The notes under the pieces were generated by a model. The model was given only the letters and a program-made list of their open reading frames with translations, was not told the DNA's origin and did not search any database. The position numbers and the translations under genes were made by a program. A stretch of DNA of 64,000 nucleotides from Gemmatimonadota bacterium (GTDB lineage Bacteria > Gemmatimonadota > Gemmatimonadetes > Longimicrobiales > Gaopeijiaceae), in contig JACZXQ010000014.1 in assembly GCA_022571515.1 (NCBI GenBank), positions 27,913 to 91,912 of the forward strand. Reading direction: 5' to 3'. Positions 1 through 64,000 of the stretch are shown here, one piece after another; position 1 is the first letter of the stretch; each line of letters starts with the position of its first letter.

Positions 1-391
1 GGTTCCCGTCGAACAGGAAGAAGTCGGGCGTGCAGGCGGCCTTGTAGGCCTTGGCCACCGATTGATCTTCGTCGTAGAGGTAGGGGAAGGTATACCCCAC
101 CTCGGCGACTTCGCGGACCATCGCCTCGGGTGAGTCGGAGGGATAGTGCTCGGCATCGTTCGAGCTTATCCCGACCACTCCGATCCCCTTCGCCTGGCAC
201 TCGCGGCCAAAATCTGCCAATTGAGCCCGTAGATGCTTCACGAACGGGCAGTGGTTACACATGAAGACCGCAAGGAATCCCCGCGCCGTCGCCACGTCCT
301 CCAAGGTCACCACGCGCCCGGATGTGTCCGGCAGGGCGAAGGCGGGCGCACTCATCCCCAGCGGCGGCATCGTGGACGGGATCTCGGCCAT
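1..391 (-). CDS. thioredoxin-fold (AhpC/TSA-like) protein, C-terminal part outside window
   Basis: My own reverse translation from the ATG at 389-391 gives MAEIPSTMPPLGMSAPAFALPDTSGRVVTLEDVATARGFLAVFMCNHCPFVKHL.... There is a CxxC (CNHC) in a thioredoxin-fold context. The frame stays open to the window edge and is not in the supplied ORF track. Confidence 0.6.
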   Translation of the reverse strand, partial: MAEIPSTMPPLGMSAPAFALPDTSGRVVTLEDVATARGFLAVFMCNHCPFVKHLRAQLADFGRECQAKGIGVVGISSNDAEHYPSDSPEAMVREVAEVGYTFPYLYDEDQSVAKAYKAACTPDFFLFDGN

Positions 392-434
392 GGGTCTCTC
401 TCTGGTGAGGGTAGACGGGTCGCGAAACCGACTT

Positions 435-938
435 TCACACCCCGGCTCTCGGCGGACGTTCCGCGCGCCATGGGCCGTCGCACAGCATCAACAGCAACGA
501 CTCCAGCTCGACCAGCGAGGCGGCGAATGCGGGAGGTGGGTCCCTCCCCTCTCCAGACCTGGCCACTACACGCAACTCCTGGATCGCCTTCGACAGTTTG
601 CGAACCGACTCCGGGAGCCCCTCATCGGCCGCCATGGCCTTCAAATGATCGTCGCTCAAACCCGGTCCGCCGCCCGTGAGGCGGCCTCGCAAGGATCTCG
701 TATCCAGGTCTGCGATGGTTCCTACGGGATTGCCGAGGTCGGTGAGCGCCCTGATCAGCTTCAACCGCTCGATATCGTCGGCACTGTAGAGCCTGAACCC
801 ACCCGGCGTGCGAGAAGGACGCACCGCCTGGTTGCGAGCCTCCCACGACCTCAACGTCTCGGGCGGGATGCCGGTCATCCGAGAAACCTGCCCGATTCGG
901 AAGCGACCCTGTGGGCCCGTGCTACTCGTCATGAGCAT
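435..938 (-). CDS. MerR family transcriptional regulator
   Basis: Contains the HTH FRIGQVSRMTGIPPETLRSWEARNQAVRPSRTPGGFRLYSADDIERLKLIRAL, typical of MerR N-terminal domains. The start was chosen at internal Met17 (MLMTSS); the track ORF runs to 986. Confidence 0.75.
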   Translation of the reverse strand: MLMTSSTGPQGRFRIGQVSRMTGIPPETLRSWEARNQAVRPSRTPGGFRLYSADDIERLKLIRALTDLGNPVGTIADLDTRSLRGRLTGGGPGLSDDHLKAMAADEGLPESVRKLSKAIQELRVVARSGEGRDPPPAFAASLVELESLLLMLCDGPWRAERPPRAGV

Positions 939-986
939 TGAACTGCAGTCTAGTACCGGTGTAGGCAAGGCCACCCGTGATTTCAT

Positions 987-1796
987 GTGCCGAATCGAGT
1001 CATGCGCCTGGTTTCCCTTGCGTGCTCAAATACAGAGATCGTAGCTGCCCTGGGACGCGCCGACCTCCTGGTAGGAGTAGATGACCACTCGGACTATCCC
1101 GCCGAGGTCGTCGGACCGTTGCCGAGGGTGGGCCCCGACCTTGAAGTCGACATCGAGAAGGTGGTGGCGCTCGAGCCCGACCTCGTTCTCGCCAGCCTGA
1201 CCGTGCCCGGTCACGAGGTCGTCGTGGACGGGCTCCGCGAGGCCGGCCTGCCCTTCATCGCCCCGCGCCCTGAATCTCTAGCGGACGTGTATGGGGACAT
1301 CCTGAGGATCGGCGGTCTGCTGGACGCAGAGCGAGAGGCGGCGGTCCTGGTCGGCGACATGCAAGGGGCGCTCGAGGGCGGGCCACCCATGGGCGATCCG
1401 CCAAGTGTGCTGGTGCAATGGTGGCCAAAGCCGGTGATCGCGCCAGGCGCTAAGAGCTGGGTAACCGATCTGCTGTGCGCCGTAGGGGGGAGGAACGTCC
1501 TCGAGGATGACGACTGCAAGAGCCGCCCGCTTACGGACGACGAGGTCCGTGAGCTCGCACCTGATGCGATCGTAATCTCCTGGTGTGGTGTCGCGCCCGA
1601 GAGGTACCGGCCCGACGTTGTGCTCGAAAAGAATGTATGGCAGGATCTGGAGGCGGTCGCCCGACGGCGGGTCTATTGCGTCCCCGAGGCCTACCTGGGG
1701 CGCCCAGGCCCACGGCTGGTCGAAGGCGCGCAAGCTCTGCGCAGGATTGTAGCGGGGTTGAGCGACCCAGCGAGGCGCCCGCCGGGGTCGAGATAG
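987..1796 (+). CDS. BtuF/FhuD-type (cobalamin/siderophore-like) binding-fold protein without an obvious signal peptide
   Basis: RLVSLACSNTEIVAALGRADLLVGVDDHSDYP...EPDLVLAS matches the helical-backbone periplasmic-binding fold. It is divergent from the MerR gene. The true start may be Met6 at 1002. Confidence 0.6.
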   Translation: MPNRVMRLVSLACSNTEIVAALGRADLLVGVDDHSDYPAEVVGPLPRVGPDLEVDIEKVVALEPDLVLASLTVPGHEVVVDGLREAGLPFIAPRPESLADVYGDILRIGGLLDAEREAAVLVGDMQGALEGGPPMGDPPSVLVQWWPKPVIAPGAKSWVTDLLCAVGGRNVLEDDDCKSRPLTDDEVRELAPDAIVISWCGVAPERYRPDVVLEKNVWQDLEAVARRRVYCVPEAYLGRPGPRLVEGAQALRRIVAGLSDPARRPPGSR

Positions 1797-1821
1797 GGCT
1801 GAGGATACCGGGAAGGAGACC

Positions 1822-2892
1822 ATGGGGGATTTCGTGACGTCGGGGTTCCACCACATCACGATGGTGGCACGCGATGCCCAGCAGACCGTGGATTTCTACC
1901 GCGACCGGTTGGGCGTTCCCATTGTCAAACGGACCGTAAACTTCGACGACCCCGACGCCTACCACCTCTACTTTGGACATGAGTCGGGAGCGCCCGGCAC
2001 CATCCTCACCTTCTTCGAGTGGCCCCATGCGTCCCGCGGCCAGTTCGGTATTGGTGGAATCCATCACCTGGCTCTCTCGGTCGAGACGGTCGAGGCCCAA
2101 CTCATGTGGAAGCGCTGGCTGAACGACGCCGGCACCCCAACCACCGGTCCGTACGACCGCGGGTGGTTCAGCAGTCTGTACTTTCGCGATCCGGATGGGC
2201 AGATCCTCGAGATCGCCACCGCCGGCCCAGGCTATTCCCTCGACGAGCCACCCGATGCGCTCGGTGAGCGGGAGATCGAGCCGGCGGTCGAGCGCACCCA
2301 CGGGCACCGCGACGAAGCCGCAATCGCCGCACTCACGCATCCGGAGCCGGTCGACGCCATGACGGACGCGATGACGCTTACGGGCATCCACCACATCTCC
2401 GGGATCACGACCGACCTCGAGCGGGCGAATGAATTCTACTCGGCGGCGCTCGGGCTCCGGCTGGTCAAACGCACGGTGAACCAGGATGACGGCTCCATGA
2501 GGCATCATTTCTGGGCGCATTACGACGGGCAGAATGTGGCAGCGCGGAGCTCGCTCACGCTTTTCGAATGGCTCGACGACGGCAAGCACGCCCGGGGAGG
2601 GTACGGGCAAACCCACCACATCGCGTTTCGTGCTTCTAGCGAAGACGAGCAGCTCGCGTGGCGAGACCACCTCATCTCGCTCGGCCTCGATGTCACCACC
2701 GTTCAGGATCGCAAGTACTTCAAGAGCATCTACTTCCGCGCGCCCGACGGGCTCCTGCTGGAGATCGCCACGGATAGTCCGGGCTTCACCCTGGATGAGG
2801 ACCCGGCCGATCTCGGTACCGACCTACAGCTTCCGGCCTGGCTCGAGGATCGGCGCGACGAGATCGCCGCCCGGCTCACGCCACTACGCTGA
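1822..2892 (+). CDS. two-domain VOC-family ring-cleaving dioxygenase (MhqO/MhqA-like)
   Basis: GFHHITMVARDAQQTVDFYRDRLG...YHLYFG...IHHLALSV is repeated in the second half (GIHHISGITTDLERANEFYSAALG...HHIAFR). Confidence 0.8.
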   Translation: MGDFVTSGFHHITMVARDAQQTVDFYRDRLGVPIVKRTVNFDDPDAYHLYFGHESGAPGTILTFFEWPHASRGQFGIGGIHHLALSVETVEAQLMWKRWLNDAGTPTTGPYDRGWFSSLYFRDPDGQILEIATAGPGYSLDEPPDALGEREIEPAVERTHGHRDEAAIAALTHPEPVDAMTDAMTLTGIHHISGITTDLERANEFYSAALGLRLVKRTVNQDDGSMRHHFWAHYDGQNVAARSSLTLFEWLDDGKHARGGYGQTHHIAFRASSEDEQLAWRDHLISLGLDVTTVQDRKYFKSIYFRAPDGLLLEIATDSPGFTLDEDPADLGTDLQLPAWLEDRRDEIAARLTPLR

Positions 2893-2900
2893 CGAACACG

Positions 2901-3545
2901 GTGCTCACGTACGAAATCCGGATTCCACATGATGTCCAGGACGGAGCGCGTCTGTGCGTCCTCCTCCACGGGCGGGGAACGGACCGTCACGATCTGCTCC
3001 CGCTCGCGACTCACCTGCCGTCGGGATCGATCGTGGTCACCCCCCAAGGGCCTCACCCTGGTGCACCGTGGGGCTATGGGGCCGGTTGGGCGTGGTACCG
3101 CCACGTCGAGGAGAATCGGGTCGAGTCGGAGGGGTTCCATGCGAGCCTCGCTGCGCTCGAGAGTTTTCTCGCCGAGCTTCCGGCTATCCTGCCTGTCGCA
3201 CCCGGACCGCTCGTCCTTGGCGGGTTCTCGCAGGGCGGAACCACCTCCTTGGCCTACGCGCTGACGAGGCCCGGGACCGTCGCCTCGGTACTCGATCTCA
3301 GCGGCTTCCTGGTGGACGATACCAAAGTGCCGGTGACATCGGACGCACTCTCGGGAACGCGTATTTTCTGGGGCCACGGCACGCTGGACATGGTCGTCCA
3401 CCATTCCCTGGCGGTCTCCGGGCGGGCACTGCTCCGGTCGCTCGACGCCGACCTTACCGAGCGAGACTACCCGATGGGTCACCAGATCTCCGCGGATGAA
3501 CTGGCAGACATCACGGCCTGGTTGTCTGGGGCCCCTAGGCGCTAA
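2901..3545 (+). CDS. phospholipase/carboxylesterase-type alpha/beta hydrolase (MhqD-like)
   Basis: LLHGRGTD...GFSQGG nucleophile elbow ...HG..D near the C-terminus. GTG start. Immediately downstream of the dioxygenase. Confidence 0.75.
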   Translation: MLTYEIRIPHDVQDGARLCVLLHGRGTDRHDLLPLATHLPSGSIVVTPQGPHPGAPWGYGAGWAWYRHVEENRVESEGFHASLAALESFLAELPAILPVAPGPLVLGGFSQGGTTSLAYALTRPGTVASVLDLSGFLVDDTKVPVTSDALSGTRIFWGHGTLDMVVHHSLAVSGRALLRSLDADLTERDYPMGHQISADELADITAWLSGAPRR

Positions 3546-3640
3546 ACTGTAGACCGAAGGTCAGCAGTATCAGTAGGGCGAGGGCGAAACTTACGGTCTC
3601 CCTAATCCGTCCATTTGGGGGACTCGATCGAGGAGTACGC

Positions 3641-3940
3641 ATGGGGCCGGAATTCTGGGTGGGGATCGCCGCAGTGTTCGTAAGCGGTGGAGCCCTTGGG
3701 GCGGGCGGCGCCCTCCTGACGCAGTGGATGATCCGAAAGGTCAGCAACGAACCCGATCGTTCCTTGAGATCCGCGGATCCGCGCGCTACCGAGTTGCTCA
3801 GGGCCGAGGTCGCCGACTTGAACGAGCAGTTGGCCTCCATCCATCAGCGTTTGGACTTCACTGAGCAGCTACTGGAGGGCGCCATCCCGCTTTCGCGCCC
3901 GACTCCGAGGGTGCTGCGAAATCGGACGGACGTGGACTAG
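3641..3940 (+). CDS. small membrane-anchored protein with coiled-coil tail, unknown function
   Basis: One N-terminal TM (FWVGIAAVFVSGGALGAGGALL) followed by a heptad-like segment. No family recognised. Confidence 0.4.
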   Translation: MGPEFWVGIAAVFVSGGALGAGGALLTQWMIRKVSNEPDRSLRSADPRATELLRAEVADLNEQLASIHQRLDFTEQLLEGAIPLSRPTPRVLRNRTDVD

Positions 3941-4425
3941 CCCCCCCCCTCGCCGTCCAATTGCTCGGGCAGGGTAATGAGTTCGATAATCTTGAACCGC
4001 CGCTCCCCGACAGGAAGCTGGATCACCACTTCCTCGTCCTTGCGCGCACCGAGGAGCCCCCTTCCGAACGGCGACGCCATGGACACGTGGTCACCGTCGA
4101 GGCTCATGAAATCTCCGGCAACGATGGTCAGCGAGAGCCTCTCGTCCAGGGCAAGATCTTGGATCTCGACCTTTGACCCGAAACCGACACGGTCGCTGGG
4201 CATCTGCGACACGTCGATCTTGGACAGCTCGGCCACACGGCTGGTGAGATGCCCGAGGCGGGCCTGCACGAACTGCTGCCGCTCCAGGGCCGACTTGTAC
4301 TCCGCGTTTTCTCGGAGGTCCCCCAACTCCACGGCCTTTTGGATCCGACCGGGAAGCTCGACGTTCAATTCGTGGGTCAGGCGGGCGATCTCGTCTTCGA
4401 GCCTTGCGCGAATTTCTTCGATCAT
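3937..4425 (-). CDS. greA: transcription elongation factor GreA
   Basis: MIEEIRARLEDEIARLTHEL...AVELGDLRENAEYKSALERQQFVQARLGHL...GSKV...SMASPFGRGLLG. Start taken at Met13 of the track ORF, which has a G-rich SD 7 nt upstream. Confidence 0.9.
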   Translation of the reverse strand: MIEEIRARLEDEIARLTHELNVELPGRIQKAVELGDLRENAEYKSALERQQFVQARLGHLTSRVAELSKIDVSQMPSDRVGFGSKVEIQDLALDERLSLTIVAGDFMSLDGDHVSMASPFGRGLLGARKDEEVVIQLPVGERRFKIIELITLPEQLDGEGGG

Positions 4426-4570
4426 GGCAAACCCCCCGCGCTGTGAGGTCTCCCGGACCAATCGGCTGGACAGAACTACGTCCCAACCGAAGCCACCGAG
4501 GGGACCAGCGAAAGAAAAGAGCCGCCACCCGGGGAGAATGTCCGCAGGGGAGGCTGGTACCGTATAAGAT

Positions 4571-4616
4571 AGCGTGCCCCCCCGGCGCCGTGAAAGTCCC
4601 TCTGGGGGGGGGCGCT
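4571..4616 (-). terminator. GC-rich hairpin downstream of the amidinotransferase gene
   Basis: The arms agcgtgccccccc (4571-4583) and gggggggggcgct (4604-4616) are near-complementary. On the minus strand the hairpin follows the stop at 4643 and precedes a moderately U-rich stretch. Confidence 0.4.
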
Positions 4617-4642
4617 TCAGACCTCAGGGCGGCAAGCGGGCG

Positions 4643-5518
4643 CTATGTATAGCGCTCTAGGGGCCTCGTGAGGCAAGTGGGTCCACCTGAGCCCTTGAGA
4701 CAGATCTCGCGCGCCTCGAACTCGTGAACTTCGACCCCGGCGGCGATGAGACGCCTCATGGTCTCGGGCGCACCCGCAGCCATCACGCACACCCGCGGCG
4801 CAACGGCCAGGACGTTGCAGGCGAGACCGTCGATCTCGCTCGGGTGCGCTTCGACCAACTCGACATCCCTCGAGAGCAGGAGCTGTCGAAACGGCACAGG
4901 CAGGAGCGGTGAGTGGACCAGGGCGAGGTCCCCGCCAAGCGGGCTGAGCATCGACATCAGGTGAAACACGTCGGACGGGCCCTTCCCGTGGAGTAAGGGT
5001 ACGAGAACCATCTCCACCCCTCCAGGAAGCAACGCCCCAAATTGGCGAGCACCCTCGGCATTGGTGCGGTAACCGAGGCCCACGGCCACCGTTCGGTCAT
5101 CCAACCAGACCACGTCGCCGCCCTCCAGTCGGCCGTTGCCCTCCACTCGACCGACTACGGGGATCCCCCACTTCCGGTAGGCAGCCTCGTGCGCTTCGGG
5201 CTCACCGGCGCGCGCCGGCTTGCCCATGTTGCACAGGACGACTCCCCGGTCGGTGACCACGGAGGCATCGCGAACGTACAACGAGTCCAAGCCCACGTCC
5301 GGATCGAGGGGCAGGAACAGGCATTCGATCCTGAACCGGTCGAGTACTGTGATGAAGTCGTCGAACTCCTGGACCGCACGCTCGTAGTCAGGCGGCCGTA
5401 GATAGCCGAGTTCCTTCCACCGGCGTTCAATGCACGGGAGATCGACAAACGCTTCGCGCGCGTGCTTCACAACGACACGCCGCAGCGTGCCCACCTCGGA
5501 GTGAAACGTCGTGGTCAT
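4643..5518 (-). CDS. amidinotransferase-superfamily enzyme (dimethylarginine dimethylaminohydrolase / arginine deiminase-like)
   Basis: DSLYVRDASVV...GGDVVWLDDRTVAVGLGYRTN...C-terminal GSGGPTCLTRPL carrying the catalytic Cys motif of the guanidino-modifying family. Confidence 0.75.
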   Translation of the reverse strand: MTTTFHSEVGTLRRVVVKHAREAFVDLPCIERRWKELGYLRPPDYERAVQEFDDFITVLDRFRIECLFLPLDPDVGLDSLYVRDASVVTDRGVVLCNMGKPARAGEPEAHEAAYRKWGIPVVGRVEGNGRLEGGDVVWLDDRTVAVGLGYRTNAEGARQFGALLPGGVEMVLVPLLHGKGPSDVFHLMSMLSPLGGDLALVHSPLLPVPFRQLLLSRDVELVEAHPSEIDGLACNVLAVAPRVCVMAAGAPETMRRLIAAGVEVHEFEAREICLKGSGGPTCLTRPLERYT

Positions 5519-5571
5519 GCGGGCAATGTTCGCCCCGGCCGCCGGAGCCGCCAGGGCTGTGCGGAGGAGGA

Positions 5572-6072
5572 CTACCTCTCGAGGCGCGGATCCGGATCGT
5601 CGAGCACCGCCTGGGTTCGACCCTGCCGGTACTCGCGTACTGCCTCCCGGATCTCCGGGTATTTGGACCCCATGATCTCGCCCGCGAAGACGGCTGCGTT
5701 GATCGCACCGGCCTTGCCGATGGCGAGGGTACCAACCGGAATACCGGCCGGCATCTGTACGATGGAGAGCAGCGAATCGAGACCCTGGAGCATCGACGTC
5801 ATGGGCACGCCGAGGACCGGAAGCACGGTCTTGCCCGCAGCCATACCCGCGAGGTGCGCGGCCCCACCGGCCCCCGTGATGATCACCTCCAGGCCGCGCT
5901 CTTCGGCAGTCGATGCGTACTCGAAAAGAAGGTCAGGCGTACGGTGCCCGGAGATGATCCGAACCTCGTGTGGAATGCCTAAAGTCTCGAGCGTGTCGAC
6001 GGCGTTGCGCATGGTCTCCCAGTCCGAACGAGACCCCATGAGCACGCCGACCAAAGGGGTCGGATCGTCCAT
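5572..6072 (-). CDS. purE: 5-(carboxyamino)imidazole ribonucleotide mutase
   Basis: VGVLMGSRSDWETMRNAVDTLETLGIPHEVRIISGHRTPD...ITGAGGAAHLAGMAAGKTVLPVLGVP. Confidence 0.92.
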   Translation of the reverse strand: MDDPTPLVGVLMGSRSDWETMRNAVDTLETLGIPHEVRIISGHRTPDLLFEYASTAEERGLEVIITGAGGAAHLAGMAAGKTVLPVLGVPMTSMLQGLDSLLSIVQMPAGIPVGTLAIGKAGAINAAVFAGEIMGSKYPEIREAVREYRQGRTQAVLDDPDPRLER

Positions 6073-6130
6073 GCCCGAGGAGGTAGCACGCGGGCCATGG
6101 TCCGGTCAAGGGGTGGGCACTCGACTGTAG

Positions 6131-6387
6131 GCACAGGTATACCTCATCCCCGAGGAGCGGGCCAAGTTGGACGAAGCGGCCCGAGAGCTGGCGTGTCCCG
6201 CTCCGAGACTCTGCGGCGCGGCATCGAGACCGTGCAACGCCCACGGGCGGCAGGAGTGTTCCGCGAGCTCGTGGACGAAGGCCTGCTCACACCAGCCCTG
6301 GCTCCCGGCAGCGGCCCACCCCCGTCCGCCCCCGTGGCGACGCTCGAGGTGTTGATGTGCGAGCTCGACGCTGATCGCGCGGAGTGA
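6131..6387 (+). pseudogene. ribbon-helix-helix (CopG/VapB-like) antitoxin, apparently frameshifted
   Basis: The strand/helix-1 part VYLIPEERAKLDEAARELA is in one frame, preceded by TAG and with no start codon. The helix-2 part VSRSETLRRGIETV... is in the frame that ends at TGA 6385-6387. The two join if one base is restored near 6195. Confidence 0.5.
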
Positions 6388-6710
6388 TCATATACCTCGA
6401 CACCTCGGTGGTCCTCGCCCACCTGCTTGCGGAAGACCGGCGTCCTCCGGCCGAGCTCTGGGGCGAGGAACTCGTGGCAAGCCGGCTCTTGGAGTACGAA
6501 CTTTGGACGCGCATTCATGCCCGAGGCCTGGCCCGATCACACTCCGATGCAGTGCGCCTGTCGCTCGCCCGAATCACGTTCTTGGATCTTGGCCGCTCCG
6601 TACAAACGCGGGCGCTCCAGCCCTTCCCGGTCGCCGTCCGAACCATGACGATGTCCCGGGAGGCGCGACCGATCATCGCCCTGTGGGACAGGCCCCACCC
6701 TAGTTCATGA
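6384..6710 (+). CDS. PIN-domain (VapC-like) protein, C-terminal half atypical
   Basis: MIIYLDTSVVLAHLL is a typical PIN N-terminus, and the start overlaps the upstream stop in a 4-nt overlap. The region where the LDALHLA-type acidic motif is expected reads RTMTMSREA. Confidence 0.5.
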   Translation: MIIYLDTSVVLAHLLAEDRRPPAELWGEELVASRLLEYELWTRIHARGLARSHSDAVRLSLARITFLDLGRSVQTRALQPFPVAVRTMTMSREARPIIALWDRPHPSS

Positions 6711-8382
6711 TCACCGACGGCAACGCCACGGGGGCCATCACCTTGTAGATCGGCACCACCGGTGGACCCGCCGGCCCACCTCGGCGACCGCCACGGCCCG
6801 GAGGGCCACCACGGTTGCCAGGCCGGCCACCACGAGCCCCTGCCCCACGCCCACCCGGGCCGCCGTCCCGCCGCCCGGCATTGGCCTGACCGTTGGCCTC
6901 GAGGGCGGCCTTGGGCAGCCACGCGTCCATCGTGTTCCAGTAGACCACGTTGTCGGCCGTCTCCGGCTCCAGCATGTGCGATACCAGACGGCCCAGCATC
7001 TGGCCGGTGGGTACCACGAAGGTGCCGGCCGGGAAGTCCCGCTCGAGCGTCACGACGTCGCCCAACTGGACGCGCACCGCCCCGGCGTGGTTGTAGGCCT
7101 GCTCGTACGTGACACCGGCGAGGGTGTACGCGGTCACCTGCACGGTCGCGGGCCGCGTGAGCACCTCCACGGTAATCCCATGGCGCTGTAGCATCGCCAC
7201 CGCGTCCACGGCGTCTCTGGGAAGCATGTACGCGTACGGCCTTGGCCGAGTCTTGGTGGCGATCGGCCGCTTCATGAGCGAATCACTCTGGACGGTGATC
7301 ACCCGGCGATCATCACCTTCCCCGATCCGGACCTGATACTCCACCGTGTAATCCTCAGGCCCGTACTCCATCTCCACGACGATGTCGCCCCGCGCGCTCA
7401 GACCCATTTCGATGGTCTCGATGCGGGCACGGTTCACCGTCTCGATCAACCGGTCCGCGTTGTCGCGGGCATACTCCAGCACGGCCTTGAACGCGAGAAT
7501 GCCCGACGCGACACCGTCGGACAGCTCCTGGGTCGTCGGCGACTCGAAGAGGATGCCCACAGAGTTGATGAAGCCGCCGTAGTTACGTCCGATGCGAGCC
7601 TCCGAACCTCCACCGTTCCAGCGGGTCTCTGTCCCCCGGCTGTAGTAAAAAGCCTGATAGCCATCGGCCTCCAGCCGAGCGTTGATGGCCGGGAAGATCT
7701 CCTGATCACACAGCAATGTGAGGCGCTGGTCCAGCTCGGCATGGCTGGGGCACTGGTAATTCAGGTTGTAGGGAAAGGCGCCACCGTTGTGTCCATCTAC
7801 GAATACGTGTGGACGCCAGCGTTGGATGACGTGCCGGGCGTACGCCGTGAGCGCCGGCTGCTCGAGCTTGACCCAGTCGCGGTTCATGTCGATGCCCCAC
7901 GCGTTTCCGCGCGTACTCCTGGGTGTCGCCTCGAAACCGTCGGGGTTGATCTGGGGGGCCACGAGGATCACCAGGTCGTCCAGCAGGGCGTTCGCTTCCG
8001 TCCCGGGCGTCGAAAGCTCCCTGATCAAGATCAGCAGGGACTCACGCAGGGTGCGCTCCCCGCCGTGCACGTTCGCGTTCAGAGAGACTACAGGTCGCCC
8101 CAGCACCGCGGCCTCCCACGGCTGGCTCACCAGCGGACGGCTGAAGATCGCATACGGAAGCTCCCTCCCCTCCCGGGACTTGCCGTAGACCCCGAGCCTC
8201 ATATCGGTGCTCGACGCCCGAACCTCGCGGAGGTAGGTCATCATGCTGTCATAGGCCGTGTAGACCGTGAACCCCGACGCCTCCGACTGAGTCCTGAGAT
8301 CCTGGGCGCCAAGCTGGGACGCGCCCAGGAGCGTACTCGCACCCAGCATGACGTGAAGGAAACGGAAACAGAGTGATCTCAT
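6700..8382 (-). CDS. secreted M14-family zinc carboxypeptidase with Gly/Arg/Pro-rich C-terminal tail
   Basis: Signal peptide, NANVHGGERT (HxxE zinc site), GIDMNRDW and DGHNGG. The tail reads GRRDGGPGGRGAGARGGRPGNRGGPPGRGGRRGGPAGPP. Confidence 0.8.
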   Translation of the reverse strand: MRSLCFRFLHVMLGASTLLGASQLGAQDLRTQSEASGFTVYTAYDSMMTYLREVRASSTDMRLGVYGKSREGRELPYAIFSRPLVSQPWEAAVLGRPVVSLNANVHGGERTLRESLLILIRELSTPGTEANALLDDLVILVAPQINPDGFEATPRSTRGNAWGIDMNRDWVKLEQPALTAYARHVIQRWRPHVFVDGHNGGAFPYNLNYQCPSHAELDQRLTLLCDQEIFPAINARLEADGYQAFYYSRGTETRWNGGGSEARIGRNYGGFINSVGILFESPTTQELSDGVASGILAFKAVLEYARDNADRLIETVNRARIETIEMGLSARGDIVVEMEYGPEDYTVEYQVRIGEGDDRRVITVQSDSLMKRPIATKTRPRPYAYMLPRDAVDAVAMLQRHGITVEVLTRPATVQVTAYTLAGVTYEQAYNHAGAVRVQLGDVVTLERDFPAGTFVVPTGQMLGRLVSHMLEPETADNVVYWNTMDAWLPKAALEANGQANAGRRDGGPGGRGAGARGGRPGNRGGPPGRGGRRGGPAGPPVVPIYKVMAPVALPSVIMN

Positions 8383-8748
8383 CTCGGGACTCTCATTCGT
8401 GTCGGGAAACGGCCTGAAACCGTGACAGTATCCGGCCTCGAGGGGTGGGCAAGCTCACCGCTCGGGGAGGGTGATGTTCTCGGAAACCTCGCCACCGGGC
8501 GCCAGTATCTCCAACGACACGAGCGTTCGCGTCGCCCTGGATAAACTCCAAGATGAGGCCACAATTGACAGCCTGAATGTCCGCAACCCCTTTAACGGCG
8601 CGTCGATTCCCCATGTCGGCCAAGCCTCGATCGCCCGGCAGGCGTACACAGTCCGAACCCCAGCGGAAGGAAACACTTGTTTTTTTTCCCGAAATGGCCG
8701 CATTTTCATTGGATTCCCTAACCGATTGAATCGCGGGAGGCTCGAAGG

Positions 8749-9765
8749 ATGGCTCGGAAAAGCATAATCGCCGGTTTGGTCGCCGCATTCGCACTTACTG
8801 CGGCATCGGCTGCGGCCCAAGATGACGACTACATCTTCGACAGGAACCGCCCCGATGGCTTCGGCCCTCCGGGCGTCTCGGGGCATTTCACGGTGGATGC
8901 CGGTGAGATCCTGTGGAGCTTCACGTACAGCCGCGACGATATGCTCGGCAACCGTGACGGCACCAACCCCCTCTTCCAGCAGGATGTGCTGGACCTCTTT
9001 ACGGTGGCGCCCATCTCCCTGCTTACCCAGACCCTTAATCTGGAACTTCGTCTGGGGATCACGGACGCTTTCACACTGGCCGTTTCCGCGCCCTACATCT
9101 TCCGGGACGACTTGAACGAAACCGAGACGGCAGTCTTCGGGGCTTTCACCGAGGACGTGGGTGACCTGAAGGTCAACACGCTCTGGAACCTCCTTGATCC
9201 GGGCCCCCACATTCTCACTCTCGGGATGGGCGTCTCCATCCCAACGGGGGAGATCGACGAGCGGGGTCCTACCGCTACCCGTTCGCGAGCCCAACTCCCG
9301 TTCAATATGCAGACCGGTTCGGGCTCGTGGGACCTGCTTCCCAGCCTGAGCTTCATGACCCAGAACGAGGTCGGCACCTTTGGTGGGCAGGTCAGTGCGA
9401 CCTTCCGCTTGAACGACAACGACCGGAACTACAGGCTCGGCAATCGCTTCGACATGACCACCTGGGTGTCGTACAACGTGAACGATTGGATCGCCGTTTC
9501 TGCGCGGGTCGTCTACGAGGAGTGGGGCTCGGTCACCGGCATCGACCCAGATACGGACGGCCTCGAAGATCCACGCGCCAATCCGTTCGCAACAGGGGGA
9601 GTTCGCACCCAGCTTCCGTTCGGCTTCACGCTGCACATTCGTGAAGGAGTCCTGAGGGGGCACCGCTTCTCGGTCGAGTACCTCACACCCATCCACGAGG
9701 ATTTGAACGGTCCTCAGTTGCAGGCGGACAACACGATCCTGCTGGGATGGCAGGTGGCGTTTTAG
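8749..9765 (+). CDS. outer-membrane beta-barrel 'transporter' family protein (MetA-pathway/phenol-degradation-like)
   Basis: Signal peptide ending AAAQD, alternating beta-strand pattern, GDLKVN...SIPTGE...TGSGSWD motifs, and C-terminal GWQVAF. Confidence 0.6.
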   Translation: MARKSIIAGLVAAFALTAASAAAQDDDYIFDRNRPDGFGPPGVSGHFTVDAGEILWSFTYSRDDMLGNRDGTNPLFQQDVLDLFTVAPISLLTQTLNLELRLGITDAFTLAVSAPYIFRDDLNETETAVFGAFTEDVGDLKVNTLWNLLDPGPHILTLGMGVSIPTGEIDERGPTATRSRAQLPFNMQTGSGSWDLLPSLSFMTQNEVGTFGGQVSATFRLNDNDRNYRLGNRFDMTTWVSYNVNDWIAVSARVVYEEWGSVTGIDPDTDGLEDPRANPFATGGVRTQLPFGFTLHIREGVLRGHRFSVEYLTPIHEDLNGPQLQADNTILLGWQVAF

Positions 9766-9772
9766 GCCGGAT

Positions 9773-11065
9773 TCACACGACCTCGACCAGGTGGTAGCGC
9801 TTCTTGCCCTTTCGTAGAATCAGATAGCGCCCTTCCACGGCGTCATCGTTGGTCAGGCAGGCGTCGGGCTCACTGACACGCCGATTGTTGGCATAGATGC
9901 CACCCCCCTCGATCGAGCGGCGTGCGTCACCCTTCGACGTGGCCACTCCGGCTTCCACGAGAAGATCGACGACCGGCTTTCCTTCGCCCTCCAAGTCACT
10001 CTTTGAGACCTTGCTCGAGGGCACGTCGGTGAAGATGTCCTCAATGTCGCCCGCCCCGAGCCCGGAGATGTCTCCTCCAAAGAGCGCGCGTGTGGCCTGA
10101 ACGGCCTTGTCCAACCCGCTCTCGCCGTGGACTGCCCGCGTCACATGCTCGGCCAGGGTCCGCTGTGCCGCACGCTCCTGAGGCTTCGACTCGAGGGAGT
10201 CCCCCAACTCGGCGATCTCGTCGCGCGAGAGTAGCGTGGAGAATTTCAGATAACGGATGACGTCAGAGTCTCCCGTATTGATCCAGAACTGGTAGAAGCG
10301 GTACGGGGAGGTGCGCTCAGGGTCGAGCCAGACGGCGCCCGCCGCCGTCTTGCCGAATTTCTCTCCTCCGGGGCCCGTGATGAGGGGTAACGTGATACCG
10401 TAGGCCTTTTCACCCCGCATCCGGCGGAGAAGGTCGATCCCCGCCGTGATGTTACCCCACTGGTCGCTGCCCCCCATCTGGAGGGTGCATCCGACCCTCC
10501 GGTTCAACTCGACGAAGTCGTACGCCTGAAGGAGCATGTAGGCGAACTCCGTGAACGTGATACCGGTGTCCTCCCCCTCCAGCCGGCGCCGAACCGACTC
10601 CTTGTTCATCATCGCGTTGATGGAGAAGTGCTTTCCGACGTCCCTGAGGAAGTCCACCATGGAGAGCTCACTCAACCAGTCGAGATTGTTCACGGTGATG
10701 GCGCCATTGCTCGACGCGTCGAAGTCCAGGAAGTGCTCGAGCTGCGCCTTGATCGCGGCCGAATTCTCGGCAGCGTCCTCCTTCGTGAGCAACTGCCGTT
10801 CGTCCGCCTTGCCCGACGGATCGCCGATGAGGCCAGTGCCGCCACCGGTCAAGATGATCGGCGTGTGCCCCGCCCGCTGGAGGTGGACGAGTCCCATGAT
10901 CGGCATCAGGTTGCCCACATGCAGGCTGCTGGCCGTAGGGTCGAAGCCGATGTATCCGCTGACCTGGCCGGCCGCGAGTGCGTCGGCCGTGCCTTCGGTC
11001 ACGTCCTGGAGCATTTCTCTCCAGGTGAATTCTTCGATCAGGTCCATGGGGCGGTTCGGGTTCAC
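9773..11065 (-). CDS. tyrS: tyrosine--tRNA ligase
   Basis: HVGNLMPIMGL (HIGH-type), GGSDQWGNI, KFGKT (KMSKS-type), and a C-terminal S4-like domain. Confidence 0.95.
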   Translation of the reverse strand: MNPNRPMDLIEEFTWREMLQDVTEGTADALAAGQVSGYIGFDPTASSLHVGNLMPIMGLVHLQRAGHTPIILTGGGTGLIGDPSGKADERQLLTKEDAAENSAAIKAQLEHFLDFDASSNGAITVNNLDWLSELSMVDFLRDVGKHFSINAMMNKESVRRRLEGEDTGITFTEFAYMLLQAYDFVELNRRVGCTLQMGGSDQWGNITAGIDLLRRMRGEKAYGITLPLITGPGGEKFGKTAAGAVWLDPERTSPYRFYQFWINTGDSDVIRYLKFSTLLSRDEIAELGDSLESKPQERAAQRTLAEHVTRAVHGESGLDKAVQATRALFGGDISGLGAGDIEDIFTDVPSSKVSKSDLEGEGKPVVDLLVEAGVATSKGDARRSIEGGGIYANNRRVSEPDACLTNDDAVEGRYLILRKGKKRYHLVEVV

Positions 11066-11152
11066 TCTTCGTCGCGAGCCGGTGCCGGAAGGTGAGCAAG
11101 GTGTCTTGGCAGGCCCGTTCCCGCCACCCCCGAATTCGGGGCAGCTACAGGC

Positions 11153-12574
11153 CTACCGCGACCCGGTGAGAAGATGACGGACCGCGGCCCGGTCTACCTT
11201 GCCGTTCGGTCGTTGTGGCAGTTCCTCGGCAACGCGTATCACGCGCGGAATCTTGGGGGCCGAGAGCCACGCCTCGAGCTGTTTCTTCACATCTTCTACA
11301 TCGGGTTGAGCCATCTGGTCCGGCACGATCAGAGCAGCCACCAGATCCCCCCACTCCGCGTCGTCGAGTCCGACAACACAGGCGTCGGCCACCCCTGCAA
11401 CCCGCCGGAGCGCCTCTTCGACCTCGATCGGGTCCACGTTTACGCCGCCCGTGACGAGTCGGCCGGAGCACCGCCCCGTAATCCACAGGTGGCCGTCCTC
11501 GTCCATGCGGCCCAAATCACCTGTAGCGTACCAGCCTTGCCCGTCCGCCAGAGGCGAGTGGTCACCGACGTAGCCCACCGCCACGGTGGGTCCACGCACG
11601 TGGATCTCGCCCTCCGCAGTCAGGCGGACCTCGAGACCCACGAGCGGACGGCCTACCGTGCCCGGCTTCTCGCGAACGAGCGAAGGTGATGCCGTCGCGA
11701 CTTGCGACGTCGTCTCGGTCATACCGTACGTGAGCGCCAACGGGTAGCCCAACTCCAAAGCCTGTGCGATCAACGAGGACGGGGCGTGCGCTCCTCCCAC
11801 CAGAAGGCATTTCAAGGTAGGCGGGGCGGGACGGCCTTCGCGATCGCCGAGAAGACGCTGGAGCATGGTGGGCACAAGAGAGGCATGGGTCACCGAACCC
11901 GCATCGACGAGGCTCGCCAATTCCTTCGCGTCGAACCGCCCGCGGGTCACCAGTGTCGCACGATGACCGACGGACCGGAGTACCGTCGCGAATCCTCCCA
12001 CGTGCCCCAGGGACAGCGACGCGTACCAGCGTGCGCCCGGGCCGCTGTGCAAGATGTCCCGGCTGGCCTCGCTAACCGCGTCGAACGCCTGGGAAGAGAG
12101 GCACACCCCGTGAGGTCGCCCGTCCGTACCCGAGGTCCAAAGAATGGCGAACGGCTCGGGCAACGGCGTATCGTCGCCCTCGCCCCCGCCCTCGTCCACG
12201 GGTTTGGGCAGATCATCCAACGAGGTCACCCAGGCCGGATCGAGGCCCGCCGCGTCCCGTGCCCGTCGGGTGGCGAGGATCATGTCGGGGCCGAGCGCGT
12301 CGAACGCGGCCTCGAACTCGGGTGGCCTCAGCCCGACGTTGAGGGGGGCCACGGTCGCACCGAGGCGGGAGGCTGCGAACAGCGCCTGCACGGCCAGCGG
12401 ACCTGGATGGGCCACGAGAGCGAGCGTGGCCCCAGGTACTGCCCCCAGCGGCGCCAACCTCCGAGCCATCCTGCTCGCCGCCGCGTCGAGCTCAGCGAAG
12501 GTCCACGTTCTGGTGCCGTCGTCCAGGCCCTCCGCATCGGGGCTATCGAGCGCGGCCTCCCGCAGGACATCCAC
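11153..12574 (-). CDS. menE: o-succinylbenzoate--CoA ligase (AMP-binding enzyme)
   Basis: LWTSGTDGRPHGV, YGMTETTS and GDLGRMDEDGHLWITGR motifs. Last gene of the men operon. Start set at the GTG 10 nt after the menA stop; the track ORF extends to 12652. Confidence 0.7.
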   Translation of the reverse strand: MDVLREAALDSPDAEGLDDGTRTWTFAELDAAASRMARRLAPLGAVPGATLALVAHPGPLAVQALFAASRLGATVAPLNVGLRPPEFEAAFDALGPDMILATRRARDAAGLDPAWVTSLDDLPKPVDEGGGEGDDTPLPEPFAILWTSGTDGRPHGVCLSSQAFDAVSEASRDILHSGPGARWYASLSLGHVGGFATVLRSVGHRATLVTRGRFDAKELASLVDAGSVTHASLVPTMLQRLLGDREGRPAPPTLKCLLVGGAHAPSSLIAQALELGYPLALTYGMTETTSQVATASPSLVREKPGTVGRPLVGLEVRLTAEGEIHVRGPTVAVGYVGDHSPLADGQGWYATGDLGRMDEDGHLWITGRCSGRLVTGGVNVDPIEVEEALRRVAGVADACVVGLDDAEWGDLVAALIVPDQMAQPDVEDVKKQLEAWLSAPKIPRVIRVAEELPQRPNGKVDRAAVRHLLTGSR

Positions 12575-12584
12575 CAGGGAACGC

Positions 12585-13445
12585 TCAGGCCCCCAACGCG
12601 AGTCCCAGCGCCAAGAGCGCGCCGTACGCGGCCACCAGGCGCGCGGTACCACCGAGAGCCGGGATCAGCTCGCTGGGATCGTCGGTCGTCATGATGCGAG
12701 ACATCGGTCCGATCGCGTACACGCCGGAAGCGAGCGCCAGGAGCGACGTGCGAGGCCATCCGGCCAAAGCCACCCCGAGCAGCGGGACCACGAAGGCGCC
12801 GGCAACGAGCGCAATGTACTGGACGCGGCTACCCGTGCGACCGATGCGGACGGCAAGCGTCCTCTTGCCCACGGCCCGGTCGCTATCGATGTCCCGGAGG
12901 TTGTTGGCCACCAGGATCGCCGTGTTGAGAGCCCCGACTCCGGCTCCGGCCAGAAGCAGATCGGCCGGGAAGTCGAGCGCTTGCACCCAATACGTTCCAC
13001 CCACGGCCACCAGCCCGAAGAACACGAACACGAAGACATCGCCAAGGCCATGATAAGCGAGGGGAAAGGGCCCACCCGTATACGCCACGGCACAGATGAG
13101 CGAGGCCAGGCCGATTACGACGATCGGCCATCCGCCGATCCAGGCCAGATAAACCCCTACGGCGAGGGCCAGCCCGAGCGTCACGAACATGCCGTTGCGC
13201 ACCGCGACGGGGGCGATGAGGCCGGCCTGGGTTACCCGCACGGGACCCACACGCTCCTCTGTGTCCCCGCCGCGCACGAAGTCGTAGTAGTCGTTCGCGA
13301 GGTTGGCGGTGATCTGGATGAGCAGGGCGCCCACCATCGCAGCCGTGGCCGGGAGGACCGTCAGCGCTCCGTGACCCGCCGCGAAGCCGGTGCCCACCAG
13401 TACGGGTGCCGCCGCCGCGCTCAGCGTCTTGGGCCGTATGGCCAA
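12585..13445 (-). CDS. menA: 1,4-dihydroxy-2-naphthoate polyprenyltransferase
   Basis: (M)AIRPKTLSAAAAPVLVGTG...NNLRDIDSDRAVGKRTLAV is UbiA-type. The likely start is TTG at 13443-13445. The upstream part of the track ORF lies antisense-shifted inside menB. Confidence 0.85.
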   Translation of the reverse strand: MAIRPKTLSAAAAPVLVGTGFAAGHGALTVLPATAAMVGALLIQITANLANDYYDFVRGGDTEERVGPVRVTQAGLIAPVAVRNGMFVTLGLALAVGVYLAWIGGWPIVVIGLASLICAVAYTGGPFPLAYHGLGDVFVFVFFGLVAVGGTYWVQALDFPADLLLAGAGVGALNTAILVANNLRDIDSDRAVGKRTLAVRIGRTGSRVQYIALVAGAFVVPLLGVALAGWPRTSLLALASGVYAIGPMSRIMTTDDPSELIPALGGTARLVAAYGALLALGLALGA

Positions 13446-13465
13446 GATCCAGACCGAGATCGGCC

Positions 13466-14302
13466 CTACGGCAGCCAGGGGTACTTCCGAAAGTCCGGTG
13501 GCCGCTTTTCGAGGAAGGCGTTCCTGCCCTCCTGGCCCTGCTCCGTCATGTAGAAGAGCAGCGTGGCGTTGCCGGCCAGCTCCTGCAAACCGGCTTGCCC
13601 GTCCAAGTCGGCGTTGAACGCCGCCTTGAGGCACCGGATGGCCAACGGGCTCTTGTCCAAGATGTCCTGAGCCCACTGCCAACCCTCGGCCTCCAACTCG
13701 GCCACCGGCACCACCTTGTTCACAAGTCCCATGTCGAGCGCTTCCCGCGCGTCGTACTGGCGACAGAGATACCAGATCTCCCGGGCCTTCTTCTGACCGA
13801 CGATCCGGGCCAGGTACGATGAGCCGAAGCCACCATCGAAGCTGCCTACCATGGGCCCGGTCTGGCCGAACACCGCGTTGTCGGCCGCGATCGTCAGGTC
13901 GCACACGACATGCAGGACGTGGCCACCCCCGATCGCGTAGCCGGCCACGAGAGCGATCACCGGCTTGGGCATGGTTCGGATGTAGCGCTGCAACTCGAGC
14001 ACGTTCAGGCGTGGCACACCATCGCTCCCAACGTACCCGGCCTCGCCTCGCACCCGTTGATCACCCCCGGAGCAAAAGGCGTACTTTCCGTCCCCGGCGG
14101 GTCCGTTTCCGGTAAAGAGCACCACGCCGATCGACGTGTCCTCGCCGGCGTCACGAAAAGCCTCGAGGAGCTCGAAAACGGTCTCGGGACGAAACGCGTT
14201 TCGGACCTCCGGCCGGTCGAATGCGATTCGGGCGACTCCGTCGCACTTATGGTAGGTGATGTCTTCAAAGTCCTTCACCACCTCCCAATCGGGCTGCGTC
14301 AT
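13466..14302 (-). CDS. menB: 1,4-dihydroxy-2-naphthoyl-CoA synthase
   Basis: [26 protein letters not shown]...[11 protein letters not shown]...[16 protein letters not shown]. Confidence 0.95.
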
Positions 14303-16089
14303 GCCAACACTCCTTTTCCTAGCTCAACCTTCACTGCGGCCGCCACGGCCGACACGACGTCCTGGCGGCGCCTGTAGCTCATCTCGCGGTCGAGCGGAAC
14401 TTCCAGAATCGCAGGGCCTTCTGTGTTCATTGCGTCCTCCAATGATTCCCCCAGGTCCTGGCTGCTCGTCACACGCCAATACGGAATCCCGTAGAGCTGC
14501 GCGACGCCACGGAAGTTGATCCCATGCGGTGTCAGGAAGTAGGACGTGAATTCCGGCTCGTGCTCGCGGATCGGTAACGCCTGAAAAATCCCACCTCCGT
14601 CATTGTGAATCACGATGAAGCTGACGTCGAGGCCGTACTTCGCCGCCGCGAGCAGCCCATTCATGTCGTGGTACATCGCGATGTCGCCCAGCACCGCGAC
14701 GGTCTTCCTGCCTGTTCCGACCTGCACCCCGAGGGCGCTGGACACAATGCCGTCGATCCCGCTCGCTCCTCGGTTTCCGTAGACGTGGACAACCTTGTCG
14801 GTCGGAGCCACGAACGCATCCAGATCCCTGACCGGCATGCTGTTGGATATGAAGAGGTTCCCATCGGTGGCAAGGCCGGCCACCGCCACCGCCACGACCA
14901 CTCCCTCGAACAAGCCTGCGGAAAGCGTCGTCTGGACCTCTGCTTGGGTGACTTCTTCTACGCGGGCCCATCCCTTTCGCCAGGAGTCCGAGGCGATCGC
15001 GTTGCTGAGACGGCCGCTCACGGCCTGGAGAAACTCGGCAGCGTCGGCCTCCACGTACTCACTGGCCACTGAAAGATGGTCCTTCCAGCGCCCCCCCGGA
15101 TCGATCACGACCTGGCGGGCCTCGGTGCTCTCTGCAAAGAGGCTGGCAAGCGACGCCGACGTCGGTGTGGCTCCTACGCGCAGAATCAGGTCCGGCCGCA
15201 TGCGCTTGCGGATGTCGGGGTCCCGCAGAAACAGGTCGTAGCCGCCGATCACGCTCTTGCAAGCACCCCCGAAACGCGCACCAGACAAAGGGTCGGCCAG
15301 GAGCGGGAACCCCGTCGCCGCGGCAAGACGCCCGGCCGCCATCCCGGTCTCATCCGGCGCCGCATTCGCGCCCACCACGATGATCCCGTTGCGCCGACTC
15401 CGACACAACTTTGCGACATGCTCCACGGCATCGCTCGGCACCGAGCGAGACCCCCGCACCACCCTCACGTAGGGATCCTCCTCCTGCCACCCACCGGGTT
15501 CACGCGTGACAGGACGCCCGCCAGGAGGATCCCCATCCGGACCGGACACGGGCTCGAGAGGCTTGGCAAACGGGAAGTTAAGATGCACGGGACCTGCCGG
15601 CGGGCCGGCCGCCACACTCACAGCGCGAGCGGCGAGCGTGCGGAGGTGCCGAAGCGCGGGCTCATCCGTGCTGGGTGGCGCCACCTCGTGGAACTCGCGC
15701 ACCTGCGTTCCGAACAGCCTGACTTGGTCGATCGCCTGGTTGGCGTCCGCGGCCCGAAGGCGATGGGGACGGTCGGCGGTCAGTACGATGAGCGGCACTT
15801 CGGCATGGAAAGCCTCGATAACCGCGGGGTGCAGGTTCGCGGCCGCCGTGCCGGACGTGGTGATAACCGCTGCGGGCATGCCCGTGGCACGTCCAATGCC
15901 CAGCGCGAAGAAACCTGCGGACCGCTCGTCGAGGTGCACGAAACGCTCGAAGCGGTCGTCTCTGGCCACGGCCATGACAAGGGGCGTCGAGCGAGATCCG
16001 GGTGCGATACAGACGTGGCGGACCCCGCAGGCCGCCAACTCCTGAACGAAGGCACGGGCCCAGGGAGTGTTCGCTCCACCAGGGTTCAC
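14299..16089 (-). CDS. menD: SEPHCHC synthase (ThDP-dependent)
   Basis: [31 protein letters not shown]...[10 protein letters not shown]...[12 protein letters not shown]. The GTG start overlaps the menF TGA (GTGA), and the stop overlaps the menB ATG. Confidence 0.9.
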
Positions 16090-17471
16090 AGGCGGGCCCC
16101 GCTGGCCTCGAGGGCACGCAGCACGGGCTCGAACTTGATGCCGGTCTCCTCCCACTCGAGTGCCGCGTCAGAGCCGGCGACGATCCCCGCTCCCGCGAAC
16201 AGCCGCCACTGCCTGCCGCGCACGACCGCACACCGTAGAGCCGGCGCAAACACGCCGTTGCCCGCGGCATCGAACCAACCGACCGGGCCGGCATACCAGC
16301 CGCGCTCGAACGGCTCCTGTCGGCTCAGAAACTCCAACGCCGCATCACGGGGTAACCCACACACCGCCGGCGTCGGGTGGAGCGCCTCTAGAATGTCGAG
16401 CACCCCGATCCCTTCGGGGATCCGGGCTTTGATTTCCGATTCGAGATGTTGGATCCTCGAGAGCGTCAGCACGTGAGGCTCGGCCTGAGCCTCGACGTCT
16501 TCAGCAAGGGGCGTCAGGCGGGCCACCATGTCATCCAGGGCAATCCCATGCTCCTCCCGATCCTTACGGCTGGACAGCAGGCGTTCGGCCAGGGCTCCCC
16601 GCTCTTCGGGGGTCGTTCCCACACCGATGGATCCGGCCACCGCAGTGGCTTGGAACGCACCATGCTGCAACGTCGCGACCGTCTCTGGGGCCGCCCCGAG
16701 GAGTGCGGCGCCCGGCCGAGGCTCGAACAGGAATACGTGCGTCCCGCGGTTTCGGTCCCAGAGGTGCTCGAGTACCTCGACAGGTCGCAGGAGTCCATCG
16801 GTTTTGAGATCGAGCGTACGCGCGAGCACTACCTTCGATACGGACGCCTCGCTGATGGCGGCGAGACTCGCCGAAATAGCCGCCTCCCATGCGGACCGGC
16901 CCGAGTCATTGCTATCGACGTCGATGGCGTGCTCGCCTGTGTGTTCTTGGCCTGCTTCGTGGGCAAGAGTCCGCCCGAACCGTTCGAGTCGCTCGCGAAG
17001 GTCTCTTGCGAGCTGGGACGGATCTTCGCCCACTCTGGCCAACGCATGGGCTCTCAGGGTGACCGGGCCTTCCCCGCCCGAAGCCTCTATGGACGGAAGG
17101 TGGAACAGCGCCGTCGGGAAGCCATCCCAGACACCGGCCTGTCGATGATCTGAGCGAAACGCGAAGCCTCCATAGAGCCGCGGTCCGCTCTCCCCGGGAG
17201 AGCCGAGTCCGAGCAACTCGCTGGCATCCGAGCGAACGGCTTGAAATCGGCCGTCCACGCCGGAAGTGGAGGCTGTAGCCACCACCTCGGCCGCAATTCC
17301 GGAGTGAGCGACCCAGTGTTCACCGCGCGCCCAGAACCCGCGCGCCTCCCCCTCCGCCGCCCTGAGGAAGGCCGAGGGTGACACGTCCGGCCCGGGCGCC
17401 GACACGGAGACCACGCGGCTCAGCGCCGCGGAAACCCCTACCCGCTCCATTGCGGGCTCGATTACAGACAA
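16086..17471 (-). CDS. menF: isochorismate synthase
   Basis: Chorismate-binding family: GAAPETVATL...SRKDREEHGIALDDM...LHPTPAVCGLP...RGWYAGPVGWFD...FAGAGIVAGSD. Confidence 0.85.
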   Translation of the reverse strand: MSVIEPAMERVGVSAALSRVVSVSAPGPDVSPSAFLRAAEGEARGFWARGEHWVAHSGIAAEVVATASTSGVDGRFQAVRSDASELLGLGSPGESGPRLYGGFAFRSDHRQAGVWDGFPTALFHLPSIEASGGEGPVTLRAHALARVGEDPSQLARDLRERLERFGRTLAHEAGQEHTGEHAIDVDSNDSGRSAWEAAISASLAAISEASVSKVVLARTLDLKTDGLLRPVEVLEHLWDRNRGTHVFLFEPRPGAALLGAAPETVATLQHGAFQATAVAGSIGVGTTPEERGALAERLLSSRKDREEHGIALDDMVARLTPLAEDVEAQAEPHVLTLSRIQHLESEIKARIPEGIGVLDILEALHPTPAVCGLPRDAALEFLSRQEPFERGWYAGPVGWFDAAGNGVFAPALRCAVVRGRQWRLFAGAGIVAGSDAALEWEETGIKFEPVLRALEASGARL

Positions 17472-17675
17472 CTGCTCGTCACGTCGAACGGGGACGCTCC
17501 CAGAGGTTAGTGCCGGGTGTGTCCGATCTCACGATCGGGACGGGAGACTATGAACGAAGAGAATATAGGGTGCTGCGGTGAACAACCAAGCCGTGAACGG
17601 CCTGACCGCTAGCTGTGGATGAGGTACGTGAGGAGCCACGCGACCGCCTGGGGTAGCATGTCGAAGGTGAAGAGC

Positions 17676-18059
17676 TCAGCTCCCACTGCGGTCAGCCTCT
17701 TGGATCATGTCCACCAGACGCTCCAACTCGTCGCGGTCCACCTCGTGTGCACGGACCAGGTGGCGGACGAGTGCCGAGGGGTCGCCCTCGAAGAGGCTCG
17801 CGGTCAGTTCGCGCACCTTGGAGTGGCGTACCTCCTTTTCGGTCACGAGCGCCCGATAGACGTACTGACGCCCCTCCTTGCGGTGAGACAAGACACCCCT
17901 CTTCTCGAGCCTCGAGAGCAGAGTCGCAACGGTGGTGAGAGCGAGACCCCGGACCTCCGCCATGGCGGCGTGGACCTGCTGGGTGGTAGCCTCTCCGCAC
18001 TCCCAGAGTATGTGGAGAATGGCGAGTTGGAGTTCGGTCAGGGCATGGCTATCCGTCAA
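17676..18059 (-). CDS. BlaI/MecI/CopY-family transcriptional repressor
   Basis: LTELQLAILHILWECGEATTQQVHAAM...LALTTVATLLSRLEKRGVLSHRKEGRQYVYRALV. Confidence 0.85.
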   Translation of the reverse strand: MTDSHALTELQLAILHILWECGEATTQQVHAAMAEVRGLALTTVATLLSRLEKRGVLSHRKEGRQYVYRALVTEKEVRHSKVRELTASLFEGDPSALVRHLVRAHEVDRDELERLVDMIQEADRSGS

Positions 18060-18224
18060 CGGCCTCTCCCGGTGGGAGATCTACTACGAGTGTATGACGT
18101 GCGGCCACCGCCGCGGGGTTGCCCCAGGGCGGGAGTAACCCCTGGTCCGGATCATGCAGTGTTCGCCATGTGGGTCCCGCAGCGTACCTTATGCGGGATC
18201 TTCACCGGTAGCGACGAGAATAGG

Positions 18225-19178
18225 ATGACACTAGTGGCTTCCAAGACAGCTTCGATTCGTTCTCAGTGCATGCGGAGAGCCAGACTCGCCGGGTGGATGG
18301 CCTGCGTGGCGGTTCCAGTGATCGCGGCTCCCACCGCAGCCCAGGCCCCCCCGGGGACCGACATCCTGATTGCAGACCTCGGCACCTTCAACGGCGTCTA
18401 CTACCTCGTCGGAGATCCCAAAAACGTCACGAAGAGGCCCGAGGCATACGACAATCAGCCGTTCTTCACGCCGGACAGCCGCTCGATCCTGTTCACGGCC
18501 GCCTACGAAGACGGTAACGACGGACAGACGGAGATCCACAGGTACTACCTCAGCGCAAGACGCACCGCCCGCATCACGCGTACCGCCGAGAGCGAGTACT
18601 CTCCCACTCCCGTGCCCGGCGATAGGGCCTTCTCAGCCATTCGCGTCGAAGCCGACTCGACTCAGCGACTCTGGCGCTTCACCATGGAGGGAATGGACCC
18701 GGAGGTCCTCTTGCCCAACCTCGACCCCGTGGGGTATCACGCGTGGGCTGACCCGAACACCCTGTTGCTCTTCGTTCTCGGTGAACCCTCCACCCTCCGT
18801 TTGGCCGACCTGCGCACCGCGCGTGTGGAGATCGTGGCCGAGAACGTGGGTCGTTCCATCCACAAGATTCCGACGAGGAACGCGTTCAGCTTCACCCAGC
18901 GTGTCTCGGACGACGAGGCCTGGATCACAGAGCTGGATCCGAACACGAAGGAGACGACCCGACTCGTCAGGACCCTTTCGGGGGGTGACTTCCACGCCTG
19001 GACGCCGGACGGTACGCTGCTCATGGCGGACGGTGGAAGCATCTACCAATGGAATCCCGGCCGGGCAAACGGTTGGCAGCGGATCGCCGACCTCAGCCGC
19101 ATGGGCCTCGAGTTCTCCCGGCTGGCCGTGAGCCCGGATGGGACGAAGATCGCGCTGGTCGGACAGGCGGCGAATTAG
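18225..19178 (+). CDS. periplasmic TolB-like beta-propeller protein
   Basis: Signal peptide (ACVAVPVIAAPTAAQA) and repeated F(T/S)PD(G/S) motifs (FFTPDSRSILF, AWTPDGTLL, AVSPDGTKIAL). The start is at Met 18225 or 18270. The upstream part of the track ORF is antisense to the BlaI gene. Confidence 0.6.
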   Translation: MTLVASKTASIRSQCMRRARLAGWMACVAVPVIAAPTAAQAPPGTDILIADLGTFNGVYYLVGDPKNVTKRPEAYDNQPFFTPDSRSILFTAAYEDGNDGQTEIHRYYLSARRTARITRTAESEYSPTPVPGDRAFSAIRVEADSTQRLWRFTMEGMDPEVLLPNLDPVGYHAWADPNTLLLFVLGEPSTLRLADLRTARVEIVAENVGRSIHKIPTRNAFSFTQRVSDDEAWITELDPNTKETTRLVRTLSGGDFHAWTPDGTLLMADGGSIYQWNPGRANGWQRIADLSRMGLEFSRLAVSPDGTKIALVGQAAN

Positions 19179-19474
19179 CGCGGCCGCGTGGTGCGCTCAG
19201 ACCGGAGAACGCCGACACTTACGTAATGAAGCTTTGTGGTCCAACCTGAGATCCCGGCTCTGGCACCCCTTCAGGTGAGATAGATGGGCATCAAGCAACG
19301 TCCCGCGTGCGGGGCCAACCTCCTACGACTCCCGAGTGCTGCCACCAATGCGGGGTGGATCCGGCCGATCATCCCCTCACCGCCGACCCTGGTGTGGCGT
19401 CTTGGATCTTGGGGAGCATGGACCTGGCAGCCATTGGGGCGGCCGTTCTCTGGCTGTACTTCTTCAACAACCTT

Positions 19475-19882
19475 CTAGGCCGGAAGCGCGCATTGGATCG
19501 ACCGCTCGCGACGTAGAAGCTCCGCCCCGGAGACCGTCAGCAGCACGTTCTTCCCCACCGTGACCCAGGGGGGCAGTGCCACCATGGTCCCAAGACAGCC
19601 ACAGCTTTCCCAGCCGGCAAGGGTTGCGCCCAGGCTCCCCACGAGGAACGCCGTCAGGAGTGCCAGCACGGCCCGATACACCGAGAGCCGGGGATACCCC
19701 ACCAGCGCCACCACCGCAGCGGACTCCACCATGACCAGACCGGCAGCGAGGAGCAGGCCGGCACGCAGGGAGACGGCGAGTCGCGCCGCGAAGAAGGCCC
19801 CGGCACCCTGGAGGTCCAACCCCTTGGCGAGGGCGCTGGCCATGAGAGCCGTGACGAGGACTGCCCGAAGGAAGGTGCTCAT
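19475..19882 (-). CDS. MauE/DoxX-family redox-associated membrane protein
   Basis: 135 aa with about 4 TM segments and LAKGLDLQGAGAFF plus the WESCGCLG motif typical of MauE-type proteins. Its ATG overlaps the upstream stop (ATGA). It is hidden in the distal part of track ORF 19475..20173. Confidence 0.7.
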   Translation of the reverse strand: MSTFLRAVLVTALMASALAKGLDLQGAGAFFAARLAVSLRAGLLLAAGLVMVESAAVVALVGYPRLSVYRAVLALLTAFLVGSLGATLAGWESCGCLGTMVALPPWVTVGKNVLLTVSGAELLRRERSIQCALPA

Positions 19883-20544
19883 ATGCCCAACCGCCGAAGA
19901 TAGAGAACGAGCCCCACCTGAAGGGCGTTGAACGTGAAGAAGAGCCCGCCCACGACGATGGCAGCCGCGCGTCGCCGGACGCCTTCCGTCCGCGCCAGCC
20001 CCGTGTAGAGGACGCCGAACCAGACCAGCTCGAACGCGGACAAGGATCCCGCCAGGGCGCTGGCGGATGCCTGGAGGCCAGGGAAGAATGTGTGAAGCGT
20101 GCCCAGCGGCCGATAGAACGCCTCTGCCGTGACGGCAGGCCCGTCGAGACCGGCCCGGTACCACAGTACCCACGCCAGTTGAGCAGCCAAGACCACCTGG
20201 GCCACGACAGCCACCCGGAACAGCCTGGCAAACGGCGCTTCATGGTTCTGGAGTGCCAAAGACAGTTGCAGGAGCAGCGCCACCAGCCCGACTTGGACCG
20301 CCAGTACGATGGGAGTGATGAGGTAGGACCAGCCGGCCATGCGCCGATAGAGGGCCCACTGGCGATCCATACCGACTCCGTCCATGGAGCCCTCCAGGAG
20401 CAGATCGTGGATCTGCCGTGCCATGACCACGTCCCTCGAAATCCAGTTCATCACCAGGTAGGCGAAGACGAGCCCAAGGAGAACCTGAAGCGTCGATACA
20501 TGGACCGGACCCAAGGATCGCGGCCAGGGGTAGCGTCGAGTCAT
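19879..20544 (-). CDS. polytopic membrane protein of unknown function (candidate immunity/accessory protein)
   Basis: 221 aa from Met47 of the track ORF (MTRRYPWPRSLGPVHVSTLQVLLGLVFAYLV...), with about 5 hydrophobic segments. It starts 11 nt after the exporter stop. No family recognised. Confidence 0.55.
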   Translation of the reverse strand: MTRRYPWPRSLGPVHVSTLQVLLGLVFAYLVMNWISRDVVMARQIHDLLLEGSMDGVGMDRQWALYRRMAGWSYLITPIVLAVQVGLVALLLQLSLALQNHEAPFARLFRVAVVAQVVLAAQLAWVLWYRAGLDGPAVTAEAFYRPLGTLHTFFPGLQASASALAGSLSAFELVWFGVLYTGLARTEGVRRRAAAIVVGGLFFTFNALQVGLVLYLRRLGI

Positions 20545-20555
20545 CTCGGCGCTGT

Positions 20556-22727
20556 TCACGGGTGCAGTCCAGGAGTGAGAGTTTCTGCAGCCACGCTGGC
20601 GAGTTCGAGGTGGGGCGGTTCGGAGCGTGGGGGTGCCCCGGGGCGGATCTGGCCACCGGAGAGCACAAAGATACGATCGCACTGCTCAAGGGTGTGGACG
20701 TCGTGCGACACCATCAGGATTGCATGATCCGCAGCATAGCGGCGTAACAGCTCACCCACCGCGAGCGCCGTCTCGGAATCGAGGGCATTGGTCCCCTCAT
20801 CGATCAGGAGCACCGCGGGCTCGTCCAGGAGAGCGCGCATCAGACCGACGAACTGACGCTCACCGGAGGACAGCCGGCGTCCCGCCTCTCCCACCAAGGT
20901 CCCGAGGCCGTGTGGAAATCGGTGCAGATGCCCCTCCAGGCCGACCTCCCGGAGGCGTTCGATCAACCGCGGCAGCTCCGCACCGCTCCGGCCCAGGAGA
21001 ATGTTGTCGGCGATGGTACCATGGAGAAGCTTCGCGTCCTCCGGAACCACGACCACGTTGCGGCGCCATGACTCCAGTTCCACGGCCTCGGCCGGCTGTC
21101 CGTCTAGTAGTAAGCTTCCAGCCGTCACGGAGTAGCTTCGGTCCAGGATCCGCACCAGTGTGCTCTTCCCCGATCCGTTTCGCCCCCAAAGGCCCACGAG
21201 CTCTCCCCGGTGAACATCAATGCTCGCTCCCTGGAGGATGGGCGGCGCTCCCGGCCAACCGAAGTGCACGTCGCGCAGGGTCACGGAGCGGCGGAGAACC
21301 AGTGGGCGACCCTCGTGGACGACCTCCGCCTCGGCGTGCAGGATATCGAAAAGCCTCTGCGCGGCCGCGGAGGCCTGACGCAACGCGATGTGCATCTCGG
21401 CCAGACGACCCACTGAGGGCAACATGGCTGCGAGGAGGGCATAGACGGCGAGCATCGCTCCTAGCGCGATCTGGTCGGCGAGGACGAGCACTGCACCGCT
21501 GAGCAGTACGCACACCACGACGGCGTTAGCGGCCAGCTCGGCCAGCACGCCGATGCGGGCCTGGGTCGTAGCGAAGTGGGCGAGGCGCCCCTGGAAAGTG
21601 CGATGGTACGCGGAGTTCAACCGCGCGAAGAGCGTGGCTGCGTTGAAGCTCCGCACCTCACGGGCGCCAAGGATGCCGTCCAGGGACGAGGCCTGGAGAG
21701 CGCCGTACGACTGAAGGACCTCCCGCTGCTGCGACCTCACGGACCGGGTCGTCCACGCCACCAGGCCGCCGTACACCGGCACCGCGGCGACGGCGATCCA
21801 GGCCAGAGGGGGCGCGAAGAGGAAGGCCGCGCCGATGGAAGCCGGCACCACCAGGAGGTCTACCACCGCACCGCCGGCGAGGAGGAAGACCGCGTTCTGC
21901 ACCACCACGGCGTCATCCACGCGAGCGGCGATGTCCCCTGCCTTGCGTCGGTCAAAGAAGGCCACAGGAAGGCGAAAGAGGTGGGCGAAAAAGTCGTCGA
22001 TCATCCCCACGCTCACCCGCTCGCGGAGGCCTATGAGGAACCTCTGGCGGAGGAGGTTCACGCCCGCCCGGATTCCCTGGATCCCGAGGAGCAGCAGACC
22101 CGTGAGAAGCAGAAGGTCGAGTTCTCGACGGGGAATGAATCGATCGACGGTGGCTTGGATAAAGAGAGCGGTCAGCAGGCCCAGGGCCGTGTAGGCGGCT
22201 CCCAGAAAGGCGGACTGCACGAGCCAGGTATGCTCCAGCCGCACGTACGCCCACAGCCACCCGGTCCATGGCTCGGGACGGCTCTTCGCGATCTCCTCGC
22301 CTGGCTCCAAGAGGAGAACAGTTCCGTCCCGCCACATCTCCTCGAACCGGCTCCGAGTGAGAGATCGGAAGCCCTGAGCGGGGTCCATGATCAGCACTCC
22401 GTCGGGTCGTGCCTCGTACACCACGACGAAGTGCGCCTGGCCGTCGTCCAGGACCACGTGGGCGATGCACGGGAGCGCGACCTCCTGGAGTGAGATGTAG
22501 TCTCCACGGGCACCGGAGGCCTGGAGCCCGACCGCCTGAGCGGCCTCCGCGATCCCAGCCAGGGAGCTACCGTCCGAGCCCGTGCCCGAGAGTTCCCGGA
22601 GCCTGGGAAGGGGCAGCTCCCCCCCGTGGTATCGGAGGACACTGAGAATCGCCGCCGGCCCACAGTCGGTTCTCTCGTTTTGAAGCACGATAAGCGTCTT
22701 CGGAAGTCTCATGGTCCAGGGTCTCAT
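20556..22727 (-). CDS. peptidase-C39-domain ABC exporter (bacteriocin/double-glycine peptide processing-export type)
   Basis: N-terminal LQNERTDCGPAAILSVLRYHGG...AHFVVVYE...MDPA (Cys/His/Asp of C39), a six-TM domain, Walker A GRNGSGKST, signature LSSGERQ and Walker B LLIDEGTNALD. The start is ambiguous (ATG 22727 or 22712; the track uses GTG 22772). Confidence 0.9.
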   Translation of the reverse strand: MRPWTMRLPKTLIVLQNERTDCGPAAILSVLRYHGGELPLPRLRELSGTGSDGSSLAGIAEAAQAVGLQASGARGDYISLQEVALPCIAHVVLDDGQAHFVVVYEARPDGVLIMDPAQGFRSLTRSRFEEMWRDGTVLLLEPGEEIAKSRPEPWTGWLWAYVRLEHTWLVQSAFLGAAYTALGLLTALFIQATVDRFIPRRELDLLLLTGLLLLGIQGIRAGVNLLRQRFLIGLRERVSVGMIDDFFAHLFRLPVAFFDRRKAGDIAARVDDAVVVQNAVFLLAGGAVVDLLVVPASIGAAFLFAPPLAWIAVAAVPVYGGLVAWTTRSVRSQQREVLQSYGALQASSLDGILGAREVRSFNAATLFARLNSAYHRTFQGRLAHFATTQARIGVLAELAANAVVVCVLLSGAVLVLADQIALGAMLAVYALLAAMLPSVGRLAEMHIALRQASAAAQRLFDILHAEAEVVHEGRPLVLRRSVTLRDVHFGWPGAPPILQGASIDVHRGELVGLWGRNGSGKSTLVRILDRSYSVTAGSLLLDGQPAEAVELESWRRNVVVVPEDAKLLHGTIADNILLGRSGAELPRLIERLREVGLEGHLHRFPHGLGTLVGEAGRRLSSGERQFVGLMRALLDEPAVLLIDEGTNALDSETALAVGELLRRYAADHAILMVSHDVHTLEQCDRIFVLSGGQIRPGAPPRSEPPHLELASVAAETLTPGLHP

Positions 22728-22742
22728 TTGGGTATGCGCGGT

Positions 22743-22767
22743 CCCGGGGGGCAAAGCACCCCCCGGG
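22743..22767 (-). terminator. GC hairpin between precursor gene B and the exporter gene (attenuator/stabiliser candidate)
   Basis: The arms cccgggggg (22743-22751) and ccccccggg (22759-22767) are perfectly complementary, with a 7-nt loop. There is no U-tract. Confidence 0.4.
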
Positions 22768-22779
22768 GGCACGTCGCGT

Positions 22780-22932
22780 TCAGCAGAGTAGAGCGCCGCC
22801 AGCCAAACCGATTAGGCAGGCCCCTAGCATAAGACTCGCGCAGGAGATGTTAGTGACGATATTCAGCATCATGCACAGTTTTGCGTTTCCGCCATGCACA
22901 TCCTGCATTTCTCGCAGTGTAAGGTCGGTCAT
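22780..22932 (-). CDS. double-glycine-leader precursor peptide B (50 aa)
   Basis: MTDLTLREMQDVHGG|NAKLCMMLNIVTNISCASLMLGACLIGLAGGALLC. GGAGAA SD 6-7 nt upstream of the ATG at 22930-22932. This is the last 50 codons of track ORF 22780..23160. Confidence 0.75.
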   Translation of the reverse strand: MTDLTLREMQDVHGGNAKLCMMLNIVTNISCASLMLGACLIGLAGGALLC

Positions 22933-22990
22933 GATATTTTCTCCATGTGCTTTAGTGCCGTCTTCGACGGACACCTCGTTGTTGGGGGGG

Positions 22991-23016
22991 GGAGGGAGAC
23001 GTGAGCCCCTCCCTCC
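22991..23016 (-). terminator. hairpin between precursor genes A and B (attenuator/stabiliser candidate)
   Basis: ggagggag (22991-22998) pairs with ctccctcc (23009-23016), giving an 8-bp stem and 10-nt loop. It starts 11 nt after the peptide A stop. On the mRNA it is followed by a C-run, not a U-run. Confidence 0.4.
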
Positions 23017-23026
23017 GGCTCGCGCA

Positions 23027-23179
23027 TCAGAAGGAGCAGAGCGCCACACCTCCCACCAGACCGAGCCCGCAGGCCCAAAGAAACCCGACCATGCAGGAGA
23101 TGGCTGTGATTGCTGCCAGGGTGGCGCAATTCGTGCCACCCTGGATCTGCAGCATCTCATGCGTTGTGAGCGTTGTCAT
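23027..23179 (-). CDS. double-glycine-leader precursor peptide A (50 aa)
   Basis: MTTLTTHEMLQIQGG|TNCATLAAITAISCMVGFLWACGLGLVGGVALCSF. GGAGGA SD 7 nt upstream of the ATG at 23177-23179. This is the last 50 codons of track ORF 23027..23506. Confidence 0.75.
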   Translation of the reverse strand: MTTLTTHEMLQIQGGTNCATLAAITAISCMVGFLWACGLGLVGGVALCSF

Positions 23180-23252
23180 GGTAATTCCTCCATCGGGAAT
23201 CGAGTTGCAGATTCGCTCCCGCCGAACGCGGGACGCGTGGGGCGCCGGGTGA

Positions 23253-23801
23253 TCAACCGGTGCTGCCCCTCGTTGAAGCCTCCGGAGCTCCAATCTTGTG
23301 TAGCCCAGCCAAGAGGGCGTCCAGCGTCTTCTGACCGAGCACTTTTCTAAGTAGGGTGCGCTGGCGTCCGAACACATAAAGCCCAGGTGTGCCCGGCAGG
23401 GGGAACGCCTCCTCGAGGGCGGCGTCGTCGGAGAGGACCCACTGGACTCGCGGAGACGAGGCGAGAGCCGGCCAATCCTCACGGAGCAGATCCACGACCT
23501 CCGCATCCTCGTCGGTGACCAGCGCGAGGGTCAGATCGAGTGTGGCGAACCGCTCCACGTCACCCTCGAGCATGCGCAGTTCTTCCACACATGCCGAACA
23601 GGTGGTGTGATAGACCATGACGACGAGTCGCGATGCCCCCCCTGTTCGGAACGTCGTGCCAACGCCCTCCAGGGTCCGGATCTCCAGGTCGGGCAGAACC
23701 GAGCCCAGTGGCATGGGGTCGGGCTTCGCCGCCTCCAAGAGGAGCCAGCCTGCAAGTAGCAACATCGTCACCGTCACTGTAGCTGCGAGAACTCTTCGCA
23801 T
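23253..23801 (-). CDS. membrane-anchored TlpA/ResA-like thioredoxin-fold oxidoreductase (MauD-like)
   Basis: N-terminal TM (VTVTMLLLAGWLLL), then LPDLEIRTLEG...LVVMVYHTTCSACVEEL with a CxxC in a redoxin context. Confidence 0.75.
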   Translation of the reverse strand: MRRVLAATVTVTMLLLAGWLLLEAAKPDPMPLGSVLPDLEIRTLEGVGTTFRTGGASRLVVMVYHTTCSACVEELRMLEGDVERFATLDLTLALVTDEDAEVVDLLREDWPALASSPRVQWVLSDDAALEEAFPLPGTPGLYVFGRQRTLLRKVLGQKTLDALLAGLHKIGAPEASTRGSTG

Positions 23802-23816
23802 CGGGCGATCCCCCTG

Positions 23817-24536
23817 TCAGTCCTCAACCAGTCGGCCGCGCTGACAGCGCAAGTGGGCCACGGCCGTGAGAACGGCGATGAGCACGAGAACCTGAGCCAC
23901 ACCCAGGAATACCACCTCGGGAGTCAGTTCGGTGGGGACGTATCCCTCGAAGGTTTCGCTCCACTCCGGGGGGATGAGCGCTCCCACCATGGCCGGGCCG
24001 AGCATGGCGGCTATCACGATCATCGCCAGGGTTTCCGAGGCTCGTCTCCCAGTGGGCACGTGGAGGGAGACCAGCACGCCGACCACCGTGACAAGGGCGG
24101 CGGCCAGTAGGCTTGCGGCGGCGGCCGCCAGGAGCACGCGCGCGTCGGCGCCTCCACCGCGAAGGACGCCCAGGACGACGCCGACGCCGGTGACGGCTAT
24201 GGCGATGCTCCAACCGTAGAGCACGTTGGCGATGATCTTGCCCAACAGGAGGCCTCGATCGGAGATGCGGCTGGCCAGCAAGGTCTCCAGGGTGTGGTGC
24301 TCCCTCTCTCCCGCGAAACTGTCACCTACCACCGGGAGGATGAACAACACGGCCAGAAGGGCGGAAACGATCGGCGTTATGCTGGACCTGCCAAAGTCTG
24401 GGCCCACGACCTGGGATACGACCAGGCCGAGAACCGCGAGGATTCCCAGCCGGGCGATGCCAAAGAACCTGCCGCCTTCTTGCCGGAAGAACTCGACCCA
24501 CTCTTTCCGGATCATTGCCGAGACGTCCTGGATCAT
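23817..24536 (-). CDS. ABC-2 type transporter permease
   Basis: 239 aa with six hydrophobic segments. Its start overlaps the ATPase stop (ATGA at 24533-24536). Confidence 0.7.
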   Translation of the reverse strand: MIQDVSAMIRKEWVEFFRQEGGRFFGIARLGILAVLGLVVSQVVGPDFGRSSITPIVSALLAVLFILPVVGDSFAGEREHHTLETLLASRISDRGLLLGKIIANVLYGWSIAIAVTGVGVVLGVLRGGGADARVLLAAAAASLLAAALVTVVGVLVSLHVPTGRRASETLAMIVIAAMLGPAMVGALIPPEWSETFEGYVPTELTPEVVFLGVAQVLVLIAVLTAVAHLRCQRGRLVED

Positions 24537-25468
24537 GTCTCATCCTCCAGAAGCGAGAGGAACACCTCTTCGAGCGACGCAGCGAAGCCCCGGACCTCGG
24601 AGATCTCCACGCCACGGCCGACCAGGAGCGCCACCAGCGGCGGAGCGTCAGCGCCTTCGGCCAGGTCGATCCTGAGGACGTCGCCGTCCAGGGCAACGTC
24701 CAGCACGTCGGGCCGGGCCCTGATATCGGCGACGATTTCGGGTGTCATGCCCGAACCGACCACTTCCACACCGGGCCTCGTAGCTCGCCGCCGCAGTTCC
24801 TCGGGGACGCCCATGGCCAGGAGGCGGCCCTCGCGGAAAATCCCCACCGAGTCGCAGATCTGCTCCGCCTCGCCGAGGTTATGCGTCGTCAGGAACACCG
24901 TGACATCTTCGGCCCGCACCAGGCGAAGAAGATCCTGGCGGAGTGCCGCCGCCGAGCGGGCATCCAACCCCGCCGTGGGCTCGTCCAGGAGAAGGAGGCT
25001 CGGCCGGTGCATCATGGCGCGGGCGATGGCCAGCTTCTGTTTCATGCCCTTGCTCCACGTGGAGACGCGGTCTCCACGGCGCTCCCAGAGCTCGAAGCCC
25101 TCGAGAAGCTCCTGCATCCGTGCCCTGGCCTCCACACAGCCCATCCGGTTGATACGCGCATAGAAGTCGAGGTTTTCGACAGCGGTCAGGCGCTCGTAAA
25201 GCCCGTGGTGCTCCAGGAGCGCCCCACACTCCGCCCTCACCGTCTCCCCCTCACGGCTGGGATCGCGCCCGAAGATCAGTGCGCGACCTCCCGTCGGCTC
25301 GAGCAGGCCGAGGAGGAGCCGGAGGGTCGTGGTCTTTCCGGCGCCATTGGGACCGAGGAATCCGAACACGGAGTTTCGGGGCACCACGAGGTCCAGGTGA
25401 TCCACTGCTCTGAGGGCCCCGAAGTCCCGAGTCAGACCCTCGGCGTGAACAGCTGGCCCGGCGCTCAT
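24533..25468 (-). CDS. ABC transporter ATP-binding protein (ABC-2/DrrA-like)
   Basis: Walker A GPNGAGKTT, signature WSKGMKQKL, Walker B LLLLDEPTAGLD and H-loop TTHNL. Confidence 0.9.
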   Translation of the reverse strand: MSAGPAVHAEGLTRDFGALRAVDHLDLVVPRNSVFGFLGPNGAGKTTTLRLLLGLLEPTGGRALIFGRDPSREGETVRAECGALLEHHGLYERLTAVENLDFYARINRMGCVEARARMQELLEGFELWERRGDRVSTWSKGMKQKLAIARAMMHRPSLLLLDEPTAGLDARSAAALRQDLLRLVRAEDVTVFLTTHNLGEAEQICDSVGIFREGRLLAMGVPEELRRRATRPGVEVVGSGMTPEIVADIRARPDVLDVALDGDVLRIDLAEGADAPPLVALLVGRGVEISEVRGFAASLEEVFLSLLEDET

Positions 25469-25581
25469 TTGCTTCCGCCGAGGAGTGCGTACGCCTGGCC
25501 TGGCCCAACCTCCAGATTCACATCGATCAGAGCGGAAATCGAGCCATAGCTCTTGTGAACGTGTCGTGTGCTAAGGTGCAT
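25465..25581 (-). pseudogene. 38-codon N-terminal remnant of a second ABC ATPase
   Basis: My own translation gives MHLSTRHVHKSYGSISALIDVNLEVGPGQAYALLGGSK*. It stops where Walker A should begin, and its TGA overlaps the ATG of the intact ATPase gene. Confidence 0.45.
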
Positions 25582-25991
25582 GGATCACCTCGGTTGTGTG
25601 TGTGACTCCACGGGCAAGAGGAGCGCCGACTCGCTCAAGGTACATCCGCTCAAACGACCAGCGCATAGCTGGATTGGACGACCTGCGGCCACCCAACAGT
25701 TTGAATTAAGGCCTGTTTTCTCTTACCCACTGCCAGCCTGGCGGTGGAGGGTCCGGCAGAGGCACGCCGGGGATCGACAGCCATTGGCGCTCAGAGATTC
25801 GGCAACAGCGCACCACGCCCCCATCATGGTCCGTCACCATACAGCTTGTCCGCCATTGTCTCCACCCCAGGCGAGGGAGATGGTCAGGATTGGGTCGACG
25901 GCCTCCGGCCGTCCGCCTATATTGCCCGCCGCCGCTCATACCGACCTCGCGAGCGGCTCGGGCAAGATGATCCTGGACCGTAGGAGGTGGA

Positions 25992-26978
25992 TTGAAGCGG
26001 ATTCTCGTGACGGGCGCCGGCGGACAGATCGGCGCATGGCTGGTCCCCGCCCTTCGGGAGAGGTACGGATCGGATGCCGTCCTGGCGACGGATATCCGTA
26101 CCGCGGATGACGACCAGCTGGGCGGAGGCCCCTTCCAGATCCTGGACTGCACGGACCAGAGCGCGCTGGGCCAGGCGACTATTCGCCACAACGCAGACGC
26201 GGTCTATCACCTGGCCGCCATACTCTCGGCGGTCGGGGAGAAGGATCCGCAGCTGGCCTACAACGTCAACATGGGTGGCCTGCACGCCGTCCTGGAAGTC
26301 GCCCGATCGCAGCGGTGCGCGGTGTTCACGCCCAGCTCGATAGGCGTATTCGGCGTCGAGACGCCGCGTGATCCCACACTCCAGGACACCATCACACGGC
26401 CGACCACCATGTACGGCATCACCAAGGTGGCCGGAGAACTGCTCTGCGACTACTACCACCGGCGCTACGACGTCGACACCCGCGGCGTGCGGTATCCCGG
26501 GTTGATCTCCTACGGCGCGCCACCGGGTGGGGGCACCACGGACTGGGCGGTGGACATCTTCCACGATGCGGTGCGCGAAGGCAGCTATACGTGTTTCCTC
26601 GGCGGGGACATCCAGCTCGACATGATGTACATGCCGGACGCCATCCGGGCTGCCATGGAGATCATGGAGGCGGACCCCGCCAAGTTGGTTCACCGCAACG
26701 CCTTCAACATCACCGCGATGCAACTCTCGCCGGAATCCCTCACGGCTGAGATCCGGAAACATCTCCCCGACTTCACGATCGACTACGACATCGATCCTGT
26801 GCGCGAGGCCATCGCCCGTACGTGGCCGCTGCGCCTCGACGACTCCGCCGCCCGCGAGGAATGGGGGTGGCAGCCCGATTACGATTTGGCTGCGATGACC
26901 GCCGACATGATCGAGCATCTCACGGCTGACGTCACCGATGGCCGCGGCCGCACGGAGAACCACGATGCCATTGAATAG
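25992..26978 (+). CDS. tdh: L-threonine 3-dehydrogenase, short-chain (UDP-galactose-4-epimerase-like) type
   Basis: MKRILVTGAGGQIG...YHLAAILSA...TMYGITKVAGELL. TTG start after AGGAGG. Followed by kbl. Confidence 0.8.
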   Translation: MKRILVTGAGGQIGAWLVPALRERYGSDAVLATDIRTADDDQLGGGPFQILDCTDQSALGQATIRHNADAVYHLAAILSAVGEKDPQLAYNVNMGGLHAVLEVARSQRCAVFTPSSIGVFGVETPRDPTLQDTITRPTTMYGITKVAGELLCDYYHRRYDVDTRGVRYPGLISYGAPPGGGTTDWAVDIFHDAVREGSYTCFLGGDIQLDMMYMPDAIRAAMEIMEADPAKLVHRNAFNITAMQLSPESLTAEIRKHLPDFTIDYDIDPVREAIARTWPLRLDDSAAREEWGWQPDYDLAAMTADMIEHLTADVTDGRGRTENHDAIE

Positions 26979-28191
26979 GCTGTCCCAGGTGCTCGCCACC
27001 CACGTGGCCGGCCTCGAGGAGGCCGGTACCGCGAAGGGCGCCGAATCGGTCGTGGTCGAGGTTCGGCCCGCGGAGGGCGACCGTGGGCCCCGGTTCCTTC
27101 TGCAAGGCGAGGGCGAGCGGGAGTTCATCCGCATGAACTCGAACTCCTATCTGGGCATGGGTCTCCGCCCCGAGGTCATCGAGGCGGAGGAGAGGGCCAC
27201 ACGTGCTTTCGGTGCGGGTCCGGGGGGGGTCCGGTTCATTTCGGGTACCTACCGGATCCACCTCGAGCTCGAGGCCAAGTTGGCGGCGTTCCATGGCCGG
27301 GAATCGGCCATGATCTTCTCGTCCGCGTACGCCGCAATCCTTTCGACGATCACGCCGCTGGTGACGGCGGACACAGTGCTGATCAGCGACGCGCTCAACC
27401 ACAACTGCATCATCAACGCCATGCGCCTCGCGAGACCGCAGGCGAAGGTGGTCTATCCCCATCTCGACCTCGAAGCCCTGGACAATGCGCTCGCGGACCA
27501 CGCCGGAAAAGCCAAGCGGGCGTTGGTGGTGACCGACGGGATCTTCAGTATGCGAGGGGACCACGCCCCTCTCGACGAGATCATGGAAATCGCCCGGCGC
27601 CACGACGACGCCTACGAGGAGAACGTGGTGGTCGTGGCGGACGACTCGCACGGCGTGGGCGCGCTCGGAGCCACCGGCCGTGGCGTAGAGGAGCTCACCG
27701 GCTCGGAGCCGGTGGACGTGCTGGTCGGGACGCTGGGCAAGGCGTTCGGCGTGAACGGCGGCTACGTGACGTCGAGCGCTGCGGTGATCGGCTTCCTGCG
27801 CGAGACCTCACCGATGTACATCTACTCGAACCCGATCACCGTGGGCGAAGCCAGCGCGGCATTGCGCTCGCTGGAGATCGTGGACAGCGATGAGGGCCGG
27901 GCCCTGCTAGACCGGCTGCGTTCGCTCACCAGGCGCTTCGAGGAGGGCCTGGGGCGCATTGGGATCGAGACCATTCCGGGCGAGCACCCTGTCGTGCCCC
28001 TCATGATCCGCGACACCGGCAAGACCCACGACCTGGTCCGCTACCTCTACGAGAACGGCGTGCTCGTGACGGGCCTCGCCTACCCCGTGGTGCCCAAGGG
28101 CGACGAAGAGATCCGCGCCCAGGTCAACACCGATCACACCGAGGCGGACATCGACCAGGTGCTGGATCTGCTGGCCGCGTACCAGGGTTAG
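26965..28191 (+). CDS. kbl: glycine C-acetyltransferase (2-amino-3-ketobutyrate CoA ligase)
   Basis: NSNSYLGMG...GGVRFISGT...DDSHGVGALGATGRG...GTLGKAFG (PLP lysine). Start at Met10 of the track ORF, overlapping the tdh stop. Confidence 0.9.
   Translation: MPLNRLSQVLATHVAGLEEAGTAKGAESVVVEVRPAEGDRGPRFLLQGEGEREFIRMNSNSYLGMGLRPEVIEAEERATRAFGAGPGGVRFISGTYRIHLELEAKLAAFHGRESAMIFSSAYAAILSTITPLVTADTVLISDALNHNCIINAMRLARPQAKVVYPHLDLEALDNALADHAGKAKRALVVTDGIFSMRGDHAPLDEIMEIARRHDDAYEENVVVVADDSHGVGALGATGRGVEELTGSEPVDVLVGTLGKAFGVNGGYVTSSAAVIGFLRETSPMYIYSNPITVGEASAALRSLEIVDSDEGRALLDRLRSLTRRFEEGLGRIGIETIPGEHPVVPLMIRDTGKTHDLVRYLYENGVLVTGLAYPVVPKGDEEIRAQVNTDHTEADIDQVLDLLAAYQG
28108..28191 (+). repeat. kbl 3' end, copy 1 of an 84-nt direct repeat
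   Basis: Manual alignment with 29606-29689 gives 76 of 84 positions identical, and both copies end at a stop codon. Confidence 0.85.
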
Positions 28192-28215
28192 GCCACGGAT
28201 CGAGGCCGGACGCCT

Positions 28216-28383
28216 ATGAGCTCCCTTCCCTTCCGCCAGTACGACGCGTTCACGCTCACGCCGCTCGAAGGGAACGCGTGCGCCATCATCTACGACGCGG
28301 ACGACCTGTCGGAGCCTGTGATGCAGGCGACTATTTCAGCCCGCACCTGTTCTGCCTGGAGGGATTCACCGAGGGCGGAGTAG
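28216..28383 (+). pseudogene. N-terminal fragment of a PhzF-family isomerase-like gene
   Basis: MSSLPFRQYDAFTLTPLEGNACAIIYDADDLSEPVMQA... matches the usual PhzF-family N-terminus (..F.qvDvFt..p..GN...v......l....MQ). It then loses similarity and stops at 28381-28383. Confidence 0.5.
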
Positions 28384-28800
28384 AGGTGTCGTGGGAGGAA
28401 CGGACGGAGCTTGTCAGAGAGATCAGGGAGGGTCTGCGGTTTTCCCCGAGATCGAAGAGGCCAAGCGGGTCGAACTCACCGAGCACATCACCGAGGGAAG
28501 CGCGGGCGAGGTTGTTCTGTTATCAACGCCTCGAATGGTCGATAGCTTCGAAGCTTCGTTGGGGCCGTTGCGATAGGGCCGTGGGATGTTCCTGAAGCAC
28601 ATATTCTGGATGGAGCTCCTCATGTACAAAGACAGTCCGTGCGTAGAGCATGGATAGGACTCGGAGGCTTCGCGAAGCAGCCGAGATGATCCTCTCGATC
28701 TTGAAAGAAGGCAGTAAAGAGGATGGGTGACGCCCCTTGGGCACCCTCGCATGCATAGTCTTTTTTTGCCGAAACCCTTAGCGGCGATGACATTACCAGC

Positions 28801-28989
28801 ATGGAACCGGATCGTACACTGGAATACGAGATCCTCCGCGCCATGTCCCCCGCGAAAAAGCTCGATGTCATGCACGCGCTAATCCGCCAGGCACGTGAGC
28901 TGAAAGCGGCGGCCATACGTGCATCCGAACCCGAGTTATCCTCGGATGAGGTAGAAGCGAGGATCAGAGAGATCTGGGCGCTTGACTGA
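28801..28989 (+). CDS. small helical protein, partner of the downstream nucleotidyltransferase-fold gene
   Basis: 62 aa. It overlaps the next ORF by 8 nt. No family recognised. Confidence 0.4.
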   Translation: MEPDRTLEYEILRAMSPAKKLDVMHALIRQARELKAAAIRASEPELSSDEVEARIREIWALD

Positions 28990-29548
28990 ACCGGACCTCA
29001 TTGGCCTTTTCGTCCGCCCCTTGGAGGCGTCGGGAATCCCGTACATGATCACCGGGGGTGTTGCATCGGTGATCTACGGCGAACCTCGTCTTACGCGTGA
29101 CGTCGACATCGTGCTGTCATTGAAGGTCCCAGACGTAGAGGGATTCGACGCCGTCTTCTCCAAAGACGAGTTCTACACCCCACCCATGGAGGCCCTGAGG
29201 CGAGAAGCCGGCCGGCCGCGACACGGACACTTCAACGTCATCCATCGGGACACGGCCCTTCGCGGCGACATCTACCTGCTCGGCGATGATCCTCTTCACG
29301 CCTGGGGGTTCGACCGGCGCTCACCGCTGCTGGTCGGTGCAGCCTCGATTTCGATAGCGCCTATCGAATACGTCATCCTCCGGAAGCTGGAGTACTTCAC
29401 GAAGTCTGGTTCGGATCGGCACGTCCGTGACGTGGCCATGATGCTGCGCATCAGTGGAGACTCGGCAAACCACGCCGACCTCGACTCGTGGATCGAGCGA
29501 TTGGGGCTGCGCGAGGCGTTTGACGCGGTGCTCGAGTTCCAGGAGTAG
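28982..29548 (+). CDS. nucleotidyltransferase-fold protein (MNT/AbiEii-like signature)
   Basis: ITGGVASVIYGEPRLTRDVDIV fits the GG/GS-x(9-13)-DxD minimal nucleotidyltransferase pattern. The C-terminal part reads KLEYFTKSGSDRHVRDVAMML. Confidence 0.55.
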   Translation: MTEPDLIGLFVRPLEASGIPYMITGGVASVIYGEPRLTRDVDIVLSLKVPDVEGFDAVFSKDEFYTPPMEALRREAGRPRHGHFNVIHRDTALRGDIYLLGDDPLHAWGFDRRSPLLVGAASISIAPIEYVILRKLEYFTKSGSDRHVRDVAMMLRISGDSANHADLDSWIERLGLREAFDAVLEFQE

Positions 29549-29605
29549 CCGTTTCCGACGGAGGAGCACTCGATCTAGCCTGGCGGTTGGAATTCCTATC
29601 CTCAC

Positions 29606-29689
29606 GAGATCCGCGCCCAGGTCAACGCCGATCATACCGAAGCGGACATCGACCACGTGCTGGAACTGCTCGCCGCGTACCAGGGATAA
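29606..29689 (+). pseudogene. orphan kbl 3'-end remnant (copy 2 of the 84-nt direct repeat)
   Basis: Encodes EIRAQVNADHTEADIDHVLELLAAYQG*, compared with EIRAQVNTDHTEADIDQVLDLLAAYQG* at the real kbl end. There is no kbl-like sequence upstream of 29606. Confidence 0.8.
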
Positions 29690-29711
29690 CCCCGCGGAGC
29701 GAGCCTTCCCC

Positions 29712-30098
29712 CTACGCCGATTCGAGATCGGTCTTCGGAAAGTCCTCCCCTACGAAGAGCAATGGCTCGCCCGACAGACGGGCCACGGCATAGGTGAGAC
29801 AATCCCCGAAGTTGAGTCCCGCCTGATCCTGCCCTCTCCCGAACCTTCGGTACGCCTCGACCGCCTCCCGCCAGTGCACACTCCCGAACGAGATCTCCTC
29901 TATGGCGAGCTCGTCGAGAAGTCGCTCGAGCAGACCGTGCGAGTCCGTGCCGAGACGGGCGTGGAGCACGATTCCCGCCTCCGCCAGCGTAGGACTCCCG
30001 GCGGCTACTATAGGTGCCGACAGGATCCGATCCAGGACGTCCTCAAAGCCGGCTTCCCGAAATACGATGGCCATCAACGCGGAAGTATCGACGATCAT
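29712..30098 (-). CDS. vapC: PIN-domain toxin VapC
   Basis: MIVDTSALMAIVF...GDCLTYAVARLSGEPLLFVGEDF. Start at Met30 of the track ORF, overlapping the vapB stop (ATGA). Confidence 0.85.
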   Translation of the reverse strand: MIVDTSALMAIVFREAGFEDVLDRILSAPIVAAGSPTLAEAGIVLHARLGTDSHGLLERLLDELAIEEISFGSVHWREAVEAYRRFGRGQDQAGLNFGDCLTYAVARLSGEPLLFVGEDFPKTDLESA

Positions 30099-30367
30099 AC
30101 GCCGTCCTGACCGAAGCCGAGGATGCGCTCTCGCTCCTCGCGGCTGGGAGGGCAGCCGAGTTGGGCCGCGGGGATCCGGGACCACACCTCCCGCGAGAGA
30201 AACCTCTCGATACGCTCGGCCCGAGCACTGTCCGACACGCGAACCCGTAGGCGTTGGTGTCGCTCGCTCAGTGCCTGCCGGACCGCCTCCGTCTTGGACT
30301 CGCCGGTGATTGCCGCAACCTCGGCCGCCAGCCGTTCGACCTCCGGATTCTTTATGTTGAGAGCCAT
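30095..30367 (-). CDS. vapB: VapB-family antitoxin
   Basis: MALNIKNPEVERLAAEVAAITGESKTEAVRQALSERHQRL is typical of the FitA/VapB-type antitoxins paired with PIN toxins. Confidence 0.8.
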   Translation of the reverse strand: MALNIKNPEVERLAAEVAAITGESKTEAVRQALSERHQRLRVRVSDSARAERIERFLSREVWSRIPAAQLGCPPSREERERILGFGQDGV

Positions 30368-30386
30368 GCGGCCTCCCGGAAGGTTG

Positions 30387-30409
30387 AATTACACCGTAAT
30401 GGTGTAATT
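30387..30409. promoter_or_regulatory. candidate vapBC operator: perfect 9-bp inverted repeat
   Basis: aattacacc-gtaat-ggtgtaatt lies 20-42 nt upstream of the vapB ATG. It is an AT-rich island in GC-rich DNA. Confidence 0.55.
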
Positions 30410-30468
30410 ATACCCCATAGAAACCGCCCCCACAAGTTCCAGAGCTGCCCAACCAAACCTCCCTTTGC

Positions 30469-31413
30469 CTATGGGACCAGCAGAACCTTGAGCACGCCCG
30501 GCCGGGCCGCGTGTTCGAAGGCGCGCAGGGCGTCTTCGAGGGGATACCGGGCCTCGATCATGAACTCCACGCTTATCTTTCCCTGTTCCAGGAGTTCGAT
30601 GGCAGGCTCAAACGGTCCGCAACGCGACCCCACGAGCGTGATCTCGTCCACCACGATCGCCGAGGCATCCACATCCAGCCGTCCGGCGTAGGTGCTTTTC
30701 ATCACCAGGGTGCCCCTGGGGCGAAGTGCGGCTCTCGCGGTCTTGAAACCGTTCGGGTCGCCGGTGCACTCGACGGCGATGTCAAAACCGGCGCCGTTGA
30801 ACTCGGCGGCCAGCTGGGTCGCGGCGAACGTCGAGCACCGTTCCAGCTTGCCGAGATGCTTTCCCACCACGGTGAGGTCGCACCCGGTCAGCGCCAGCGT
30901 CTGGGCGATGAGTTGACCCAGCTTCCCGTCCCCGATGATGAGAACCCGATCGTCCGCCGTCACGTCGATCTGTTCCTGGATCTCCAGCGCGGCGGCCAGC
31001 GGTTCGACGAATGTGGCGTCGTCGGTCGAGACATGGTCGGGAACTCGATGGAGGTTCGCAACCGGAAGGCTCAGATACTCGGCGAAGGCGCCATGCCGAT
31101 CGACGATCCCGAGAACCGTCCGCGTCTCGCAGTGAGTGGGTCGCCCCGCGATGCAGGTATCGCACGCACCACACGCCGCGTTGATCTCACCGACGACCCG
31201 TTGCCCCGCGAGCGCGTCGTCGCCCGCCTCCACGACGCCGACAAATTCGTGGCCGAGGATCCCCGTGTACGGGTAATAGCCGCGCACCAACTCCAGATCC
31301 GTGCTGCAGACCCCAGCGCGCACGACCCGCACGAGCGCCTCACCCAGGGCAGGGGACGGTACATCTACATCCCGCACGCTCAACGTGCGGTCTTCGAGCC
31401 AAAGCGCTTTCAT
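30469..31413 (-). CDS. zinc-dependent medium-chain alcohol/polyol dehydrogenase
   Basis: GVCSTDLELVRG...GHEFVGVV...CGACDTCIAGRPTHC (structural Zn)...IIGDGKLGQL. Confidence 0.85.
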   Translation of the reverse strand: MKALWLEDRTLSVRDVDVPSPALGEALVRVVRAGVCSTDLELVRGYYPYTGILGHEFVGVVEAGDDALAGQRVVGEINAACGACDTCIAGRPTHCETRTVLGIVDRHGAFAEYLSLPVANLHRVPDHVSTDDATFVEPLAAALEIQEQIDVTADDRVLIIGDGKLGQLIAQTLALTGCDLTVVGKHLGKLERCSTFAATQLAAEFNGAGFDIAVECTGDPNGFKTARAALRPRGTLVMKSTYAGRLDVDASAIVVDEITLVGSRCGPFEPAIELLEQGKISVEFMIEARYPLEDALRAFEHAARPGVLKVLLVP

Positions 31414-31516
31414 GACAGATCAAGATAATGAGATGGAGCGCCTTTGAATCTCCTGCCCGTTCCCCTGGGGGAGCCGGCCGAGGAAATCCCCGTGCTCCGC
31501 GAAAACCTCATCCGCC

Positions 31517-32118
31517 TTGCACTTGTTGACTTTTGGGTCTTCGGCTGCGGACCGTGGGACGATGATCTCATGGCTTCTTCTGGTCCTTCGGGCCCTCCAT
31601 GGCATGGCTCGATCCCGCATCTCTCTGGCGGCTGAGAACACCATCCTCAGTCAGCAACTCGCCGTGCTCCAGCGAGGACGGCCCAGGCCGTTGCTCCGAC
31701 CGGCGGACCGAGTGCTCTGGATCTGGCTCTGCCGACCCTCGAATCGGTGGCGCCAGGCACTGGTGCTAATCCAACCAGCCACGGTCCTGAGGTGGCACAG
31801 AGAAGGGTACCGCCGCTACTGGAGACGACGGTCCGTTGAGTTTGGCGGTTGACCCTGAATCCCTTGGAGCCACATCAGCCTAATTCGCCGCATAGCTCGG
31901 CTCATTCGCAATCACTGCGGCTGGCCCCTGCGGGCGCGGTCATTCCTGGGCATGCCCCAATGCCGGATTCTGACCTCGACAAGGCCCAACGTGTCCCCTT
32001 CGGCCGACGCTTGATCACCCAGGAATCAGGTCAGGGACATCGGTCCCGCGGTGCGAGACCAATAATGCCCCAAGAATCCGCGCGGATGGAGTCTTCGCGG
32101 AACACGGGGGTGCAATGA
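31517..32118 (+). pseudogene. degraded integrase-core (IS481-like) transposase gene
   Basis: The N-terminal part is intact-looking: LAAENTILSQQLAVLQRGRPRPLLRPADRVLWIWL...WRQALVLIQPATVLRWHREGYRRYWRRRS. It is then stopped at 31850, and only short recognisable bits remain in shifted frames (LIRRIAR...). Confidence 0.5.
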
Positions 32119-32133
32119 GAATACAGCCCCACG

Positions 32134-32553
32134 TCACTCCTCAGCTTCCAGGCCCCTGCGAGAATCGGCCCGTTCGCTTAGCACCACCATCATCTCGTTG
32201 AAGGCCGTCTCGAGTTCCCGCCAATGCTTATCGGCCCGTCGGAATCGTAGACGGCGATCCATGTCGCCGCGCCTGACATCCTCGAAGGCCCGTTTCAGCT
32301 GTACCGACGGCCCCGCCACTCGGTTGGTCGTTAAGATTGCGAGCCCCACGGCCGCCAACGCGATTACGGGCATTCGAGTAAGAAGGAAGAACCATACGTC
32401 TTTGTACGACGATTCCGGCACAACGCCGCCCAGCATCATGGCGACGGTGAGGACCGGCGGCGTCAGCACCACCACGACGACCCAGAAGGCAGAGAACGCC
32501 CACACGGCTCTTAGGTTGTGCTTGAATCCGCTTCCCCGGAGTTTCCGTTTCAT
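32134..32553 (-). CDS. small two-TM protein with HAMP-like linker
   Basis: Two TM segments, then VAGPSVQLKRAFEDVRRGDMDRRLRFRRADKHWRELETAFNEMMVVL (HAMP pattern). No output domain. Confidence 0.5.
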   Translation of the reverse strand: MKRKLRGSGFKHNLRAVWAFSAFWVVVVVLTPPVLTVAMMLGGVVPESSYKDVWFFLLTRMPVIALAAVGLAILTTNRVAGPSVQLKRAFEDVRRGDMDRRLRFRRADKHWRELETAFNEMMVVLSERADSRRGLEAEE

Positions 32554-32785
32554 CTTTGTCGTCTGCCTGTTCGCAGGTGAGACGTCTCAGTAGTGACGCG
32601 GTTGAGCTGCCACAAACCGAGGCGACTCCAACAGTACAAGGGTAGGCATCATAGGGGCCTGGCGTCCGCTACCGGTCCAACTCAACAACAAAGCAGCCCA
32701 AAGATGAAGAGGCGTTCTCCCCTCGGAGTGGGTGCACTTTCATTAGCGCAAGCAAGTAACCCACAGCGCGAGGAGGAGAACGCCC

Positions 32786-33571
32786 ATGGACAGGTATATC
32801 GGACTGGACGTACATGCGTCAAGCTGCACGCTGGCGGTGGTAGGACCGAGCGGAAAACGTCTGGGCACGCAGGTGGTGGAGACGAACGCACGGGCTCTGA
32901 TCGAGGTGCTGCGCGGGATCCCGAAGCGTCGCCACCTGTGCATGGAGGAAGGGACGTGTCGGGGTGGTTGCACGAAGTGCTGGAGCCTCACGTCGACGAG
33001 CTGGTCGTGACGGGTGTCGGCAAGAAGAGCCGGGGCCCGAAGAGCGAGGGCACCGACGCGAAGCGTTGGTCGGGACGCGTTCGGGCTTGCCGAGCAGCTC
33101 AGGATCGGCGCGATAGAGACGCGGGTCTACAAGGGGCGAGACCAGTTCGGGCGGCTGGGGAATCTGGCGAAGGCCTACGGCTTCCTGGTGGGCGACACCG
33201 TACGGGTGAAGAACAGGCTGAGGAGCGTGCTGCGCTCGAAGGGCGTGGCGTACGGAGCGGGGCAGTCGGTGTAGGCGAAGCGCGACCGGGAACAGTGGCT
33301 GGCGAAGCTGCCGGAATCGAGCAGGGCGCAGGCCCATCTACCGTACGAGGAGCACGACGCGCTCGTGGCTCTGCGTCAGAAGGCCGAGAAGACGATGCTG
33401 GCCGAGGCACGCAGGCACTGGGAGTGGCACGTACTGAAGACGTGCCCAGGTCTGGGCCCGATCCGGATCGCGGAGCTACTGCCGGTTGTGGTGACGCCGT
33501 ATCGGTTCAGAAGCCGGAGCGGGTTCTGGGGCTACTGCGGCCTGGGCATCGTGATGCGAAGCTCGTCGGAT
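32786..33571 (+). mobile_element. IS110-family transposase pseudogene (frameshifts, nonsense codon, 3' truncation)
   Basis: MDRYIGLDVHASSCTLAVVGPSGKRLG... (frame 1), WLHEVLEPHVDELVVTGV (frame 2), DAFGLAEQLRIGAIETRVYKG...RVKNRLRSVLRSKGV (frame 3). There is an in-frame TAG at 33272, then ...LKTCPGLGPIRIAELLPVVVTPYRFRSRSGFWGYCGLG, after which similarity ends. Confidence 0.7.
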
Positions 33572-33578
33572 CGCCAGC

Positions 33579-33716
33579 TCAATCCGAGTTCCCTCTGGGT
33601 TCCCTCTGGGGTGGGGCGCGGGCGGCGCTCAGGGGAGGAGGCCGACTGGGAAGATCGAGGTAGGTGAGGATGGAGCGGACGGGAGCGTGATCGGTGACGA
33701 AGGCGATGACGCGCAT
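33579..33716 (-). pseudogene. possible C-terminal fragment of an IS91-family (Y2) transposase
   Basis: MRVIAFVTDHAPVRSILTYLDLPSRPPPLSAARAPP resembles the conserved C-terminal ...RxIAxIT(D/E)xxVIxxIL.HLgL...PP tail as I remember it for that family. This rests on recognition only. Confidence 0.3.
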
Positions 33717-33983
33717 GGATCCGCCACGACCACGCTTCGCGCGGTGCCCGGGCATAGGAGCGAGACGGCGCCGATCCTGGACCCCGAGGCGGCGTAGCCG
33801 GCCGGGGCGGGCCGCGTGCACGTCCGGACGAGGGGAGCATCCCGGACGCTGGATTGAGCTGTGCGGCGTGCACATGTCCAAGGGGGACTAAAGGACGCGT
33901 GCTCCTGCGCCTGAGACAGCACTGGCTGTGGTCTTCCTGCCCTGTGAGGGACTCCGGTCTAGCGTGCCTCTGTGCCTCTACGC

Positions 33984-34757
33984 CTACGCCCTCGCGTGCA
34001 GCGCGAACGCCACCCCGTGGCAGTCCAAGCACTGCACGATCTTGTCGCCTCCGGGAACCTCCATGGGACCGTTGAGAATGGTCCCACCCAGCGCAGTCAC
34101 CTTCTCGGCGGCGGTGTCCACGTCGGGCACACGCGCGTAGTAGAGCCAGCTAGGCGGCTGCGGCATGTCGGGCGACTTGTTGAACATGCCACCCAACGTC
34201 AGGCCGTTGCGCCCGAACATCTGGTAGATGCCCATCTCCCCCATGTCCATCGACTCGGTCTTCTCCCATCCGAACAGAGCCGAGTAGAAGTCGAATGCGC
34301 CCTCCCAGTCCGACGTGATGAGCTCGTGCCAGGAAAACTCTCCTACGTCGGCCGGGCCTTCATGTCCGGGCGCTTCGGCCTCGGGAGTGAACGCGGCGAA
34401 CACCGCACCCTGAGGATCGGCGATGATCGAGATGCGCCCCACGCTGGGGATGTCCATCGGACCGTTCAGGATCGTGGCGCCAAGCTCGACCGCACGCCTC
34501 CCCGTCTCATCGACGTCGGGGGTAGCCACGTAGGCCAACCAGTGCGGAGGCGCACCCATGGCCTTGGCTTCCTCCGGTAGCTGCATCACGCCGCCGACCG
34601 GCGTCTCCCCATTCATCCACATCGTGTACGGCTCCGGGCCGTCGCCCCACTCGGAGGTGTCCCACCCGACGACCTCCTCGTAGAACGGCTGCGCGCGGTC
34701 CGGATCGTCGGTCAACAGTTCGTACCACACGAACCGTCCCAAAGGAACCTCAGACAT
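33984..34757 (-). CDS. two-domain VOC (glyoxalase/bleomycin-resistance fold) protein
   Basis: GRFVWYELLTDDPDRAQPFYEEVVGW... is repeated as FSWHELITSDWEGAFDFYSALFGW.... Start at Met8 (MSEVPLG). Confidence 0.75.
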   Translation of the reverse strand: MSEVPLGRFVWYELLTDDPDRAQPFYEEVVGWDTSEWGDGPEPYTMWMNGETPVGGVMQLPEEAKAMGAPPHWLAYVATPDVDETGRRAVELGATILNGPMDIPSVGRISIIADPQGAVFAAFTPEAEAPGHEGPADVGEFSWHELITSDWEGAFDFYSALFGWEKTESMDMGEMGIYQMFGRNGLTLGGMFNKSPDMPQPPSWLYYARVPDVDTAAEKVTALGGTILNGPMEVPGGDKIVQCLDCHGVAFALHARA

Positions 34758-34805
34758 GCCTACCTCCTTCCGTGCCATAAGGAAAGCCGTGTGGTCCCGC
34801 CGCGC

Positions 34806-37532
34806 CTATTCAGGCACGACGCTTACCGGGCACACCTTGAGTTCGGCGGTCTGGGTAATGGGGTCGTATCCACCACCCGTAAGCGCATTCACCGGAACGT
34901 CGGCAAAGCTGAAGGTCGTAAACACCGTGCCGCGTGGCGACCGTTTGGTGGCCTTCACGCGCACGCGCACCGAGCCTCGCCGGCTCGACATGATCGCCCA
35001 TGACCTGTCGGCCAGGCCCCACTCATCGACATCGTCGGGGTGGATCTCCAGCGACTCCTCCGACAGCAGGTAGTCGATGCCTGCCGAGCGCCCGGTCTGG
35101 GTACGCGTATGGTACGACGCCAGGCGGCGGCCCGTGGTGAGCCAGACGGGGTAGTCATCGTCCACCGTCTCGGCAGGATCGCGCTGCTCCACGAGATTGA
35201 AGATCCCCCGTCCGTTCACGAACTCGTCGGAGTGCAGCATCGGGGTCCCTGGGTGGCCGTCGAAGGGAACCGGCCACTGATACGCGCCCTCTTCGACCTT
35301 GTCCCAGTCGACGCCGTGGTAGATGGGCGATACCTCGCAGAGCTCGTTGAAGACCTGCTCGGCGCCCTCGTACTCGAAGCCCTGGAACCCCATGCGCTTC
35401 GCGAGCGCCGAGATCACCCACCAGTCGGGCCGCGCTACTCCGGGCGAGGGGACCGCGGCTCGGAGACGCTGGATCCGCCGCTCGGTGTTGGTCTGCGTGC
35501 CGTCCACTTCACCCCAAGCGGCCACGGGGAACACCACGTCCGCAAGCTCCGCGGTCTCGGTCAGGAAGAGGTCGGCGACGACCAGGAAATCGAGGCTTCT
35601 CAGGGCCTTCTCGCAGTGCGCTCGATCGGGGTCCGACACCAGCGTGTTCTCGCCATCGATGAACATCGCTCGAATCTGATCGCCGCACATCTCGAGGGCG
35701 GTCACCTTGGTGATGCCATTCTCGAGATCCACCTTCTTGCCGTACAACTTCTCGAACTTCTCCTGGTTCTCGGGATCGGTGACCGGCTGGAAGCCTGGAT
35801 AATTGTTCGGAAGGGCGCCCGCATCGCCCGCGCCCTGGATGTTGTTCTGGCCGCGCATCGGATTGATGCCGGTGCCCTCGCGGCCGATGTTGCCGGTCAT
35901 CAACACCAGGTTGCACAGGCCCTGCACGTTCTCGACACCGCAGATGTGCTCGGTCACACCTAGCGTGTAATAGATCGCGCCGCGCTCTGCCCGCCCGTAC
36001 CAGAGCGCTGCCTGTTCGATGTCGGCCGCCGGTACGCCCGTGATCTCTTCCGCCCACTCCGGCGGGAAGCGCTCCACGTGCTCGAGGAAGGCCATCCCTT
36101 CCGTCGTGCGGGCGTCCATGAAGGCCTGATCCACCAGCCCTTCACGCGCGATGACGTGCGCCATCCCGAGCAACAGGGCCGAGTCGGTACCGACCCTGAG
36201 CGGCAGGTAGACGTCCGCCAGGTCCGCGAGCACGATGTGCCGGGGGTCGGCGACGATCAGCTTCGCACCGTTGGCGAGGGCCCTCTTGATGCCCGTCGCC
36301 GCGACCGGATGACACTCCGTCATGTTGGTCCCGATGCAGAAGATCACATCGGGCTTGTCCATGTCCGCCAGCGGGTTCGACATGGCGCCCCGACCGATGC
36401 TTGCCGCCAGACCGGCGACGGTGGGGGCGTGTCAAGCACGGCTGCAGTTGTCGATGTAGCTCGTCCCCAGCCCCGCCCGCACAAACTTCTGCATCATGTA
36501 GGCGGCCTCGGTGGGCGCCCGCCCCGATGCCACCACGTAGAGGCTGTGCCGCCCGTGGTTGTCGACAGCCGCGAGCAGCCCCGCCGCCGCCTTGTCGAGG
36601 GCGTCGTCCCAGGTGGCGGGGTGAAGCTGGCCGTCGTCTCCGCGGACCAACGGCGTATCCAACCGGTCCTTGTGTCCGATGAAGTCGAAGGCGAATTGAC
36701 CCTTCACGCACAGCGCGCCGTGATTCGCGGGCCCATCCATGGCCGGCAGCACACCCACGACCTGATCGCCCCGCGTCATGAGATCGACGCTGCATCCCAC
36801 GCCGCAGTAAGGACAGATGGTGCGCGTGAGCTTGGTTTCACCCGGCACGTCCTTGCTTGCGAGCGCCTTCAAGTCGGCGAGCGCCCCCGTCGGGCAGGTC
36901 TGGATGCACTGCCCACAGAAGGTGCACGCCGAGTCTTTGAGGATTCCATCGAACTCGGTGGTGATCTGCGTTCCGAATCCCCGGTTCATCACGCTGATGG
37001 CGTAGTCGCCCTCCTGCTCGGCGCAGACCCGCACACACCGGAAACAGGAGATGCAGTTCTCATAATCCCGGAGGATGAAGGGGTTGGGGTCGTCCGGGTG
37101 GCTTGTGCCGGACTGCATACCGAGAAAGCGGCCGGTGCGCGCGTCGTAACGGTCGAGCAGCGTCGCCATCTCCCCCGACGCGTAGCCGCTCATCGGATCG
37201 ACGTCCAGATCGCGATTCTCTGACGCGACCAACTCCAAGAGCACGCGCCGATGCATGTCCAAGCGGCCACTCTTGGTGGTCACCTTCATGCCCGGGGCGG
37301 CCTTGGTCGTACACGAAGCCACCGGATTGTGGCTGCCCTCGACCTCGACGATGCACAGCCGGCATCCGCCGAAGGGCTCTAACCGCTCATCGTAGCAGAG
37401 TGTCGGGATCTCGCGCCGGTAGCGCTCCGACACCTCGTAGACGGTCTCACCCGGGGTAAAGCCGACGTCCTCTCCGTCCAACGTCATCGTGGAGAGCGCG
37501 CCGTTTCCCCCACCGTCGATGTTATCGCTCAT
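34806..37532 (-). CDS. fdhA: formate dehydrogenase catalytic subunit (FdsA/FdhA type with N-terminal 2Fe-2S/4Fe-4S domains), selenocysteine-containing
   Basis: Track ORFs 36432..37532 and 34806..36383 are in the same frame and are separated only by TGA 36432-36434. The read-through gives ...YIDNCSRA-U-HAPTVAGLAASIGRGAMSNPL, aligning with the ..ARV(U/C)H.P(S/T)VAGL...G.GAM(S/T)N active-site motif of formate dehydrogenases. Confidence 0.85.
36403..36419 (-). promoter_or_regulatory. SECIS-like hairpin 12 nt downstream of the in-frame UGA
   Basis: The mRNA reads GUCGCC-GGUCU-GGCGGC (6-bp stem including one G-U pair). The apical GGUC-containing loop resembles the E. coli fdhF SECIS mini-helix. 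Confidence 0.55.
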
Positions 37533-37533
37533 C

Positions 37534-39204
37534 TCACCTCACGCTAGTCACGTGTTGGGCGACCCTTTCAGGAAAGTACTTCACTAGGCTTTCACTGATC
37601 AGCGGTGCCGCCATGCCGAGGCCGCACGCGCTCGTCTCCTTCATGGTCTCTCCCAGGTCGCGTACCTCGTCCAGCCAGTCGGACAGTTCCTTGGGACCGG
37701 CCTTACCCGCCAGTCGCTCCGTGAGCCGTTGCGTGCCGATTCTGCAGGGGAAGCACTTCCCACAGGATTCGTGTGCGAAGAACTCCATTGCCGAATGGGC
37801 GACGTCGATCATGTCTCTCGAGTCGTCGAATACCATGATACCTCCCGCACCCAACATCGAGCCCCGCTCCCTTACGCTGGCCTCGTCCAAATCCACATCC
37901 AGGTCCTCACCCGCGAGGAAACCCCCGGAAATGCCGGCCATCGTGACGGCCTGCACATTGCGCCCCTCGTATGCGCCACCGGCCCAGTCGTCGATCAACT
38001 CGCGCAAAGGCAAGCCCAGTGGGATCTCGTAATTGCCGGGCCGCACGACATCGCCCGAGAGGCTGATGATTTTGGTGCCGGCGTTGTCACCTCGCCCAAG
38101 ACCTCGGTACCAGTCCGGCCCGTTCCTGAGGATCGGGGCACAGGCGGCCAGAGTTTCTACGTTGTTCACCACAGTGGGCAGTCCCTCGAAACCGTGCGTG
38201 ACCGGATAGGGTGGCCGGTTCCGCGGGAAGGGATGTTTTCCCTCCAGGCTGTTCAGCAAGGAGGTCTCCTCCCCGCAGATGTAAGCGCCCGCCCCTCGAC
38301 GTACGTAGAGCTTGAAGTCGACGTCGGATCCCAAGATGCCGTCGCCCAGCAGCCCTGCCGCCTCGGCCTCCGCGATCGCCGCCTCGAGTATCCCCTCTGT
38401 TTCCGGGTATTCGTAGCGGAGGTAGATGAATCCGCGCGTCGCCCCGGTCGCGAACGCGGCCAGCGCCATGCCTTCGATGACCGCGTGGGGATCGTAATCC
38501 ATAATGACACGGTCCTTGAAACAGCCCGGCTCACCCTCATCCGCGTTGCACACGATGGTCTTGGGGTCCCCGGCCGCATCGGCCACGGCACTCCATTTGC
38601 GGCCGGTGGGAAACCCAGCGCCACCTCGCCCGGCCAGCCCCGAGTCGGTGATCGTCCGGATGACCTCCGGCCCGGTCGACTCGAGCACCGCGGTCTTCAG
38701 CGCATCGTACCCTCCGCTGCTCCGGTACCCCTCCAGACCCGCGCGGCCTTCCGTTCGCATCTCGGCGAAGATGCACTCCTCGATACCCGCGGGTGCTGCG
38801 GGCGGTAGCGGTGACGGCCGGGACTCGAGGGCATCCGCGGCCAATCCGACCAGCGTGCTGCTTCCTCGCAACACCGGTACGGGCTCGTCGCAGCGGCCCG
38901 AGCACGGCATCGAGACCGCGCCGTCCAACGAGTCGAGCAGGTCCCCCGCCCCTCGCAATCGGCACACGGGCCCTGTGCAGACGCGCGGCGCCTCCAAGCC
39001 TCCGGGCTCACGCGCGAAGTGATGGTAGAACGTGACGGTGCCGAAGAGCTCCGCGATCGGAATGCGAAGGGCCTTGGCAACTCCCCGGAGCGCCTCCTCG
39101 GAGAGGTAGCCATCGCGCTCATGCAGCTCGTGCAGGAGCGGAAGCAGTGGCGCGGGTTGATCCCGCCAGCGCTCGTGCAGCTGTTCGTCGCTGGGACGTG
39201 TCAT
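37534..39204 (-). CDS. NAD-reducing formate dehydrogenase diaphorase subunit (NuoE-like plus NuoF-like fusion)
   Basis: N-terminal thioredoxin-like 2Fe-2S module (LLPLLHELHERDGYL...CTGPVC), then GLAGRGGAGFPTGRKW, CNADEGEPG and ESCGKCFPCR. Start at Met76 of the track ORF. The stop lies 1 nt before the fdhA ATG. Confidence 0.85.
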   Translation of the reverse strand: MTRPSDEQLHERWRDQPAPLLPLLHELHERDGYLSEEALRGVAKALRIPIAELFGTVTFYHHFAREPGGLEAPRVCTGPVCRLRGAGDLLDSLDGAVSMPCSGRCDEPVPVLRGSSTLVGLAADALESRPSPLPPAAPAGIEECIFAEMRTEGRAGLEGYRSSGGYDALKTAVLESTGPEVIRTITDSGLAGRGGAGFPTGRKWSAVADAAGDPKTIVCNADEGEPGCFKDRVIMDYDPHAVIEGMALAAFATGATRGFIYLRYEYPETEGILEAAIAEAEAAGLLGDGILGSDVDFKLYVRRGAGAYICGEETSLLNSLEGKHPFPRNRPPYPVTHGFEGLPTVVNNVETLAACAPILRNGPDWYRGLGRGDNAGTKIISLSGDVVRPGNYEIPLGLPLRELIDDWAGGAYEGRNVQAVTMAGISGGFLAGEDLDVDLDEASVRERGSMLGAGGIMVFDDSRDMIDVAHSAMEFFAHESCGKCFPCRIGTQRLTERLAGKAGPKELSDWLDEVRDLGETMKETSACGLGMAAPLISESLVKYFPERVAQHVTSVR

Positions 39205-39376
39205 CGTAGGGGTTTCAGGTACTGGTTGGGAGTTCAGATCGAGATCGCAGGAATGTACGGAGTCGTTAGCGCCCGCGCACGACCGCCTGGCTTGTCTCGT
39301 CTTCCCGCCTGTCCGATAATGCGATCGCACGCGAGGGACGTAGCCAATCAACGAACGCACGCGGAGCCTGCCGCTA

Positions 39377-40168
39377 ATGGAGCATGAACTCGCCGGGATC
39401 GACGGACTCCTCATCGATCTCGACGGCACGGTCTATCTCGGAGACCGCCTCCTGCCCGGAGCCGCCGACGCAATCGAATCCCTGCGGCGGTCCGGCATCC
39501 CGCTGCGATTCGGCACCAACACGACGCGCATGCCGCGCTCAGCCGTGGTCGAGGGCCTACGCACCCGAGGCCTGGAGCTGGCGGCCGACGAGATCTTCAC
39601 GGCCCCCATCGCGGCCTCGGGTTTGTTGGAGAAGCGAGGGTTGTGGAACGTTGCGCTCTATCTCCCCGAGGCGACGTACGAGGATTTCGATCACTTCACG
39701 CTGGATGACGCAGCCCCCCAGGCGATCATCGTCGGAGACCTCGGCCGTGGCTGGAACTTCGACTTGATGAACCGGGCGTTTAGGCAGATCCGTGGGGGAG
39801 CCGAATTCGTGGCCCTCCACCGCAACCGCTACTGGGAGACGTCCGAAGGACCGACCCTGGACGCAGGAGCGTTCGTGGCAGCTTTGGAGTTCGCGTCCGG
39901 CCAAGAGGCCACCCTGGCCGGCAAGCCCAGCCCAACCTTCTTTCAGTCCGCGGCCGACTCGATGGGGATCGGTCTGAGTGCGATGGCGGTCGTCGGGGAC
40001 GACATCACCACCGACGTCGCCGGCGCCCGTGCCTGCGGGGCGAAAGGCGTATTGGTGCGCAGCGGCAAGTTCCGCCCGGACGACCTGGAGCTGTCGGGGC
40101 CCAAGCCCGACCTGATCCTCGACTCACTGGCCGGGCTCCCGACAGCCCTCGGCGCCCCCTATGGATGA
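39377..40168 (+). CDS. HAD-IIA family hydrolase (NagD/LHPP-like)
   Basis: LLIDLDGTVY...RFGTNTT...GKP...VGDDITTDV. Confidence 0.75.
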   Translation: MEHELAGIDGLLIDLDGTVYLGDRLLPGAADAIESLRRSGIPLRFGTNTTRMPRSAVVEGLRTRGLELAADEIFTAPIAASGLLEKRGLWNVALYLPEATYEDFDHFTLDDAAPQAIIVGDLGRGWNFDLMNRAFRQIRGGAEFVALHRNRYWETSEGPTLDAGAFVAALEFASGQEATLAGKPSPTFFQSAADSMGIGLSAMAVVGDDITTDVAGARACGAKGVLVRSGKFRPDDLELSGPKPDLILDSLAGLPTALGAPYG

Positions 40169-40310
40169 CCGGGCGGTGGACACCAGCCTCGGCGTCCGAC
40201 TCGAGAGCTAGAGGCCTGTTGCGCGTTGCCTCCCACAGCGTGATCCATCAGAATTGGCGGCGTTCATCAGGCCTCAAACCCCAGCTCGTGACCCCGTCGA
40301 CGGAGGGAAA

Positions 40311-41333
40311 GTGACAAGACGGCCGGACCCGAAAGTCGCAAAGCATTGGAAGGCGATCCTCTCACCTTACTGGGGAGCGGACACTCGCCGAAGCGTCATG
40401 CAGGTCATCACCAGCGCGGTCCCCTTCTTCGTGCTCTGGTACGCCGCCTATCGCAGCTTAGAGGTCAGCTATTGGCTCACACTGACCCTGGCCGTCCCTG
40501 CCGGTGGCTTCCTCATTCGGCTGTTCATCATCCAGCATGATTGTGGTCACGGATCGTTCTTCAGGTCGCAGCGGATGGCGAACGTCCTCGGATCGGTCAT
40601 CGGCGTGCTCACGCTCACGCCGTACGCTTACTGGCGAAAGACGCACGCACACCATCACGCACACAGCGGAGACCTGGACTTCCGTGGGTTCGGCGACGTG
40701 GACACGTTCACGGTGCGCGAGTACCTGGCGATGACCCGCTTCCAGCGCCTCGGGTACCGGCTGCACCGTAACCCGTTCATCCTGTTCGGGATCGGGGCCC
40801 TGTTCCACTTCATCGTCAAGCACCGCTACCCGTGGGATATTCCCCACTCGTGGAAGGAGGCGTGGCGCAGTATCTGGCTCACCAACCTGGCCCTGGTGGG
40901 TGTGGTCGCCGTCATGTGGAGCCTGATCGGGTGGCAGGCCTTCTTGCTCGTGGAAACTCCGGTCATGGTGGTCACGACGTCGTTGGGGGTCTGGCTCTTC
41001 TACGTACAACACCAGTTCGAGGATGCGTATTGGTTGAATCACGAGGAGTGGGACTACTTCGACGCGGGCCTCCACGGCAGTACGCACCTGCTGCTGCCCG
41101 CTCCTTTCCAGTGGCTCACCGGAAGCATCGGACTGCATCACGTGCACCACCTGAGCGCCCGGATCCCGAACTACAAGCTGCAGCAATGCGTGGACGAGAA
41201 CCCCGAACTTCAGACGGCGACCAAGATCACCCCGTGGACCAGCCTGAAGACCCTGTCGCTGGCGCTTTGGGACGAGGACAAGCACAAGCTGGTCGGGTTC
41301 AGAGAGGTCAAGGCGGCACGAAGGGCCTCCTGA
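40311..41333 (+). CDS. membrane fatty acid desaturase
   Basis: His boxes HDCGHGS, HAHHHAHSG and HHVHHL. The preferred start is the GTG at 40311 after GGAGGG; the track ORF starts at TTG 40254. Confidence 0.85.
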   Translation: MTRRPDPKVAKHWKAILSPYWGADTRRSVMQVITSAVPFFVLWYAAYRSLEVSYWLTLTLAVPAGGFLIRLFIIQHDCGHGSFFRSQRMANVLGSVIGVLTLTPYAYWRKTHAHHHAHSGDLDFRGFGDVDTFTVREYLAMTRFQRLGYRLHRNPFILFGIGALFHFIVKHRYPWDIPHSWKEAWRSIWLTNLALVGVVAVMWSLIGWQAFLLVETPVMVVTTSLGVWLFYVQHQFEDAYWLNHEEWDYFDAGLHGSTHLLLPAPFQWLTGSIGLHHVHHLSARIPNYKLQQCVDENPELQTATKITPWTSLKTLSLALWDEDKHKLVGFREVKAARRAS

Positions 41334-41357
41334 CTCACCAAGCGGAATCGGCACCAC

Positions 41358-42026
41358 ATGTCACAGGAAGAGCACGAAGAGATCCTGGACCTCGGCTTCG
41401 GCTCCGTGGTATCCAGGGAGAGCACGCGGCGGCTCCTCAACCGCGACGGCACCTTCAACGTGCGCCGCAAGGGACTCGGGTTCTTCCGCTCGCTGTCTGT
41501 CTACCACTTCCTCCTCGACACTACTTGGCCGCGGTTCCTCGGCCTGACGGCCGCGTTGTACATCGCCCTCAACACGCTGTTCGCGTTGGGCTACGTTGCG
41601 CTCGGCCCGGGAGCTCTGGCGAGCGGCGACGGGTCCCCGGTGACGGGATTCGGCAGTGCCTTCTTCTTCAGCGTGCACACGCTCGCGACGATCGGGTTCG
41701 GCCACATCGTGCCGGGCACAGTCGGCGCCGACGTATTGGTCACGGTCGAGTCGCTGCTGGGATTGTTGAGCTTCGGGCTCGCTGCCGGGCTCATCTTCGC
41801 CAGGTTCTCGAGACCGACCGCCCGTATCATCTTCAGCGACCGCGCGGTCATCGCGCCCTACCGGGGCGTCACGGCGCTCGAGTTCCGGGTTGTGAACAGC
41901 CGCAGCAACCAGATCGTCGAGCTGCACGCTCGGGTGATCCTGGCACTACGGCGCGGGCAAAGCGTTGGACGGGCCGATGAAGGGACGGCAGATGCCCATG
42001 TACAACCTGCTGCTCGCCACGGTTGA
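41358..42026 (+). CDS. KirBac-like inward-rectifier K+ channel, C-terminal cytoplasmic domain apparently truncated
   Basis: Slide helix/TM1, pore TLATIGFGH (TIGFG filter), TM2, and the start of the Ig-like domain (FSRPTARIIFSDRAVIAPYRGVTALEFRVVNSRSNQIVE). Recognisable sequence is lost after about residue 197 of 222, whereas KirBac proteins are roughly 300 aa or longer. Confidence 0.65.
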   Translation: MSQEEHEEILDLGFGSVVSRESTRRLLNRDGTFNVRRKGLGFFRSLSVYHFLLDTTWPRFLGLTAALYIALNTLFALGYVALGPGALASGDGSPVTGFGSAFFFSVHTLATIGFGHIVPGTVGADVLVTVESLLGLLSFGLAAGLIFARFSRPTARIIFSDRAVIAPYRGVTALEFRVVNSRSNQIVELHARVILALRRGQSVGRADEGTADAHVQPAARHG

Positions 42027-42449
42027 GCAGACGCTGGACGGTGACCCGGACCTGATGGTTGCGATCTCCGACCGAGAAATCCGCGCGCGAAGCCGTTGGT
42101 CGCCGCTGACCGACCGGGTCAGGATGCTGTCCGACCGGATTCACCGTACCATGCGGGGCGAAGATCCGAGAAGGCCGGAGATGGACATCGGGCTGGGTGT
42201 CTGGACCAACGACACCCAGACGTTCTACCCCATGGAGGTGGTGAACGATAGGGGCGGTTTCCTGTTCGACCGTATGGACGGACGCGGCGTGCTCATCTAT
42301 ATCGAGCCTACCGCGAACACGGTCGCGGCCCTCTACACCGAAGCCACTGGAGCCAGCTGGGACGGCACCGTACTACGGATGAACAATGGCCGGCACGTGC
42401 GGGCCGGAGGACTTTTCGACGGCGACTCGGAAGTGCGCGCCGAGCGGGC

Positions 42450-42740
42450 GTGGCACGGGCCCTATACAATTCGCTCTTCGAGGCCCTCAAAGGGCAGGGC
42501 TTCGTGAACGCATATGCCGGAATCACGCTCCCCAACGAGGGAAGCGTGGGCCTGCACGAGGCTCTGGGCTTCGAACATTTGGGCGTTTACCGCAACGTAG
42601 GCCACAAAGACGGACGTTGGCACGACGTGGGGTGGTGGCAACTCGCCATCCAGGATCCGCTCGAGCATCCTGAACCCCCGACGCCGTTCAGGCTGTTTCG
42701 CGAGAGGGAGGAGTGCGGCGTCCCGACTCAGAACGAGTAG
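42450..42740 (+). pseudogene. C-terminal fragment of a GNAT (phosphinothricin-acetyltransferase-like) gene
   Basis: (G)VARALYNSLFEALKGQGFVNAYAGITLPNEGSVGLHEALGFEHLGVYRNVGHKDGRWHDVGWWQL corresponds to only the last two-thirds of a GNAT fold. There is no matching N-terminal part upstream. Confidence 0.5.
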
Positions 42741-44179
42741 TCCAACCTGACCCAGAGAGCGTGCGGACGCCGGAACGACGCCTGGTTCGTGCGCGTGTCC
42801 TTCAGAAACAGCTCAGCCTCGATCACGGCCCGGATGTTCTGCCGGACGAGAAACACCACACCGGGCATGATCCGGGTCTTCTCAGACCGGCCCGCATCGA
42901 AGGCCGGGCCCACGGCCTCGCTCGGAAGCGTTACCTGGAAGCGGTCGAGCTTGACCGATCCGATCAGCCACGGCAGACCCATGTACTCGAGCTTTCCGAA
43001 CCAGGACGAGATCTCGAGGGCACCGGGGATCTGGAGGCCCCACGGAGAATCGTGATGGCTGCGGACGTAGCCGACGCCCACATCGAGGGGCCCCTGTAAC
43101 GCTCTCACACTGACGCCGAAGGAACGGTGATCGTCATCGACACCCCCCCCTACGGGTTGGCCCCCGAAGTAGCCGAAATGTTCGATGATCAAAGAGCGGT
43201 CGAGGAGTTGCCCGCCAGCGCCCGGCACGGGCCCTCCCCCAGGATCGTACTTACCCCGGAGATTCAGGCCTCCGAACTTGTACCGGACCTTGTAGTACAC
43301 GTCTTTTCGGGTGTTGTCGTCGTCGGATTGAGCCGCCGTGCCCTGGGCGACTCCGAACCCATAATAGAGCCGGTCCGTGATGAGGCCGTTGATCTCGATG
43401 GCGGGCTGGGGCGTCGCCAGCTGAAAATCGCCCTCGGACCGGAGTTCGGCGCCGCCCTCCGACGCAAACGCCTCCACATCGGAGGACCGGAAGCCCTGCC
43501 ACGCGAATTTCTGTCGCGCTGCCCGATCAATCTGTCGATCAGCGAACGTAAACAGATAGAGATTCTGCTGTCCCACCCAGAGGTTCAGAAGACCCGAGGG
43601 AAGTGCAGTTATCGGGTTCTGGAAGGCGATCTTCGCCTGCAGCACCTCGAAGCCGTTCTCGCGAGTCCACTCCGACTCGAAGAACGCGCCGATTCCGGCC
43701 CCGAGCGGGGCGCCGGCCAGGAGGTAGATCTCGTGCGGAAAGCGGAACGTCGTGGCCGTCTCGCCTTCCTCGTCGCGTGTCACCCCAAAATCCGACTGAA
43801 CCCTCAACGCGAAGGGCGCCAGCCCGGGGAGTTCGCTCGGCCATATCGCCCGCGGCCACAGGTCTTTCCAAGGCTCGCTGCCGAGCGGAATAGGATCATC
43901 ACGACGCTCGAGCAACTCGCTATCGGGAAGGCGATATCCGTTCAGGCGGAACGCCTCGCCGAGAACGTTGAGTTTTGGGGCGGCATTATGGCATGTGGAG
44001 CAGGCTGTACCGTAAAGGCGGGCGAACGCCGGGATCGGTGCCGCTGCACTGCGGTGAACATCAACCACCTCCGCTGGCGGCCCGAAACCGGACGTAGCGC
44101 CGACCACCAGAACGCAACCCACTGCGATCGCTGGCCAAGTCAGCCCTCGTAGCGCCCCCTTACGACCCCGTTTCGTCAT
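42728..44179 (-). CDS. fused monoheme c-type cytochrome / outer-membrane beta-barrel protein (Cyc2-like architecture)
   Basis: Signal/TM segment, a single CxxCH (YGTACSTCHNAAPKLNVLGEAFRLNGYR) around residue 60, then about 400 aa of alternating beta-strand-like sequence ending VRLDYSF. Confidence 0.6.
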   Translation of the reverse strand: MTKRGRKGALRGLTWPAIAVGCVLVVGATSGFGPPAEVVDVHRSAAAPIPAFARLYGTACSTCHNAAPKLNVLGEAFRLNGYRLPDSELLERRDDPIPLGSEPWKDLWPRAIWPSELPGLAPFALRVQSDFGVTRDEEGETATTFRFPHEIYLLAGAPLGAGIGAFFESEWTRENGFEVLQAKIAFQNPITALPSGLLNLWVGQQNLYLFTFADRQIDRAARQKFAWQGFRSSDVEAFASEGGAELRSEGDFQLATPQPAIEINGLITDRLYYGFGVAQGTAAQSDDDNTRKDVYYKVRYKFGGLNLRGKYDPGGGPVPGAGGQLLDRSLIIEHFGYFGGQPVGGGVDDDHRSFGVSVRALQGPLDVGVGYVRSHHDSPWGLQIPGALEISSWFGKLEYMGLPWLIGSVKLDRFQVTLPSEAVGPAFDAGRSEKTRIMPGVVFLVRQNIRAVIEAELFLKDTRTNQASFRRPHALWVRLDYSF

Positions 44180-44802
44180 CGGCCGTCCTCACCATCGTCG
44201 AGTGTGACCCGAATGGTCCATCGCGAAATGCCTCCCGCGGGCACGTCCAACGTTCCGGCGTCACGCGTCCACCGCCGGTGCCAGATCCGCACCTCATAGG
44301 CTCCGGGTGGAACCGACTCCACTACGAAACCGCCATCACGGCGGGTGACGCCCGCGAAGGAGGTAGGAGAGACCACGACCCACGCGACCATCTCGGGGTG
44401 GACGTGGCACAGGATGACGTAGCTCCCCTCTTGGTCGAAGGTCCTGAACCGGCTCTGGCCCATCGGATACGTGCCGAGATCGAAAGCCGAGTCCGTCCGC
44501 CCGGGGCTGAACACGTTGTGCATGATCGGATCGCTGTTCAGGAACTCGACAGTCGATCCCACTTGAACGGGAACCACACGCGGGTTGAACCTCAGATGCG
44601 ACTGGTCGATGAGGGCCGTGTCCGCCCTGGGGTCTTCCCGCCGCCCAATCGGAATCAGTTGGACAACCGCAGAGGCCACCGTCTCGCGCCCGAGCAGAAG
44701 CGTGCCGCTCACCGTACCCTGCGCCCCGGCTTGATACGGTACGCTCAAGGCGACGGCGAGTACGCCGAGGGCTCTAGTTCTCATCATGGGCCGAACCGTC
44801 AT
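44176..44802 (-). CDS. periplasmic cupredoxin (type-1 Cu, amicyanin-like loop) with C-terminal carboxypeptidase-regulatory-like domain
   Basis: Signal peptide. Ligand set H (IMHNVFS) and C-x2-H-x2-M (ILCHVHPEM). C-terminal GGFVVESVPPGAYEVRIWH. The stop overlaps the ATG of the cytochrome-barrel gene (ATGA). Confidence 0.65.
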   Translation of the reverse strand: MTVRPMMRTRALGVLAVALSVPYQAGAQGTVSGTLLLGRETVASAVVQLIPIGRREDPRADTALIDQSHLRFNPRVVPVQVGSTVEFLNSDPIMHNVFSPGRTDSAFDLGTYPMGQSRFRTFDQEGSYVILCHVHPEMVAWVVVSPTSFAGVTRRDGGFVVESVPPGAYEVRIWHRRWTRDAGTLDVPAGGISRWTIRVTLDDGEDGR

Positions 44803-44862
44803 CGTCCTCCTTCACGTTCTTGATGTCGGCGAGCCAGCGATGCAAGGTGCGGCGGCTCACCT

Positions 44863-46077
44863 TGGCTGACGTGCCCCCTCCTGCGGTACCACTTGCTATG
44901 TTAGACCTGCAGCCATTTGCTCCCCCCCCAAACCTGATCCATCCTCAGGGTGAAAAACCGAGTCGATTGGAGCCTGGTATGAAGTGGCCACCGCCGCCGA
45001 AGTGGGTGGGGACCTGGTCGGCCAAACTGCTGTGGGGCCTCACGTTGTTGTACTCGTCCTTCCAGCGATGGAGTGTCGCAGGGCGTCCCTCAGATCGATA
45101 AACCAATGCTGTGATAGGCACTCTCGTCTGAGGCCGCCGTTGAACGCCTCAATGAACGGATTATCCTTCGGTTTGCCCGGCCTGCTGAAGCCGAGTTTGA
45201 CACGGTTCCAGTAAGCCCAGTGGTCCAGCCCCCCCGAGGTGAACTCCGTTCCATTGTCCACGGAGATCACCTTCGGCAAGCTCCCGCGCTTCTCTCCTAC
45301 CGCACTCAGAATGCAGCCCACGTCCTCGCCCCGAAAGCCCACTCCGGCCATAAGCGCGACGCACTCACGGCTGAACACATCAAGAATGGTCAGTACCCGC
45401 ACCGTTCGGCCGTTCGACAACGTGTCGTGCACGATGCCAATCGCCCAGCGCTCGTTGACGGCCGTGGCCGGAGCACCACGCTCTCGTCTCACGGCACTCC
45501 GACGTCGCTTGGGCTTTTTGCGCTTCAGCGTCAGGCCTTCTTCCCGGTACATGCGCTCGATGAGCTTCCGGTTCACCGGCGAGCCCGCAGCGGCTCTCTG
45601 GCCGGCCGCACGCTCCGGTAACGCACGGTCGATCGGGAGACGCCCATGGCCCTACATGCCCGACGCTCAGGTAGCCGGTAGGCCTCCCGTGGCCACGCGA
45701 CCCCTGATTTCCACTGCGTCAAGCTCACCATTTTTTTCTGAGCGCCTCCTGAAGGATCGTCTTGTCTAGCGACAGATTCGCCACCAGCGTCTTCAGCCGA
45801 CGGTTTTCTCCTCCCGGATCACCTTCAGCTCCCGGAGCTCCGAGGCCCCCAGGCCGCCGTATTTCCTCTTCCACCGATAGTACGTCTGCTCGCTGATCTT
45901 GATCCCGAGCTTGTGGATGATCTCCGCCCCTTGCGTTCCGACCTCGCCCTGGCGCAGTGCCATCGCGATCTGTTCCACACTGAATCTCGACTTCCTCATC
46001 GGGCTCCTCTACCCGCCCCTGGCGGGTCGTTTGGGGCCCTCAACCTAGCTTGTCTTTACGGTAGTCGCCCTGGACCA
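44863..46077 (-). mobile_element. degenerate IS3-family insertion sequence (ends approximate)
   Basis: OrfA MRKSRFSVEQIAMALRQGEVGTQGAEIIHKLGIKISEQTYYRWKRKYGGLG (45793..45999), with a frameshift in an A-run near 45815. A7 slippery motif at 45731-45737. OrfB has a DDE core (45040..45576: WAIGIVHD...ISVDNGTEFTS...GKPKDNPFIEAFNG), lacks its N-terminal part, and carries a further frameshift before WKDEYNNVRPHSSL. TG...CA ends are only tentatively placed. Confidence 0.75.
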
Positions 46078-46089
46078 GGAAACGGGGGT

Positions 46090-46269
46090 TGGCACCGCTA
46101 CCGCTGCAAGGCGTGTCACATGGAGCTTTTCGAGCCGTGAGCCCGCACCAACTCCATAACGATGCAGGACATCTCGGCCGGCCGCGCGTGCGGCCGCTGC
46201 CACAACACACGAGTCGCGCTCGCAGCCGGATTCGGCGAGTGCGAGCGCTGCCACATCTCGGAAAACTGA
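46090..46269 (+). pseudogene. 3' remnant of a multiheme (c3/c7-like) cytochrome gene
   Basis: ...RYRCKACHMELFEP-TGA-ARTNSITMQDISAGRACGRCHNTRVALAAGFGECERCHISEN* has three CxxCH motifs in one frame, interrupted by an in-frame TGA at 46138-46140. The 5' part is absent, at the IS3 boundary. Confidence 0.5.
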
Positions 46270-46304
46270 ACCCGAGTGTCTGTGGCGAACCGGAGGGTAC
46301 ACCG

Positions 46305-47009
46305 ATGCTGTGCCACACCGACAGCAAGCAGGGACACTGGCTCCGAGCGACACTCGTGGCCACGCTGCTGCTGGTTGGGGGCCCTCCCTGTGGGTGTGCC
46401 CAGGCCCGCCTGCGGCGCAGCAGGGCCGGCTCGGAGTCGGGATTTGACTTCGCCGGCTCGGAGTCGGGATTTGACTTCGCCGGCTCGTGGAGCCAGACCG
46501 GAAACAACCCCACCTCCTCGGAGCGGGCCTACCGTCAGTGGCTGACGGCGCCGCTGCGCTGCGCCATCATCAACCCTCTCCTGTTCTCGTACAAGCTGTC
46601 GGTGAGTCGTCGCCTCGCGCGCGCGGGCGGAACCGAGTTGCCTGATACCCTTAAGCACAGGACGTTCGGATGGACGGCGGGTGCCCAGATTCTACAAGCC
46701 CTTCCCGTCTCGATGAGCCTGAGCACTAGCCGCACGCGGGGCACGACCGGAGGTGGGTTCACTTCTCAAGGGGGGTTCTCAGCCTCGAATTTCAGCAGCT
46801 CTCTGAAGTACACGAACCGATATCTTCCGGCTTCCCTCACCCACTCCACCAAGGGTGGCAACTCGGACAGGTCGCTGGAAGCGGATATGAGCGCTGACAT
46901 GTCCGTCGGCGCTGTAACGCTTTCGGTGCGCTGCTTCTACAACGTCCGCTTCGAGCCGTCCTCGGCCACGCGGAGCCGTGTCACCGTCCGTGTGGTGCGC
47001 CGGTTCTGA
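46305..47009 (+). CDS. hypothetical secreted/OM-like protein with 9-aa tandem repeat
   Basis: Hydrophobic N-terminus (ATLVATLLLVGGPPCGCAQA), GSESGFDFA repeated twice, an S/T/G-rich beta-like sequence, and a C-terminal F. Weak call. Confidence 0.35.
   Translation: MLCHTDSKQGHWLRATLVATLLLVGGPPCGCAQARLRRSRAGSESGFDFAGSESGFDFAGSWSQTGNNPTSSERAYRQWLTAPLRCAIINPLLFSYKLSVSRRLARAGGTELPDTLKHRTFGWTAGAQILQALPVSMSLSTSRTRGTTGGGFTSQGGFSASNFSSSLKYTNRYLPASLTHSTKGGNSDRSLEADMSADMSVGAVTLSVRCFYNVRFEPSSATRSRVTVRVVRRF
46426..46487 (+). repeat. perfect 27-nt tandem duplication plus 8-nt partial third unit
   Basis: ccggctcggagtcgggatttgacttcg occurs at 46426-46452 and again at 46453-46479, followed by ccggctcg. Confidence 0.9.
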
Positions 47010-47147
47010 GCCGGGACCGTCCCAGCTAGCAGACGCTTCTCTTGCCCTCGCCTGACCCCGTCAGGCATGTTCTGCCGCGAATCGCAGCGGCGCGATACAG
47101 TCCAGGCCGGTCCGGCCGAGTGTGTTCGAAGGGGGTAAGACGGCACG

Positions 47148-47801
47148 ATGTCCTTGAAGTCCTCGATCCGCTCTCTCATGAGCATGGGCAAGGGTATGGC
47201 CCAAGGATTACCATACGCAGCGGCCGATCGGGATCCGATCGACCTGTTCGCGGAGTGGTTCGACGCGGCCCGAGAGTCTGGAATCCTTCTGCCTGAAGCG
47301 GTAACGCTGGCTACGGCGACACCGGATGGCAGTCCTTCGGCCCGCATGGTGCTCCTCAAGGAATTCAGCGATCGCGGCTTCGACTTCTATACGAACTTCG
47401 GCAGCAGGAAAGCCAAGGAGTTGGACCGGAATCCCAAGGCCGCGCTGCTGGCGTATTGGCCGGTCCTCCAGAGACAAGTGCGCATCGAAGGCACGGTCGA
47501 GCGAGTGTCGCCCGAAGAAGCGGACGCCTACTTCCGGACCCGGGCTCGCGGGAGCCAACTCGGCGCCTGGGCGTCGAGGCAGAGCGAGGAATTGGAAGCA
47601 GGCGACGATCTTCGCGCGCGCTTCGAGCGCTACGACAGGCAGTTTCAGGGCTCTGACGTGCCTCTACCGCCGTTCTGGGGTGGCTACCGGGTGAAGGCGG
47701 AGCGCATCGAGTTCTGGCAGGGCCGGTTGAACCGGCTGCACGACCGGCTCGTTTTTTGCCGGACGGAGTCGGGTTGGGAGCCCACCAGACTCTACCCCTG
47801 A
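47148..47801 (+). CDS. pdxH: pyridoxamine 5'-phosphate oxidase
   Basis: LATATPDGSPSARMVLLKEF...FYTNFGSRKAKEL...RVEG...YFRTRARGSQLGAWAS.QS...FWGGYRV...IEFWQGR..RLHDR. Confidence 0.9.
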   Translation: MSLKSSIRSLMSMGKGMAQGLPYAAADRDPIDLFAEWFDAARESGILLPEAVTLATATPDGSPSARMVLLKEFSDRGFDFYTNFGSRKAKELDRNPKAALLAYWPVLQRQVRIEGTVERVSPEEADAYFRTRARGSQLGAWASRQSEELEAGDDLRARFERYDRQFQGSDVPLPPFWGGYRVKAERIEFWQGRLNRLHDRLVFCRTESGWEPTRLYP

Positions 47802-48721
47802 ACCACGTCCGCCGCCTTCGACCCTTCCGCCACCCAGAGATCCCAGTAGCTCTCGAGCCTTGAAGCGTAGTCCCCGGACTCCTCCGCGAAGAACTCCTGT
47901 CCGAGGGAGCATGCGGCGTTGCAGAACGACACACGTTGGTCGGCGAGAAATCGGAACGCACTATCCGGCCCATCGAATCCGACCGGGTCGTGTAGCCGGG
48001 CCGCGGCTTCCAGGTGGTCGAGATCGTGGGCGTCACCCAGTAGGTTGGTGAGCCGATGGAGGTCATCGGCGGCCGTCACCATCTCCGGGGCGATGGGCGA
48101 GAGAAACTGCACCTGGTGCCGGACGTCCTTGGTCCGCTTCCGCCACGTGTGAAACGCCTCGGCATTCGCGCTGCCGCACACCGCATCCTTGGCTTTCCGG
48201 CCGCGACCGTACCAGTCTCCTATCCCAGCGCGGATCAGGTCGAAGTCGGTAGCGGACGGCTTCCACGCTTCAATGACGCGGCGTGCCGCATCGGTCTCCC
48301 GGGCGGCCTTCGACAGCGCCGCACCACCTCCCGCGGCGAACACCGATTCGCGCTCGGCCACGAGGAGCCGCTCCAGTCCGGCGAGTGACGCCGGGTCATG
48401 GGACGCGGGCAGATCAGCAACGGCTGCCCTCACGACCGTGACAATCACGTCGGCGTGGCGTAGCGGCGCCAGCAACCGCCCTGCATCCCGCAGGTTGATG
48501 AGTGGTGCCGCCATATGCCGGTCGCCCCCCCCGGAAGCGATCAGGCGAACCAGAGCTCGGATTTTCTTGAGCGTGCGCCGGGCAAGGTGCACTGCCCGGC
48601 CCAAGGTCTCCGGCTCGCTGTCCAGAGCGAGGGCGACGACATCCAGCTGCTCCATGAGCACGCGGCGTATGGCGGCCTCGAGCGTCTCGGAGCGGCGCAG
48701 TCCAAGAGGGGGCGTGAGCAT
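47792..48721 (-). CDS. CHAD domain-containing protein
   Basis: VHLARRTLKKIRALVRL...FHTWRKRTKDVRHQVQFL helical repeats, typical of CHAD. Confidence 0.7.
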   Translation of the reverse strand: MLTPPLGLRRSETLEAAIRRVLMEQLDVVALALDSEPETLGRAVHLARRTLKKIRALVRLIASGGGDRHMAAPLINLRDAGRLLAPLRHADVIVTVVRAAVADLPASHDPASLAGLERLLVAERESVFAAGGGAALSKAARETDAARRVIEAWKPSATDFDLIRAGIGDWYGRGRKAKDAVCGSANAEAFHTWRKRTKDVRHQVQFLSPIAPEMVTAADDLHRLTNLLGDAHDLDHLEAAARLHDPVGFDGPDSAFRFLADQRVSFCNAACSLGQEFFAEESGDYASRLESYWDLWVAEGSKAADVVQG

Positions 48722-48882
48722 CAGCGTCCTGAGTCGATCCTCCGGAAGTGCCAGGATGGCGTAGCCGTAGGCGGCTGGTTCGCTACGTCACACGGTATAG
48801 TGTGTCACGGTAGATTGTAGCTTCATACAGTGCGCTTCCCAACGGTAGGCCCACCAATGGCCCGGATGGCCGCAACCCTAGA

Positions 48883-49561
48883 ATGGTGCGCGATACCGTG
48901 AAACTCACGCGCCACGCCACTCGCGCCTCGTTCAGCGAGGCGGCGGAGTCGTTCTTGCTCGAAGCCGAAGCGGAAAACGGGCTGATGCTCGGCCTTCTCG
49001 GAGCCCTGCCCGAGCAAGCGGGAGTCGAGGGGCCCATTCCCGGGCTGGCCACCGTGGCGGTCGCGGGGCAGACCGTCGCTTGCGCCGTCAGAACGCCGCC
49101 ACACCGTGTGGTTGTCACGCGCGGACCGGACGAGGCCCTCGAGGTACTCGCCCGCGAGTTCGCCGAGACCGACTCTGACCTATCCGGTGTCCTGGGCTAC
49201 CTGGATCGAAGACTTCCAGGTGGGGGCGCCCCCACCCCATTCCGATCCCCGGGCCGCGGCCGAACAGCGCGTCGAGGAGGGCTCGATCTTCGTGTGGGAC
49301 GACGGACACGCCGTCTCAGTCGTGGGACTGTCCGGCCCGACGCCCAACGGGATTCGTATCAGCTTGGTGTACACGCCCCCGGCCTCCCGAGGCAAAGGCT
49401 ACGCATCGGCGCTGGTGGGCAGGCTCAGCCACCACCTCCTGGACGGCGGCAAGGAATTCTGCTTCCTCTATACCGACCTGGCGAACCCGACCCCGAACAA
49501 GATCTACCGGGAGTTGGGTTTCCGCCTGGTGTGTGACGGCGTGCTCGTGGACTTCGACTAA
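48883..49561 (+). pseudogene. GNAT-family acetyltransferase, frameshifted near 49200
   Basis: The N-terminal part is in frame 48883 (FSEAAESFLLEAEAENGLMLGLLG...ALEVLAREFAETDSDLSGVLG). The acetyl-CoA-binding part is in frame 49106 (IFVWDDGHAVSVVG...VYTPPASRGKGYASALVGRLSHHLL...LYTDLANPTPNKIYRELGF). The span is not a multiple of 3. Confidence 0.55.
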
Positions 49562-49569
49562 GCCGAGGA

Positions 49570-52164
49570 TTACTGCAGGTACGGCGCCAGGTCGAGCACG
49601 GTCACGTCGTCCCTACCTCGCAGGCGGTCGAGGAACCAGTACTTGTGGCCACCACCGAACGTGATCAGAATCCGCCTCCCCCGGTGATCCTCTATCGCGC
49701 GGTCGATGAGGCGATAGTGCGCCTCGTTGATGTTCGTCCAACCTCCCGGACCGATCAGGTCGTTCTGGAACTCGTCGTAGAGGTCGAGTTCGGCGCGCTG
49801 GCGTTGGTCGTAGGCATCGGAGTGGATGAATCGTGGGTCGTCTCCGGCCGCCGGCGCGTCCCCGATACGCCTCCTCACCTCGGCTCGACGGCTGGCGTAC
49901 TCCTCGCGTCGGGTGGCCCATTCATCCGTGGTGTTGAATTCCAGGATGCGCGCTCCCCGCAGGTCTGACATCTCCTGGGTCCATCCGGCGCAGGGCACGA
50001 TCTCGAAGCCCATCTCCACGGCCAGGTCCAGAATCGCGTCGGTGTATTCCGGGAACACACGAACCCTCGAGTCCTCGATCACGCCCCGTTCGGTGAAGTC
50101 ACTCCAGATGCGCTCCCAACGATCAGGGGCGATCTCGGTACACAACACGTCCGGCTCGAATCGCCTGATCGCGTCCTTGACCTGCTCCAGGCCCCACGTG
50201 TCGCTCTCGCGGTGCCGTCCGTGGATCATTCCCATGACCGCCACTTCCGTGACCGTCGAGATTCCGGCGGACGAGGGCTGGGGCTGCCGTAACCAGCGAT
50301 CCGGAATCCGGATGATGGACAGCTCATGGTTGCCTTCGGACGATACGAACAGTGTCTCGCCCGAGGGGTGTGCCCCCATGACGATGGGCTGCTCCCCAAT
50401 CGGGATACGCGCAATCACCCGCTTCTCGGGGAGGGCGATCACCGAGATGTCGTGGCTCGCAGTGTTGTTCACGAAGGCCAGGCGCCCGTTGGTCGACAGT
50501 ACGACGGAAAAAGGCGAAGCCCCGATTCCCTCGCTGAGGGAGCCCACCACCCGACGCGAAGCCGTGTTGATGAACGCGATGCGATCCTCGCCGCGCACGG
50601 CGACCGCGTACTCGATGTCTCCCGGTAGGACCACACCACCGCTGGGGTTTGCCCCGACCTCGACGGTGTCTAGAACGCGGTCGTTCCAGAGATCGATGAC
50701 TGTGACCGTTCCGTCGTCGTACCCTGGCACGAAGGCAAGCCGCCCGTCCGACGTAGCGGCCGGCGGAAAGGGTCGGTCACCGACCGAGTAGACCCGCTCG
50801 GCGCTCTCGGCGCCGGGATCCATGATGAGCAGCGCGTCGGTCTGCTCCACCGAGATGAGCCAGCGTCCGTCCGGGAGCGGTCCGCTGATGAGTGAGGCTC
50901 CGACGCCGGTGCTGTACCCGTCGAGGTAGGCCCCATCACCGAGTGCATAACGCGCGACCTCGTTTTTCTGGAAGCGGGTGACGGCCATCTCCTGGCCGCC
51001 GGGTAGCAGCACGACGCCCAACGGCGTGCCTTCCACCGCGATCGCCCGCACGAGCCGGCTCGTAGCCACGTCCACGATCGCCACATGGTCGGAACCGGCG
51101 ACCGCCACATAGGCCGTCCCGCCATCCGCGGAGAAGGCGATCTGATGGGGATTCAGGCCGACGTCGAGTCGCGCCACCACGTCGAACCCGTTGGTCTCAC
51201 CAGGTCCGGCCGGCCGGTTCGACAGCTCGCGCGCCACAGCCTCGGCGTTACCATCGAAGGTCGCTCCGTATTGGGGGAACTGAGCGAAGTCATCGAAGTC
51301 CTCGAAGTCGACCCGGCTCACGACCTCTTCCGGCGTTACGCCTGACGCCAAGGCCCTTCCGACCCGCTCCACCTGAGCCGCCATATAATCTCGGAAACGC
51401 ACTAGGTCCGCTCGGGTGCTGGGCCCAAAGTGCCCGGCCACCACGTGGTCCGGGGCTAGATCGATGAAGCCGTTCAGAACGTCGACCCAGACGATGGCGC
51501 TGCCCTCGCCCATGGAAGGACTGGCTTGGTGCATGAACACGTCCCCCGTGACGAGGAAACGCTCATCGGCCGACCAAACCACCAGATCACCCGCCGTGTG
51601 GGCGGCACCAGGGTGGAAGATCTCGACCGTGTGGCCCCCAAGATCGACCACTCGGCGCTCGGCCACGGTCTGATCGGGCAACTCGATGAGGCAGGCGGCG
51701 AAGTCGGCGGCCTCGGCCGGATCCGGAGCTGCCCCGGCCAGACGCTTCGCCTGCAGCGCTCCCTGCTCGGCCAGACGCCGTCGCGTCATCGGGTGAGCGA
51801 GCACCTCGAAGGAGCGATCGCCCAAGCACACTACGCCAAGCGCATGGTCCGGATGCCAGTGCGTGATCACGACGTGCGTGACAGGCTTCCCAGCCGCCTC
51901 TTCCGCCGCGCGGAGGAAGTCGCGCGCGATAGACGGCGTCAGTCCGGGGTCCACCACCAGCGCGCCCTCTTCGCCGACGAACAGCGCTCCGTTGGAGGTC
52001 CGCTCATCTTCGGCGAACCACGTCCACGTGCGCGCCGAGACTTGAACCAGGCGGCCCGCCGGGCTGGACTGGCCGAGGAGCGCCGCCGGGTCGGCGAGGA
52101 GCGTTACGGTTGCGATGAGAAGCAGCGCGACGCCACTCGCCCAGGATCGAAGGATCGGTACCAT
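49570..52164 (-). CDS. secreted three-module protein: MBL-fold hydrolase + YVTN-type beta-propeller + C-terminal TraB/GumN/ChaN-like domain
   Basis: Signal peptide. THVVITHWHPDH (HxHxDH). Repeated ...P.G.A.S.DG...YV.N..S..VSVID-like blades (NPHQIAFSADGGTAYVAV..DHVAIVD; SPFSVVLSTNGRLAFVNNTASHDISVI). The final ~230 aa (VAVMGMIHG...FEPDVLCTEI...FGGGHKYW) are assigned with less certainty. Confidence 0.6.
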   Translation of the reverse strand: MVPILRSWASGVALLLIATVTLLADPAALLGQSSPAGRLVQVSARTWTWFAEDERTSNGALFVGEEGALVVDPGLTPSIARDFLRAAEEAAGKPVTHVVITHWHPDHALGVVCLGDRSFEVLAHPMTRRRLAEQGALQAKRLAGAAPDPAEAADFAACLIELPDQTVAERRVVDLGGHTVEIFHPGAAHTAGDLVVWSADERFLVTGDVFMHQASPSMGEGSAIVWVDVLNGFIDLAPDHVVAGHFGPSTRADLVRFRDYMAAQVERVGRALASGVTPEEVVSRVDFEDFDDFAQFPQYGATFDGNAEAVARELSNRPAGPGETNGFDVVARLDVGLNPHQIAFSADGGTAYVAVAGSDHVAIVDVATSRLVRAIAVEGTPLGVVLLPGGQEMAVTRFQKNEVARYALGDGAYLDGYSTGVGASLISGPLPDGRWLISVEQTDALLIMDPGAESAERVYSVGDRPFPPAATSDGRLAFVPGYDDGTVTVIDLWNDRVLDTVEVGANPSGGVVLPGDIEYAVAVRGEDRIAFINTASRRVVGSLSEGIGASPFSVVLSTNGRLAFVNNTASHDISVIALPEKRVIARIPIGEQPIVMGAHPSGETLFVSSEGNHELSIIRIPDRWLRQPQPSSAGISTVTEVAVMGMIHGRHRESDTWGLEQVKDAIRRFEPDVLCTEIAPDRWERIWSDFTERGVIEDSRVRVFPEYTDAILDLAVEMGFEIVPCAGWTQEMSDLRGARILEFNTTDEWATRREEYASRRAEVRRRIGDAPAAGDDPRFIHSDAYDQRQRAELDLYDEFQNDLIGPGGWTNINEAHYRLIDRAIEDHRGRRILITFGGGHKYWFLDRLRGRDDVTVLDLAPYLQ

Positions 52165-52190
52165 GTTCCGTGCCTCTTCGTGGTCGTGTG

Positions 52191-54816
52191 CTAGACGGTC
52201 TTCATGGACTGGACCGGATCGACGTTGGAGGCCCGACGCGCTGGCAGGTAGCTCGCTAGGAACACCACGGCCATGAGTAGTGCGGAGGTGCCACCGAACG
52301 TCAGCGGATCCAGAGCCTCGGTACCGTACAACAGGCCCTGCAGCACACGCGTTAGCCCTACTGAGGCCAGGAGACCCAGGCCGAGGCCGATGGCAGCGAG
52401 CCGCACTCCCTGCATGACGACCATCTTGCGTATCGAACCGACAGGTGCACCTAGAGCGATTCGGACACCGATCTCCTGCGTGCGTTGGCTGACCACGTAG
52501 GACAGGACGCCGTACAGCCCCACCGCACCGAGTATGAGCGCAATGCCTGCTGAGATCGCGAGAGTGAGCATCGTGAACGAGAGGCGGACCAAATCATTGG
52601 AGACGAGCTCCTCCATCGTGGTCATCGTCGTGAGTGGAAGATCGGAATCCAGCTCCCACACCTGCGCCCTTACCAACGGACCGAGACTCTCCACTCCGCG
52701 CCCCCGAATCGTGTACGATAGGGACGACGCGCCCCAGCCGTCGTTACCCTGCGGCCCTACGATGGGAAGGTAGATCATCTCCGAAGGGTCCTCGCGAAGT
52801 CCCCGGTCCCGCACGCTGCCCACCACGCCCGCGATAGTCAGCCAGCCGTTCAGCGTGTCACCGGTGAACCGAATCCGCTTGCCGATGACGTCGGCGTTGC
52901 CGTCTCCCCAAAAACGTTCGACCAGCGCCTGGCTCACGACGATGGCGTCGGAACCTTCTTCGTGGTCCCTGGACTCGAAGGTACGTCTGGCCATGAGCGG
53001 GATCTTCATCGTCTCGAAGAAGCCGGCCGCCGTGAAGGTGTTCCAGAGTATCGGGGGTAATGTCCCCGCCTCGCTGGGGAACTCCTCAACGTCGAACGCG
53101 GTGCCGGAGGCGCCGCCCTGGAGCGGAATGTCCCGGGCCGAGCCCACCGACTCGACGCCGGGCAGGGCAGCGAGACGCTCCATCAAACGGGCATGAAAAC
53201 CAGCCTGGGCGAACGGCGTGTCGTACTTCCCTCCCGGCAGGATCAGCCGGAACGTGAGAACGTCTTCGGCCACGAAGCCCGGGTCGATCGACCGGATCTC
53301 CCAGAAGCTCCTGACCAGGAGCCCGGACCCCACGAGGAGCACCAGCGCCATGCCGGTCTGTGCAATCACCAGCAGGTTCCGCAAAGCGTGCCGGTCGGCT
53401 CCAGCCGTGCCTCGGCCTCCCTGCTTCAGCGTCGCAAGCAGGCGAGGCGACGTGTACCGGAAGACCGGCATCAGTCCGAACAGGAGGACCGCCAACCCGG
53501 TGATGCCGGTCGTAAAGCCGAGCACACCGGCATCCATACCGACCCCGTCCATTCGGGGCAGGTTGTCGGGCGCCAAACTCAGGAGCACGGGGACTCCAAC
53601 CCATGCCAGCGTGAGCCCAGCCAGGCCACCGAGCACCGCGAGCACCGCTCCCTCGGCAAGAAAGTGCCTGACCAGAGCGGACCGGCTCGCCCCCAGAGCC
53701 GAGCGGACGGCGATCTCCCGTTGGCGGGCCTCCGCCCGTACCAGGAAGAGGTTGGCCACGTTCGCGCATGCAATCATATAGTACGAACCCGACAGTGCCG
53801 AGCAGAATCCAGAGCGGACGCCGGAGATCGCCCACGACCTGCTCTTTGTAAAAGAGAAGCCGTGGAGCGTACTTCCCCTCGTCGAGGAACTGGACGAAGC
53901 TGGTCCCGCCCTTGCTCGCCTGTGCAGCGGAGTCGTCTCGTAACCTCTGCACGACCTGGGCCATTCGGGCCCGTACCTGGTCCAGTTCCGCTCCCTTCTT
54001 CAGGCGTCCAATGGACTGGAACAAGAACGAGCCGGGAGACGCGGTGGCGGGATCGATCGCCAGGGGCATCCAAAGCTGCGTGTCCTCGAAGGGGAACCCG
54101 AAGCTCTCGGGGCATGACGCCTACGATGTCGCGCGTCACTCCATCGACCTGGAGAGTGCGCCCAAGCACGTCACGAGACCCCGAGTACCGGGCCTGCCAA
54201 ACGGCATGGCTGATGACGACGACCTGAGGTCCTTCGGGCAGGTCCTCCTCCTCCGTGAAGTTGCGTCCCAAAAGCGGCGAAACACCGAGCGTGGGGAAGA
54301 GCGTCCGACTCGTGAAGCTGGCATCGATACGCTCTGGATTCCCGTCGCCGGTGACGTTCACCGCCGTCCTGTTCAAGAGCGCTAGTTCCTCGAAGATCTG
54401 GGCGTCGCTGTACTGGAAGTAAATACCCGGCGACAACGGGAAGTTGTCGTAGCCGAGTCCCGGCGCATCGCTTCTGACCGCCACTAGCTGATCTGGATCC
54501 TCGAACGGCATCGGCCTCAGGAGAACCCCGTTGACCACACTGAAAATCGCTGTGTTGGCGCCTATGCCGAGCGCCAGCGTCAGAGCTGCCACCGCCGTAA
54601 ATGCGGGAGTCCGGACCAATGCCCGGATCGCGTACCGAATGTCCCGTATCACCTGACTCAACATGCCATCCCCTCTTCCCCTCGCCCGGCGTCCACCCTC
54701 CGCTGGAACTCCTCCCGGAGGTCACCCAAAATGCTGCGGCCCGCGATGCTGCCTGGGAGCACGCTTCCGAGTAGCCACTCAGCGAGCCTCGGAGGCCCGG
54801 TCGGCCCTTTCGTCAT
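52191..54816 (-). pseudogene. PadR-associated duplicated FtsX/MacB-type permease (ADOP-like), three frame disruptions
   Basis: The prefix PPRLAEWLLGSVLP...ILGDLREEF (54658..54816) runs out of frame into MLSQVIRDIRYAIRALVRTPAFT... There is a frameshift in a C4 run near 54110 (VGVMP|ESFGFPFEDTQLWMPLAIDP) and another near 53777 (GTVGFVL|MIACANVANLFLVRAEAR). A second FtsX module follows to 52191. Confidence 0.75.
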
Positions 54817-55151
54817 CCGGCGCGCTCGCCAAAAACCTGGTCGAGGCCGGCCCACAGGTTGGTCAGGGCCTGTCGCGAAGTCCTGAGCGCCTCGACTCCG
54901 GCCTTCGTAACCTCGAAGCATCGCCTCGGATGTCCGCCACGGTCGGACGTCGCCGCCTCGACCTGCCAGCGCAGGAAGCCCTTGCCTTCGAGTCGATCGA
55001 GCGATGAGTAGAGCGCCCCTCGTGAAACGCGGCGGCCCGCCTTTCCCTCCAACTCGCGGCTGATGCTGGGCCCGTGCGCCGTATCATCGAGTTGCAACAC
55101 CGCCAAGAGCACCATCTGCTCGAACTCGCCCAGAAATCCCTGTCGGCCCAT
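54813..55151 (-). CDS. PadR-family transcriptional regulator
   Basis: GEFEQMVLLAVLQLDDTAHGPSISRELEGKAGRRVSRGALYSSLDRLEGKGFL. The stop overlaps the ATG of the permease prefix (ATGA). Confidence 0.85.
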   Translation of the reverse strand: MGRQGFLGEFEQMVLLAVLQLDDTAHGPSISRELEGKAGRRVSRGALYSSLDRLEGKGFLRWQVEAATSDRGGHPRRCFEVTKAGVEALRTSRQALTNLWAGLDQVFGERAG

Positions 55152-55163
55152 ACAATCTCCTAT

Positions 55164-55198
55164 CGTCTGGCTTGTAGACGCTGTTGGCAATGTAGACG
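55164..55198. promoter_or_regulatory. candidate PadR operator: CGTCT/AGACG inverted repeat and TGTAGACG direct repeat
   Basis: cgtct (55164-68), tgtagacg (55173-80) and tgtagacg (55191-98) lie 13-47 nt upstream of the padR ATG. Confidence 0.3.
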
Positions 55199-55515
55199 GT
55201 GGCCTGTGCGCGATCAAGGAGGACCCGGCACCGCGGCTTCAGATGTCGGTTGCGCCCGAGCCTCACGTGGGGCCATGCTTTCTCGAGAACTCTGACCCAC
55301 GAAGAGGCATGCATGGCCAAAAGCAAGTCACCCGCGCGCACCTGGCTCAAGGTTCTGGACCCCGGCGAGTTGCCGGGTCGAGAATTCCGAGGACGAGGAG
55401 GGCGCCCTCAGGGACGCGTTGGCGCACCGGGGTCCCGCGCTGGTCGAGATCAATCACCGACCCCCTGCTGGTGTGATCCTGATGCACCCTGGCCGAGCCA
55501 CCTGAGTCTCCCACG

Positions 55516-56427
55516 ATGAGAGTCGTCATCGCGTTGGGCGGAAACGCCCTCCTCCAGAGAGGCGAGAAGCCCACAGTGGAGGTTCAGCGGGGGCACATTC
55601 AACGAGCGGCCCGCGCCGTAGCGGAGGTGGCACGGGAGCACACCGTGGTCGTGACCCACGGCAATGGTCCACAGGTCGGCCTCTTGGCGGCGAGAGCGAT
55701 CGGGCAGAGAGAAACGGACGCATATCCGCTCGATGTTCTCGGCGCAGAGTCGATGGGCATGATAGGCTACCTGATCGAGCAGGCGCTCACGAACGAACTT
55801 CCGAGCCGGCGGATCGCGACGCTGCTCACCCAGGTCGAAGTTCGCTCCGACGACCCCGCCTTCCACAACCCCACCAAGCCGATCGGGCCCGTCCTCACGA
55901 AGCGCGAAGCAGAGCAGTTGTCGAATCGCCATGGCTGGTCGGTCGCGCCTGAAGGGGAACATTACCGGCGGGTCGTGGCATCACCCCACCCCGTGCGCGT
56001 GCTCCAGTCAGAGATCATCAAGATGCTCGTGGACGACGGAGTCCTCGTCATCTGTGGCGGCGGTGGTGGCATTCCGGTGGTTGCCGACGCGAGCGGCACC
56101 ATCTCGGGAGTGGAGGCGGTGATCGACAAAGATCTGACGGCTGCGCTGTTGGCCCGTTCGCTCGGCGCCGATGTCCTGCTACTGCTCACCGATGTTTCGG
56201 CCCTTCAGGACCGATGGGGCTCTCCGGATGCAGAATCCATCAGAACCACCAGCCCCGCGCGGCTGCGAGGCATGGACCTAGCTACGGGCTCCATGGGCCC
56301 AAAGGCAGATGCCGCCTGCCGCTTCGTGGAATCCGGACTCGGTTTCGCCGGCATCGGCGCCATCGACGACGCGGCGGCGATTCTGAGGGGTGAGGCGGGC
56401 ACCATCGTGCGAACCGGGGATGTGTGA
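55516..56427 (+). CDS. arcC: carbamate kinase
   Basis: MRVVIALGGNALLQRGE...VVVTHGNGPQVG...ICGGGGGIPV...AVIDKDL. Confidence 0.9.
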   Translation: MRVVIALGGNALLQRGEKPTVEVQRGHIQRAARAVAEVAREHTVVVTHGNGPQVGLLAARAIGQRETDAYPLDVLGAESMGMIGYLIEQALTNELPSRRIATLLTQVEVRSDDPAFHNPTKPIGPVLTKREAEQLSNRHGWSVAPEGEHYRRVVASPHPVRVLQSEIIKMLVDDGVLVICGGGGGIPVVADASGTISGVEAVIDKDLTAALLARSLGADVLLLLTDVSALQDRWGSPDAESIRTTSPARLRGMDLATGSMGPKADAACRFVESGLGFAGIGAIDDAAAILRGEAGTIVRTGDV

Positions 56428-56761
56428 AGCCTCGACTCCGGTCGACCGCGAACGAGGTCTCAACGCCCAACCGATAGCTCCGTCGAGCTTGCCTGCCCTA
56501 TTTGTCACCCCCGCGTGGTGAATCTCCCGACAACACGATCAGCGGACCCCCCACAGCTATTCCGCCAGGTGACGGGCATGATTGCCACCGTCCTTCGGCG
56601 ATCCTGAGTGCCGGCGGCACCATCGAGCGAGTAGAAAACGCATCAGATCACGCCTCGGAGGGTGTACCCATGTTCAGAGCCCGCACGATGGGGGGGGGTT
56701 GCGATGCCCGGCGTCGAACAGCATTTTTCTAAATGGGGATCCGCCGAAGTATGCAGCGTCT

Positions 56762-56809
56762 GGCACTACTACCTATCGATAAACGGGTCGGTCTGGACGT
56801 AGTAGTGCC
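56762..56809. promoter_or_regulatory. perfect 11-bp inverted repeat upstream of the SusC-like gene
   Basis: ggcactactac (56762-56772) and gtagtagtgcc (56799-56809) with a 26-nt spacer, ending 70 nt before the ATG at 56879. Confidence 0.35.
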
Positions 56810-56878
56810 CGGGCGGTGCGCCCATCACACTCGGATATCCCCCCAGACCCGCGTAACCCTCAACGTACGGAGCAAACC

Positions 56879-59869
56879 ATGAGAAGACATTTGTTTTCAC
56901 TTTGCTTACTGCTTCTGGCAGGGGTGGCTCTCCCGGCGGACGCGCAGCAGCGCGAGATCCGTGGGCGAGTCGTCTCCTCCCCAGAGCAGTTCGAGTTGCC
57001 CGGCGCCGTGGTAAGCGTCGTGGGCACGCAGATCGGAGCGATCTCCGGTCAAAACGGCGCGTTCCTGCTCTCCGCCCCAGCCGGTGAGGTGCGGATCCGC
57101 GTCACGATGCTGGGCTACAAGACCGGCGAGATGGTGGTGAGCGCGCAGCAAAGCAACGTCACGATCTCCCTCGAAATCGACGTGCTGAACATCGAGGGTG
57201 TCGTCGTGACGGGCCGTGCCACAGCGGTGGCACGCCGAAACCTCTCGATCGCCATCGCCACGATCCCGGTCGGAGAGATGGCCCGCGTGCCGGCGGAGTC
57301 GTTCGAGAAGGCGATTCAGGGCAAGGTCCCGGGCGCTGTTATCGAGACCAACTCGGGCGCCCCGGGAGGCGGTATTCAGGTGCGGCTTCGCGGTACATCT
57401 ACGATCAACGGAGGCTCACAGCCGCTCTACGTCGTGGACGGCATTATCACATCGAACGTCGCGATTCCGTCGAATCAGAACGCGATCAGCCTGGCCAGCG
57501 GTGGGTCCAACCCCTCGCTGACCCAGGACGCGCTGGTGAACCGCATCACCGACCTCAACCCCAACGACATCGAGAAGATCGAGATCCTCAAGGGCGCCGC
57601 GGCGTCCGCGATCTATGGGTCCAAGGCGGCCAACGGCGTGATCATCATCACGACCAAACAGGGCCGCCCGGGCAAGACTCGGTTCGAACTGACCCAACGC
57701 TTCGGCTTCTTCGACATCTCGAACAAGCTGGGCAGCCGCACGTTCGAGACCGTGGACGAGGCCGTGGGCGCCTTCGGGGAAAGTGCCCGAGCCGTGTTCA
57801 CACCGGGGGTGGCGTTCGACCACGAGGAGTTGCTCGGCGGACGTAACGACCTGTCGACCGAGACGATCTTCAGCCTCAGCGGCGGGACCGACCGCACTCG
57901 CTTCTTCGTGTCGGGCCTGTGGAAGAACGACGAGGGGATCATCGACAACACGGGCTTCGAGAAGCAGTCCGTGCGGGTAAATCTGCAGCAGCGGGTCGGC
58001 GATCGGGCCACGCTCACGTTCAACACGAATATTCTGCACACTCTTGCGCAGCGCGGCATCACGAACAACGACAACAGCGGCACCAGCTACTACATGGTGT
58101 TCCCGTTCACGCCCAACTTCGTGAACCTCAGCCGGCAAGCCGACGGCACGTTCCCGGTGAATCCGTTCGAACGCAGCAACCCACTCCAGACGGCCGCTCT
58201 CCTCAAGAACGACGAGGACGTGTGGCGGATGATCGGGTCGGCTGACCTCAACGTCGACGTGCTGAAAAGCACCACCCAGTCGCTCCAGTTCCGCTTTACG
58301 GCGGGTCTCGATTACTTCACTCAGGAGAACGAGATCTTCTCGCCACCCAACCTTCAGTTCGAGCCGAACGACGGGCTCGCGGGCACATCGCTGCTCAGTC
58401 GCAGCGACAACCTAAACCTCAACATCAACGGGAATCTGGTCCATAGCTACACACCCTCTTCGGGTTCCTACACGGCGATCACGTCGGCGGGTATCCAGTA
58501 CTCGGACCAGGACCTCAACGTCTCGCGTATCACCAGCCAGAACCTCATCGCCGGGCAGCCCAACGTGGATGCCGGGACGGTAGTGGGCGTCACAGAGTTC
58601 CGCCAACGTGTGAAGGACTTCGGTGCCTATCTCCAGGAAGAGCTGTTGCTTTTCGATGAGCGGCTCATGCTCTCTGGAGGAATCCGCGCCGACCGGAACA
58701 GCACGAGTGGTGAGCACGACAAGTTCTTCTATTATCCGAAGGCTTCGGCGTCCCTCCGCTTCCCGGACCTCGCGTCTGGAATCGACGAGCTGAAACTCCG
58801 CGTTGCGTGGGGCCAGGCGGGCAACCGGCCCCTCTTCGGCCAAAAGTTCACCGCCCTCACCGGGACAAACAACATCCAGGGAATCCCGACCATCATCGTG
58901 CAGGGTGCCGCAGGTGATGCTGCCCTGAAGCCGGAACGCCAGTCCGAGATCGAGGCCGGTATCGATGTCTCCTTCTTCGATGGTAACGCGAGTCTGGAGC
59001 TAACCGGCTTCCAGAAGAACATCACTGACCTGCTGCTCCGGCGGACGCTGGCGCCCTCCTCGGGCTTCGCCACGCAGATCTTCAACGGTGGCGAGCTCCG
59101 CGTCAGGGGTCTCGAGGTCGCGGTAGCGGCGACACCGATCACCACACGACGATTTTCCTGGGTTTCGAGAGCTACGCTGTACTTCGATCGCAGCGAAATC
59201 CTAGAGCTTCCGGTCCCGGCGTTCAACGCGGGTGGTGGATTCGGAACCTCGCTTGGGGACTTCAAGATCGAGGTCGGCTCGTCTGCCACGCAGATCGTGA
59301 CGAACCTCGGTTTGAACTCCGACGGGACCCAGATCGTCGGCAAGGTCGGCAACGCCAACCCGGACTTCAAGGTCTCCTGGGGTAACGACATCGAGTTCGG
59401 CAACTTCAGCATGTACGGGCTGTGGGACTGGCAACAGGGCGGTACCATAGTCAACCTGACCAAGCTGCTGTTCGACTTCGGCCAGAACTACGTCGATCAC
59501 GAAGATGTCGTCGACCCGGTCGACTTGGGTGACGGAACCATGATCGGCGGCACGAAGGGAGAGCAACGGCTCGGTCTCTGGTTGAACGGTGACAGCCGAG
59601 GCTACATGAACTCTGCCACTTTCCTCAAGCTCCGCGAGGTGTCCGTGTCGTACGAATTCCCGGCGGACGTGGTTTCGAATCTCTTCGGCTCTGCCGTTAC
59701 CGGCCTCACTGCGACGCTGAGCGGGCGGAACCTGCTCACGTTCTCGGAATACGACGGGCTCGATCCCGAGGTGAGCAACTTCGGCAACCAGGCGATCTCG
59801 CGTAACGTGGACGTTGCGCCATTCCCGCCGAGCCGGAGCTTCTGGTTCTCGCTCAACGTGAGCTTCTGA
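56879..59869 (+). CDS. SusC/RagA-family TonB-dependent outer-membrane receptor
   Basis: Signal peptide, carboxypeptidase-regulatory-like domain (IRGRVVSS...GAVVSVVGT...), plug (IEKIEILKGAAASAIYGSKAANGVIIITTK), a long barrel, and C-terminal FWFSLNVSF. Confidence 0.9.
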   Translation: MRRHLFSLCLLLLAGVALPADAQQREIRGRVVSSPEQFELPGAVVSVVGTQIGAISGQNGAFLLSAPAGEVRIRVTMLGYKTGEMVVSAQQSNVTISLEIDVLNIEGVVVTGRATAVARRNLSIAIATIPVGEMARVPAESFEKAIQGKVPGAVIETNSGAPGGGIQVRLRGTSTINGGSQPLYVVDGIITSNVAIPSNQNAISLASGGSNPSLTQDALVNRITDLNPNDIEKIEILKGAAASAIYGSKAANGVIIITTKQGRPGKTRFELTQRFGFFDISNKLGSRTFETVDEAVGAFGESARAVFTPGVAFDHEELLGGRNDLSTETIFSLSGGTDRTRFFVSGLWKNDEGIIDNTGFEKQSVRVNLQQRVGDRATLTFNTNILHTLAQRGITNNDNSGTSYYMVFPFTPNFVNLSRQADGTFPVNPFERSNPLQTAALLKNDEDVWRMIGSADLNVDVLKSTTQSLQFRFTAGLDYFTQENEIFSPPNLQFEPNDGLAGTSLLSRSDNLNLNINGNLVHSYTPSSGSYTAITSAGIQYSDQDLNVSRITSQNLIAGQPNVDAGTVVGVTEFRQRVKDFGAYLQEELLLFDERLMLSGGIRADRNSTSGEHDKFFYYPKASASLRFPDLASGIDELKLRVAWGQAGNRPLFGQKFTALTGTNNIQGIPTIIVQGAAGDAALKPERQSEIEAGIDVSFFDGNASLELTGFQKNITDLLLRRTLAPSSGFATQIFNGGELRVRGLEVAVAATPITTRRFSWVSRATLYFDRSEILELPVPAFNAGGGFGTSLGDFKIEVGSSATQIVTNLGLNSDGTQIVGKVGNANPDFKVSWGNDIEFGNFSMYGLWDWQQGGTIVNLTKLLFDFGQNYVDHEDVVDPVDLGDGTMIGGTKGEQRLGLWLNGDSRGYMNSATFLKLREVSVSYEFPADVVSNLFGSAVTGLTATLSGRNLLTFSEYDGLDPEVSNFGNQAISRNVDVAPFPPSRSFWFSLNVSF

Positions 59870-59925
59870 TCATGACTGCTATGCGAATGAATCGCCTTTC
59901 GAGTCTCAGCGAAGGATATACCAAA

Positions 59926-61272
59926 ATGCGTACACTACCTTTGCTGTCGGTGCTGGTCGGAGCTCTCATGCTGGCTGGATGCAGCGACGATCTCCTGATC
60001 CCCGACTTCAACAATCCGAGTCTGGAAGAGCTCCAGAACAACCCGACACGTGTGCTGGTGAACACCGCGGCCCAAGGCCTGCTGGTGGGAACCCGCGCGC
60101 AGATGGGCACCCGCAACGGATACGTCTCGTTGCTGGGCATTCTTGGCCGCGAATCGTACAACTTCGACGGCTCGGATCCCAGGTTCATCACCGAGATGCT
60201 GGATGGTGCGTTGGACCCGGGCAGCCCGGCGTTCGGCGCCAACCTGTGGACGCTCCGGTACAGAAACATCCGAAATGCCAATATCCTGCTCACCGCTCTC
60301 GTGGAGGTGCAGGGATTCTCCGGCGCGGAGCTCGAAGCGATTCGTGGCTTCGCCAAGACCATTCAGGCGTACGACCTCCTGATGGTCATCAACACCCGGG
60401 ACACGAACGGCGCGGTGATCGACACCGACCGCCCGCTCGATGCCGACCCCGCCCCGATCGTTGGGAGGGATCAGGTGCTTAGCGCCGTTGCTGGGTTGCT
60501 CGACGAAGCTCGCGGGCACCTCCAGGCCGGTGGAGGGAGCTTTCCGTTCATGCTATCCTCCGGCTTCGACGGTTTCGACACTCCCACGACGTTCGTGATG
60601 TTCAACCGTGCCCTCAAGGCACGCGTTGACGTCTACATGGGCAACTTCAGCGCCGCTTTGACGTCGCTGGACACCTCATTCCTCGACAAGGGTGCCGACC
60701 TGTCCTTGGGCGTCTATCACAACTTTGGAGCGGCTTCGGGGGATACCCGAAACAACCTGTTCGATCCTACGCAGACCCCGGACATACTGGCGCACCCGTC
60801 GGCCGCAGCCGCGGCTGAACTCAAGGGGAACGGTGATATCGACGACCGGATCGCCGCGAAGATCCGCACCATACCGGGCCAAACTCAGTTGGGCGTGACG
60901 TCCAGCGAGGCGTTCAGCATCTACCAGAGCACGAGTGCCTCTGTACCGTTCATTAGGAACGAGGAGCTCATCCTACTTCGGGCCGAAGCGAACGCCGGGC
61001 TCGGAAACGTTGCCGACGCCGCGGACGATATCAACTTCATTCGTACGACTTCGGGCGGATTGGCTGCCCGGACCGACATCACGGCGGCCAACGTTCTCGA
61101 CGAGGTCCTCAGGCAGAAGTGGTTCTCGCTCTTGTTCGAGGGCGGGCATCGGTGGATCGACCTGAGGCGGTATGGCAAGCTCGGCGAGCTTCCTCTCGCG
61201 GTTCCGTCGCATCAGGTAAACGCAATGTTCCCCATTCCGGAGGCTGAGACGCTGGCCCGACAGGGCGGCTGA
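59926..61272 (+). CDS. SusD/RagB-family outer-membrane lipoprotein
   Basis: Lipobox LMLAGCS, TPR-like helical sequence, and C-terminal KWFSLLFEGGHRWIDLRRYG typical of SusD-like proteins. Confidence 0.85.
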   Translation: MRTLPLLSVLVGALMLAGCSDDLLIPDFNNPSLEELQNNPTRVLVNTAAQGLLVGTRAQMGTRNGYVSLLGILGRESYNFDGSDPRFITEMLDGALDPGSPAFGANLWTLRYRNIRNANILLTALVEVQGFSGAELEAIRGFAKTIQAYDLLMVINTRDTNGAVIDTDRPLDADPAPIVGRDQVLSAVAGLLDEARGHLQAGGGSFPFMLSSGFDGFDTPTTFVMFNRALKARVDVYMGNFSAALTSLDTSFLDKGADLSLGVYHNFGAASGDTRNNLFDPTQTPDILAHPSAAAAAELKGNGDIDDRIAAKIRTIPGQTQLGVTSSEAFSIYQSTSASVPFIRNEELILLRAEANAGLGNVADAADDINFIRTTSGGLAARTDITAANVLDEVLRQKWFSLLFEGGHRWIDLRRYGKLGELPLAVPSHQVNAMFPIPEAETLARQGG

Positions 61273-61293
61273 TTGTCTCCGCACGTTGTTCTG

Positions 61294-61321
61294 CACCCCC
61301 GGGGTACGTCCCCCGGGGGTG
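61294..61321 (+). terminator. GC hairpin after the SusD-like gene
   Basis: cacccccgggg (61294-61304) pairs with ccccgggggtg (61311-61321), with loop tacgtc. It lies 22 nt after the stop, with no T-tract. Confidence 0.45.
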
Positions 61322-61518
61322 GCAGGGCGGCTCCCACCCCCATCTTGAGTCCATGTACGCTGTTCGTGTGATTTCGCACGACTGAAGGGCTGCCCTCGGC
61401 CACACCCTATCGCCTAGAGATCTCTTCCCTCACCTTGGCCCCTTGTCATCGGCTGGAGCCGGCGTGAGGTAATGCGCGGCGCTCCGTCGATCGAACTCTG
61501 CCTTGGAGGAACTTAGGT

Positions 61519-62391
61519 ATGGTGAGGAGATTGAGCATTCTTGCGGTCATGGGCTTCTTGGCCCTTCCCACCCTCGGTAACGCACAACAGGTAGGTCCGG
61601 CCCGTGGCTCGCTGGTCATCGTCGGCGGCGCCATGCGCGACCCGGCGATATTGCAGCGGTTCATCGAGCTCGCAGGAGGCCCGCACGCAGCGATAGTCAT
61701 CATCCCGACAGCCGGTGGCGGCGACGACTACGATCAGTTCTATGGCGGGCTCAACGCCTTCCGGACGCAAGGTGCGACCAACCTGACGGTCCTGCACACC
61801 AACGACCGTGCAGTGGCCGATTCACCGGAGTTCGTGAAGCCGATCACGGAGGCCACCGGTGTCTGGTTCCCCGGAGGCCGGCAGTGGCGGCTCGTGGACG
61901 CCTACGGAGGAACCCTCACCGAGGTGGAAATCCATAAGGTCCTCGGTCGGGGAGGTGTCATCGGGGGATCCTCGGCAGGGGCCTCGATTCAGGGTTCCTA
62001 TCTCGCGCGTGGCGATTCGCAAACCAACACGATCATGATGGGGGACCATGAGGTCGGCTTCGGCTACCTCAAGAACACCGCCATCGACCAGCATGTGCTG
62101 AGGCGCAACCGGCAGTTCGATTTGATCGAGATCATCGAGGCGAGACCCGAGCTCTTGGGAATCGGCATCGACGAGAACACGGCCATTGTGGTCACGGGAG
62201 ACCGGTTCGAGGTGATTGGCGAGAGCTACGTGCTCATCTATGACAATCAGAAGACGGTCAACGGCAGTGGCAGATTCTACTTCCTGGCTCCGGGCGATCG
62301 TTTCAACCTGGCCACCCGCGAAGGATCGCGGCCCACGCGCTCGACTCAGCCGGTGGGCCCACAGGAGCGGAACCCGTGGCCGGGAGGTTGA
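61519..62391 (+). CDS. secreted S51-family peptidase (cyanophycinase-like)
   Basis: Signal peptide, GSLVIVGGAMRD, WFPGGRQWRL, and GGVIGGSSAGASIQ (nucleophilic Ser in GxSAG). Confidence 0.75.
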   Translation: MVRRLSILAVMGFLALPTLGNAQQVGPARGSLVIVGGAMRDPAILQRFIELAGGPHAAIVIIPTAGGGDDYDQFYGGLNAFRTQGATNLTVLHTNDRAVADSPEFVKPITEATGVWFPGGRQWRLVDAYGGTLTEVEIHKVLGRGGVIGGSSAGASIQGSYLARGDSQTNTIMMGDHEVGFGYLKNTAIDQHVLRRNRQFDLIEIIEARPELLGIGIDENTAIVVTGDRFEVIGESYVLIYDNQKTVNGSGRFYFLAPGDRFNLATREGSRPTRSTQPVGPQERNPWPGG

Positions 62392-62442
62392 GCCCGGGAG
62401 CCTGTCTTGGTCATGGGGCGACCCGTGTCAGCGGACAGGCTC

Positions 62443-62900
62443 CTATCGCGGCAATCGGTCGGGCAGATCGGCGACCACATAGGCTATCACGGCCGACGCT
62501 GAGTCCCACCTCACGGGGGTCGAGCTTGTCGATCGTGTCCGCATGGGTGTGGTGATACCAGAAATAGCGCGTGCCGTCGACCTGAAGTCCCATGACCGGC
62601 ACTCCGTCCCTCTGGAGGGGCCCGATATCGGCCCCGCCGCCTCCACGACTGATCCGGCCCGCATCAATCCGGTCCAGCAAATGCCCGATGCGCTGCATAA
62701 TCTCAAACGCCTCGTCAGACCCGGTAAACCCGAACCCGAGGGGACGAAACACGCCGCCGTCGGACTCCATGGCCGCCACGTGGTCGCCGACCTCCTCCAA
62801 ATGCGTGTCGCGGTAGCCGTTACCACCCGCCCGGTGGAGTTCCGACGCTGCCGCCGAGGCCGAGCATGGGAAGCTCCTTCTGGCGCGGCAGAAGCATGTG
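62443..62900 (-). pseudogene. C-terminal fragment of an M28-family aminopeptidase, frameshifted near 62495
   Basis: ESDGGVFRPLGFGFTG...GGGADIGPLQRDGVPVMGL...YFWYHHTHADTIDKLDPREV is in one frame, and the expected end AVIAYVVADLPDRLPR* is in another. The N-terminal two-thirds are absent. Confidence 0.6.
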
Positions 62901-62953
62901 GATGGACTCTTCGCCACGAACCCAGTGAGGCACCAAGACTTGTTCTCGACACG

Positions 62954-64000
62954 TCAGAGAGCCCCGTGGGTTTCGAACGCCGAGATGAAGGTCGCGCAGC
63001 TTCCGGGCTTGGTCTGGCTGCCGAGCACGATGGTCAAGATCCGTGAAAGAAGCCCGACTTCCTGAACGAGGTTGGTCACGCCCGAACTGGCCAGCTCGAA
63101 CAGCGGAGCCTCGCCCGGGAAGCGAACGAGCGCAGCCTCACTCCGTAGAAGCCATTCATCGTAGGTTTCATCCGGACCGAACACCATCTTGTGGAGGTTT
63201 ATACACGGCGCCAGCATGTTGAACGTCGCCAGGTACTCCCACCGCAGACCTCGTAGCGCGGATTCGTCCTCGACGATACTGGGAATGCCCTTCAGCACGG
63301 TATGGATGTCGTCCTCGTTCACCCCTAGCCTGGAGGCGTGCGCGGCCGCCGCGGCCGACTCACGAGCCCACCTGAGCGTGCTCAGGTCCTCGGTACGGCC
63401 ACGGACCTGGTATAGCCCTTCCAGGGCGTCTCCGCCGAGCCCCACGATAACCACACCCATCAGGTTGTCGATGAGCGTTGGCCCGTGATCGACCAGAAGG
63501 AAGCCCGCCGAGATCAGCTGATGAAGCGTCTGCTCCGCTTGGACCGGGTTTCCGTCCATGACCTCCACCGCCGCCCGGCTGACGTTCGCCAAAGCGGCGT
63601 AGCGAATTTCAGTGAAATGGGGGAGCGGGATCGTGAACATGGACAGCGTGTCCGGGAACGGCACCTGCCAGCGAGTGCTCACCATGTCGGCTTCCCCGGC
63701 ACGCGCCAGAATCTCGAGCTCACCCTGTCCCGGATGGGCGGCGGCCTGCCGAAGCGCAGCCAGCTCGTCGGTGTCGAATCCACTGCCTGTCCGAAGCATG
63801 AGGTCCCTGGCCACATCCTCTTGGAAGATGTTCGGGAATATGCCGGGGTTCGGGAACCAGTGCTCTGGATAAGGCCGGGTCGGCGCTAGCTCGAGTTGCT
63901 CCGCTTCCGGCACCAAGCCCACGAAAGCGAGGTTGTTCAAGGCCAGCCCTGCCTGCACAGGGCTTATTGAAGGGTCCACCTCGACGCGGAACCGGCGCAG
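62954..64000 (-). CDS. hypothetical protein, N-terminus probably outside window
   Basis: A long ORF with codon usage like its neighbours. The frame stays open upstream of the GTG at 63979 to the window edge. No family recognised. Confidence 0.4.

Follow-up and report, generated by a model that had tools for sequence, protein, structure and literature searches.

A gene cluster of Gemmatimonadota related to the bacteroidetocin system and predicted to export and oxidatively fold two hydrophobic four-cysteine peptides

Introduction

The sublancin/glycocin operons of Bacillus (sunA-sunT-bdbA-sunS-bdbB) combine genes for a double-glycine (GG) leader peptide and its C39 ABC exporter with those for an integral-membrane thiol oxidase and a thioredoxin-like protein of their own, and are a precedent for a dedicated thioredoxin and membrane-oxidase pair beside a C39 exporter. 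Sublancin itself is a helix-loop-helix in which two nested disulfides act as staples. In pediocin-type systems, the thioredoxin-like accessory protein PedC/PapC, which is encoded alongside the C39 ABC exporter, reportedly makes the four cysteines of a class II bacteriocin pair correctly.

The bacteroidetocins (proposed class IIf) of Bacteroides and Prevotella offer the nearest comparison for the locus described here. Coyne et al. (2019; PMC6671954) dissected a region composed of a 5-TM protein, a GG-leader peptide with four cysteines, a thiol oxidoreductase and a C39 exporter. Single deletions affecting the peptide, the oxidoreductase or the TM protein attenuated activity in Bacteroides, and the four-gene set was also cloned into E. 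coli as a sufficiency test. In the same work, the TM protein gave no immunity, the native peptides migrated as disulfide-bonded species, and synthetic peptides made with no disulfide-forming steps were fully active.

Two further systems bear on single components. In Bacillus subtilis, the ABC transporter that deals with the hydrophobic peptide toxin SdpC has YknW as an accessory component (Yamada et al., 2012; review: PMC4338810), and experiments showed that MauE substitutes for DsbB in E. coli, with its CXC motif as the active site (preprint 10.64898/2026.03.05.709764). Here we analyse a cluster in a 64-kb stretch of DNA (the window) from a soil-type, Longimicrobiales-like member of the Gemmatimonadota with a genome of about 65% GC. 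A preliminary description had held that no system of this type had been studied in this lineage, and our literature search likewise found none described in Gemmatimonadota.

Results

Organisation of the locus

The block spans positions 19475-25581 on the minus strand and consists of eight genes and a small upstream ORF at its right-hand end. In transcription order these are:

25465-25581, minus strand: 38-aa ORF of doubtful function, overlapping the start of the ATPase gene by 4 nt
24533-25468, minus strand: DrrA-type ABC ATPase, 311 aa
23817-24536, minus strand: ABC-2 permease, 239 aa, six hydrophobic segments
23253-23801, minus strand: membrane-anchored thioredoxin-fold thiol-disulfide oxidoreductase (Trx), 182 aa, active site C68-S-A-C71
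23027-23179, minus strand: precursor A, 50 aa, 15-aa GG leader and 35-aa core with no charged residue
22780-22932, minus strand: precursor B, 50 aa, 15-aa GG leader and 35-aa core with one charged residue (Lys)
20556-22727, minus strand: peptidase-containing ABC exporter (PCAT), with C39 peptidase, 6-TM ABC membrane domain and nucleotide-binding domain
19879-20559, minus strand: putative 5-TM accessory protein of 221 or 226 aa, lacking Cys
19475-19882, minus strand: MauE-type membrane protein, 135 aa, four hydrophobic segments, E-S-C-G-C-L-G motif

An ORF check recovered all eight genes at the coordinates first proposed for them, and the original family call was reproduced for every part. Intergenic distances in transcription order are -4, 15, 73, 94, 52-67, -4 (or 11) and -4 nt. 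Both of the ATGA overlaps previously described are present, and a third 4-nt overlap (GTGA) is possible at the exporter/5-TM junction, depending on the 5-TM start chosen; the other gaps had been put at no more than about 75 nt, and the largest measures 94 nt. The block is flanked by a divergent tdh/kbl pair on one side and a convergent PD40-repeat gene on the other.

Two precursor peptides with one cysteine framework

Both leaders carry L-12, E-8, M-7, I/V-4 and GG, the canonical positions of double-glycine leaders. With GRAVY values of 1.6-1.7 the cores are extremely hydrophobic, and they share the spacing C-x10-C-x7-C-x10-C, with Cys at core positions 3/14/22/33 in A and 5/16/24/35 in B. Small-xxx-small helix-packing motifs, as read from the sequence, are repeated in these Gly/Ala-rich cores. 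With two disulfides, the calculated monoisotopic masses are 3428.65 Da (A) and 3490.74 Da (B). An AF2 model of the B core (pLDDT 78) has helices at 2-18 and 21-34 separated by a break; in this hairpin C5 comes close to C35, and C16 to C24.

Two adjacent GG-leader genes of equal length with hydrophobic, Gly/Ala-rich cores and small-xxx-small motifs recall the class IIb two-peptide bacteriocins and the Bacteriocin_IIc / lactobin A-cerein 7B group, but the window peptides have four Cys each and a dedicated oxidative folding pair, and their family scores fall below cut-off. PF10439 is matched weakly (E 0.0024), as is TIGR03949 (E 0.022), and the Pfam and NCBIfam searches gave nothing above cut-off.

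Such scores could be expected if the small ORFs were products of chance and the exporter acted on a substrate encoded elsewhere, as could the failure of a metagenome scan with the two peptides to find relatives, and the position of each within a longer ORF of a 65% GC genome (A in frame within 23027-23506, B within 22780-23160, so that both are tails of longer ORFs, as the preliminary description had recognised). This explanation is already effectively refuted. A regular expression for a GG leader followed by a 25-60 aa core, run over the whole window, returned exactly these two ORFs, both directly upstream of the C39 exporter gene, against a mean of 0.01 in 200 Markov-1 random sequences, none of which yielded two or more. 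Each ORF is preceded by a Shine-Dalgarno-like motif (GGAGGA 6 nt 5' of the ATG for A, GGAG for B), the two are mutual paralogues (48% identical), and three independent pipelines annotate them as genes, public gene callers reporting 50-aa genes on 17 contigs for A and 16 for B. In addition, a 71%-GC relative (locus L024) has the same order of ATPase, permease, Trx, precursor, PCAT, 5-TM and MauE genes at 30-59% protein identity, and its 50-aa precursor is 44% identical to B with Cys at the same core positions. The small ORFs and their neighbourhood, on whose conservation the original reading had been made to depend, are therefore conserved in gene order and Cys framework. The precursor B gene has the lowest GC content in the cluster (0.53). 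With 8 SNPs in 6.4 kb, the population contigs are near-clonal, and they yield no signal of selection for the small ORFs.

Two inverted repeats follow the precursor genes:

22991-23016, minus strand: GC-rich stem-loop with a 9-bp stem, just 3' of the precursor A stop
22743-22767, minus strand: perfect 10-bp GC stem-loop between the precursor B stop and the exporter gene

The first, a centroid structure, has a z-score of only -1.45, and a C-run, but no U-tract, comes after it; poly-C length at this site is polymorphic among population contigs, and the element may have a role in mRNA stability or attenuation. The second has z = -2.5, with 2 of 200 shuffles folding equally well. By eye, an inverted-repeat sequence is also seen right after the precursor stop in L024.

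The exporter and the 5-TM protein

The exporter matches Peptidase_C39 (1e-31), ABC_membrane (3e-29) and ABC_tran (6e-26), and retains Q16/C22/H99/D115, Walker A/B, the ABC signature and the H-loop; judged by these residues, its C39 domain is catalytically complete. The start chosen by gene callers is 22712, which gives 718 aa. It has about 65 relatives at 37-54% identity, and those traced are Gemmatimonadota or Calditrichota.

The 5-TM gene, which gene callers start at 20544 (221 aa) or 20559 (226 aa), appears translationally coupled to MauE (ATGA) and, with the 20559 start, to the exporter (GTGA). Its product was initially listed as an unknown protein, a label that no longer holds: family-HMM and profile matches place it in the family of the bacteroidetocin TM protein, which these comparisons identify as a divergent Yip1/YknW branch. 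The protein itself has no Pfam or NCBIfam match and none directly to Yip1 or YknW, and the assignment comes from its family of roughly 220-aa proteins, with 114 full-length relatives among 1.84e9 representatives; Yip1 is matched by 9 of 51 members (one above cut-off) and YknW_fam by 15 of 51. In all 13 independent loci examined the gene adjoins that of the PCAT. The AF2 model (pLDDT 93) has no fold match in the PDB. Like the window cluster, YknWXYZ combines a small Yip1-family polytopic protein with an ABC transporter, but YknW partners a MacB-type pump and a membrane-fusion protein in resistance, whereas the partner suggested by position here is the producing PCAT, and the relation is remote.

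Comparison with the bacteroidetocin region

Locus L007 served as the bacteroidetocin A reference (100% identical peptide). The TM ORF beside bacteroidetocin A matches the 5-TM family HMM of the window with E 1.7e-14 (hhalign 86%), the thiol oxidoreductase matches Trx (BLASTP E 8e-9) with the CxxC in register, and the exporter is 27% identical to the window PCAT over its full length. A GG-leader Cys peptide, a 5-TM protein, an oxidoreductase and a C39 exporter are shared, which makes this the four-gene bacteroidetocin set. By these alignments, the core machinery is related to that of gut Bacteroides and is not unprecedented. The initial statement that the cluster matches no characterised bacteriocin or RiPP system must accordingly be withdrawn, since its four-part core is the one dissected in PMC6671954 and found in bacteroidetocin regions of Bacteroides and Prevotella (Matano et al., 2021; PMC8546649).

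The likeness extends to the 15-aa GG leader on a Cys peptide and to the lack of membrane-fusion, outer-membrane and small immunity genes. The hosts are in both cases FCB-group diderms. The differences are in order (PCAT then 5-TM here; TM, peptide, Trx, PCAT there), in the presence of two precursors, in Cys spacing (10-7-10, against 9-1-24 in bacteroidetocin A and 8-1-24 in B) and in the addition of MauE and an ABC-2 pump. We found no sequence similarity between the window cores and bacteroidetocins (E 0.89), which are basic and aromatic. Because the window cores are unrelated, far more hydrophobic and uncharged, the target and activity known from Bacteroides, including the BamA target, cannot be transferred to them.

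Besides L024, seven loci contain the exporter and the 5-TM protein together with genes for GG-leader peptides; Trx, MauE and ABC-2 genes are added in several of them. Subsets of the gene set, with 1-13 Cys2 peptides, thus also occur elsewhere in Gemmatimonadota. Loci L009-L014 combine PCAT and 5-TM with 1-13 GG-leader, hydrophobic Cys2 peptides; among them, Trx is found in three, MauE in three and the same ABC-2 pump in two. MauE and the ABC-2 pump are missing from many related loci and are therefore accessory rather than essential. One cluster, in an Arenibacter relative (L004), includes a GT2 gene.

The thioredoxin and MauE

Hydropathy places a TM segment at residues 4-22 of Trx, after MRR. 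Searched alone, Trx gave a weak AhpC-TSA match (E 0.003) below cut-off, and the NCBIfam search returned neither MauD nor any other thioredoxin-family match. A profile built with its locus-linked relatives matches solved ResA/StoA/YkuV-type structures at about 1e-11, and the CxxC, Glu98 and cis-Pro139 are invariant in the family alignment. Trx belongs on this basis to the ResA/TlpA/DsbE group and is a predicted periplasmic thiol-disulfide oxidoreductase. The MauE protein scores 27.1 bits against a cut-off of 27 and matches the N-terminus of BT_3928_fam (2e-7). The cluster-linked MauE proteins of L009, L010, L012 and L024 all keep an invariant E-x-C-G-C-[FL]-G, the window protein having CGC-L-G where CGC-F-G is usual.

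We infer that Trx and MauE are partners, MauE acting as a DsbB-like re-oxidiser of Trx. A CXC MauE with a membrane-anchored CxxC thioredoxin-fold protein and a multi-disulfide periplasmic substrate is also found in methylamine dehydrogenase maturation (MauD/MauE), but Trx here is ResA/TlpA-like and does not match MauD, and its substrate would be exported 35-aa peptides. Compared with sublancin, the membrane oxidase is MauE and not a DsbB homologue, a Yip1-like 5-TM protein is added, and the host is a diderm; the cluster has no glycosyltransferase and is therefore not a glycocin. Compared by description, pediocin-type PedC/PapC systems differ in having a Gram-positive host, a YGNGV-type peptide and neither MauE nor a Yip1-like protein.

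The nearest solved relatives of Trx (ResA, StoA, CcmG-like) are mainly extracytoplasmic reductases, and this, with the full activity of the synthetic bacteroidetocins, would suit a reductive or isomerase pair that keeps the peptides reduced until release or detoxifies re-entering peptide. We consider such a role very unlikely. MauE supplies oxidising equivalents when it replaces DsbB, the symmetric Cys framework kept between orthologues argues for structural disulfides, and, according to PMC6671954, native bacteroidetocins are disulfide-bonded and oxidoreductase deletion attenuates activity.

The ABC-2 pump

The ATPase matches ABC_tran (E 5e-30), DrrA1-3_C (2e-6) and TIGR01188 (9e-76), and the permease, whose gene is joined to it by an ATGA overlap, matches ABC2_membrane_2 (2e-11). 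The 38-aa ORF, called as a gene by the Logan gene caller, reads MHLSTRHVHKSYGSISALIDVNLEVGPGQAYALLGGSK to its stop, ends within the Walker A region and is weakly similar to N-termini of ABC ATPases from related loci (pairwise E 8e-6); it is probably a relic ATPase N-terminus.

Such a relic upstream implies rearrangement at this end of the block. ABC-2 pumps are moreover ubiquitous, and this one is lacking in L009, L011, L014 and all Bacteroidota loci, as might be expected if an unrelated pump with another substrate, together with its relic, had come to lie beside a peptide module running from Trx to MauE. We judge this improbable, given that the ATPase and permease pair (E 1e-104, 1e-33) recurs in three PCAT/5-TM clusters at only 37-59% identity, namely L010, L013 and L024 (ATPase: 59% identity in L024, E 9e-104 in L010, 4e-97 in L013), with the pump of L024 in the same position and order. 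The pump and Trx genes are on one strand, 15 nt apart with no terminator-like site between them, and other loci have different ABC modules at that place, as expected for interchangeable immunity pumps. The pump may serve in self-protection of the producer.

Discussion

The proposal that this cluster is a unit in which two GG-leader peptides with four Cys each are exported in a leader-dependent way and acquire disulfides, with an ABC-2 pump alongside, is supported by its gene set, motifs and conservation. In our view it is probably an operon encoding one or two bacteriocins of the class II type, with disulfides as the only modification and the same core as the bacteroidetocin system; peptides A and B would then be expected to be antibacterial.

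C39 exporters also process pheromones, as in ComA/ComC-type systems, and the same machinery could deliver signals or stapled envelope peptides with a structural or regulatory function, the ABC-2 pump serving in turnover or release. The absence from the cluster of a membrane-fusion or outer-membrane component for release from a diderm counts against a bacteriocin, as do the lack of an evident dedicated small immunity protein and cores that are uncharged and highly hydrophobic, unlike the basic bacteroidetocins. We nevertheless regard a non-weapon role as unlikely. No sensor kinase or response regulator lies within or beside the cluster; the L010 array, with up to 13 diversified paralogues, is what one would expect for toxins rather than signals; several peptides of related loci weakly match Bacteriocin_IIc; and the small-xxx-small motifs resemble those of two-peptide bacteriocins. 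In Bacteroides, a proven toxin is the product of homologous core genes (PMC6671954).

Under the bacteriocin reading, translation of the two 50-aa precursors would be followed by binding of the 15-aa leader to the C39 domain, cleavage after GG through Cys22/His99/Asp115 and movement of the 35-aa hydrophobic core over the inner membrane by the exporter. On the periplasmic side, the ResA/TlpA-like Trx (CSAC) would oxidise the four Cys to two disulfides, this redox direction being the one we infer, and the likeliest connectivity is nested (C1-C4, C2-C3), which would staple a helix-turn-helix hairpin. MauE would re-oxidise Trx through its CGC and pass electrons to quinone, making a private DsbA/DsbB-like pair. 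The Yip1/YknW-like 5-TM protein, whose Bacteroides counterpart had no immunity effect (PMC6671954), may, by analogy, be an accessory subunit of the export step. The DrrA-type ABC-2 pump could expel hydrophobic peptides from the producer's own membrane.

What is new is the host phylum, Gemmatimonadota, the addition of MauE and of a DrrA-type ABC-2 pump to the core set, and a cargo unrelated to bacteroidetocins: two nearly uncharged 35-aa cores built on a C-x10-C-x7-C-x10-C framework.

Organization of the cluster

All eight minus-strand ORFs named in the preliminary description of this cluster were found in place, and its family assignments for the ATPase, the permease, the exporter and MauE were reproduced by profile searches.

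Genes of the cluster in transcription order, with the basis of assignment
24533-25468, minus strand: DrrA-type ABC ATPase; profile search
23817-24536, minus strand: ABC-2 permease; profile search
23253-23801, minus strand: CxxC thioredoxin (Trx); weak single-sequence match plus family profile
23027-23179, minus strand: precursor A
22780-22932, minus strand: precursor B
20556-22727, minus strand: C39-peptidase ABC exporter (PCAT); profile search
19879-20559, minus strand: five-TM protein (5-TM)
19475-19882, minus strand: MauE; PF07291, 27.1 bits (cut-off 27)

The two ATGA overlaps described for this cluster are present (ATPase/permease and 5-TM/MauE) and the exporter/5-TM junction is a possible GTGA overlap, while the remaining gaps measure 15, 73, 94 and 52–67 nt, so that the largest, 94 nt, exceeds the proposed limit of about 75 nt. 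The cluster is bordered by divergent tdh/kbl genes and by a convergent PD40-repeat gene, with BlaI also in the flanks. Long antisense or overlapping ORFs within it had no Pfam match and were taken as high-GC artefacts. An Rfam search of the window returned no RNA family, and scans for sigma-70 promoters and intrinsic terminators performed no better than on shuffled sequences. The window belongs to a contig of 113 kb, and its housekeeping proteins match, at 90% identity or more, proteins labelled as coming from Gemmatimonadota or Longimicrobiales MAGs. The locus, with unchanged flanks, recurs on 23 contigs that stem from several samples, and 11 of the locus-bearing contigs, when compared, differed by 8 SNPs in 6.4 kb, none of them in the precursors; this population is near-clonal and thus uninformative on selection. 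Among the same 11 contigs, a poly-C tract in the intergenic hairpin 3' of precursor A (~22992) differs in length by one base, which could be true slippage or an assembly artefact.

The exporter contains C39 (1e-31), ABC transmembrane (3e-29) and nucleotide-binding (6e-26) Pfam domains, with the oxyanion Gln16, the catalytic Cys22/His99/Asp115, Walker A and B, the signature and the H-loop all there. Because it scores below the equivalog cut-offs of both TIGR03796 and TIGR01193, we consider it a PCAT belonging to neither named subfamily. Overlapping the start of the ABC-2 ATPase is a 38-aa ORF (MHLSTRHVHKSYGSISALIDVNLEVGPGQAYALLGGSK*, 25465-25581, minus strand) which resembles the N-terminus of an ABC ATPase cut within Walker A and is most like the 255-aa ATPases ahead of PCAT in two related loci (L014 and L012), suggesting the trace of a lost second ABC module.

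Two Cys4 precursor peptides

Each 50 aa in length, precursors A and B contain four Cys and begin with a 15-aa leader that closes on GG. Both have an SD-like motif and the canonical leader residues L-12, E-8, M-7, I/V-4, G-2 and G-1. They are paralogues (48% identical) with the common framework C-x10-C-x7-C-x10-C, and their cores, hydrophobic (GRAVY 1.6–1.7) and containing 0 and 1 charged residues, bear out their description as nearly uncharged Cys4 peptides. The pattern of a GG leader followed by a 25–60-aa core occurs in exactly two ORFs of the 64 kb, precursors A and B, against a mean of 0.01 in 200 random sequences, and three public pipelines called the precursors as 50-aa genes (16–17 contigs). 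A metagenome scan using both precursors as queries found no relatives, as would be expected if the small ORFs were spurious, but we give this explanation almost no credence in view of the chance expectation and of an orthologue with the same Cys framework in the related locus L024, described below.

A GC-rich stem-loop without a U-tract lies 3' of each stop codon (z = -2.5 for B and, weaker, -1.45 for A). The GC content of precursor B is 0.53 (GC3 0.61), compared with 0.64–0.69 (GC3 0.72–0.82) in its neighbours and 0.60 in precursor A, a low value that could result from amino-acid composition or from a separate history. In the AF2 model of the precursor B core (pLDDT 78), a predicted helix at residues 2–18 is followed by a break and a second helix at 21–34; Foldseek against the PDB gave no match for the peptide model. 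Since the predicted hairpin brings C16 and C24, and C5 and C35, together, nested disulfides in a glycocin-like pattern are plausible in this core, though unproven.

Homology to the bacteroidetocin machinery

The study of Coyne et al. (2019; PMC6671954) describes, for the bacteroidetocins ("class IIf" peptide toxins of Bacteroides), a gene set composed of an uncharacterised five-TM protein, a four-Cys peptide with a 15-aa GG leader, a thiol oxidoreductase and a C39 ABC exporter. In that work, peptide, oxidoreductase and TM protein were each required for full activity, the four genes were put into E. coli as a sufficiency test, and no immunity gene was found; the family itself had been delimited by iterative tblastn searches that started from the peptides (PMC6671954). 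With the published sequences of bacteroidetocins A and B as queries, we located in Bacteroides xylanisolvens a locus (L007) whose bacteroidetocin A gene is 100% identical to the published one. Immediately 5' of this gene, an ORF (6311-6973) matches an HMM of the relatives of the window's 5-TM protein (E 1.7e-14) and gives 86% by hhalign (E 5.5e-6, 181 columns), a link that lies at profile level, direct pairwise comparison of the two proteins being not significant. The 171-aa anchored CDFC oxidoreductase of L007 (7239-7754) matches the window's Trx by BLASTP (E 8e-9), anchor and CxxC in register, and its exporter is 27% identical to the window's PCAT end to end. By these matches of TM protein, oxidoreductase and exporter, the core of the cluster is homologous to the bacteroidetocin machinery.

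The preliminary description held that the cluster matches no characterised bacteriocin system, a claim that has to be withdrawn as four of five testable features of a bacteroidetocin-type cluster are present: a small peptide with a 15–16-aa GG leader and at least two Cys, an adjacent homologue of the EH213_01845-type TM protein (at profile level), a membrane-anchored CxxC thiol oxidoreductase and an ABC exporter with an N-terminal C39 peptidase. The exception is the cargo. The window's peptides are unrelated to bacteroidetocins A–D (E 0.89 for precursor B against bacteroidetocin A), and their cores differ from the bacteroidetocins in Cys spacing, charge and hydrophobicity. As the similarity does not extend to the peptides, we consider that the system works alike and has machinery in common, whereas its product is not a bacteroidetocin. 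Bacteroidetocins are further characterised by secreted antibacterial activity, with BamA as their target.

Profiles related to class IIb (lactobin A/cerein 7B, TIGR03949; Bacteriocin_IIc, PF10439) scored below their cut-offs, at 18.2 against 27.1 and 14.6 against 21.5 bits. A glycocin was rejected because neither strand of 19475-25581 holds a gene for a SunS-type glycosyltransferase, and an enzyme-modified RiPP (lanthipeptide, sactipeptide, NHLP and others) because the cluster holds only transport and thiol-redox genes and its flanks only tdh/kbl, PD40 and BlaI. An NHLP/TIGR03796-type system was also rejected, the score being far below cut-off, with no second ABC subunit and no HlyD. The combination of an exporter with a thioredoxin-like protein and a membrane oxidase also has a parallel in the sublancin operon of Bacillus. 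Our literature search found no such system described in Gemmatimonadota, in agreement with what had been said of this lineage, and in the literature searched the term "class IIf" is used only in the original paper.

Conservation in related loci

The window's exporter has about 65 relatives at 37–54% identity, and those placed taxonomically are Gemmatimonadales, Longimicrobiales-like or Calditrichota. One related locus, L024 (71% GC), has the gene order of the window, namely ATPase, permease, Trx, a 50-aa precursor, PCAT, 5-TM and MauE, with identities to the window of 59, 37, 34, 44, 49, 38 and 30%, respectively. The Cys residues of its precursor core, KVAWCKALKLVTFGSCLGGLIYACVLGGVGEALLC, are at the positions seen in precursor B (5/16/24/35), and an inverted-repeat sequence was seen by eye 3' of the precursor stop. 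The small ORFs and their neighbourhood, whose conservation the proposal of a dedicated peptide cluster depended on, are thus conserved, L024 keeping both the order and the Cys framework.

In each of the related loci L009–L014, a 5-TM gene comes after PCAT, with E values of 1e-40 to 1e-82 against the family HMM. A window-like Trx is found in L010, L012 and L013, MauE in L009, L010 and L012, and the same ABC-2 pair in L010 and L013. Each of these loci carries 1–13 GG-leader genes, the cores of which are hydrophobic, rich in Gly and Ala, and have exactly two Cys, placed close to the two ends. The gene content of 13 independent loci indicates that the invariant core consists of PCAT, 5-TM and Cys-containing GG peptides; Trx is frequent, and MauE and the ABC pumps are interchangeable accessories. 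An alternative reading, in which the ABC-2 pump of the window is an unrelated neighbour, we judge unlikely, the same pair recurring in L010, L013 and L024.

Several of these loci have features of their own. In L010, from farmland soil, 13 GG-leader peptide genes of at least four sequence types, all with exactly two Cys, form two arrays (6375-7101 and 13265-15769) flanking a full Trx/ABC-2/PCAT/5-TM/MauE/ABC-2 set, and this locus is a very large bacteriocin-like arsenal. A recurrent gene pair directly upstream of PCAT in the Gemmatimonadota-type loci L009 (886-3269), L012 (5658-8004) and L014 (5604-8004) encodes an unannotated 520–543-aa protein with 8–10 hydrophobic segments and a 255–267-aa ABC ATPase, and may be an alternative immunity pump whose permease has no Pfam family. 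The 5-TM gene of L009 (5452-6140) is split into ORFs of 175 and 48 aa, both matching the family; it is a pseudogene with a frameshift unless the assembly is in error. In Arenibacter sp. GZD96 (L004, 5934-10309), a GT2 glycosyltransferase gene lies directly upstream of 5-TM/Redoxin/PCAT and a Bacteriocin_IIc-like Cys2 peptide is encoded close by, which may represent a glycocin-like variant of this machinery in Flavobacteriaceae.

The 5-TM protein

The window's 5-TM protein has no Pfam or NCBIfam match; a word-indexed homologue search with it returned only itself, and the profile version few members. When HMMER was run exhaustively against 1.84 billion representatives, it yielded 114 full-length relatives of ~220 aa (clusters at 50% identity), of which 40 had E values below 1e-10. 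High-GC as well as low-GC organisms are among the sources of these relatives. On Bacteroidota contigs, the gene order is small ORF(s), 5-TM family member, Redoxin (~175 aa) and C39 ABC exporter. The AF2 model predicts five TM segments with confidence (pLDDT 93), and Foldseek found no fold match for it in the PDB (best E 0.73). Pfam Yip1 (PF04893) matches 9 of 51 family members over their full length, one of them above the cut-off (33.5 against 28.6 bits), and NCBIfam YknW_fam (NF052650) matches 15 of the 51 (best 2e-7), which points to a remote, not direct, relation of the family to the Yip1/YknW superfamily, the window's protein itself having no match. In B. subtilis, the ABC transporter YknWXYZ, which handles the peptide toxin SdpC, has YknW, a protein of the Yip1 type, as its fourth component (PMC4338810). 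By analogy, this relation and the translational coupling to PCAT suggest that 5-TM is an accessory of the exporter.

Trx and MauE

The window's Trx alone matches AhpC-TSA below the Pfam cut-off (E 0.003, 17.7 against 26 bits), and 7 of 9 Trx family members match it at E ≤ 0.01 (best 3.4e-11). A family profile, in which the window's Trx was aligned with the oxidoreductases of related loci, matches the ResA/StoA/YkuV structures at ~1e-11, with C68 and C71 (CxxC), Glu98 and cis-Pro139 invariant in the alignment. Trx thus has the thioredoxin fold, CxxC, cis-Pro and N-terminal membrane anchor of TlpA/ResA/DsbE-type proteins, and because the anchor is of the MRR-TM kind its catalytic domain should face the periplasm. 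In a metagenome scan with Trx as query, the sole match was a truncated L024 variant.

MauD and MauE are a classical pair. MauE proteins substitute for DsbB in E. coli, with the CXC motif as active site; quinone binding is likely, and 8% of them are fused to thioredoxin-superfamily domains (preprint 10.64898/2026.03.05.709764). The window's MauE has four hydrophobic segments and the motif E-S-C-G-C-L-G, and E-x-C-G-C-[FL]-G is invariant among the cluster-linked MauE proteins. From the replacement of DsbB and the classical MauD/MauE pairing, it is credible that Trx and MauE constitute a private DsbA/DsbB-like pair. The redox direction is not readable from sequence; a pair working reductively is a reading that we regard as very improbable beside the replacement of DsbB.

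A putative selenoprotein gene elsewhere in the window

At 34806-37532 on the minus strand, two same-frame ORFs of 366 and 525 aa are split by a TGA (36432-36434) within the motif YIDNCSRA*HAPTVAGL, which we take to be the selenocysteine site typical of molybdoenzymes of the formate dehydrogenase alpha type. The gene is apparently split in public annotation, its N-terminal part being named "(2Fe-2S)-binding protein", and is probably a selenoprotein gene in this Gemmatimonadota MAG.

Discussion

In the best-supported model, which is in our view also the probable one, the cluster is an operon for class II bacteriocins of the bacteroidetocin type. PCAT would cleave the leader and export the peptides, aided by the Yip1-like protein; the anchored Trx would oxidise the peptides in the periplasm and be recycled by MauE; and the ABC-2 pump would serve for self-protection of the producer. 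Weak points of this model are that the cargo is unrelated to the bacteroidetocins, that passage over the outer membrane is left unaccounted for and that sequence does not reveal the redox direction. Peptides with a non-toxin role would be compatible with such a cargo, but given the machinery held in common with a toxin system, we find that role unlikely.

A more far-reaching reading, to which we attach a low probability as a whole, joins a nested-disulfide pair of uncharged hairpins, a MauE-Trx oxidase and 5-TM as obligatory partner of the C39 exporter. The peptides may be a structurally new bacteriocin type, modelled as 35-residue helical hairpins with two nested disulfides each; the newly recognised MauE pathway may have in them its first dedicated substrate among natural peptides, their disulfides being formed by a private pair of MauE and thioredoxin. 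C39 exporters may require the 5-TM protein as a partner throughout the diderms of the FCB group (Bacteroidota, Gemmatimonadota and possibly Calditrichota), where it would stand in for the membrane-fusion and TolC proteins of proteobacterial microcin export.

The cluster involves no new principle, every step having a precedent. Under the bacteroidetocin-type model, the essential and unexplained TM protein of the bacteroidetocins may serve the ABC exporter as a Yip1/YknW-like accessory, and the locus provides a natural, genetically linked candidate client for the proposed MauE disulfide pathway. The scaffold C-x10-C-x7-C-x10-C is a new Cys4 hydrophobic peptide frame for antimicrobial discovery. 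Few Gemmatimonadota are in culture, and to our knowledge no bacteriocin of the phylum has been studied. The bacteroidetocin machinery, so far described in Bacteroidetes only, belongs to a much wider unannotated family, with 114 clusters of its hallmark 5-TM protein, that extends to environmental Gemmatimonadota.

Follow-up and report, generated by a model that had tools for sequence, protein, structure and literature searches.

The window analysed here, a 64,000-nucleotide stretch of a Gemmatimonadota genome, contains a minus-strand cluster that encodes, in order, an ABC-2 transporter pair, a thioredoxin-fold protein, two precursor peptides, a C39 peptidase-domain exporter, a 221-aa membrane protein and a MauE-type protein. 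The sequence-only reading had described a thioredoxin gene and a MauE-type gene that bracket two peptides of four cysteines each and their exporter. Both open reading frames were recovered on the minus strand at 23253-23801 and 19475-19882, and the peptide genes, the C39/ABC gene and the gene for the 221-aa protein indeed lie between them.

The whole cluster sits inside an accessory island of 6.7 kb (19179..25892, not assigned to a strand) that was delimited by a DNA search of relatives. In three genomes of the same genus, only the flanks of the island (16000-19178 and 25893-28190 of the window) have a match, at 83-90% nucleotide identity; the island is absent from these three congeners, and their sequence past both break points is unrelated to the window. 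A MauE-like protein was also not found in 60 relatives. Because a truncated relic in another locus (L002) adjoins asnB, an asnB remnant was considered as a mark of the insertion site, but this was rejected, as a tblastn search of the window and of the flanks of the congeners did not detect asnB. A scan for promoters and terminators gave counts that were not above those of shuffled sequence.

Peptides, exporter and membrane proteins of the cluster

The two precursors, peptide A (23027..23179, leader MTTLTTHEMLQIQGG) and peptide B (22780..22932, leader MTDLTLREMQDVHGG), are both 50 aa long and are encoded on the minus strand. Each consists of a 15-aa leader that ends in GG and a 35-aa core in which four cysteines are spaced as C-x10-C-x7-C-x10-C. 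The leaders have hydrophobic positions, a Glu at -8 and the GG at -2/-1, and the core of peptide A is uncharged and hydrophobic, with Cys at positions 3, 14, 22 and 33. Peptide A scored 18.2 bits against Pfam Bacteriocin_IIc, short of the cut-off of 27.1, and peptide B matched no curated bacteriocin family in Pfam or NCBIfam.

The same cysteine spacing occurs in peptides of three related loci described below (L001, L035 and L036), and a peptide of L038 has it with one extra Cys. Across 13 related peptide cores, each has 2-6 Cys, placed near both ends. Cysteine makes up 8.6% of these cores compared with 0.77% of the long ORFs of the genome (binomial P ~7e-30, a value that overstates independence because the peptides are partly homologous). 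With 3 Cys in one peptide of L034 and 5 in that of L038, some cores cannot pair all of their cysteines internally.

The exporter (20556..22772, minus strand, 738 aa) has Pfam matches to Peptidase_C39 (1e-31), ABC_membrane (3e-29) and ABC_tran (6e-26). Its translation contains a cysteine motif, DCGPAA, and a histidine motif, HFVVV, and it is 45% identical to the exporter of L024. The first gene of the cluster (24533..25468, minus strand) encodes a DrrA-like ABC transporter ATPase with matches to Pfam ABC_tran (5e-30) and DrrA1-3_C and to NCBIfam drrA (9e-76, under the cut-off of that model); it is 54% identical to the ATPase of L024 and shares a 4-nt start/stop overlap with the permease gene. 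The latter (23817..24536, minus strand) encodes an ABC-2 type permease of 239 aa with about six hydrophobic segments (Pfam ABC2_membrane_2, 2e-11) and has homologues in L001, L024, L034 and L035. We presume that the ABC-2 pair serves as a pump for immunity or efflux.

Between the exporter and MauE genes lies the gene for a polytopic membrane protein of 221 aa (19879..20544, minus strand), for which no Pfam or NCBIfam match was found. It is free of Cys; a single Cys is present in the ABC-2 permease. Alignments revealed homologues of the 221-aa protein at the same position in L001/L023, L024, L034 and L035, while L031, L036, L037 and L038 have at this position genes of 223-231 aa, or in one case a gene split into 175+48 aa. 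A Yip1 identity was considered because L029 and L035 have Yip1 genes nearby; it was dropped when hhalign against the Yip1-type neighbours returned a probability of 1.8%. A function in immunity or in hand-over would be our guess for this protein.

The MauE-type protein and the anchored thioredoxin

The last gene of the cluster (19475..19882, minus strand) encodes a membrane protein of 135 aa that we assign to the MauE family on the basis of Pfam MauE, conserved residues and an AlphaFold2 model. The MauE assignment of the sequence-only reading withstood the profile search, if marginally: the protein scored 27.1 bits against PF07291, and 27.6 bits in a six-frame search of the genome, where the gathering cut-off is 27. 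It also scored 30.6 bits against the NCBIfam BT_3928 N-terminal domain, to which its 86% twin scored 40 bits. The ATG of the gene overlaps the stop codon of the gene upstream (ATGA); judging from this overlap, the MauE gene is translationally coupled to that of the 221-aa protein.

The AlphaFold2 model (8 sequences, pLDDT 88.9) contains four helices, at residues 2-22, 39-62, 66-88 and 105-132. K20 lies in TM1 and E53 in TM2, and the cysteines of the motif S93-C94-G95-C96 fall in the loop between TM3 and TM4 (89-104). An exhaustive search of 1.84 billion representatives provided 39 relatives for alignment, all of which share K20, D23, E53, C94, C96, G98, P105 and K111. Their mean content of Lys+Arg is 1.0 at the N-terminus, 0.33 in loop 1, 1.97 in loop 2, 0.72 in the CXC loop and 3.03 in the C-tail. 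From this distribution, with few such residues in loop 1 and the CXC loop and many at the N-terminus, in loop 2 and in the C-tail, the CXC motif is predicted to be periplasmic, with both termini inside. Position 97 is Leu in the window but Phe in 30 of the 39 relatives, including the 86% twins (Met in 4, Tyr in 2). The subfamily to which the protein belongs here is a small one, made up of stand-alone proteins of 131-159 aa found inside peptide export clusters.

Among the MauE hits of the genome, only the cluster gene has a CXC; the two others are Cys-less DoxX-like ORFs. MauE is the only Pfam match of the cluster protein, which was not matched when the whole genome was searched with PF02600 (DsbB). 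That search had a single match, the host DsbB (C15:89071-89433, 45 bits), which lies on another contig than the cluster. Elsewhere, the genome has five DsbA-like Thioredoxin_4 matches and three DsbD/CcdA homologues. We propose that the cluster MauE, judged from its sequence, may be an accessory second oxidase beside this housekeeping DsbB. A Foldseek comparison of the MauE model with the PDB yielded no match of E < 3, and neither DsbB nor VKOR was among the best 50 rows. The sole suggestive row in this comparison, at rank 18, was the DoxX-related NACHO/TMEM35A (TM 0.47).

MauE was newly proposed as a third bacterial membrane disulfide-forming family after DsbB and VKOR on the basis of heterologous complementation, in which two homologues from different phyla, UniProt B8FLW7 and H1XRV2, replaced DsbB in E. 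coli via the CXC motif (Gonzalez et al. 2026, bioRxiv 10.64898/2026.03.05.709764, preprint). The features tied there to MauE as a DsbB-like oxidase are four helices, a CXC in the TM3-TM4 loop, a TM1 Lys and a TM2 Glu; the Lys and Glu form the proposed quinone site, and the Phe after the CXC was suggested to help quinone binding. In the same preprint, 8.2% of MauE database entries are fused to a thioredoxin-superfamily protein, and bacteriocins and RiPPs are not mentioned. The cluster protein resembles the MauE of the classical mau cluster in its four helices, the CGC in an outward TM3-TM4 loop, the TM1 Lys, the TM2 Glu, the Gly after the motif and the thioredoxin-superfamily partner. Unlike the mau cluster, the present one contains no mau genes, its thioredoxin partner does not match the MauD model and Leu replaces the Phe after the CXC.

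At the other end of the bracketed genes, 23253..23801 (minus strand) encodes a membrane-anchored thioredoxin-fold protein of 182 aa, identified from sequence, hydropathy and an alignment of homologues. Its N-terminus has RR followed by hydrophobic residues 4-22, with no lipobox. The active site is C68-S-A-C71, with T138-P139 at the cis-proline position, and C68, C71, W110-P111 and T138-P139 are invariant in five homologues. The protein scored 17.7 bits against Pfam AhpC-TSA, below the cut-off of 26, whereas all five homologues match AhpC-TSA at E <= 1 and three of the five match Redoxin. A profile search of the PDB listed 3kcm (E 0.005), YkuV (0.04) and ResA (0.1), and the protein is probably TlpA/ResA-like; its AlphaFold2 model (3 sequences, pLDDT 48) was too poor for a fold search.

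The label 'MauD-like' given to this protein from sequence alone holds for its architecture, an anchored CxxC thioredoxin fold co-encoded with MauE in 7 loci, and fails at the level of family: when the protein and its 45% homologue were scanned against NCBIfam, no MauD family came up even with a limit of E <= 10, the sole match being SelL_rel_redox (14.9 and 12 bits). The context of a mau operon is also absent: in the window, as in every related locus, the surrounding genes encode peptides, exporters and ABC-2 transporters. When 400 more genomes of the phylum were searched with a profile of the thioredoxin, it recovered generic thioredoxin-fold hits of 25-40 bits, compared with 350 for the protein itself, and no orthologue; its alignment had no match when searched against metagenome and genome contigs.

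Related loci in other bacteria

Apart from the window itself, word-index homologue searches with the MauE, thioredoxin and 221-aa proteins returned only the 86% twin and a single 45% homologue of the thioredoxin. We read the genomic context of nine MauE relatives with ~35-46% identity. At eight of the nine, a C39 exporter, a ~225-aa membrane protein and MauE follow in that order, with Cys-bearing double-glycine peptides alongside. These eight loci (L001+L023, L024, L031/L032, L034, L035, L036, L037 and L038) range from 35 to 70% G+C; an exact overlap of 28 nt unites L001 and L023 into a single locus.

An anchored thioredoxin is encoded at all six loci that are readable on that flank, with the active sites CPAC (L001), CSHC (L024), CGHC (L034), CPAC (L036), CQHC (L037) and CAAC (L038). 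L031 and L035 were left out of this count, as their contigs start at the peptide gene. The association of MauE with the cluster claimed for the window is thus conserved elsewhere, both in the C39 exporter/peptide loci of 8 of 9 relatives and in the thioredoxin of every readable locus. At the ninth relative, L029, MauE adjoins a Yip1 protein, and no C39 exporter was found within 2.4 kb upstream. As read from these contigs, the set of genes is found again in no fewer than eight unrelated bacteria from the environment.

NCBI annotates three proteins of one related locus, namely the peptide, the thioredoxin and the 225-aa protein, as 'hypothetical'. A literature search found no published description of MauE or DoxX clusters with C39/double-glycine export. 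Among the closest known systems are candidates from decRiPPter, which described candidate RiPP families of Streptomyces with mauE, one of them also with mauD, and proposed a role in precursor modification (Kloosterman et al. 2020, PMC7794033). As described there, these candidates share with our loci mauE homologues outside methylamine metabolism, beside Cys-rich predicted precursors. Their precursors have at least 8 Cys and come from Streptomyces, and the passages on them mention no C39 exporter, double-glycine leader, 225-aa protein or ABC-2 pump like those of the cluster studied here.

The cluster has features of class II double-glycine bacteriocins and microcins, namely the leader type, a dedicated C39 exporter and a putative immunity transporter. 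It differs from these in that no curated bacteriocin model was reached and no membrane-fusion or outer-membrane partner was found within the window. Whereas many class II peptides are cationic, the cores here, known from genes alone, are nearly charge-free. Among clusters with disulfide enzymes of their own, that of sublancin 168 on SPbeta of Bacillus subtilis comprises sunA, sunT, bdbA, sunS and bdbB, and the pediocin accessory protein PedC is an example of a thiol-disulfide oxidoreductase that belongs to a bacteriocin cluster. As in the sublancin cluster, genes for a double-glycine precursor and its C39 ABC exporter occur here together with those for a thioredoxin-like protein and a putative membrane oxidase, and sublancin itself is a helical hairpin with nested disulfides. 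Unlike in that cluster, the membrane oxidase is of the MauE rather than the DsbB family, no glycosyltransferase is encoded, the peptides either lack charge or are anionic and have much greater hydrophobicity, and there is an extra 221-aa protein and an ABC-2 pump. By its gene content, the cluster would work like the sublancin-type BdbA/BdbB arrangement without being a member of it, with an oxidase of another family.

A proposed disulfide relay and its alternatives

We propose that the cluster is a self-contained operon that makes, oxidatively folds and exports two small hydrophobic peptides with a dedicated disulfide relay, a reading that we put at roughly 65%. The comparison of loci gives good support to the dedicated relay put forward in the sequence-only reading, which may also act independently of the DsbA-like and DsbB genes found elsewhere in the genome. 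As the cluster carries its own MauE and thioredoxin and the set recurs in at least eight bacteria, the most likely function of the pair is the disulfide stapling of the peptides on export. The C39 domain would cut off the 15-aa leaders and the exporter would move the 35-aa cores across the cytoplasmic membrane, a step established for this exporter family. On the outer side of the membrane, the oxidised C68-x-x-C71 thioredoxin, which we propose as the direct oxidant of the peptides, would pass disulfides to the four core cysteines. On each side of a 7-residue turn the cysteines are spaced i/i+11, which points to a pair of nested bonds, C1-C4 and C2-C3, that would clamp a helical hairpin. C94-G-C96 of MauE would then re-oxidise the reduced thioredoxin, an oxidase role that we infer here from the two homologues studied in E. 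coli, and MauE would deliver the electrons to a quinone of the membrane close to K20/E53, much as DsbB serves DsbA; we thus propose MauE as the quinone-linked re-oxidant of the thioredoxin. The 221-aa membrane protein would be an uncharacterised further component, next to the presumed immunity or efflux pump. The module would thereby amount to an extra, cluster-borne copy of the DsbA/DsbB logic, built with another oxidase family, that travels with its peptides on the 6.7-kb island.

Several points count against such a relay. The Pfam score of the predicted MauE is only at threshold and its position 97 is Leu, not Phe; the putative thioredoxin is of TlpA/ResA-like type, and its CSAC lacks the His of oxidising DsbA/PDI motifs. 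The L029 locus has no C39 exporter in 2.4 kb, and there are cores with 3 and 5 Cys. The pair could instead reduce or isomerise: MauE would send electrons outward to a TlpA-like reductase that keeps the peptide cysteines reduced, reshuffles wrong bonds made by DsbA, or reduces re-entering peptide to protect the producer. Many proteins of the TlpA/ResA class are reductants, and the nearest solved relatives of the thioredoxin are of TlpA/ResA/YkuV type. The genome's own DsbB and DsbA-like oxidants could make the bonds, and an earlier report, cited in the MauE preprint, considered MauE a possible reductase (bioRxiv 10.64898/2026.03.05.709764). However, with the homologues from two phyla, E. coli regained the oxidation that depends on DsbB, and the CXC was required for this (Gonzalez et al. 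2026). The cluster MauE has no cytoplasm-facing Cys (its third cysteine, C131 in the window, is Arg in the 86% twins) and no thioredoxin-accepting site of the DsbD/CcdA kind, no DsbD/CcdA family match was found among the called genes of the related loci, and three thioredoxin homologues have a CxHC (CSHC, CGHC and CQHC) typical of oxidising or isomerising enzymes. We regard a reducing or isomerising pair as unlikely.

The pair might also serve general envelope folding or the folding of another component of the cluster, in which case its adjacency to the peptide genes would not make the peptides its substrates; this is in keeping with the argument that MauE is a generalist oxidase in many phyla (Gonzalez et al. 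2026). Such a role is distinctly improbable in our view, given that the pair is absent from 60 relatives and three congeners (flanks only in the latter), that the host has DsbB and DsbA-like genes of its own, and that the nearest MauE relatives with a context that was read are almost all in similar peptide clusters of very different organisms. Each associated peptide has at least 2 Cys; among the remaining cluster proteins that were checked, the 221-aa protein offers none and the ABC-2 permease one. We rank lowest the idea that the cysteines serve in metal binding, thioether or other cross-links or lipid attachment, with the redox pair as an accessory. It would accommodate the odd Cys counts of 3 and 5, and the 221-aa protein and membrane proteins of 527-539 aa could be unrecognised modifying enzymes. 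Nevertheless, the Pfam lists of called genes at the nine loci contain none of the known families of modification enzymes; lanthipeptide, radical-SAM and glycosyltransferase-type families are absent from every list, with several genes lacking any match. The symmetric C-x10-C-x7-C-x10-C and the end-to-end Cys pairs of the 2-Cys peptides fit hairpin-clamping disulfides, and, besides the catalytic Cys of C39, the conserved proteins with Cys motifs are the CxxC thioredoxin and the CXC MauE.

An extension of the relay reading, to which we give considerably less credence and which we offer as tentative, is that the loci define an undescribed, phylogenetically scattered class of disulfide-clamped, near charge-free hydrophobic hairpin peptides, always accompanied by MauE, a TlpA-like thioredoxin and the ~225-aa protein. 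The 225-aa protein would here be an obligatory third part, taking the hydrophobic core from the exporter and presenting it to the thioredoxin, and the clusters would, for the first time, provide natural genetic evidence on which partner and substrate are cognate to a MauE oxidase in a setting other than methylamine metabolism.

The principle that bacteriocin clusters can carry their own disulfide enzymes is already known; it is extended here, not overturned. For the biology of MauE, the clusters are a natural setting with a defined thioredoxin partner and small substrates, so that the flow of electrons, the specificity for partners and the function of the CXC become open to test with a few genes and a mass spectrometer. 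They also point to exported hydrophobic peptides, clamped through Cys, as a family that annotation has missed; these peptides may be membrane-active antimicrobials.

Gene content and the redox pair

The cluster genes all lie on the minus strand, in sequence of 65% G+C. In 5'-3' order they encode an ABC ATPase (24533-25468), an ABC-2 permease (23817-24536), a 182-aa thioredoxin-fold protein with the motif YHTTC-S-A-C (23253-23801), two 50-aa precursors, A (23027-23179) and B (22780-22932), a 738-aa C39 peptidase/ABC exporter (20556-22772), a 221-aa polytopic membrane protein (19879-20544) and a 135-aa membrane protein with the motif E-S-C-G-C-L-G (19475-19882). Junctions are close, with a 4-nt overlap at each cluster end and gaps of 8-95 nt elsewhere. 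The sequence-only reading had described a MauD-like/MauE-like pair bracketing two exported Cys4 peptides and their exporter, and this layout was right: both ORFs, the peptides and the exporter are present, and Pfam supports the exporter (Peptidase_C39, 1e-31; ABC_membrane; ABC_tran), the ABC-2 pair and MauE.

The Pfam MauE score of the 135-aa protein (27.1 bits against a cut-off of 27) is marginal alone, and we therefore searched more widely for homologues. When 1.84 billion representative proteins were scanned exhaustively with HMMER, only 40 relatives reached E <= 1e-3; the alignment took 38 of these, stand-alone proteins of 131-159 aa, and excluded two shorter matches (78 and 104 aa). Across the 39 aligned sequences, K20, D23, E53, C94, C96, G98, P105 and K111 are invariant, and the usual family motif is N-C-G-C-F-G-T. 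An AlphaFold2 model from eight cluster-associated sequences was confident (pLDDT 88.9, pTM 0.79), with four long helices (2-22, 39-62, 66-88 and 105-132) and CGC within the 89-104 loop. From Lys+Arg counts across the family, loop 1 and the CXC loop are predicted to face outward, and the N-terminus, loop 2 and C-tail inward. A recent preprint on MauE describes a periplasmic CXC between TM3 and TM4, a conserved Lys in TM1, a Glu in TM2 and Phe-Gly behind the motif (Gonzalez et al., bioRxiv 10.64898/2026.03.05.709764). The marginal Pfam pass, the invariant residues and a four-helix model matching these features apart from the Phe together uphold the MauE-type label, and a Foldseek search of the model against the PDB gave no match with E below 3. 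Residue 97 is Leu in the window protein and Phe in most relatives, including 86%-identical twins from ENA metagenomes; C131 is Arg in the twins, placing this third Cys outside the conserved set.

The thioredoxin-fold protein has an N-terminal RR and a hydrophobic anchor without a lipobox. Five homologues share invariant C68, C71, W110-P111, Y142 and F144, together with T138-P139 at the cis-Pro position. Curated models barely detect the protein (AhpC-TSA, 17.7 bits, under the cut-off), and a PDB-sequence profile search gave weak but consistent matches to TlpA/ResA/YkuV-type proteins; as judged from these features, it is probably an anchored TlpA-like thioredoxin. The earlier term 'MauD-like' holds for its architecture, an anchored CxxC thioredoxin, and not for family membership: no MauD family emerged from an NCBIfam scan, even with E <= 10 allowed.

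Both precursor leaders finish in GG at residue 15 and are followed by nearly charge-free 35-aa cores sharing the spacing C-x10-C-x7-C-x10-C. The i/i+11 spacing would put both Cys of each core half on one helix face, and such pairs with a turn-sized 7-residue middle lead us to infer a helical hairpin clamped by nested C1-C4 and C2-C3 bonds. The share of Cys is 8.6% in 13 related cores, compared with 0.77% in the long ORFs of the genome, a statistic that ignores kinship among the peptides.

Recurrence of the module

The reading had made conservation of MauE with the cluster elsewhere its own test. Of nine MauE relatives whose genomic context we examined, mostly on short metagenome contigs, eight lie in a repeat of the module, in organisms of 35% to 70% G+C. 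The nearest (MauE 46%; L001 and L023, joined from the same Logan run by a 28-nt exact overlap with one reading frame running through) has an ABC-2 permease, a thioredoxin (CPAC), one 4-Cys peptide with the same spacing, a C39 exporter, a membrane protein and MauE (CGCFG). The ENA locus L024 (MauE 42%) encodes a thioredoxin (CSHC), two 2-Cys GG peptides, an ABC-2 permease, a C39 exporter, a 232-aa membrane protein, MauE and an ABC ATPase. All six of its proteins compared are homologous to those of the window: thioredoxin 28% (E 5e-21), membrane protein 27%, exporter 45%, MauE 40%, permease 29% and ATPase 54%. L034 (MauE 36%; NCBI MAG GCA_040003455.1) has a thioredoxin (CGHC), a 3-Cys and a 2-Cys peptide, a C39 exporter, a 225-aa protein and MauE; its NCBI annotation names the MauE gene only, leaving the thioredoxin, peptide and 225-aa protein as hypothetical.

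L035 (MauE 36%) carries a 4-Cys peptide with identical spacing, a C39 exporter, a 228-aa protein, MauE (CACFG), a Yip1-type protein and an ABC-2 pair. L036 (35%) and L038 (34%) each have a thioredoxin (CPAC and CAAC), a peptide (6-Cys and 5-Cys), a C39 exporter, a 231-aa protein and MauE (CLCFG in L038). In L037 (31%; 35% G+C), a C39 exporter, a 223-aa protein and MauE precede a thioredoxin (CQHC) and two 2-Cys peptides; the second small ORF (L037:8200-8391) encodes a hydrophobic core that again bears two Cys close to its termini, behind a longer leader that ends in K-A-G-Q in place of G-G. L031/L032 (37%) encodes two 2-Cys GG peptides, a 527-aa membrane protein, an ATPase, a C39 exporter, a split membrane protein and MauE. 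Directly behind MauE there, unlike in the window, follow outer-membrane factor (OEP), membrane-fusion protein (MFP) and MacB-type genes; the window has no MFP or OEP gene. In the remaining context, L029 (38%), MauE is accompanied by an ATPase and a Yip1 protein; no exporter is in view on the contig, which begins 2.4 kb upstream.

The thioredoxin was found in every related locus whose contig covers that side; the L031 and L035 contigs start at the peptide genes and so do not allow a judgement. Pfam lists of called genes in all these loci contained no lanthipeptide, radical-SAM or glycosyltransferase match.

A membrane protein of about 225 aa always lies between the C39 exporter and MauE (window 19879-20544, L024:7306-8004, L034:7327-8004, L035:2520-3206), and in the window, L024 and L034 to L038 its stop codon runs into or directly adjoins the start of MauE. 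It has no Pfam or NCBIfam family, and its conserved residues include W34, R67, Y74, P78, Q93-L94, F109-R110, E172 and W175 (window numbering). A Yip1 assignment was not demonstrable (hhalign probability 1.8%). In L031 (5452-6140) the gene is split into 175-aa and 48-aa ORFs by a frameshift or assembly error.

Genomic setting

The host genome (3.84 Mb, 95 contigs) encodes a single DsbB homologue (C15:89029-89589, 45 bits) with a CxxC and a second Cys pair (C-M-L-C and C-x5-C), five Thioredoxin_4 (DsbA-like) matches, three DsbD/CcdA homologues and no VKOR. Its two other weak PF07291 matches are Cys-less DoxX-like ORFs (C38:94531-95223, about 2.6 kb past the window end, and C35:163850-164692; 29 and 18.9 bits). 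A near-threshold MauE match is therefore insufficient for calling a redox-active MauE, and the CXC must be checked. Because the host already has DsbB and its other MauE matches lack Cys, the cluster would add an extra oxidase of a different family rather than fill a gap.

The MauE-like gene is absent from 60 relatives, and a survey of 400 genomes from the phylum found no thioredoxin orthologue. Three genomes of the same genus align with the window (83-90% nucleotide identity) as far as 19178 and from 25893 onward, with no match in between. Beyond both break points they continue into unrelated sequence, and their two flanks, the left with menF, blaI-like and TolB-like genes and the right with tdh and kbl, are on different contigs. 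This indicates a region that is variable or broken in synteny, and on the same grounds we rejected a simple insertion at a site otherwise left intact. On this sequence comparison, the variable region contains a 6.7-kb accessory island at window 19179-25892. Separately, in the interval that separates menF from the BlaI-like repressor gene (about 17612/17613), two of the congeners have roughly 1.15-1.26 kb of extra DNA (G002:C28 30705 to 31861; G001:C19 27448 to 28713) and the third, G003, about 0.3 kb.

An 85-aa MauE-like relic, 87% identical and missing its N-terminal third, occurs on an ENA contig (ERZ27267417; L002:479-736). No cluster lies upstream, and the match to the window is limited to L002:457-797 (window 19754-19423). 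The contig ends match multi-copy sequences of the window's genome: 141 nt show 100% identity to a segment of C41, and many genome contigs match a 600-nt stretch at about 72%. Mobile DNA may have truncated the gene, or the contig may be chimeric; the relic beside repeated sequences indicates that the module is gained and lost.

A candidate oxidative relay

C39 exporters cut GG leaders and export the cores, and CxxC thioredoxin-fold proteins exchange disulfides. All the catalytic signatures are present in the cluster, the CxxC domain and CXC loop are both predicted on the outer side, and sequence comparison shows the genes co-inherited with Cys-bearing GG peptides. The MauE preprint shows that MauE can drive DsbA-dependent oxidation in E. 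coli via its CXC (bioRxiv 10.64898/2026.03.05.709764). We consider it probable, at roughly 65%, that the thioredoxin and MauE act as an oxidative relay on the peptides. Electrons would pass from peptide to thioredoxin to MauE to quinone, C1-C4 and C2-C3 would be the bonds formed, and the ABC-2 pump may confer immunity. The main rival is that the TlpA-like protein could instead work reductively or as an isomerase.

The sublancin cluster encodes a BdbA/BdbB pair, and other bacteriocin clusters also carry thiol-disulfide oxidoreductases. An oxidative relay in the window may, by analogy, work like the BdbA/BdbB pair; the cluster falls outside the sublancin-type system, as the membrane enzyme it encodes belongs to MauE and not to DsbB. 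The decRiPPter study (PMC7794033) reports mauE, and once mauD, beside Cys-rich precursors in Streptomyces and proposes a precursor-modifying role. The MauE preprint does not mention peptide clusters, and our literature search turned up no published description of MauE alongside C39 exporters. The cluster points to an unannotated peptide family and is chiefly valuable as a small natural system in which the newly proposed MauE pathway can be tested.

Follow-up and report, generated by a model that had tools for sequence, protein, structure and literature searches.

Judged by system architecture, the closest described analogue of the locus analysed here appears to be that of the bacteroidetocins, followed by the sublancin-type glycocins. 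The bacteroidetocins are bacteriocins of Bacteroidetes for which a class IIf has been proposed (Coyne et al. 2019, PMC6671954), and their locus encodes a five-TM protein, a thiol oxidoreductase and a C39 ABC exporter, with no membrane-fusion protein (MFP) or outer-membrane component; full activity depends on both the TM protein and the oxidoreductase (PMC6671954). By this published description, the cassette found in our window (the whole 64,000-nucleotide stretch of DNA that was analysed) matches the bacteroidetocin locus in architecture, homology not being implied. The likeness extends to a 15-aa double-glycine (GG) leader, four cysteines in the mature peptide, a diderm producer and a locus without an MFP. 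The bacteroidetocins differ in their length of 42 aa, their positive charge (+2 to +6), their class IIa-like character and a hydrophobicity that is no more than moderate, while the window cassette, unlike the bacteroidetocin loci, has a separate MauE-like protein, an ABC-2 exporter pair and a palindromic cysteine ladder.

Sublancin and glycocin F carry four symmetrically spaced cysteines, joined by two nested disulfides across two helices. Alongside a SunT-type exporter, glycocin clusters encode DsbB and a thioredoxin (PMC6405829). Glycocins of the sublancin, glycocin F and pallidocin type thus resemble the window cassette in their GG leader, SunT-type PCAT, and thioredoxin-like and membrane oxidoreductase genes, and differ from it in an x6/loop/x6 spacing, a glycosylated loop and a DsbB-like membrane partner, the host of the window cassette being a diderm. 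A glycocin reading was rejected, as no SunS-type glycosyltransferase is present among the cassette genes of any locus.

The class II microcins of Enterobacteriaceae (MccV, MccL and MccN) are unmodified or disulfide-only GG-leader peptides of diderms, and share a hydrophobic, Gly-rich composition with little charge. They differ from the peptides described here in their length of 60-90 aa, in export through a PCAT with a CvaA-type MFP and TolC, and in having a small dedicated immunity protein; a class II microcin reading was rejected, since the cassettes lack an MFP and the peptide size is wrong. Some candidate RiPP clusters include homologues of MauE and MauD (PMC7794033), and according to work cited there the two proteins are thought to handle the disulfides of an exported Cys-rich polypeptide (PMC7794033). 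The maturation of methylamine dehydrogenase (MADH) by MauE and MauD resembles the present case in combining a MauE-family membrane protein with a CxxC thioredoxin-fold protein. It differs in its client, which is the MADH small subunit and not a 35-aa peptide, and no other mau genes are found here. A literature search returned no report of a bacteriocin or peptide toxin for Gemmatimonadota-like bacteria.

Gene content of the cassette

The producer is an uncultured, Gemmatimonadota-like diderm, whose TyrS is closest to those of Gemmatimonadota MAGs (64-67% identity) and which encodes SusC/RagA and an ADOP permease, as a diderm host would, within the window. A seven-gene cassette on the minus strand at 19475-25468 holds the two precursor genes, A and B. 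Its features, in the direction of transcription, are:

24533..25468, minus strand: ABC ATPase, 311 aa, with a DrrA-like C-terminal domain (Pfam ABC_tran 5.1e-30, DrrA1-3_C 2.3e-6)
23817..24536, minus strand: ABC-2 type permease, 239 aa, candidate self-protection exporter (Pfam ABC2_membrane_2 2.2e-11)
23253..23801, minus strand: membrane-anchored ResA/TlpA-type thioredoxin-fold protein, 182 aa, with C68-S-A-C71 (profile search)
23027..23179, minus strand: precursor A, 50 aa plus stop, with a 15-aa double-glycine leader and the 35-aa core TNCATLAAITAISCMVGFLWACGLGLVGGVALCSF
22780..22932, minus strand: precursor B, 50 aa plus stop, paralogue of A, with the core NAKLCMMLNIVTNISCASLMLGACLIGLAGGALLC
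20556..22712, minus strand: PCAT, 718 aa, with C39 peptidase, ABC membrane domain and ATPase (Pfam)
19879..20559, minus strand: polytopic membrane protein, 221-226 aa, with about five hydrophobic segments and no conserved Cys (hydropathy)
19475..19882, minus strand: MauE-like membrane protein, 135 aa, with C94-G-C96 (Pfam MauE, NCBIfam)

The cassette, in the order ABC ATPase, ABC-2 permease, thioredoxin, one or two peptide genes, PCAT, roughly five-TM protein and MauE-like protein, is kept across peptides that are 35-60% identical and across loci of 58-72% GC. In all loci the PCAT gene adjoins a peptide gene, and wherever a locus reaches far enough to show it, the next gene after that for the PCAT is the five-TM gene. 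The genes for the ABC ATPase and the ABC-2 permease share 4 nt and their products are predicted partners; the permease is also encoded in the cassettes of L001, L012, L015, L018, L021 and L022.

The PCAT has all three expected domains by Pfam (Peptidase_C39 1e-31, covering 4-132 of 133 profile positions; ABC_membrane 2.9e-29; ABC_tran 5.6e-26). Its best solved relative is PCAT1 (4ry2, E=4.5e-86), with which the motifs TDCG, AHFVV and DP align; in PCAT1 these supply the catalytic Cys, His and Asp. The thioredoxin-fold protein has a single N-terminal hydrophobic segment and matches ResA/TlpA-type structures (E=3.7e-8), and its CxxC and the Thr-Pro of the cis-Pro loop are invariant in nine orthologues; against the NCBIfam MauD models it gave no match at E<=1. 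The MauE-like protein scores at the border of the MauE family (PF07291, 27.1 bits against a cut-off of 27.0) and matches the NCBIfam BT_3928 N-terminal domain at 1.8e-7. A C-G-C-[FL]-G motif is invariant in five MauE-like orthologues, and the orthologues in L012, L016, L019 and L020 have strong precomputed MauE matches.

For the five-TM protein, whose gene has an alternative start at 20544, no match was found in Pfam, NCBIfam, PDB or PADLOC. AlphaFold2 (AF2) modelled it from a 3-sequence alignment with a low confidence (pLDDT 57), and hhalign gave a probability of 2.8% against the Yip1 proteins that adjoin two cassettes. A profile search with it returned 3 clusters only, a number to be read in view of low-complexity hydrophobic words that saturated the candidate list.

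At the locus, no small immunity protein, regulator, sensor or quorum-sensing module was recognisable, and neither the cassettes nor the window ORFs covered by a non-exhaustive scan contain a gene for an MFP/HlyD or TolC-type protein. PADLOC defence models gave generic ATPase matches only on the cassette, and an anti-phage defence reading was rejected. The neighbouring epimerase and aminotransferase genes run divergently from the cassette and do not belong to its conserved gene set.

A rare peptide family with an invariant cysteine pattern

Among about 5.8 billion proteins, 16 distinct family peptides were found, 14 of them by protein searches and 2 by reading loci. Homologues had been proposed as a check on the cysteine pattern, and the leader and the exact C-x10-C-x7-C-x10-C are kept in all 16, with a GG-ended leader in each. 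The invariant core residues are C, C, A-C, G, G and C, with zero indels between C1 and C4, and core length is 33-39 aa. The A/B family is real, very rare and unannotated. A codon-level pattern (leader Met, GG, four Cys, Ala and two Gly) matched once in the window and never in 100 shuffles.

The leaders of A and B read as the preliminary description had given them, with M at -15, L at -12, E at -8, M at -7, I or V at -4 and GG at -2/-1. In an 11-sequence alignment (A3), M1, L4, M9, G14 and G15 are common to all members, and E8 is frequent. They are genuine double-glycine leaders, and an intact C39-peptidase ABC exporter is encoded immediately downstream. The cysteines likewise lie where they had been placed, at 3/14/22/33 in core A and 5/16/24/35 in core B, giving a 10-7-10 spacing in both. 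The near absence of charge holds well beyond the pair: net charge is 0 for core A, +1 for core B and -3 to +1 across the family. GRAVY is 1.68 for core A and 1.56 for core B (family range 0.8-1.7).

Against Pfam and NCBIfam, A and B gave only sub-threshold, leader-driven matches to Bacteriocin_IIc (PF10439; peptide A, 18.2 bits, cut-off 27.1) and TIGR03949 (peptide B, E=0.022, 14.6 bits, cut-off 21.5). A codon-level DNA pattern scan of JGI metagenomes found one contig only, L104, with the same peptide pair as L016, and tblastn of peptide A and the five-TM protein against plasmids gave no match. The 3-sequence alignment of the five-TM protein found nothing in 185,579 species genomes; since its pattern fits the window's own sequence, the species and its cassette are absent from that collection.

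Between A and its orthologue in L001, 13 codon differences are nonsynonymous and 4 synonymous, mostly in the C2-C4 half, while the thioredoxin and PCAT on either side share 88-89% identity with their L001 counterparts. Such a fast-diverging core beside conserved flanks is typical of toxin specificity regions.

Predicted fold of the cores

The very hydrophobic, uncharged A and B cores are probably helical, as modelling suggests. AlphaFold2 gave one continuous helix over residues 17-48 (about 32 residues) with pLDDT 71, a moderate confidence. Conservation shows one coherent helical periodicity of 96-97 degrees across the 31-residue Cys block (permutation p=0.002; p=0.0002 without the Cys columns). 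A G-xxx-A-xxx-G stripe passes through the supposed C2-C3 loop, and the inter-Cys segment is hydrophobic and has no turn-formers.

These data bear on the two-disulfide hairpin that had been suggested for the products. The palindromic 10-7-10 spacing points to antiparallel C1-C4 and C2-C3 pairing and so agrees with that proposal, whereas the AlphaFold2 model and the conservation fit a continuous helix. From the alignment, the conservation stripe would suit a hairpin no better than it suits a helix-helix (dimer) interface. We offer tentatively, as an unlikely but specific model, that the cores are straight helices of about 32 residues whose Cys and G/A/S/T residues form one stripe, along which two chains zip antiparallel. 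On the same doubtful footing, four intermolecular disulfides would join the chains as A2, B2 or A-B into an uncharged, laddered transmembrane dimer, and its assembly would, no less speculatively, take place outside the cytoplasm through the MauE/thioredoxin pair. Were this model true, the laddered dimer would define a new structural class among exported peptides that act on membranes, and it would give the MauE family its first defined client outside methylamine dehydrogenase.

Proposed function of the peptides

The reading that we favour, and hold to be somewhat probable, is that A and B are unmodified, disulfide-bonded bacteriocin- or microcin-like peptides with dedicated oxidation and ABC-type self-protection. 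In the proposed mechanism, the 50-aa precursors would dock onto the C39 domain of the PCAT encoded next to them and be cut after Gly15, and the 35-aa cores would then be pumped by the PCAT through the inner membrane. On the periplasmic side, the ResA/TlpA-like thioredoxin and its MauE-like partner would oxidise or shuffle the four Cys into two disulfides per chain, with antiparallel C1-C4 and C2-C3 pairing that would either fold one chain into a hairpin or link two into a covalently laddered helical dimer. The uncharged, extremely hydrophobic helical product would act in membranes, most likely as a bacteriocin- or microcin-like toxin against related bacteria, which presupposes some means of crossing the outer membrane. 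Self-protection would come from the ABC ATPase and ABC-2 permease, which would expel the peptide from the producer's own membrane, and the roughly five-TM protein would be required for production or immunity, like its counterpart in the bacteroidetocin locus. A and B would be alternative or additive variants rather than an obligate pair.

Known bacteriocins are usually cationic; the A/B family is neutral to anionic, which we count against a toxin. An exported peptide could instead stay in the inner membrane or periplasm of the producer, as a membrane component, a channel, a stress or redox element, or a signal; one form it might take there is a transmembrane helical dimer or oligomer laddered by disulfides. 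The diderm host with no MFP or outer-membrane partner found, the uncharged cores (GRAVY 0.8-1.7), the AF2 helix of about 32 residues and the helical conservation stripe, as expected for a helix-helix interface, are all in keeping with such a resident peptide. We nevertheless judge it unlikely. The dedicated ABC-2 exporter pair and the fast-diverging core match toxin loci, no sensor or regulator is adjacent, and the patchy, very rare distribution would be more natural for an accessory weapon than for a housekeeping component of the membrane. Bacteroidetocins, moreover, are active toxins despite the same MFP-less architecture (PMC6671954).

Together with the bacteroidetocins, the cassette points to a recurring architecture of the FCB group, in which a PCAT, a thiol oxidoreductase and a 5-TM protein occur with no membrane-fusion partner; this recurrence sharpens the question of how, or whether, such peptides leave diderm cells. 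If the toxin reading is confirmed, the peptides would be a new family without a Pfam or NCBIfam model from a little-studied phylum, and, being uncharged, hydrophobic and disulfide-bonded, would extend the chemical space of bacteriocins past cationic ones. The finding is moderately surprising, since every element of the cassette has a known analogue.

One peptide or an obligate pair

Precursors A and B are 46% identical (BLASTP, E=2e-10). The nearest relative of B (P0001) is P0012, the second gene in another tandem pair. The peptide gene is tandem in three lineages (the window, L105/L106 and L012/L016/L104) and single in six locus types (L001, L015, L018, L019, L020 and L023). A class IIb-like toxin, in which A and B are active only together, in equal amounts, as a GxxxG-packed heterodimer, would agree with the tandem A and B genes in a single operon and with the recurrence of tandem pairs in three lineages. 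Between the window and L105, the A-like copies are orthologous to each other and so are the B-like copies, a further point in favour of such a pair. Class IIb systems (lactococcin G, plantaricins E/F and J/K; TIGR03949) also resemble the window in having tandem GG-leader genes upstream of a PCAT, small-residue helix-packing motifs and membrane-active helical peptides, and B has its weak match (E=0.022) to the lactobin A/cerein 7B family, TIGR03949.

Such an obligate pair is nonetheless improbable, because the peptide gene is single in six related locus types. These include L001, the closest relative, with flanks 88-89% identical to those of the window; with one gene in most relatives, the peptide pair of the preliminary description is not conserved. 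The GxxxG to which it had drawn attention is indeed present once in each of the cores A and B, but at that position in only 4/16 members; its second Gly is Y, D, E, F or H in most members, and the invariant glycines of the family cores are spaced GxxG. A motif so little conserved loses its value as a sign of class IIb. Class IIb peptides further differ in being cationic, generally Cys-free, from Firmicutes and obligately paired, with a conserved GxxxG, while A and B depart from the known class IIb pairs in being mutually homologous, rich in Cys and uncharged. Both family scores, for TIGR03949 and for Bacteriocin_IIc, lie under the cut-offs.

Cysteine chemistry

Disulfide formation is likely, given that the operon conserves both a thioredoxin with an invariant CxxC and a MauE-like protein with an invariant CGC. 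The redox step could run in either direction, as thioredoxins of the ResA/TlpA type classically act as reductants. The roughly 10 cassettes examined contain no gene for a radical-SAM enzyme, LanB/C/M, a glycosyltransferase or a metallochaperone, and the precomputed Pfam gene lists for L002-L011 contain no sactisynthase or LanB/C/M within 10 kb. A sactipeptide or lanthipeptide reading was rejected, the cassettes encoding no radical-SAM or LanB/C/M enzyme. Since no radical-SAM, lanthipeptide or glycosyltransferase gene occurs in any cassette, disulfides are the only evident modification.

The cysteines might alternatively bind metal, or receive a thioether, sactionine or S-glycosyl group from enzymes encoded elsewhere. 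Four invariant peptide Cys are also a hallmark of sactipeptides and glycocins, and the role of MauE is biochemically undefined (PMC7794033), two points in favour of such chemistry. We regard this as very improbable: a modifying enzyme or metallochaperone gene is missing from the roughly 10 cassettes, the only conserved Cys-active cassette proteins are the CxxC thioredoxin and the CGC membrane protein, and the 10-7-10 spacing is not a metal-binding motif. With its 35-aa client, thioredoxin and MauE, the cassette offers a simple test system for the widespread and poorly understood MauE proteins.

Precursor reading frames and flanking hairpins

Direct reading of the minus strand confirmed two 50-aa paralogous ORFs with the sequences quoted for them earlier. 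Shine-Dalgarno-like sites precede the starts of precursor A (GGAGGAATTACC-ATG) and precursor B (GGAGAAAATATC-ATG). A protein identical to precursor A (P0002) is called on 17-23 contigs, and the calling of the 50-aa ORFs in 23 independent same-species contigs favours them, as had been assumed, over the longer overlapping ORFs (126 aa and 159 aa). That the real genes are these longer in-frame ORFs at 22780..23160 and 23027..23506, the short ones being chance or mis-annotated, is hardly credible, although a homologue (P0013) is called as 90 aa: the Shine-Dalgarno sites stand directly before the 50-aa starts, 16 sequences keep the M-x-x-L...GG leader from their first residue onwards while the N-terminal extensions of the longer ORFs show no conservation in relatives, and the 159-aa ORF would run into the conserved thioredoxin gene.

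Rfam and tRNA scans of the window gave no match, and a promoter and terminator consensus scan found none above shuffled expectation. RNA folding predicted two hairpins beside the peptide genes:

22991..23016, minus strand: GC-rich stem-loop, 9 bp, just past the stop codon of A
22743..22767, minus strand: GC-rich stem-loop, 10 bp, between the stop codon of B and the exporter gene

Support for the first is weak, as z=-1.45 for the whole spacer. Hairpins in these positions suggest that the peptide genes may be the most strongly transcribed of the operon. The second (-30 kcal/mol, z=-2.5) may be a transcript-stabilising or attenuating hairpin, and comparable hairpins also trail the last peptide gene in L001, L015, L018 and L023.

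Two precursor genes and their peptide family

Precursors A and B belong to a genuine, undescribed and, judged by its sequences, very rare family of four-Cys hydrophobic peptides, predicted to be exported, which is accompanied by a dedicated redox and export cassette. Both genes were read at 22780-23179 with a Shine-Dalgarno-like GGAGG/GGAG 5' of each ORF, in agreement with a preliminary description of two 50-aa double-glycine precursors.

Precursor genes in the window
23027..23179, minus: precursor A, 153-nt ORF; leader MTTLTTHEMLQIQGG, core TNCATLAAITAISCMVGFLWACGLGLVGGVALCSF
22780..22932, minus: precursor B, 153-nt ORF; leader MTDLTLREMQDVHGG, core NAKLCMMLNIVTNISCASLMLGACLIGLAGGALLC

The C39-type pattern claimed for the leaders (hydrophobic residues at -15/-12/-7/-4, Glu at -8 and GG at -2/-1) is present in A and B, in line with the classical double-glycine type. 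Direct counting confirmed four Cys in each core with the same 10-7-10 spacing, and the reported near-absence of charge was borne out (net charge 0 for core A and +1 for core B); the GRAVY values are 1.68 and 1.56, respectively. The precursors share 46% identity (BLASTP, E=2e-10), and a codon-level pattern of the conserved residues had a single match in the window and none in 100 shuffles.

A profile search with A and B over 5.8 billion proteins returned only 3 proteins, HMMER run exhaustively on 1.84 billion representatives returned 10 peptides and a second profile search 14; two further second-copy genes taken from the loci brought the family to 16. These peptides are 48-54 aa long (a lone 90-aa call is an over-extension), with a leader of 15 aa in all members save one with 17 aa, and M1, L4, M9, G14 and G15 of the leader are invariant in an 11-sequence alignment. 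As a check on the Cys pattern, the homologues were compared, and all 16 peptides keep a 31-residue block C-x10-C-x7-C-x10-C with zero indels. Within this block A19, G23 and G26 never vary, and L4, T8, S11 and G15 hardly do; core charge lies between -3 and +1, and GRAVY between 0.8 and 1.7. The GxxxG helix-packing motif suggested earlier did not survive the comparison, since it occurs at the A/B position in only 4 of the 16 members, its second Gly being mostly Tyr, and the conserved stripe in its place is G15-xxx-A19-xxx-G23-xx-G26. None of the 16 peptides has a name, a Pfam family or an NCBIfam family, and literature on MauE with peptidase C39, or on Gemmatimonadota with bacteriocins, gave no description of this family.

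A conserved redox and export cassette

The precursor genes lie within a set of genes of which several overlap by 4 nt.

Cassette genes in order of transcription
24533-25468, minus: ABC ATPase; Pfam ABC_tran, DrrA-like C-terminal domain
23817-24536, minus: ABC-2 permease; Pfam ABC2_membrane_2
23253-23801, minus: thioredoxin-fold protein, 182 aa; single N-terminal membrane anchor, C-S-A-C
23027-23179 and 22780-22932, minus: precursor A, then precursor B, between the thioredoxin-fold and PCAT genes
20556-22712, minus: peptidase-containing ABC transporter (PCAT); C39 + ABC_membrane + ABC_tran
19879-20559, minus: unknown membrane protein, 221-226 aa; about 5 hydrophobic segments
19475-19882, minus: MauE-like protein, 135 aa; C-G-C motif

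All related contigs long enough to show the cassette (L001, L012/13, L015, L016, L018, L019, L020-22 and L023) repeat the same set and order, and the loci sharing it have peptide identities of only 35-60% and GC contents of 58 to 72%. Gene identities, domain identities and this conserved linkage were directly observed. In the thioredoxin family the CxxC and the Thr-Pro of the cis-Pro loop are invariant, and its profile matched ResA/TlpA-type extracytoplasmic oxidoreductases (E=3.7e-8); C-G-C-[FL]-G is invariant among the MauE-like proteins. The PCAT is closest to PCAT1 (4ry2, E=4.5e-86), with which its TDCG, AHFVV and DP motifs align, motifs that we take to be the catalytic Cys, His and Asp of PCAT1. 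No radical-SAM, lanthipeptide, glycosyltransferase or membrane-fusion genes were present in any cassette examined.

GC-rich stem-loops of 9-13 bp stand directly 3' of the peptide genes and 5' of the exporter gene.

Stem-loops in the window and in related loci
window: 22743..22767 and 22991..23016
L001: ~4735-4765
L015: ~3823-3863
L018: ~2630-2668
L023: ~926-958

The strong one 3' of the last peptide gene (z=-2.5 in the window) recurs in these four loci, but L012 and L016 have none, and no U-tract follows the stem-loops. By analogy with many bacteriocin operons, this is consistent with a structural-gene transcript that is stabilised or attenuated.

Two side observations were made here. A 38-aa ORF (MHLSTRHVHKSYGSISALIDVNLEVGPGQAYALLGGSK; 25465..25581, minus) overlaps the start of the cassette ABC ATPase gene by 4 nt and resembles the N-terminal ~40 residues of an ABC ATPase in which Walker A is degenerate. 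It is also called in the same-species contigs L002, L003 and L006-L011, and is probably what is left of an ATPase gene that was duplicated or truncated. In two distant loci (L015 319-1029, L020 4533-5264) the cassette is flanked by a membrane protein of 236-243 aa with a Yip1 domain; its length and hydrophobic layout are similar to those of the unknown membrane protein, and the profile comparison was not significant (probability 2.8%).

One helix or a hairpin

The palindromic Cys spacing argues for antiparallel pairing, C1-C4 and C2-C3. The disulfide-stapled hairpin first proposed agrees with this spacing, would be one way to such pairing, and would parallel the glycocins, whose disulfides are nested. 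However, three lines of evidence point the other way. AlphaFold2, run on the 11-sequence alignment, gave one continuous helix over residues 17-48 (mean pLDDT 71); the seven residues between C2 and C3 match the remainder in hydrophobicity and include no Pro, Asn or Asp as turn-formers; and conservation across the 31-residue block follows one helical period throughout, at 96-97 degrees per residue (permutation p = 0.002; 0.0002 with the Cys columns removed), coherent in phase through the first half, linker and second half. These results fit a single long helix carrying a stripe of Cys and small residues, and the stripe would be an intermolecular helix-helix interface. Therefore, on 16 sequences and a shallow AlphaFold2 alignment, an antiparallel disulfide-laddered dimer appears as plausible as the hairpin.

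One peptide or two

Tandem peptide pairs occur in the window, in L105/L106 (homologues P0004 and P0012) and in L012/L016/L104. P0004 and P0003 fall with A, and P0012 with B; therefore the A/B duplication predates the window species. Against the class IIb-like two-peptide pair considered earlier stand L001, which has only an A-type gene, directly followed by the PCAT gene and with flanking genes 88-89% identical to those of the window, and five further locus types with a single peptide gene. This makes an obligate two-peptide mechanism unlikely, and the tandem copies appear to be variants. Compared with L001, the A core of the window has 13 nonsynonymous and 4 synonymous codon differences, mostly between C2 and C4, with the neighbouring genes conserved. 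Toxin specificity regions typically show such a pattern; the numbers here are small.

Proposed mechanism and comparison with known systems

Every biochemical step in what follows is inferred, as are the direction of the redox reaction, the toxicity and the way out through the outer membrane. The C39 domain would bind the precursor and cut after GG, and the PCAT would carry the cleaved peptide across the inner membrane. In the periplasm the anchored thioredoxin would oxidise or isomerise the peptide, with the MauE-like CGC protein recycling the thioredoxin; proteins of the ResA/TlpA type classically act as reductants. The product would be a hydrophobic, disulfide-locked helical peptide, a membrane-acting, bacteriocin/microcin-like toxin, with the ABC-2 exporter pair providing self-protection and the 5-TM protein required for production or immunity.

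The family is best filed under the disulfide-bonded class II bacteriocin/microcin theme, and its cassette architecture has clear precedents. The closest system-level analogue is the bacteroidetocins. Their GG leader is 15 aa long, the peptide has four Cys, and the locus, in a diderm producer, combines a PCAT with a five-TM protein and a thiol oxidoreductase and has no membrane-fusion protein; full activity requires the TM protein and oxidoreductase, and how the peptide passes the outer membrane is unexplained (PMC6671954). Unlike the A/B family, bacteroidetocins are cationic and class IIa-like (PMC6671954), and their loci, going by their description, are without the MauE and ABC-2 genes found here. 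Glycocins have the PCAT, thioredoxin and membrane oxidoreductase in common with this cassette (PMC6405829), but they require a glycosyltransferase, which this cassette does not have. Class II microcins do not fit in size or in the membrane-fusion protein, and class IIb bacteriocins do not fit in charge, model scores, the GxxxG motif or conservation of the pair. MauE/MauD homologues are on record, uncharacterised, in candidate Streptomyces RiPP clusters (PMC7794033). The peptide chemistry, the MauE link, the phylum and the two competing folds are reasons for experimental work.

Host and genomic surroundings

Two products of the window, an ADOP-family permease and a TonB-dependent outer-membrane protein of SusC/RagA type, together with a TyrS nearest to those of Gemmatimonadota and Longimicrobiales MAGs (62-67% identity), identify the host as a diderm, Gemmatimonadota-like bacterium. 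Species and cassette are both absent from a 185,579-species genome collection.

Menaquinone biosynthesis genes (isochorismate synthase, a MenD-like ThDP enzyme, an enoyl-CoA hydratase-family, MenB-like protein and a UbiA-family prenyltransferase) lie just beyond the cassette (window 13466..17471, minus; L002 15730-20153). Membrane thiol oxidoreductases usually pass their electrons to quinones, but this neighbourhood is probably a coincidence, because other cassette loci do not keep the linkage.

The formate dehydrogenase alpha subunit is split into ORFs 36432..37532 and 34806..36383 (minus, same frame) with only a TGA between them; the in-frame TGA at 36432..36434 (minus; ...IDNCSRA-TGA-HAPTVAGLAASIGRGAMSN) matches the FdhF-type selenocysteine site CARV-U-HGPSVAGL, and the pair is probably one selenoprotein gene, not two genes. 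A 528-aa ORF (52191..53777, minus) matches the ADOP "duplicated orphan permease" model (803 residues) only at positions 283-801; the 296-aa ORF upstream (53774..54664, minus; 4-nt overlap) may be the N-terminal part otherwise missing, and either a frameshift or a split gene could account for the pair. Strain variation was seen beside the cassette (L002 14002-15504 versus window 17619..19178), where a convergent PD40 beta-propeller gene encodes 519 aa in the window and L006 and 285-302 aa in L002-L005, the short form being followed by a BlaI/MarR-type repressor gene.
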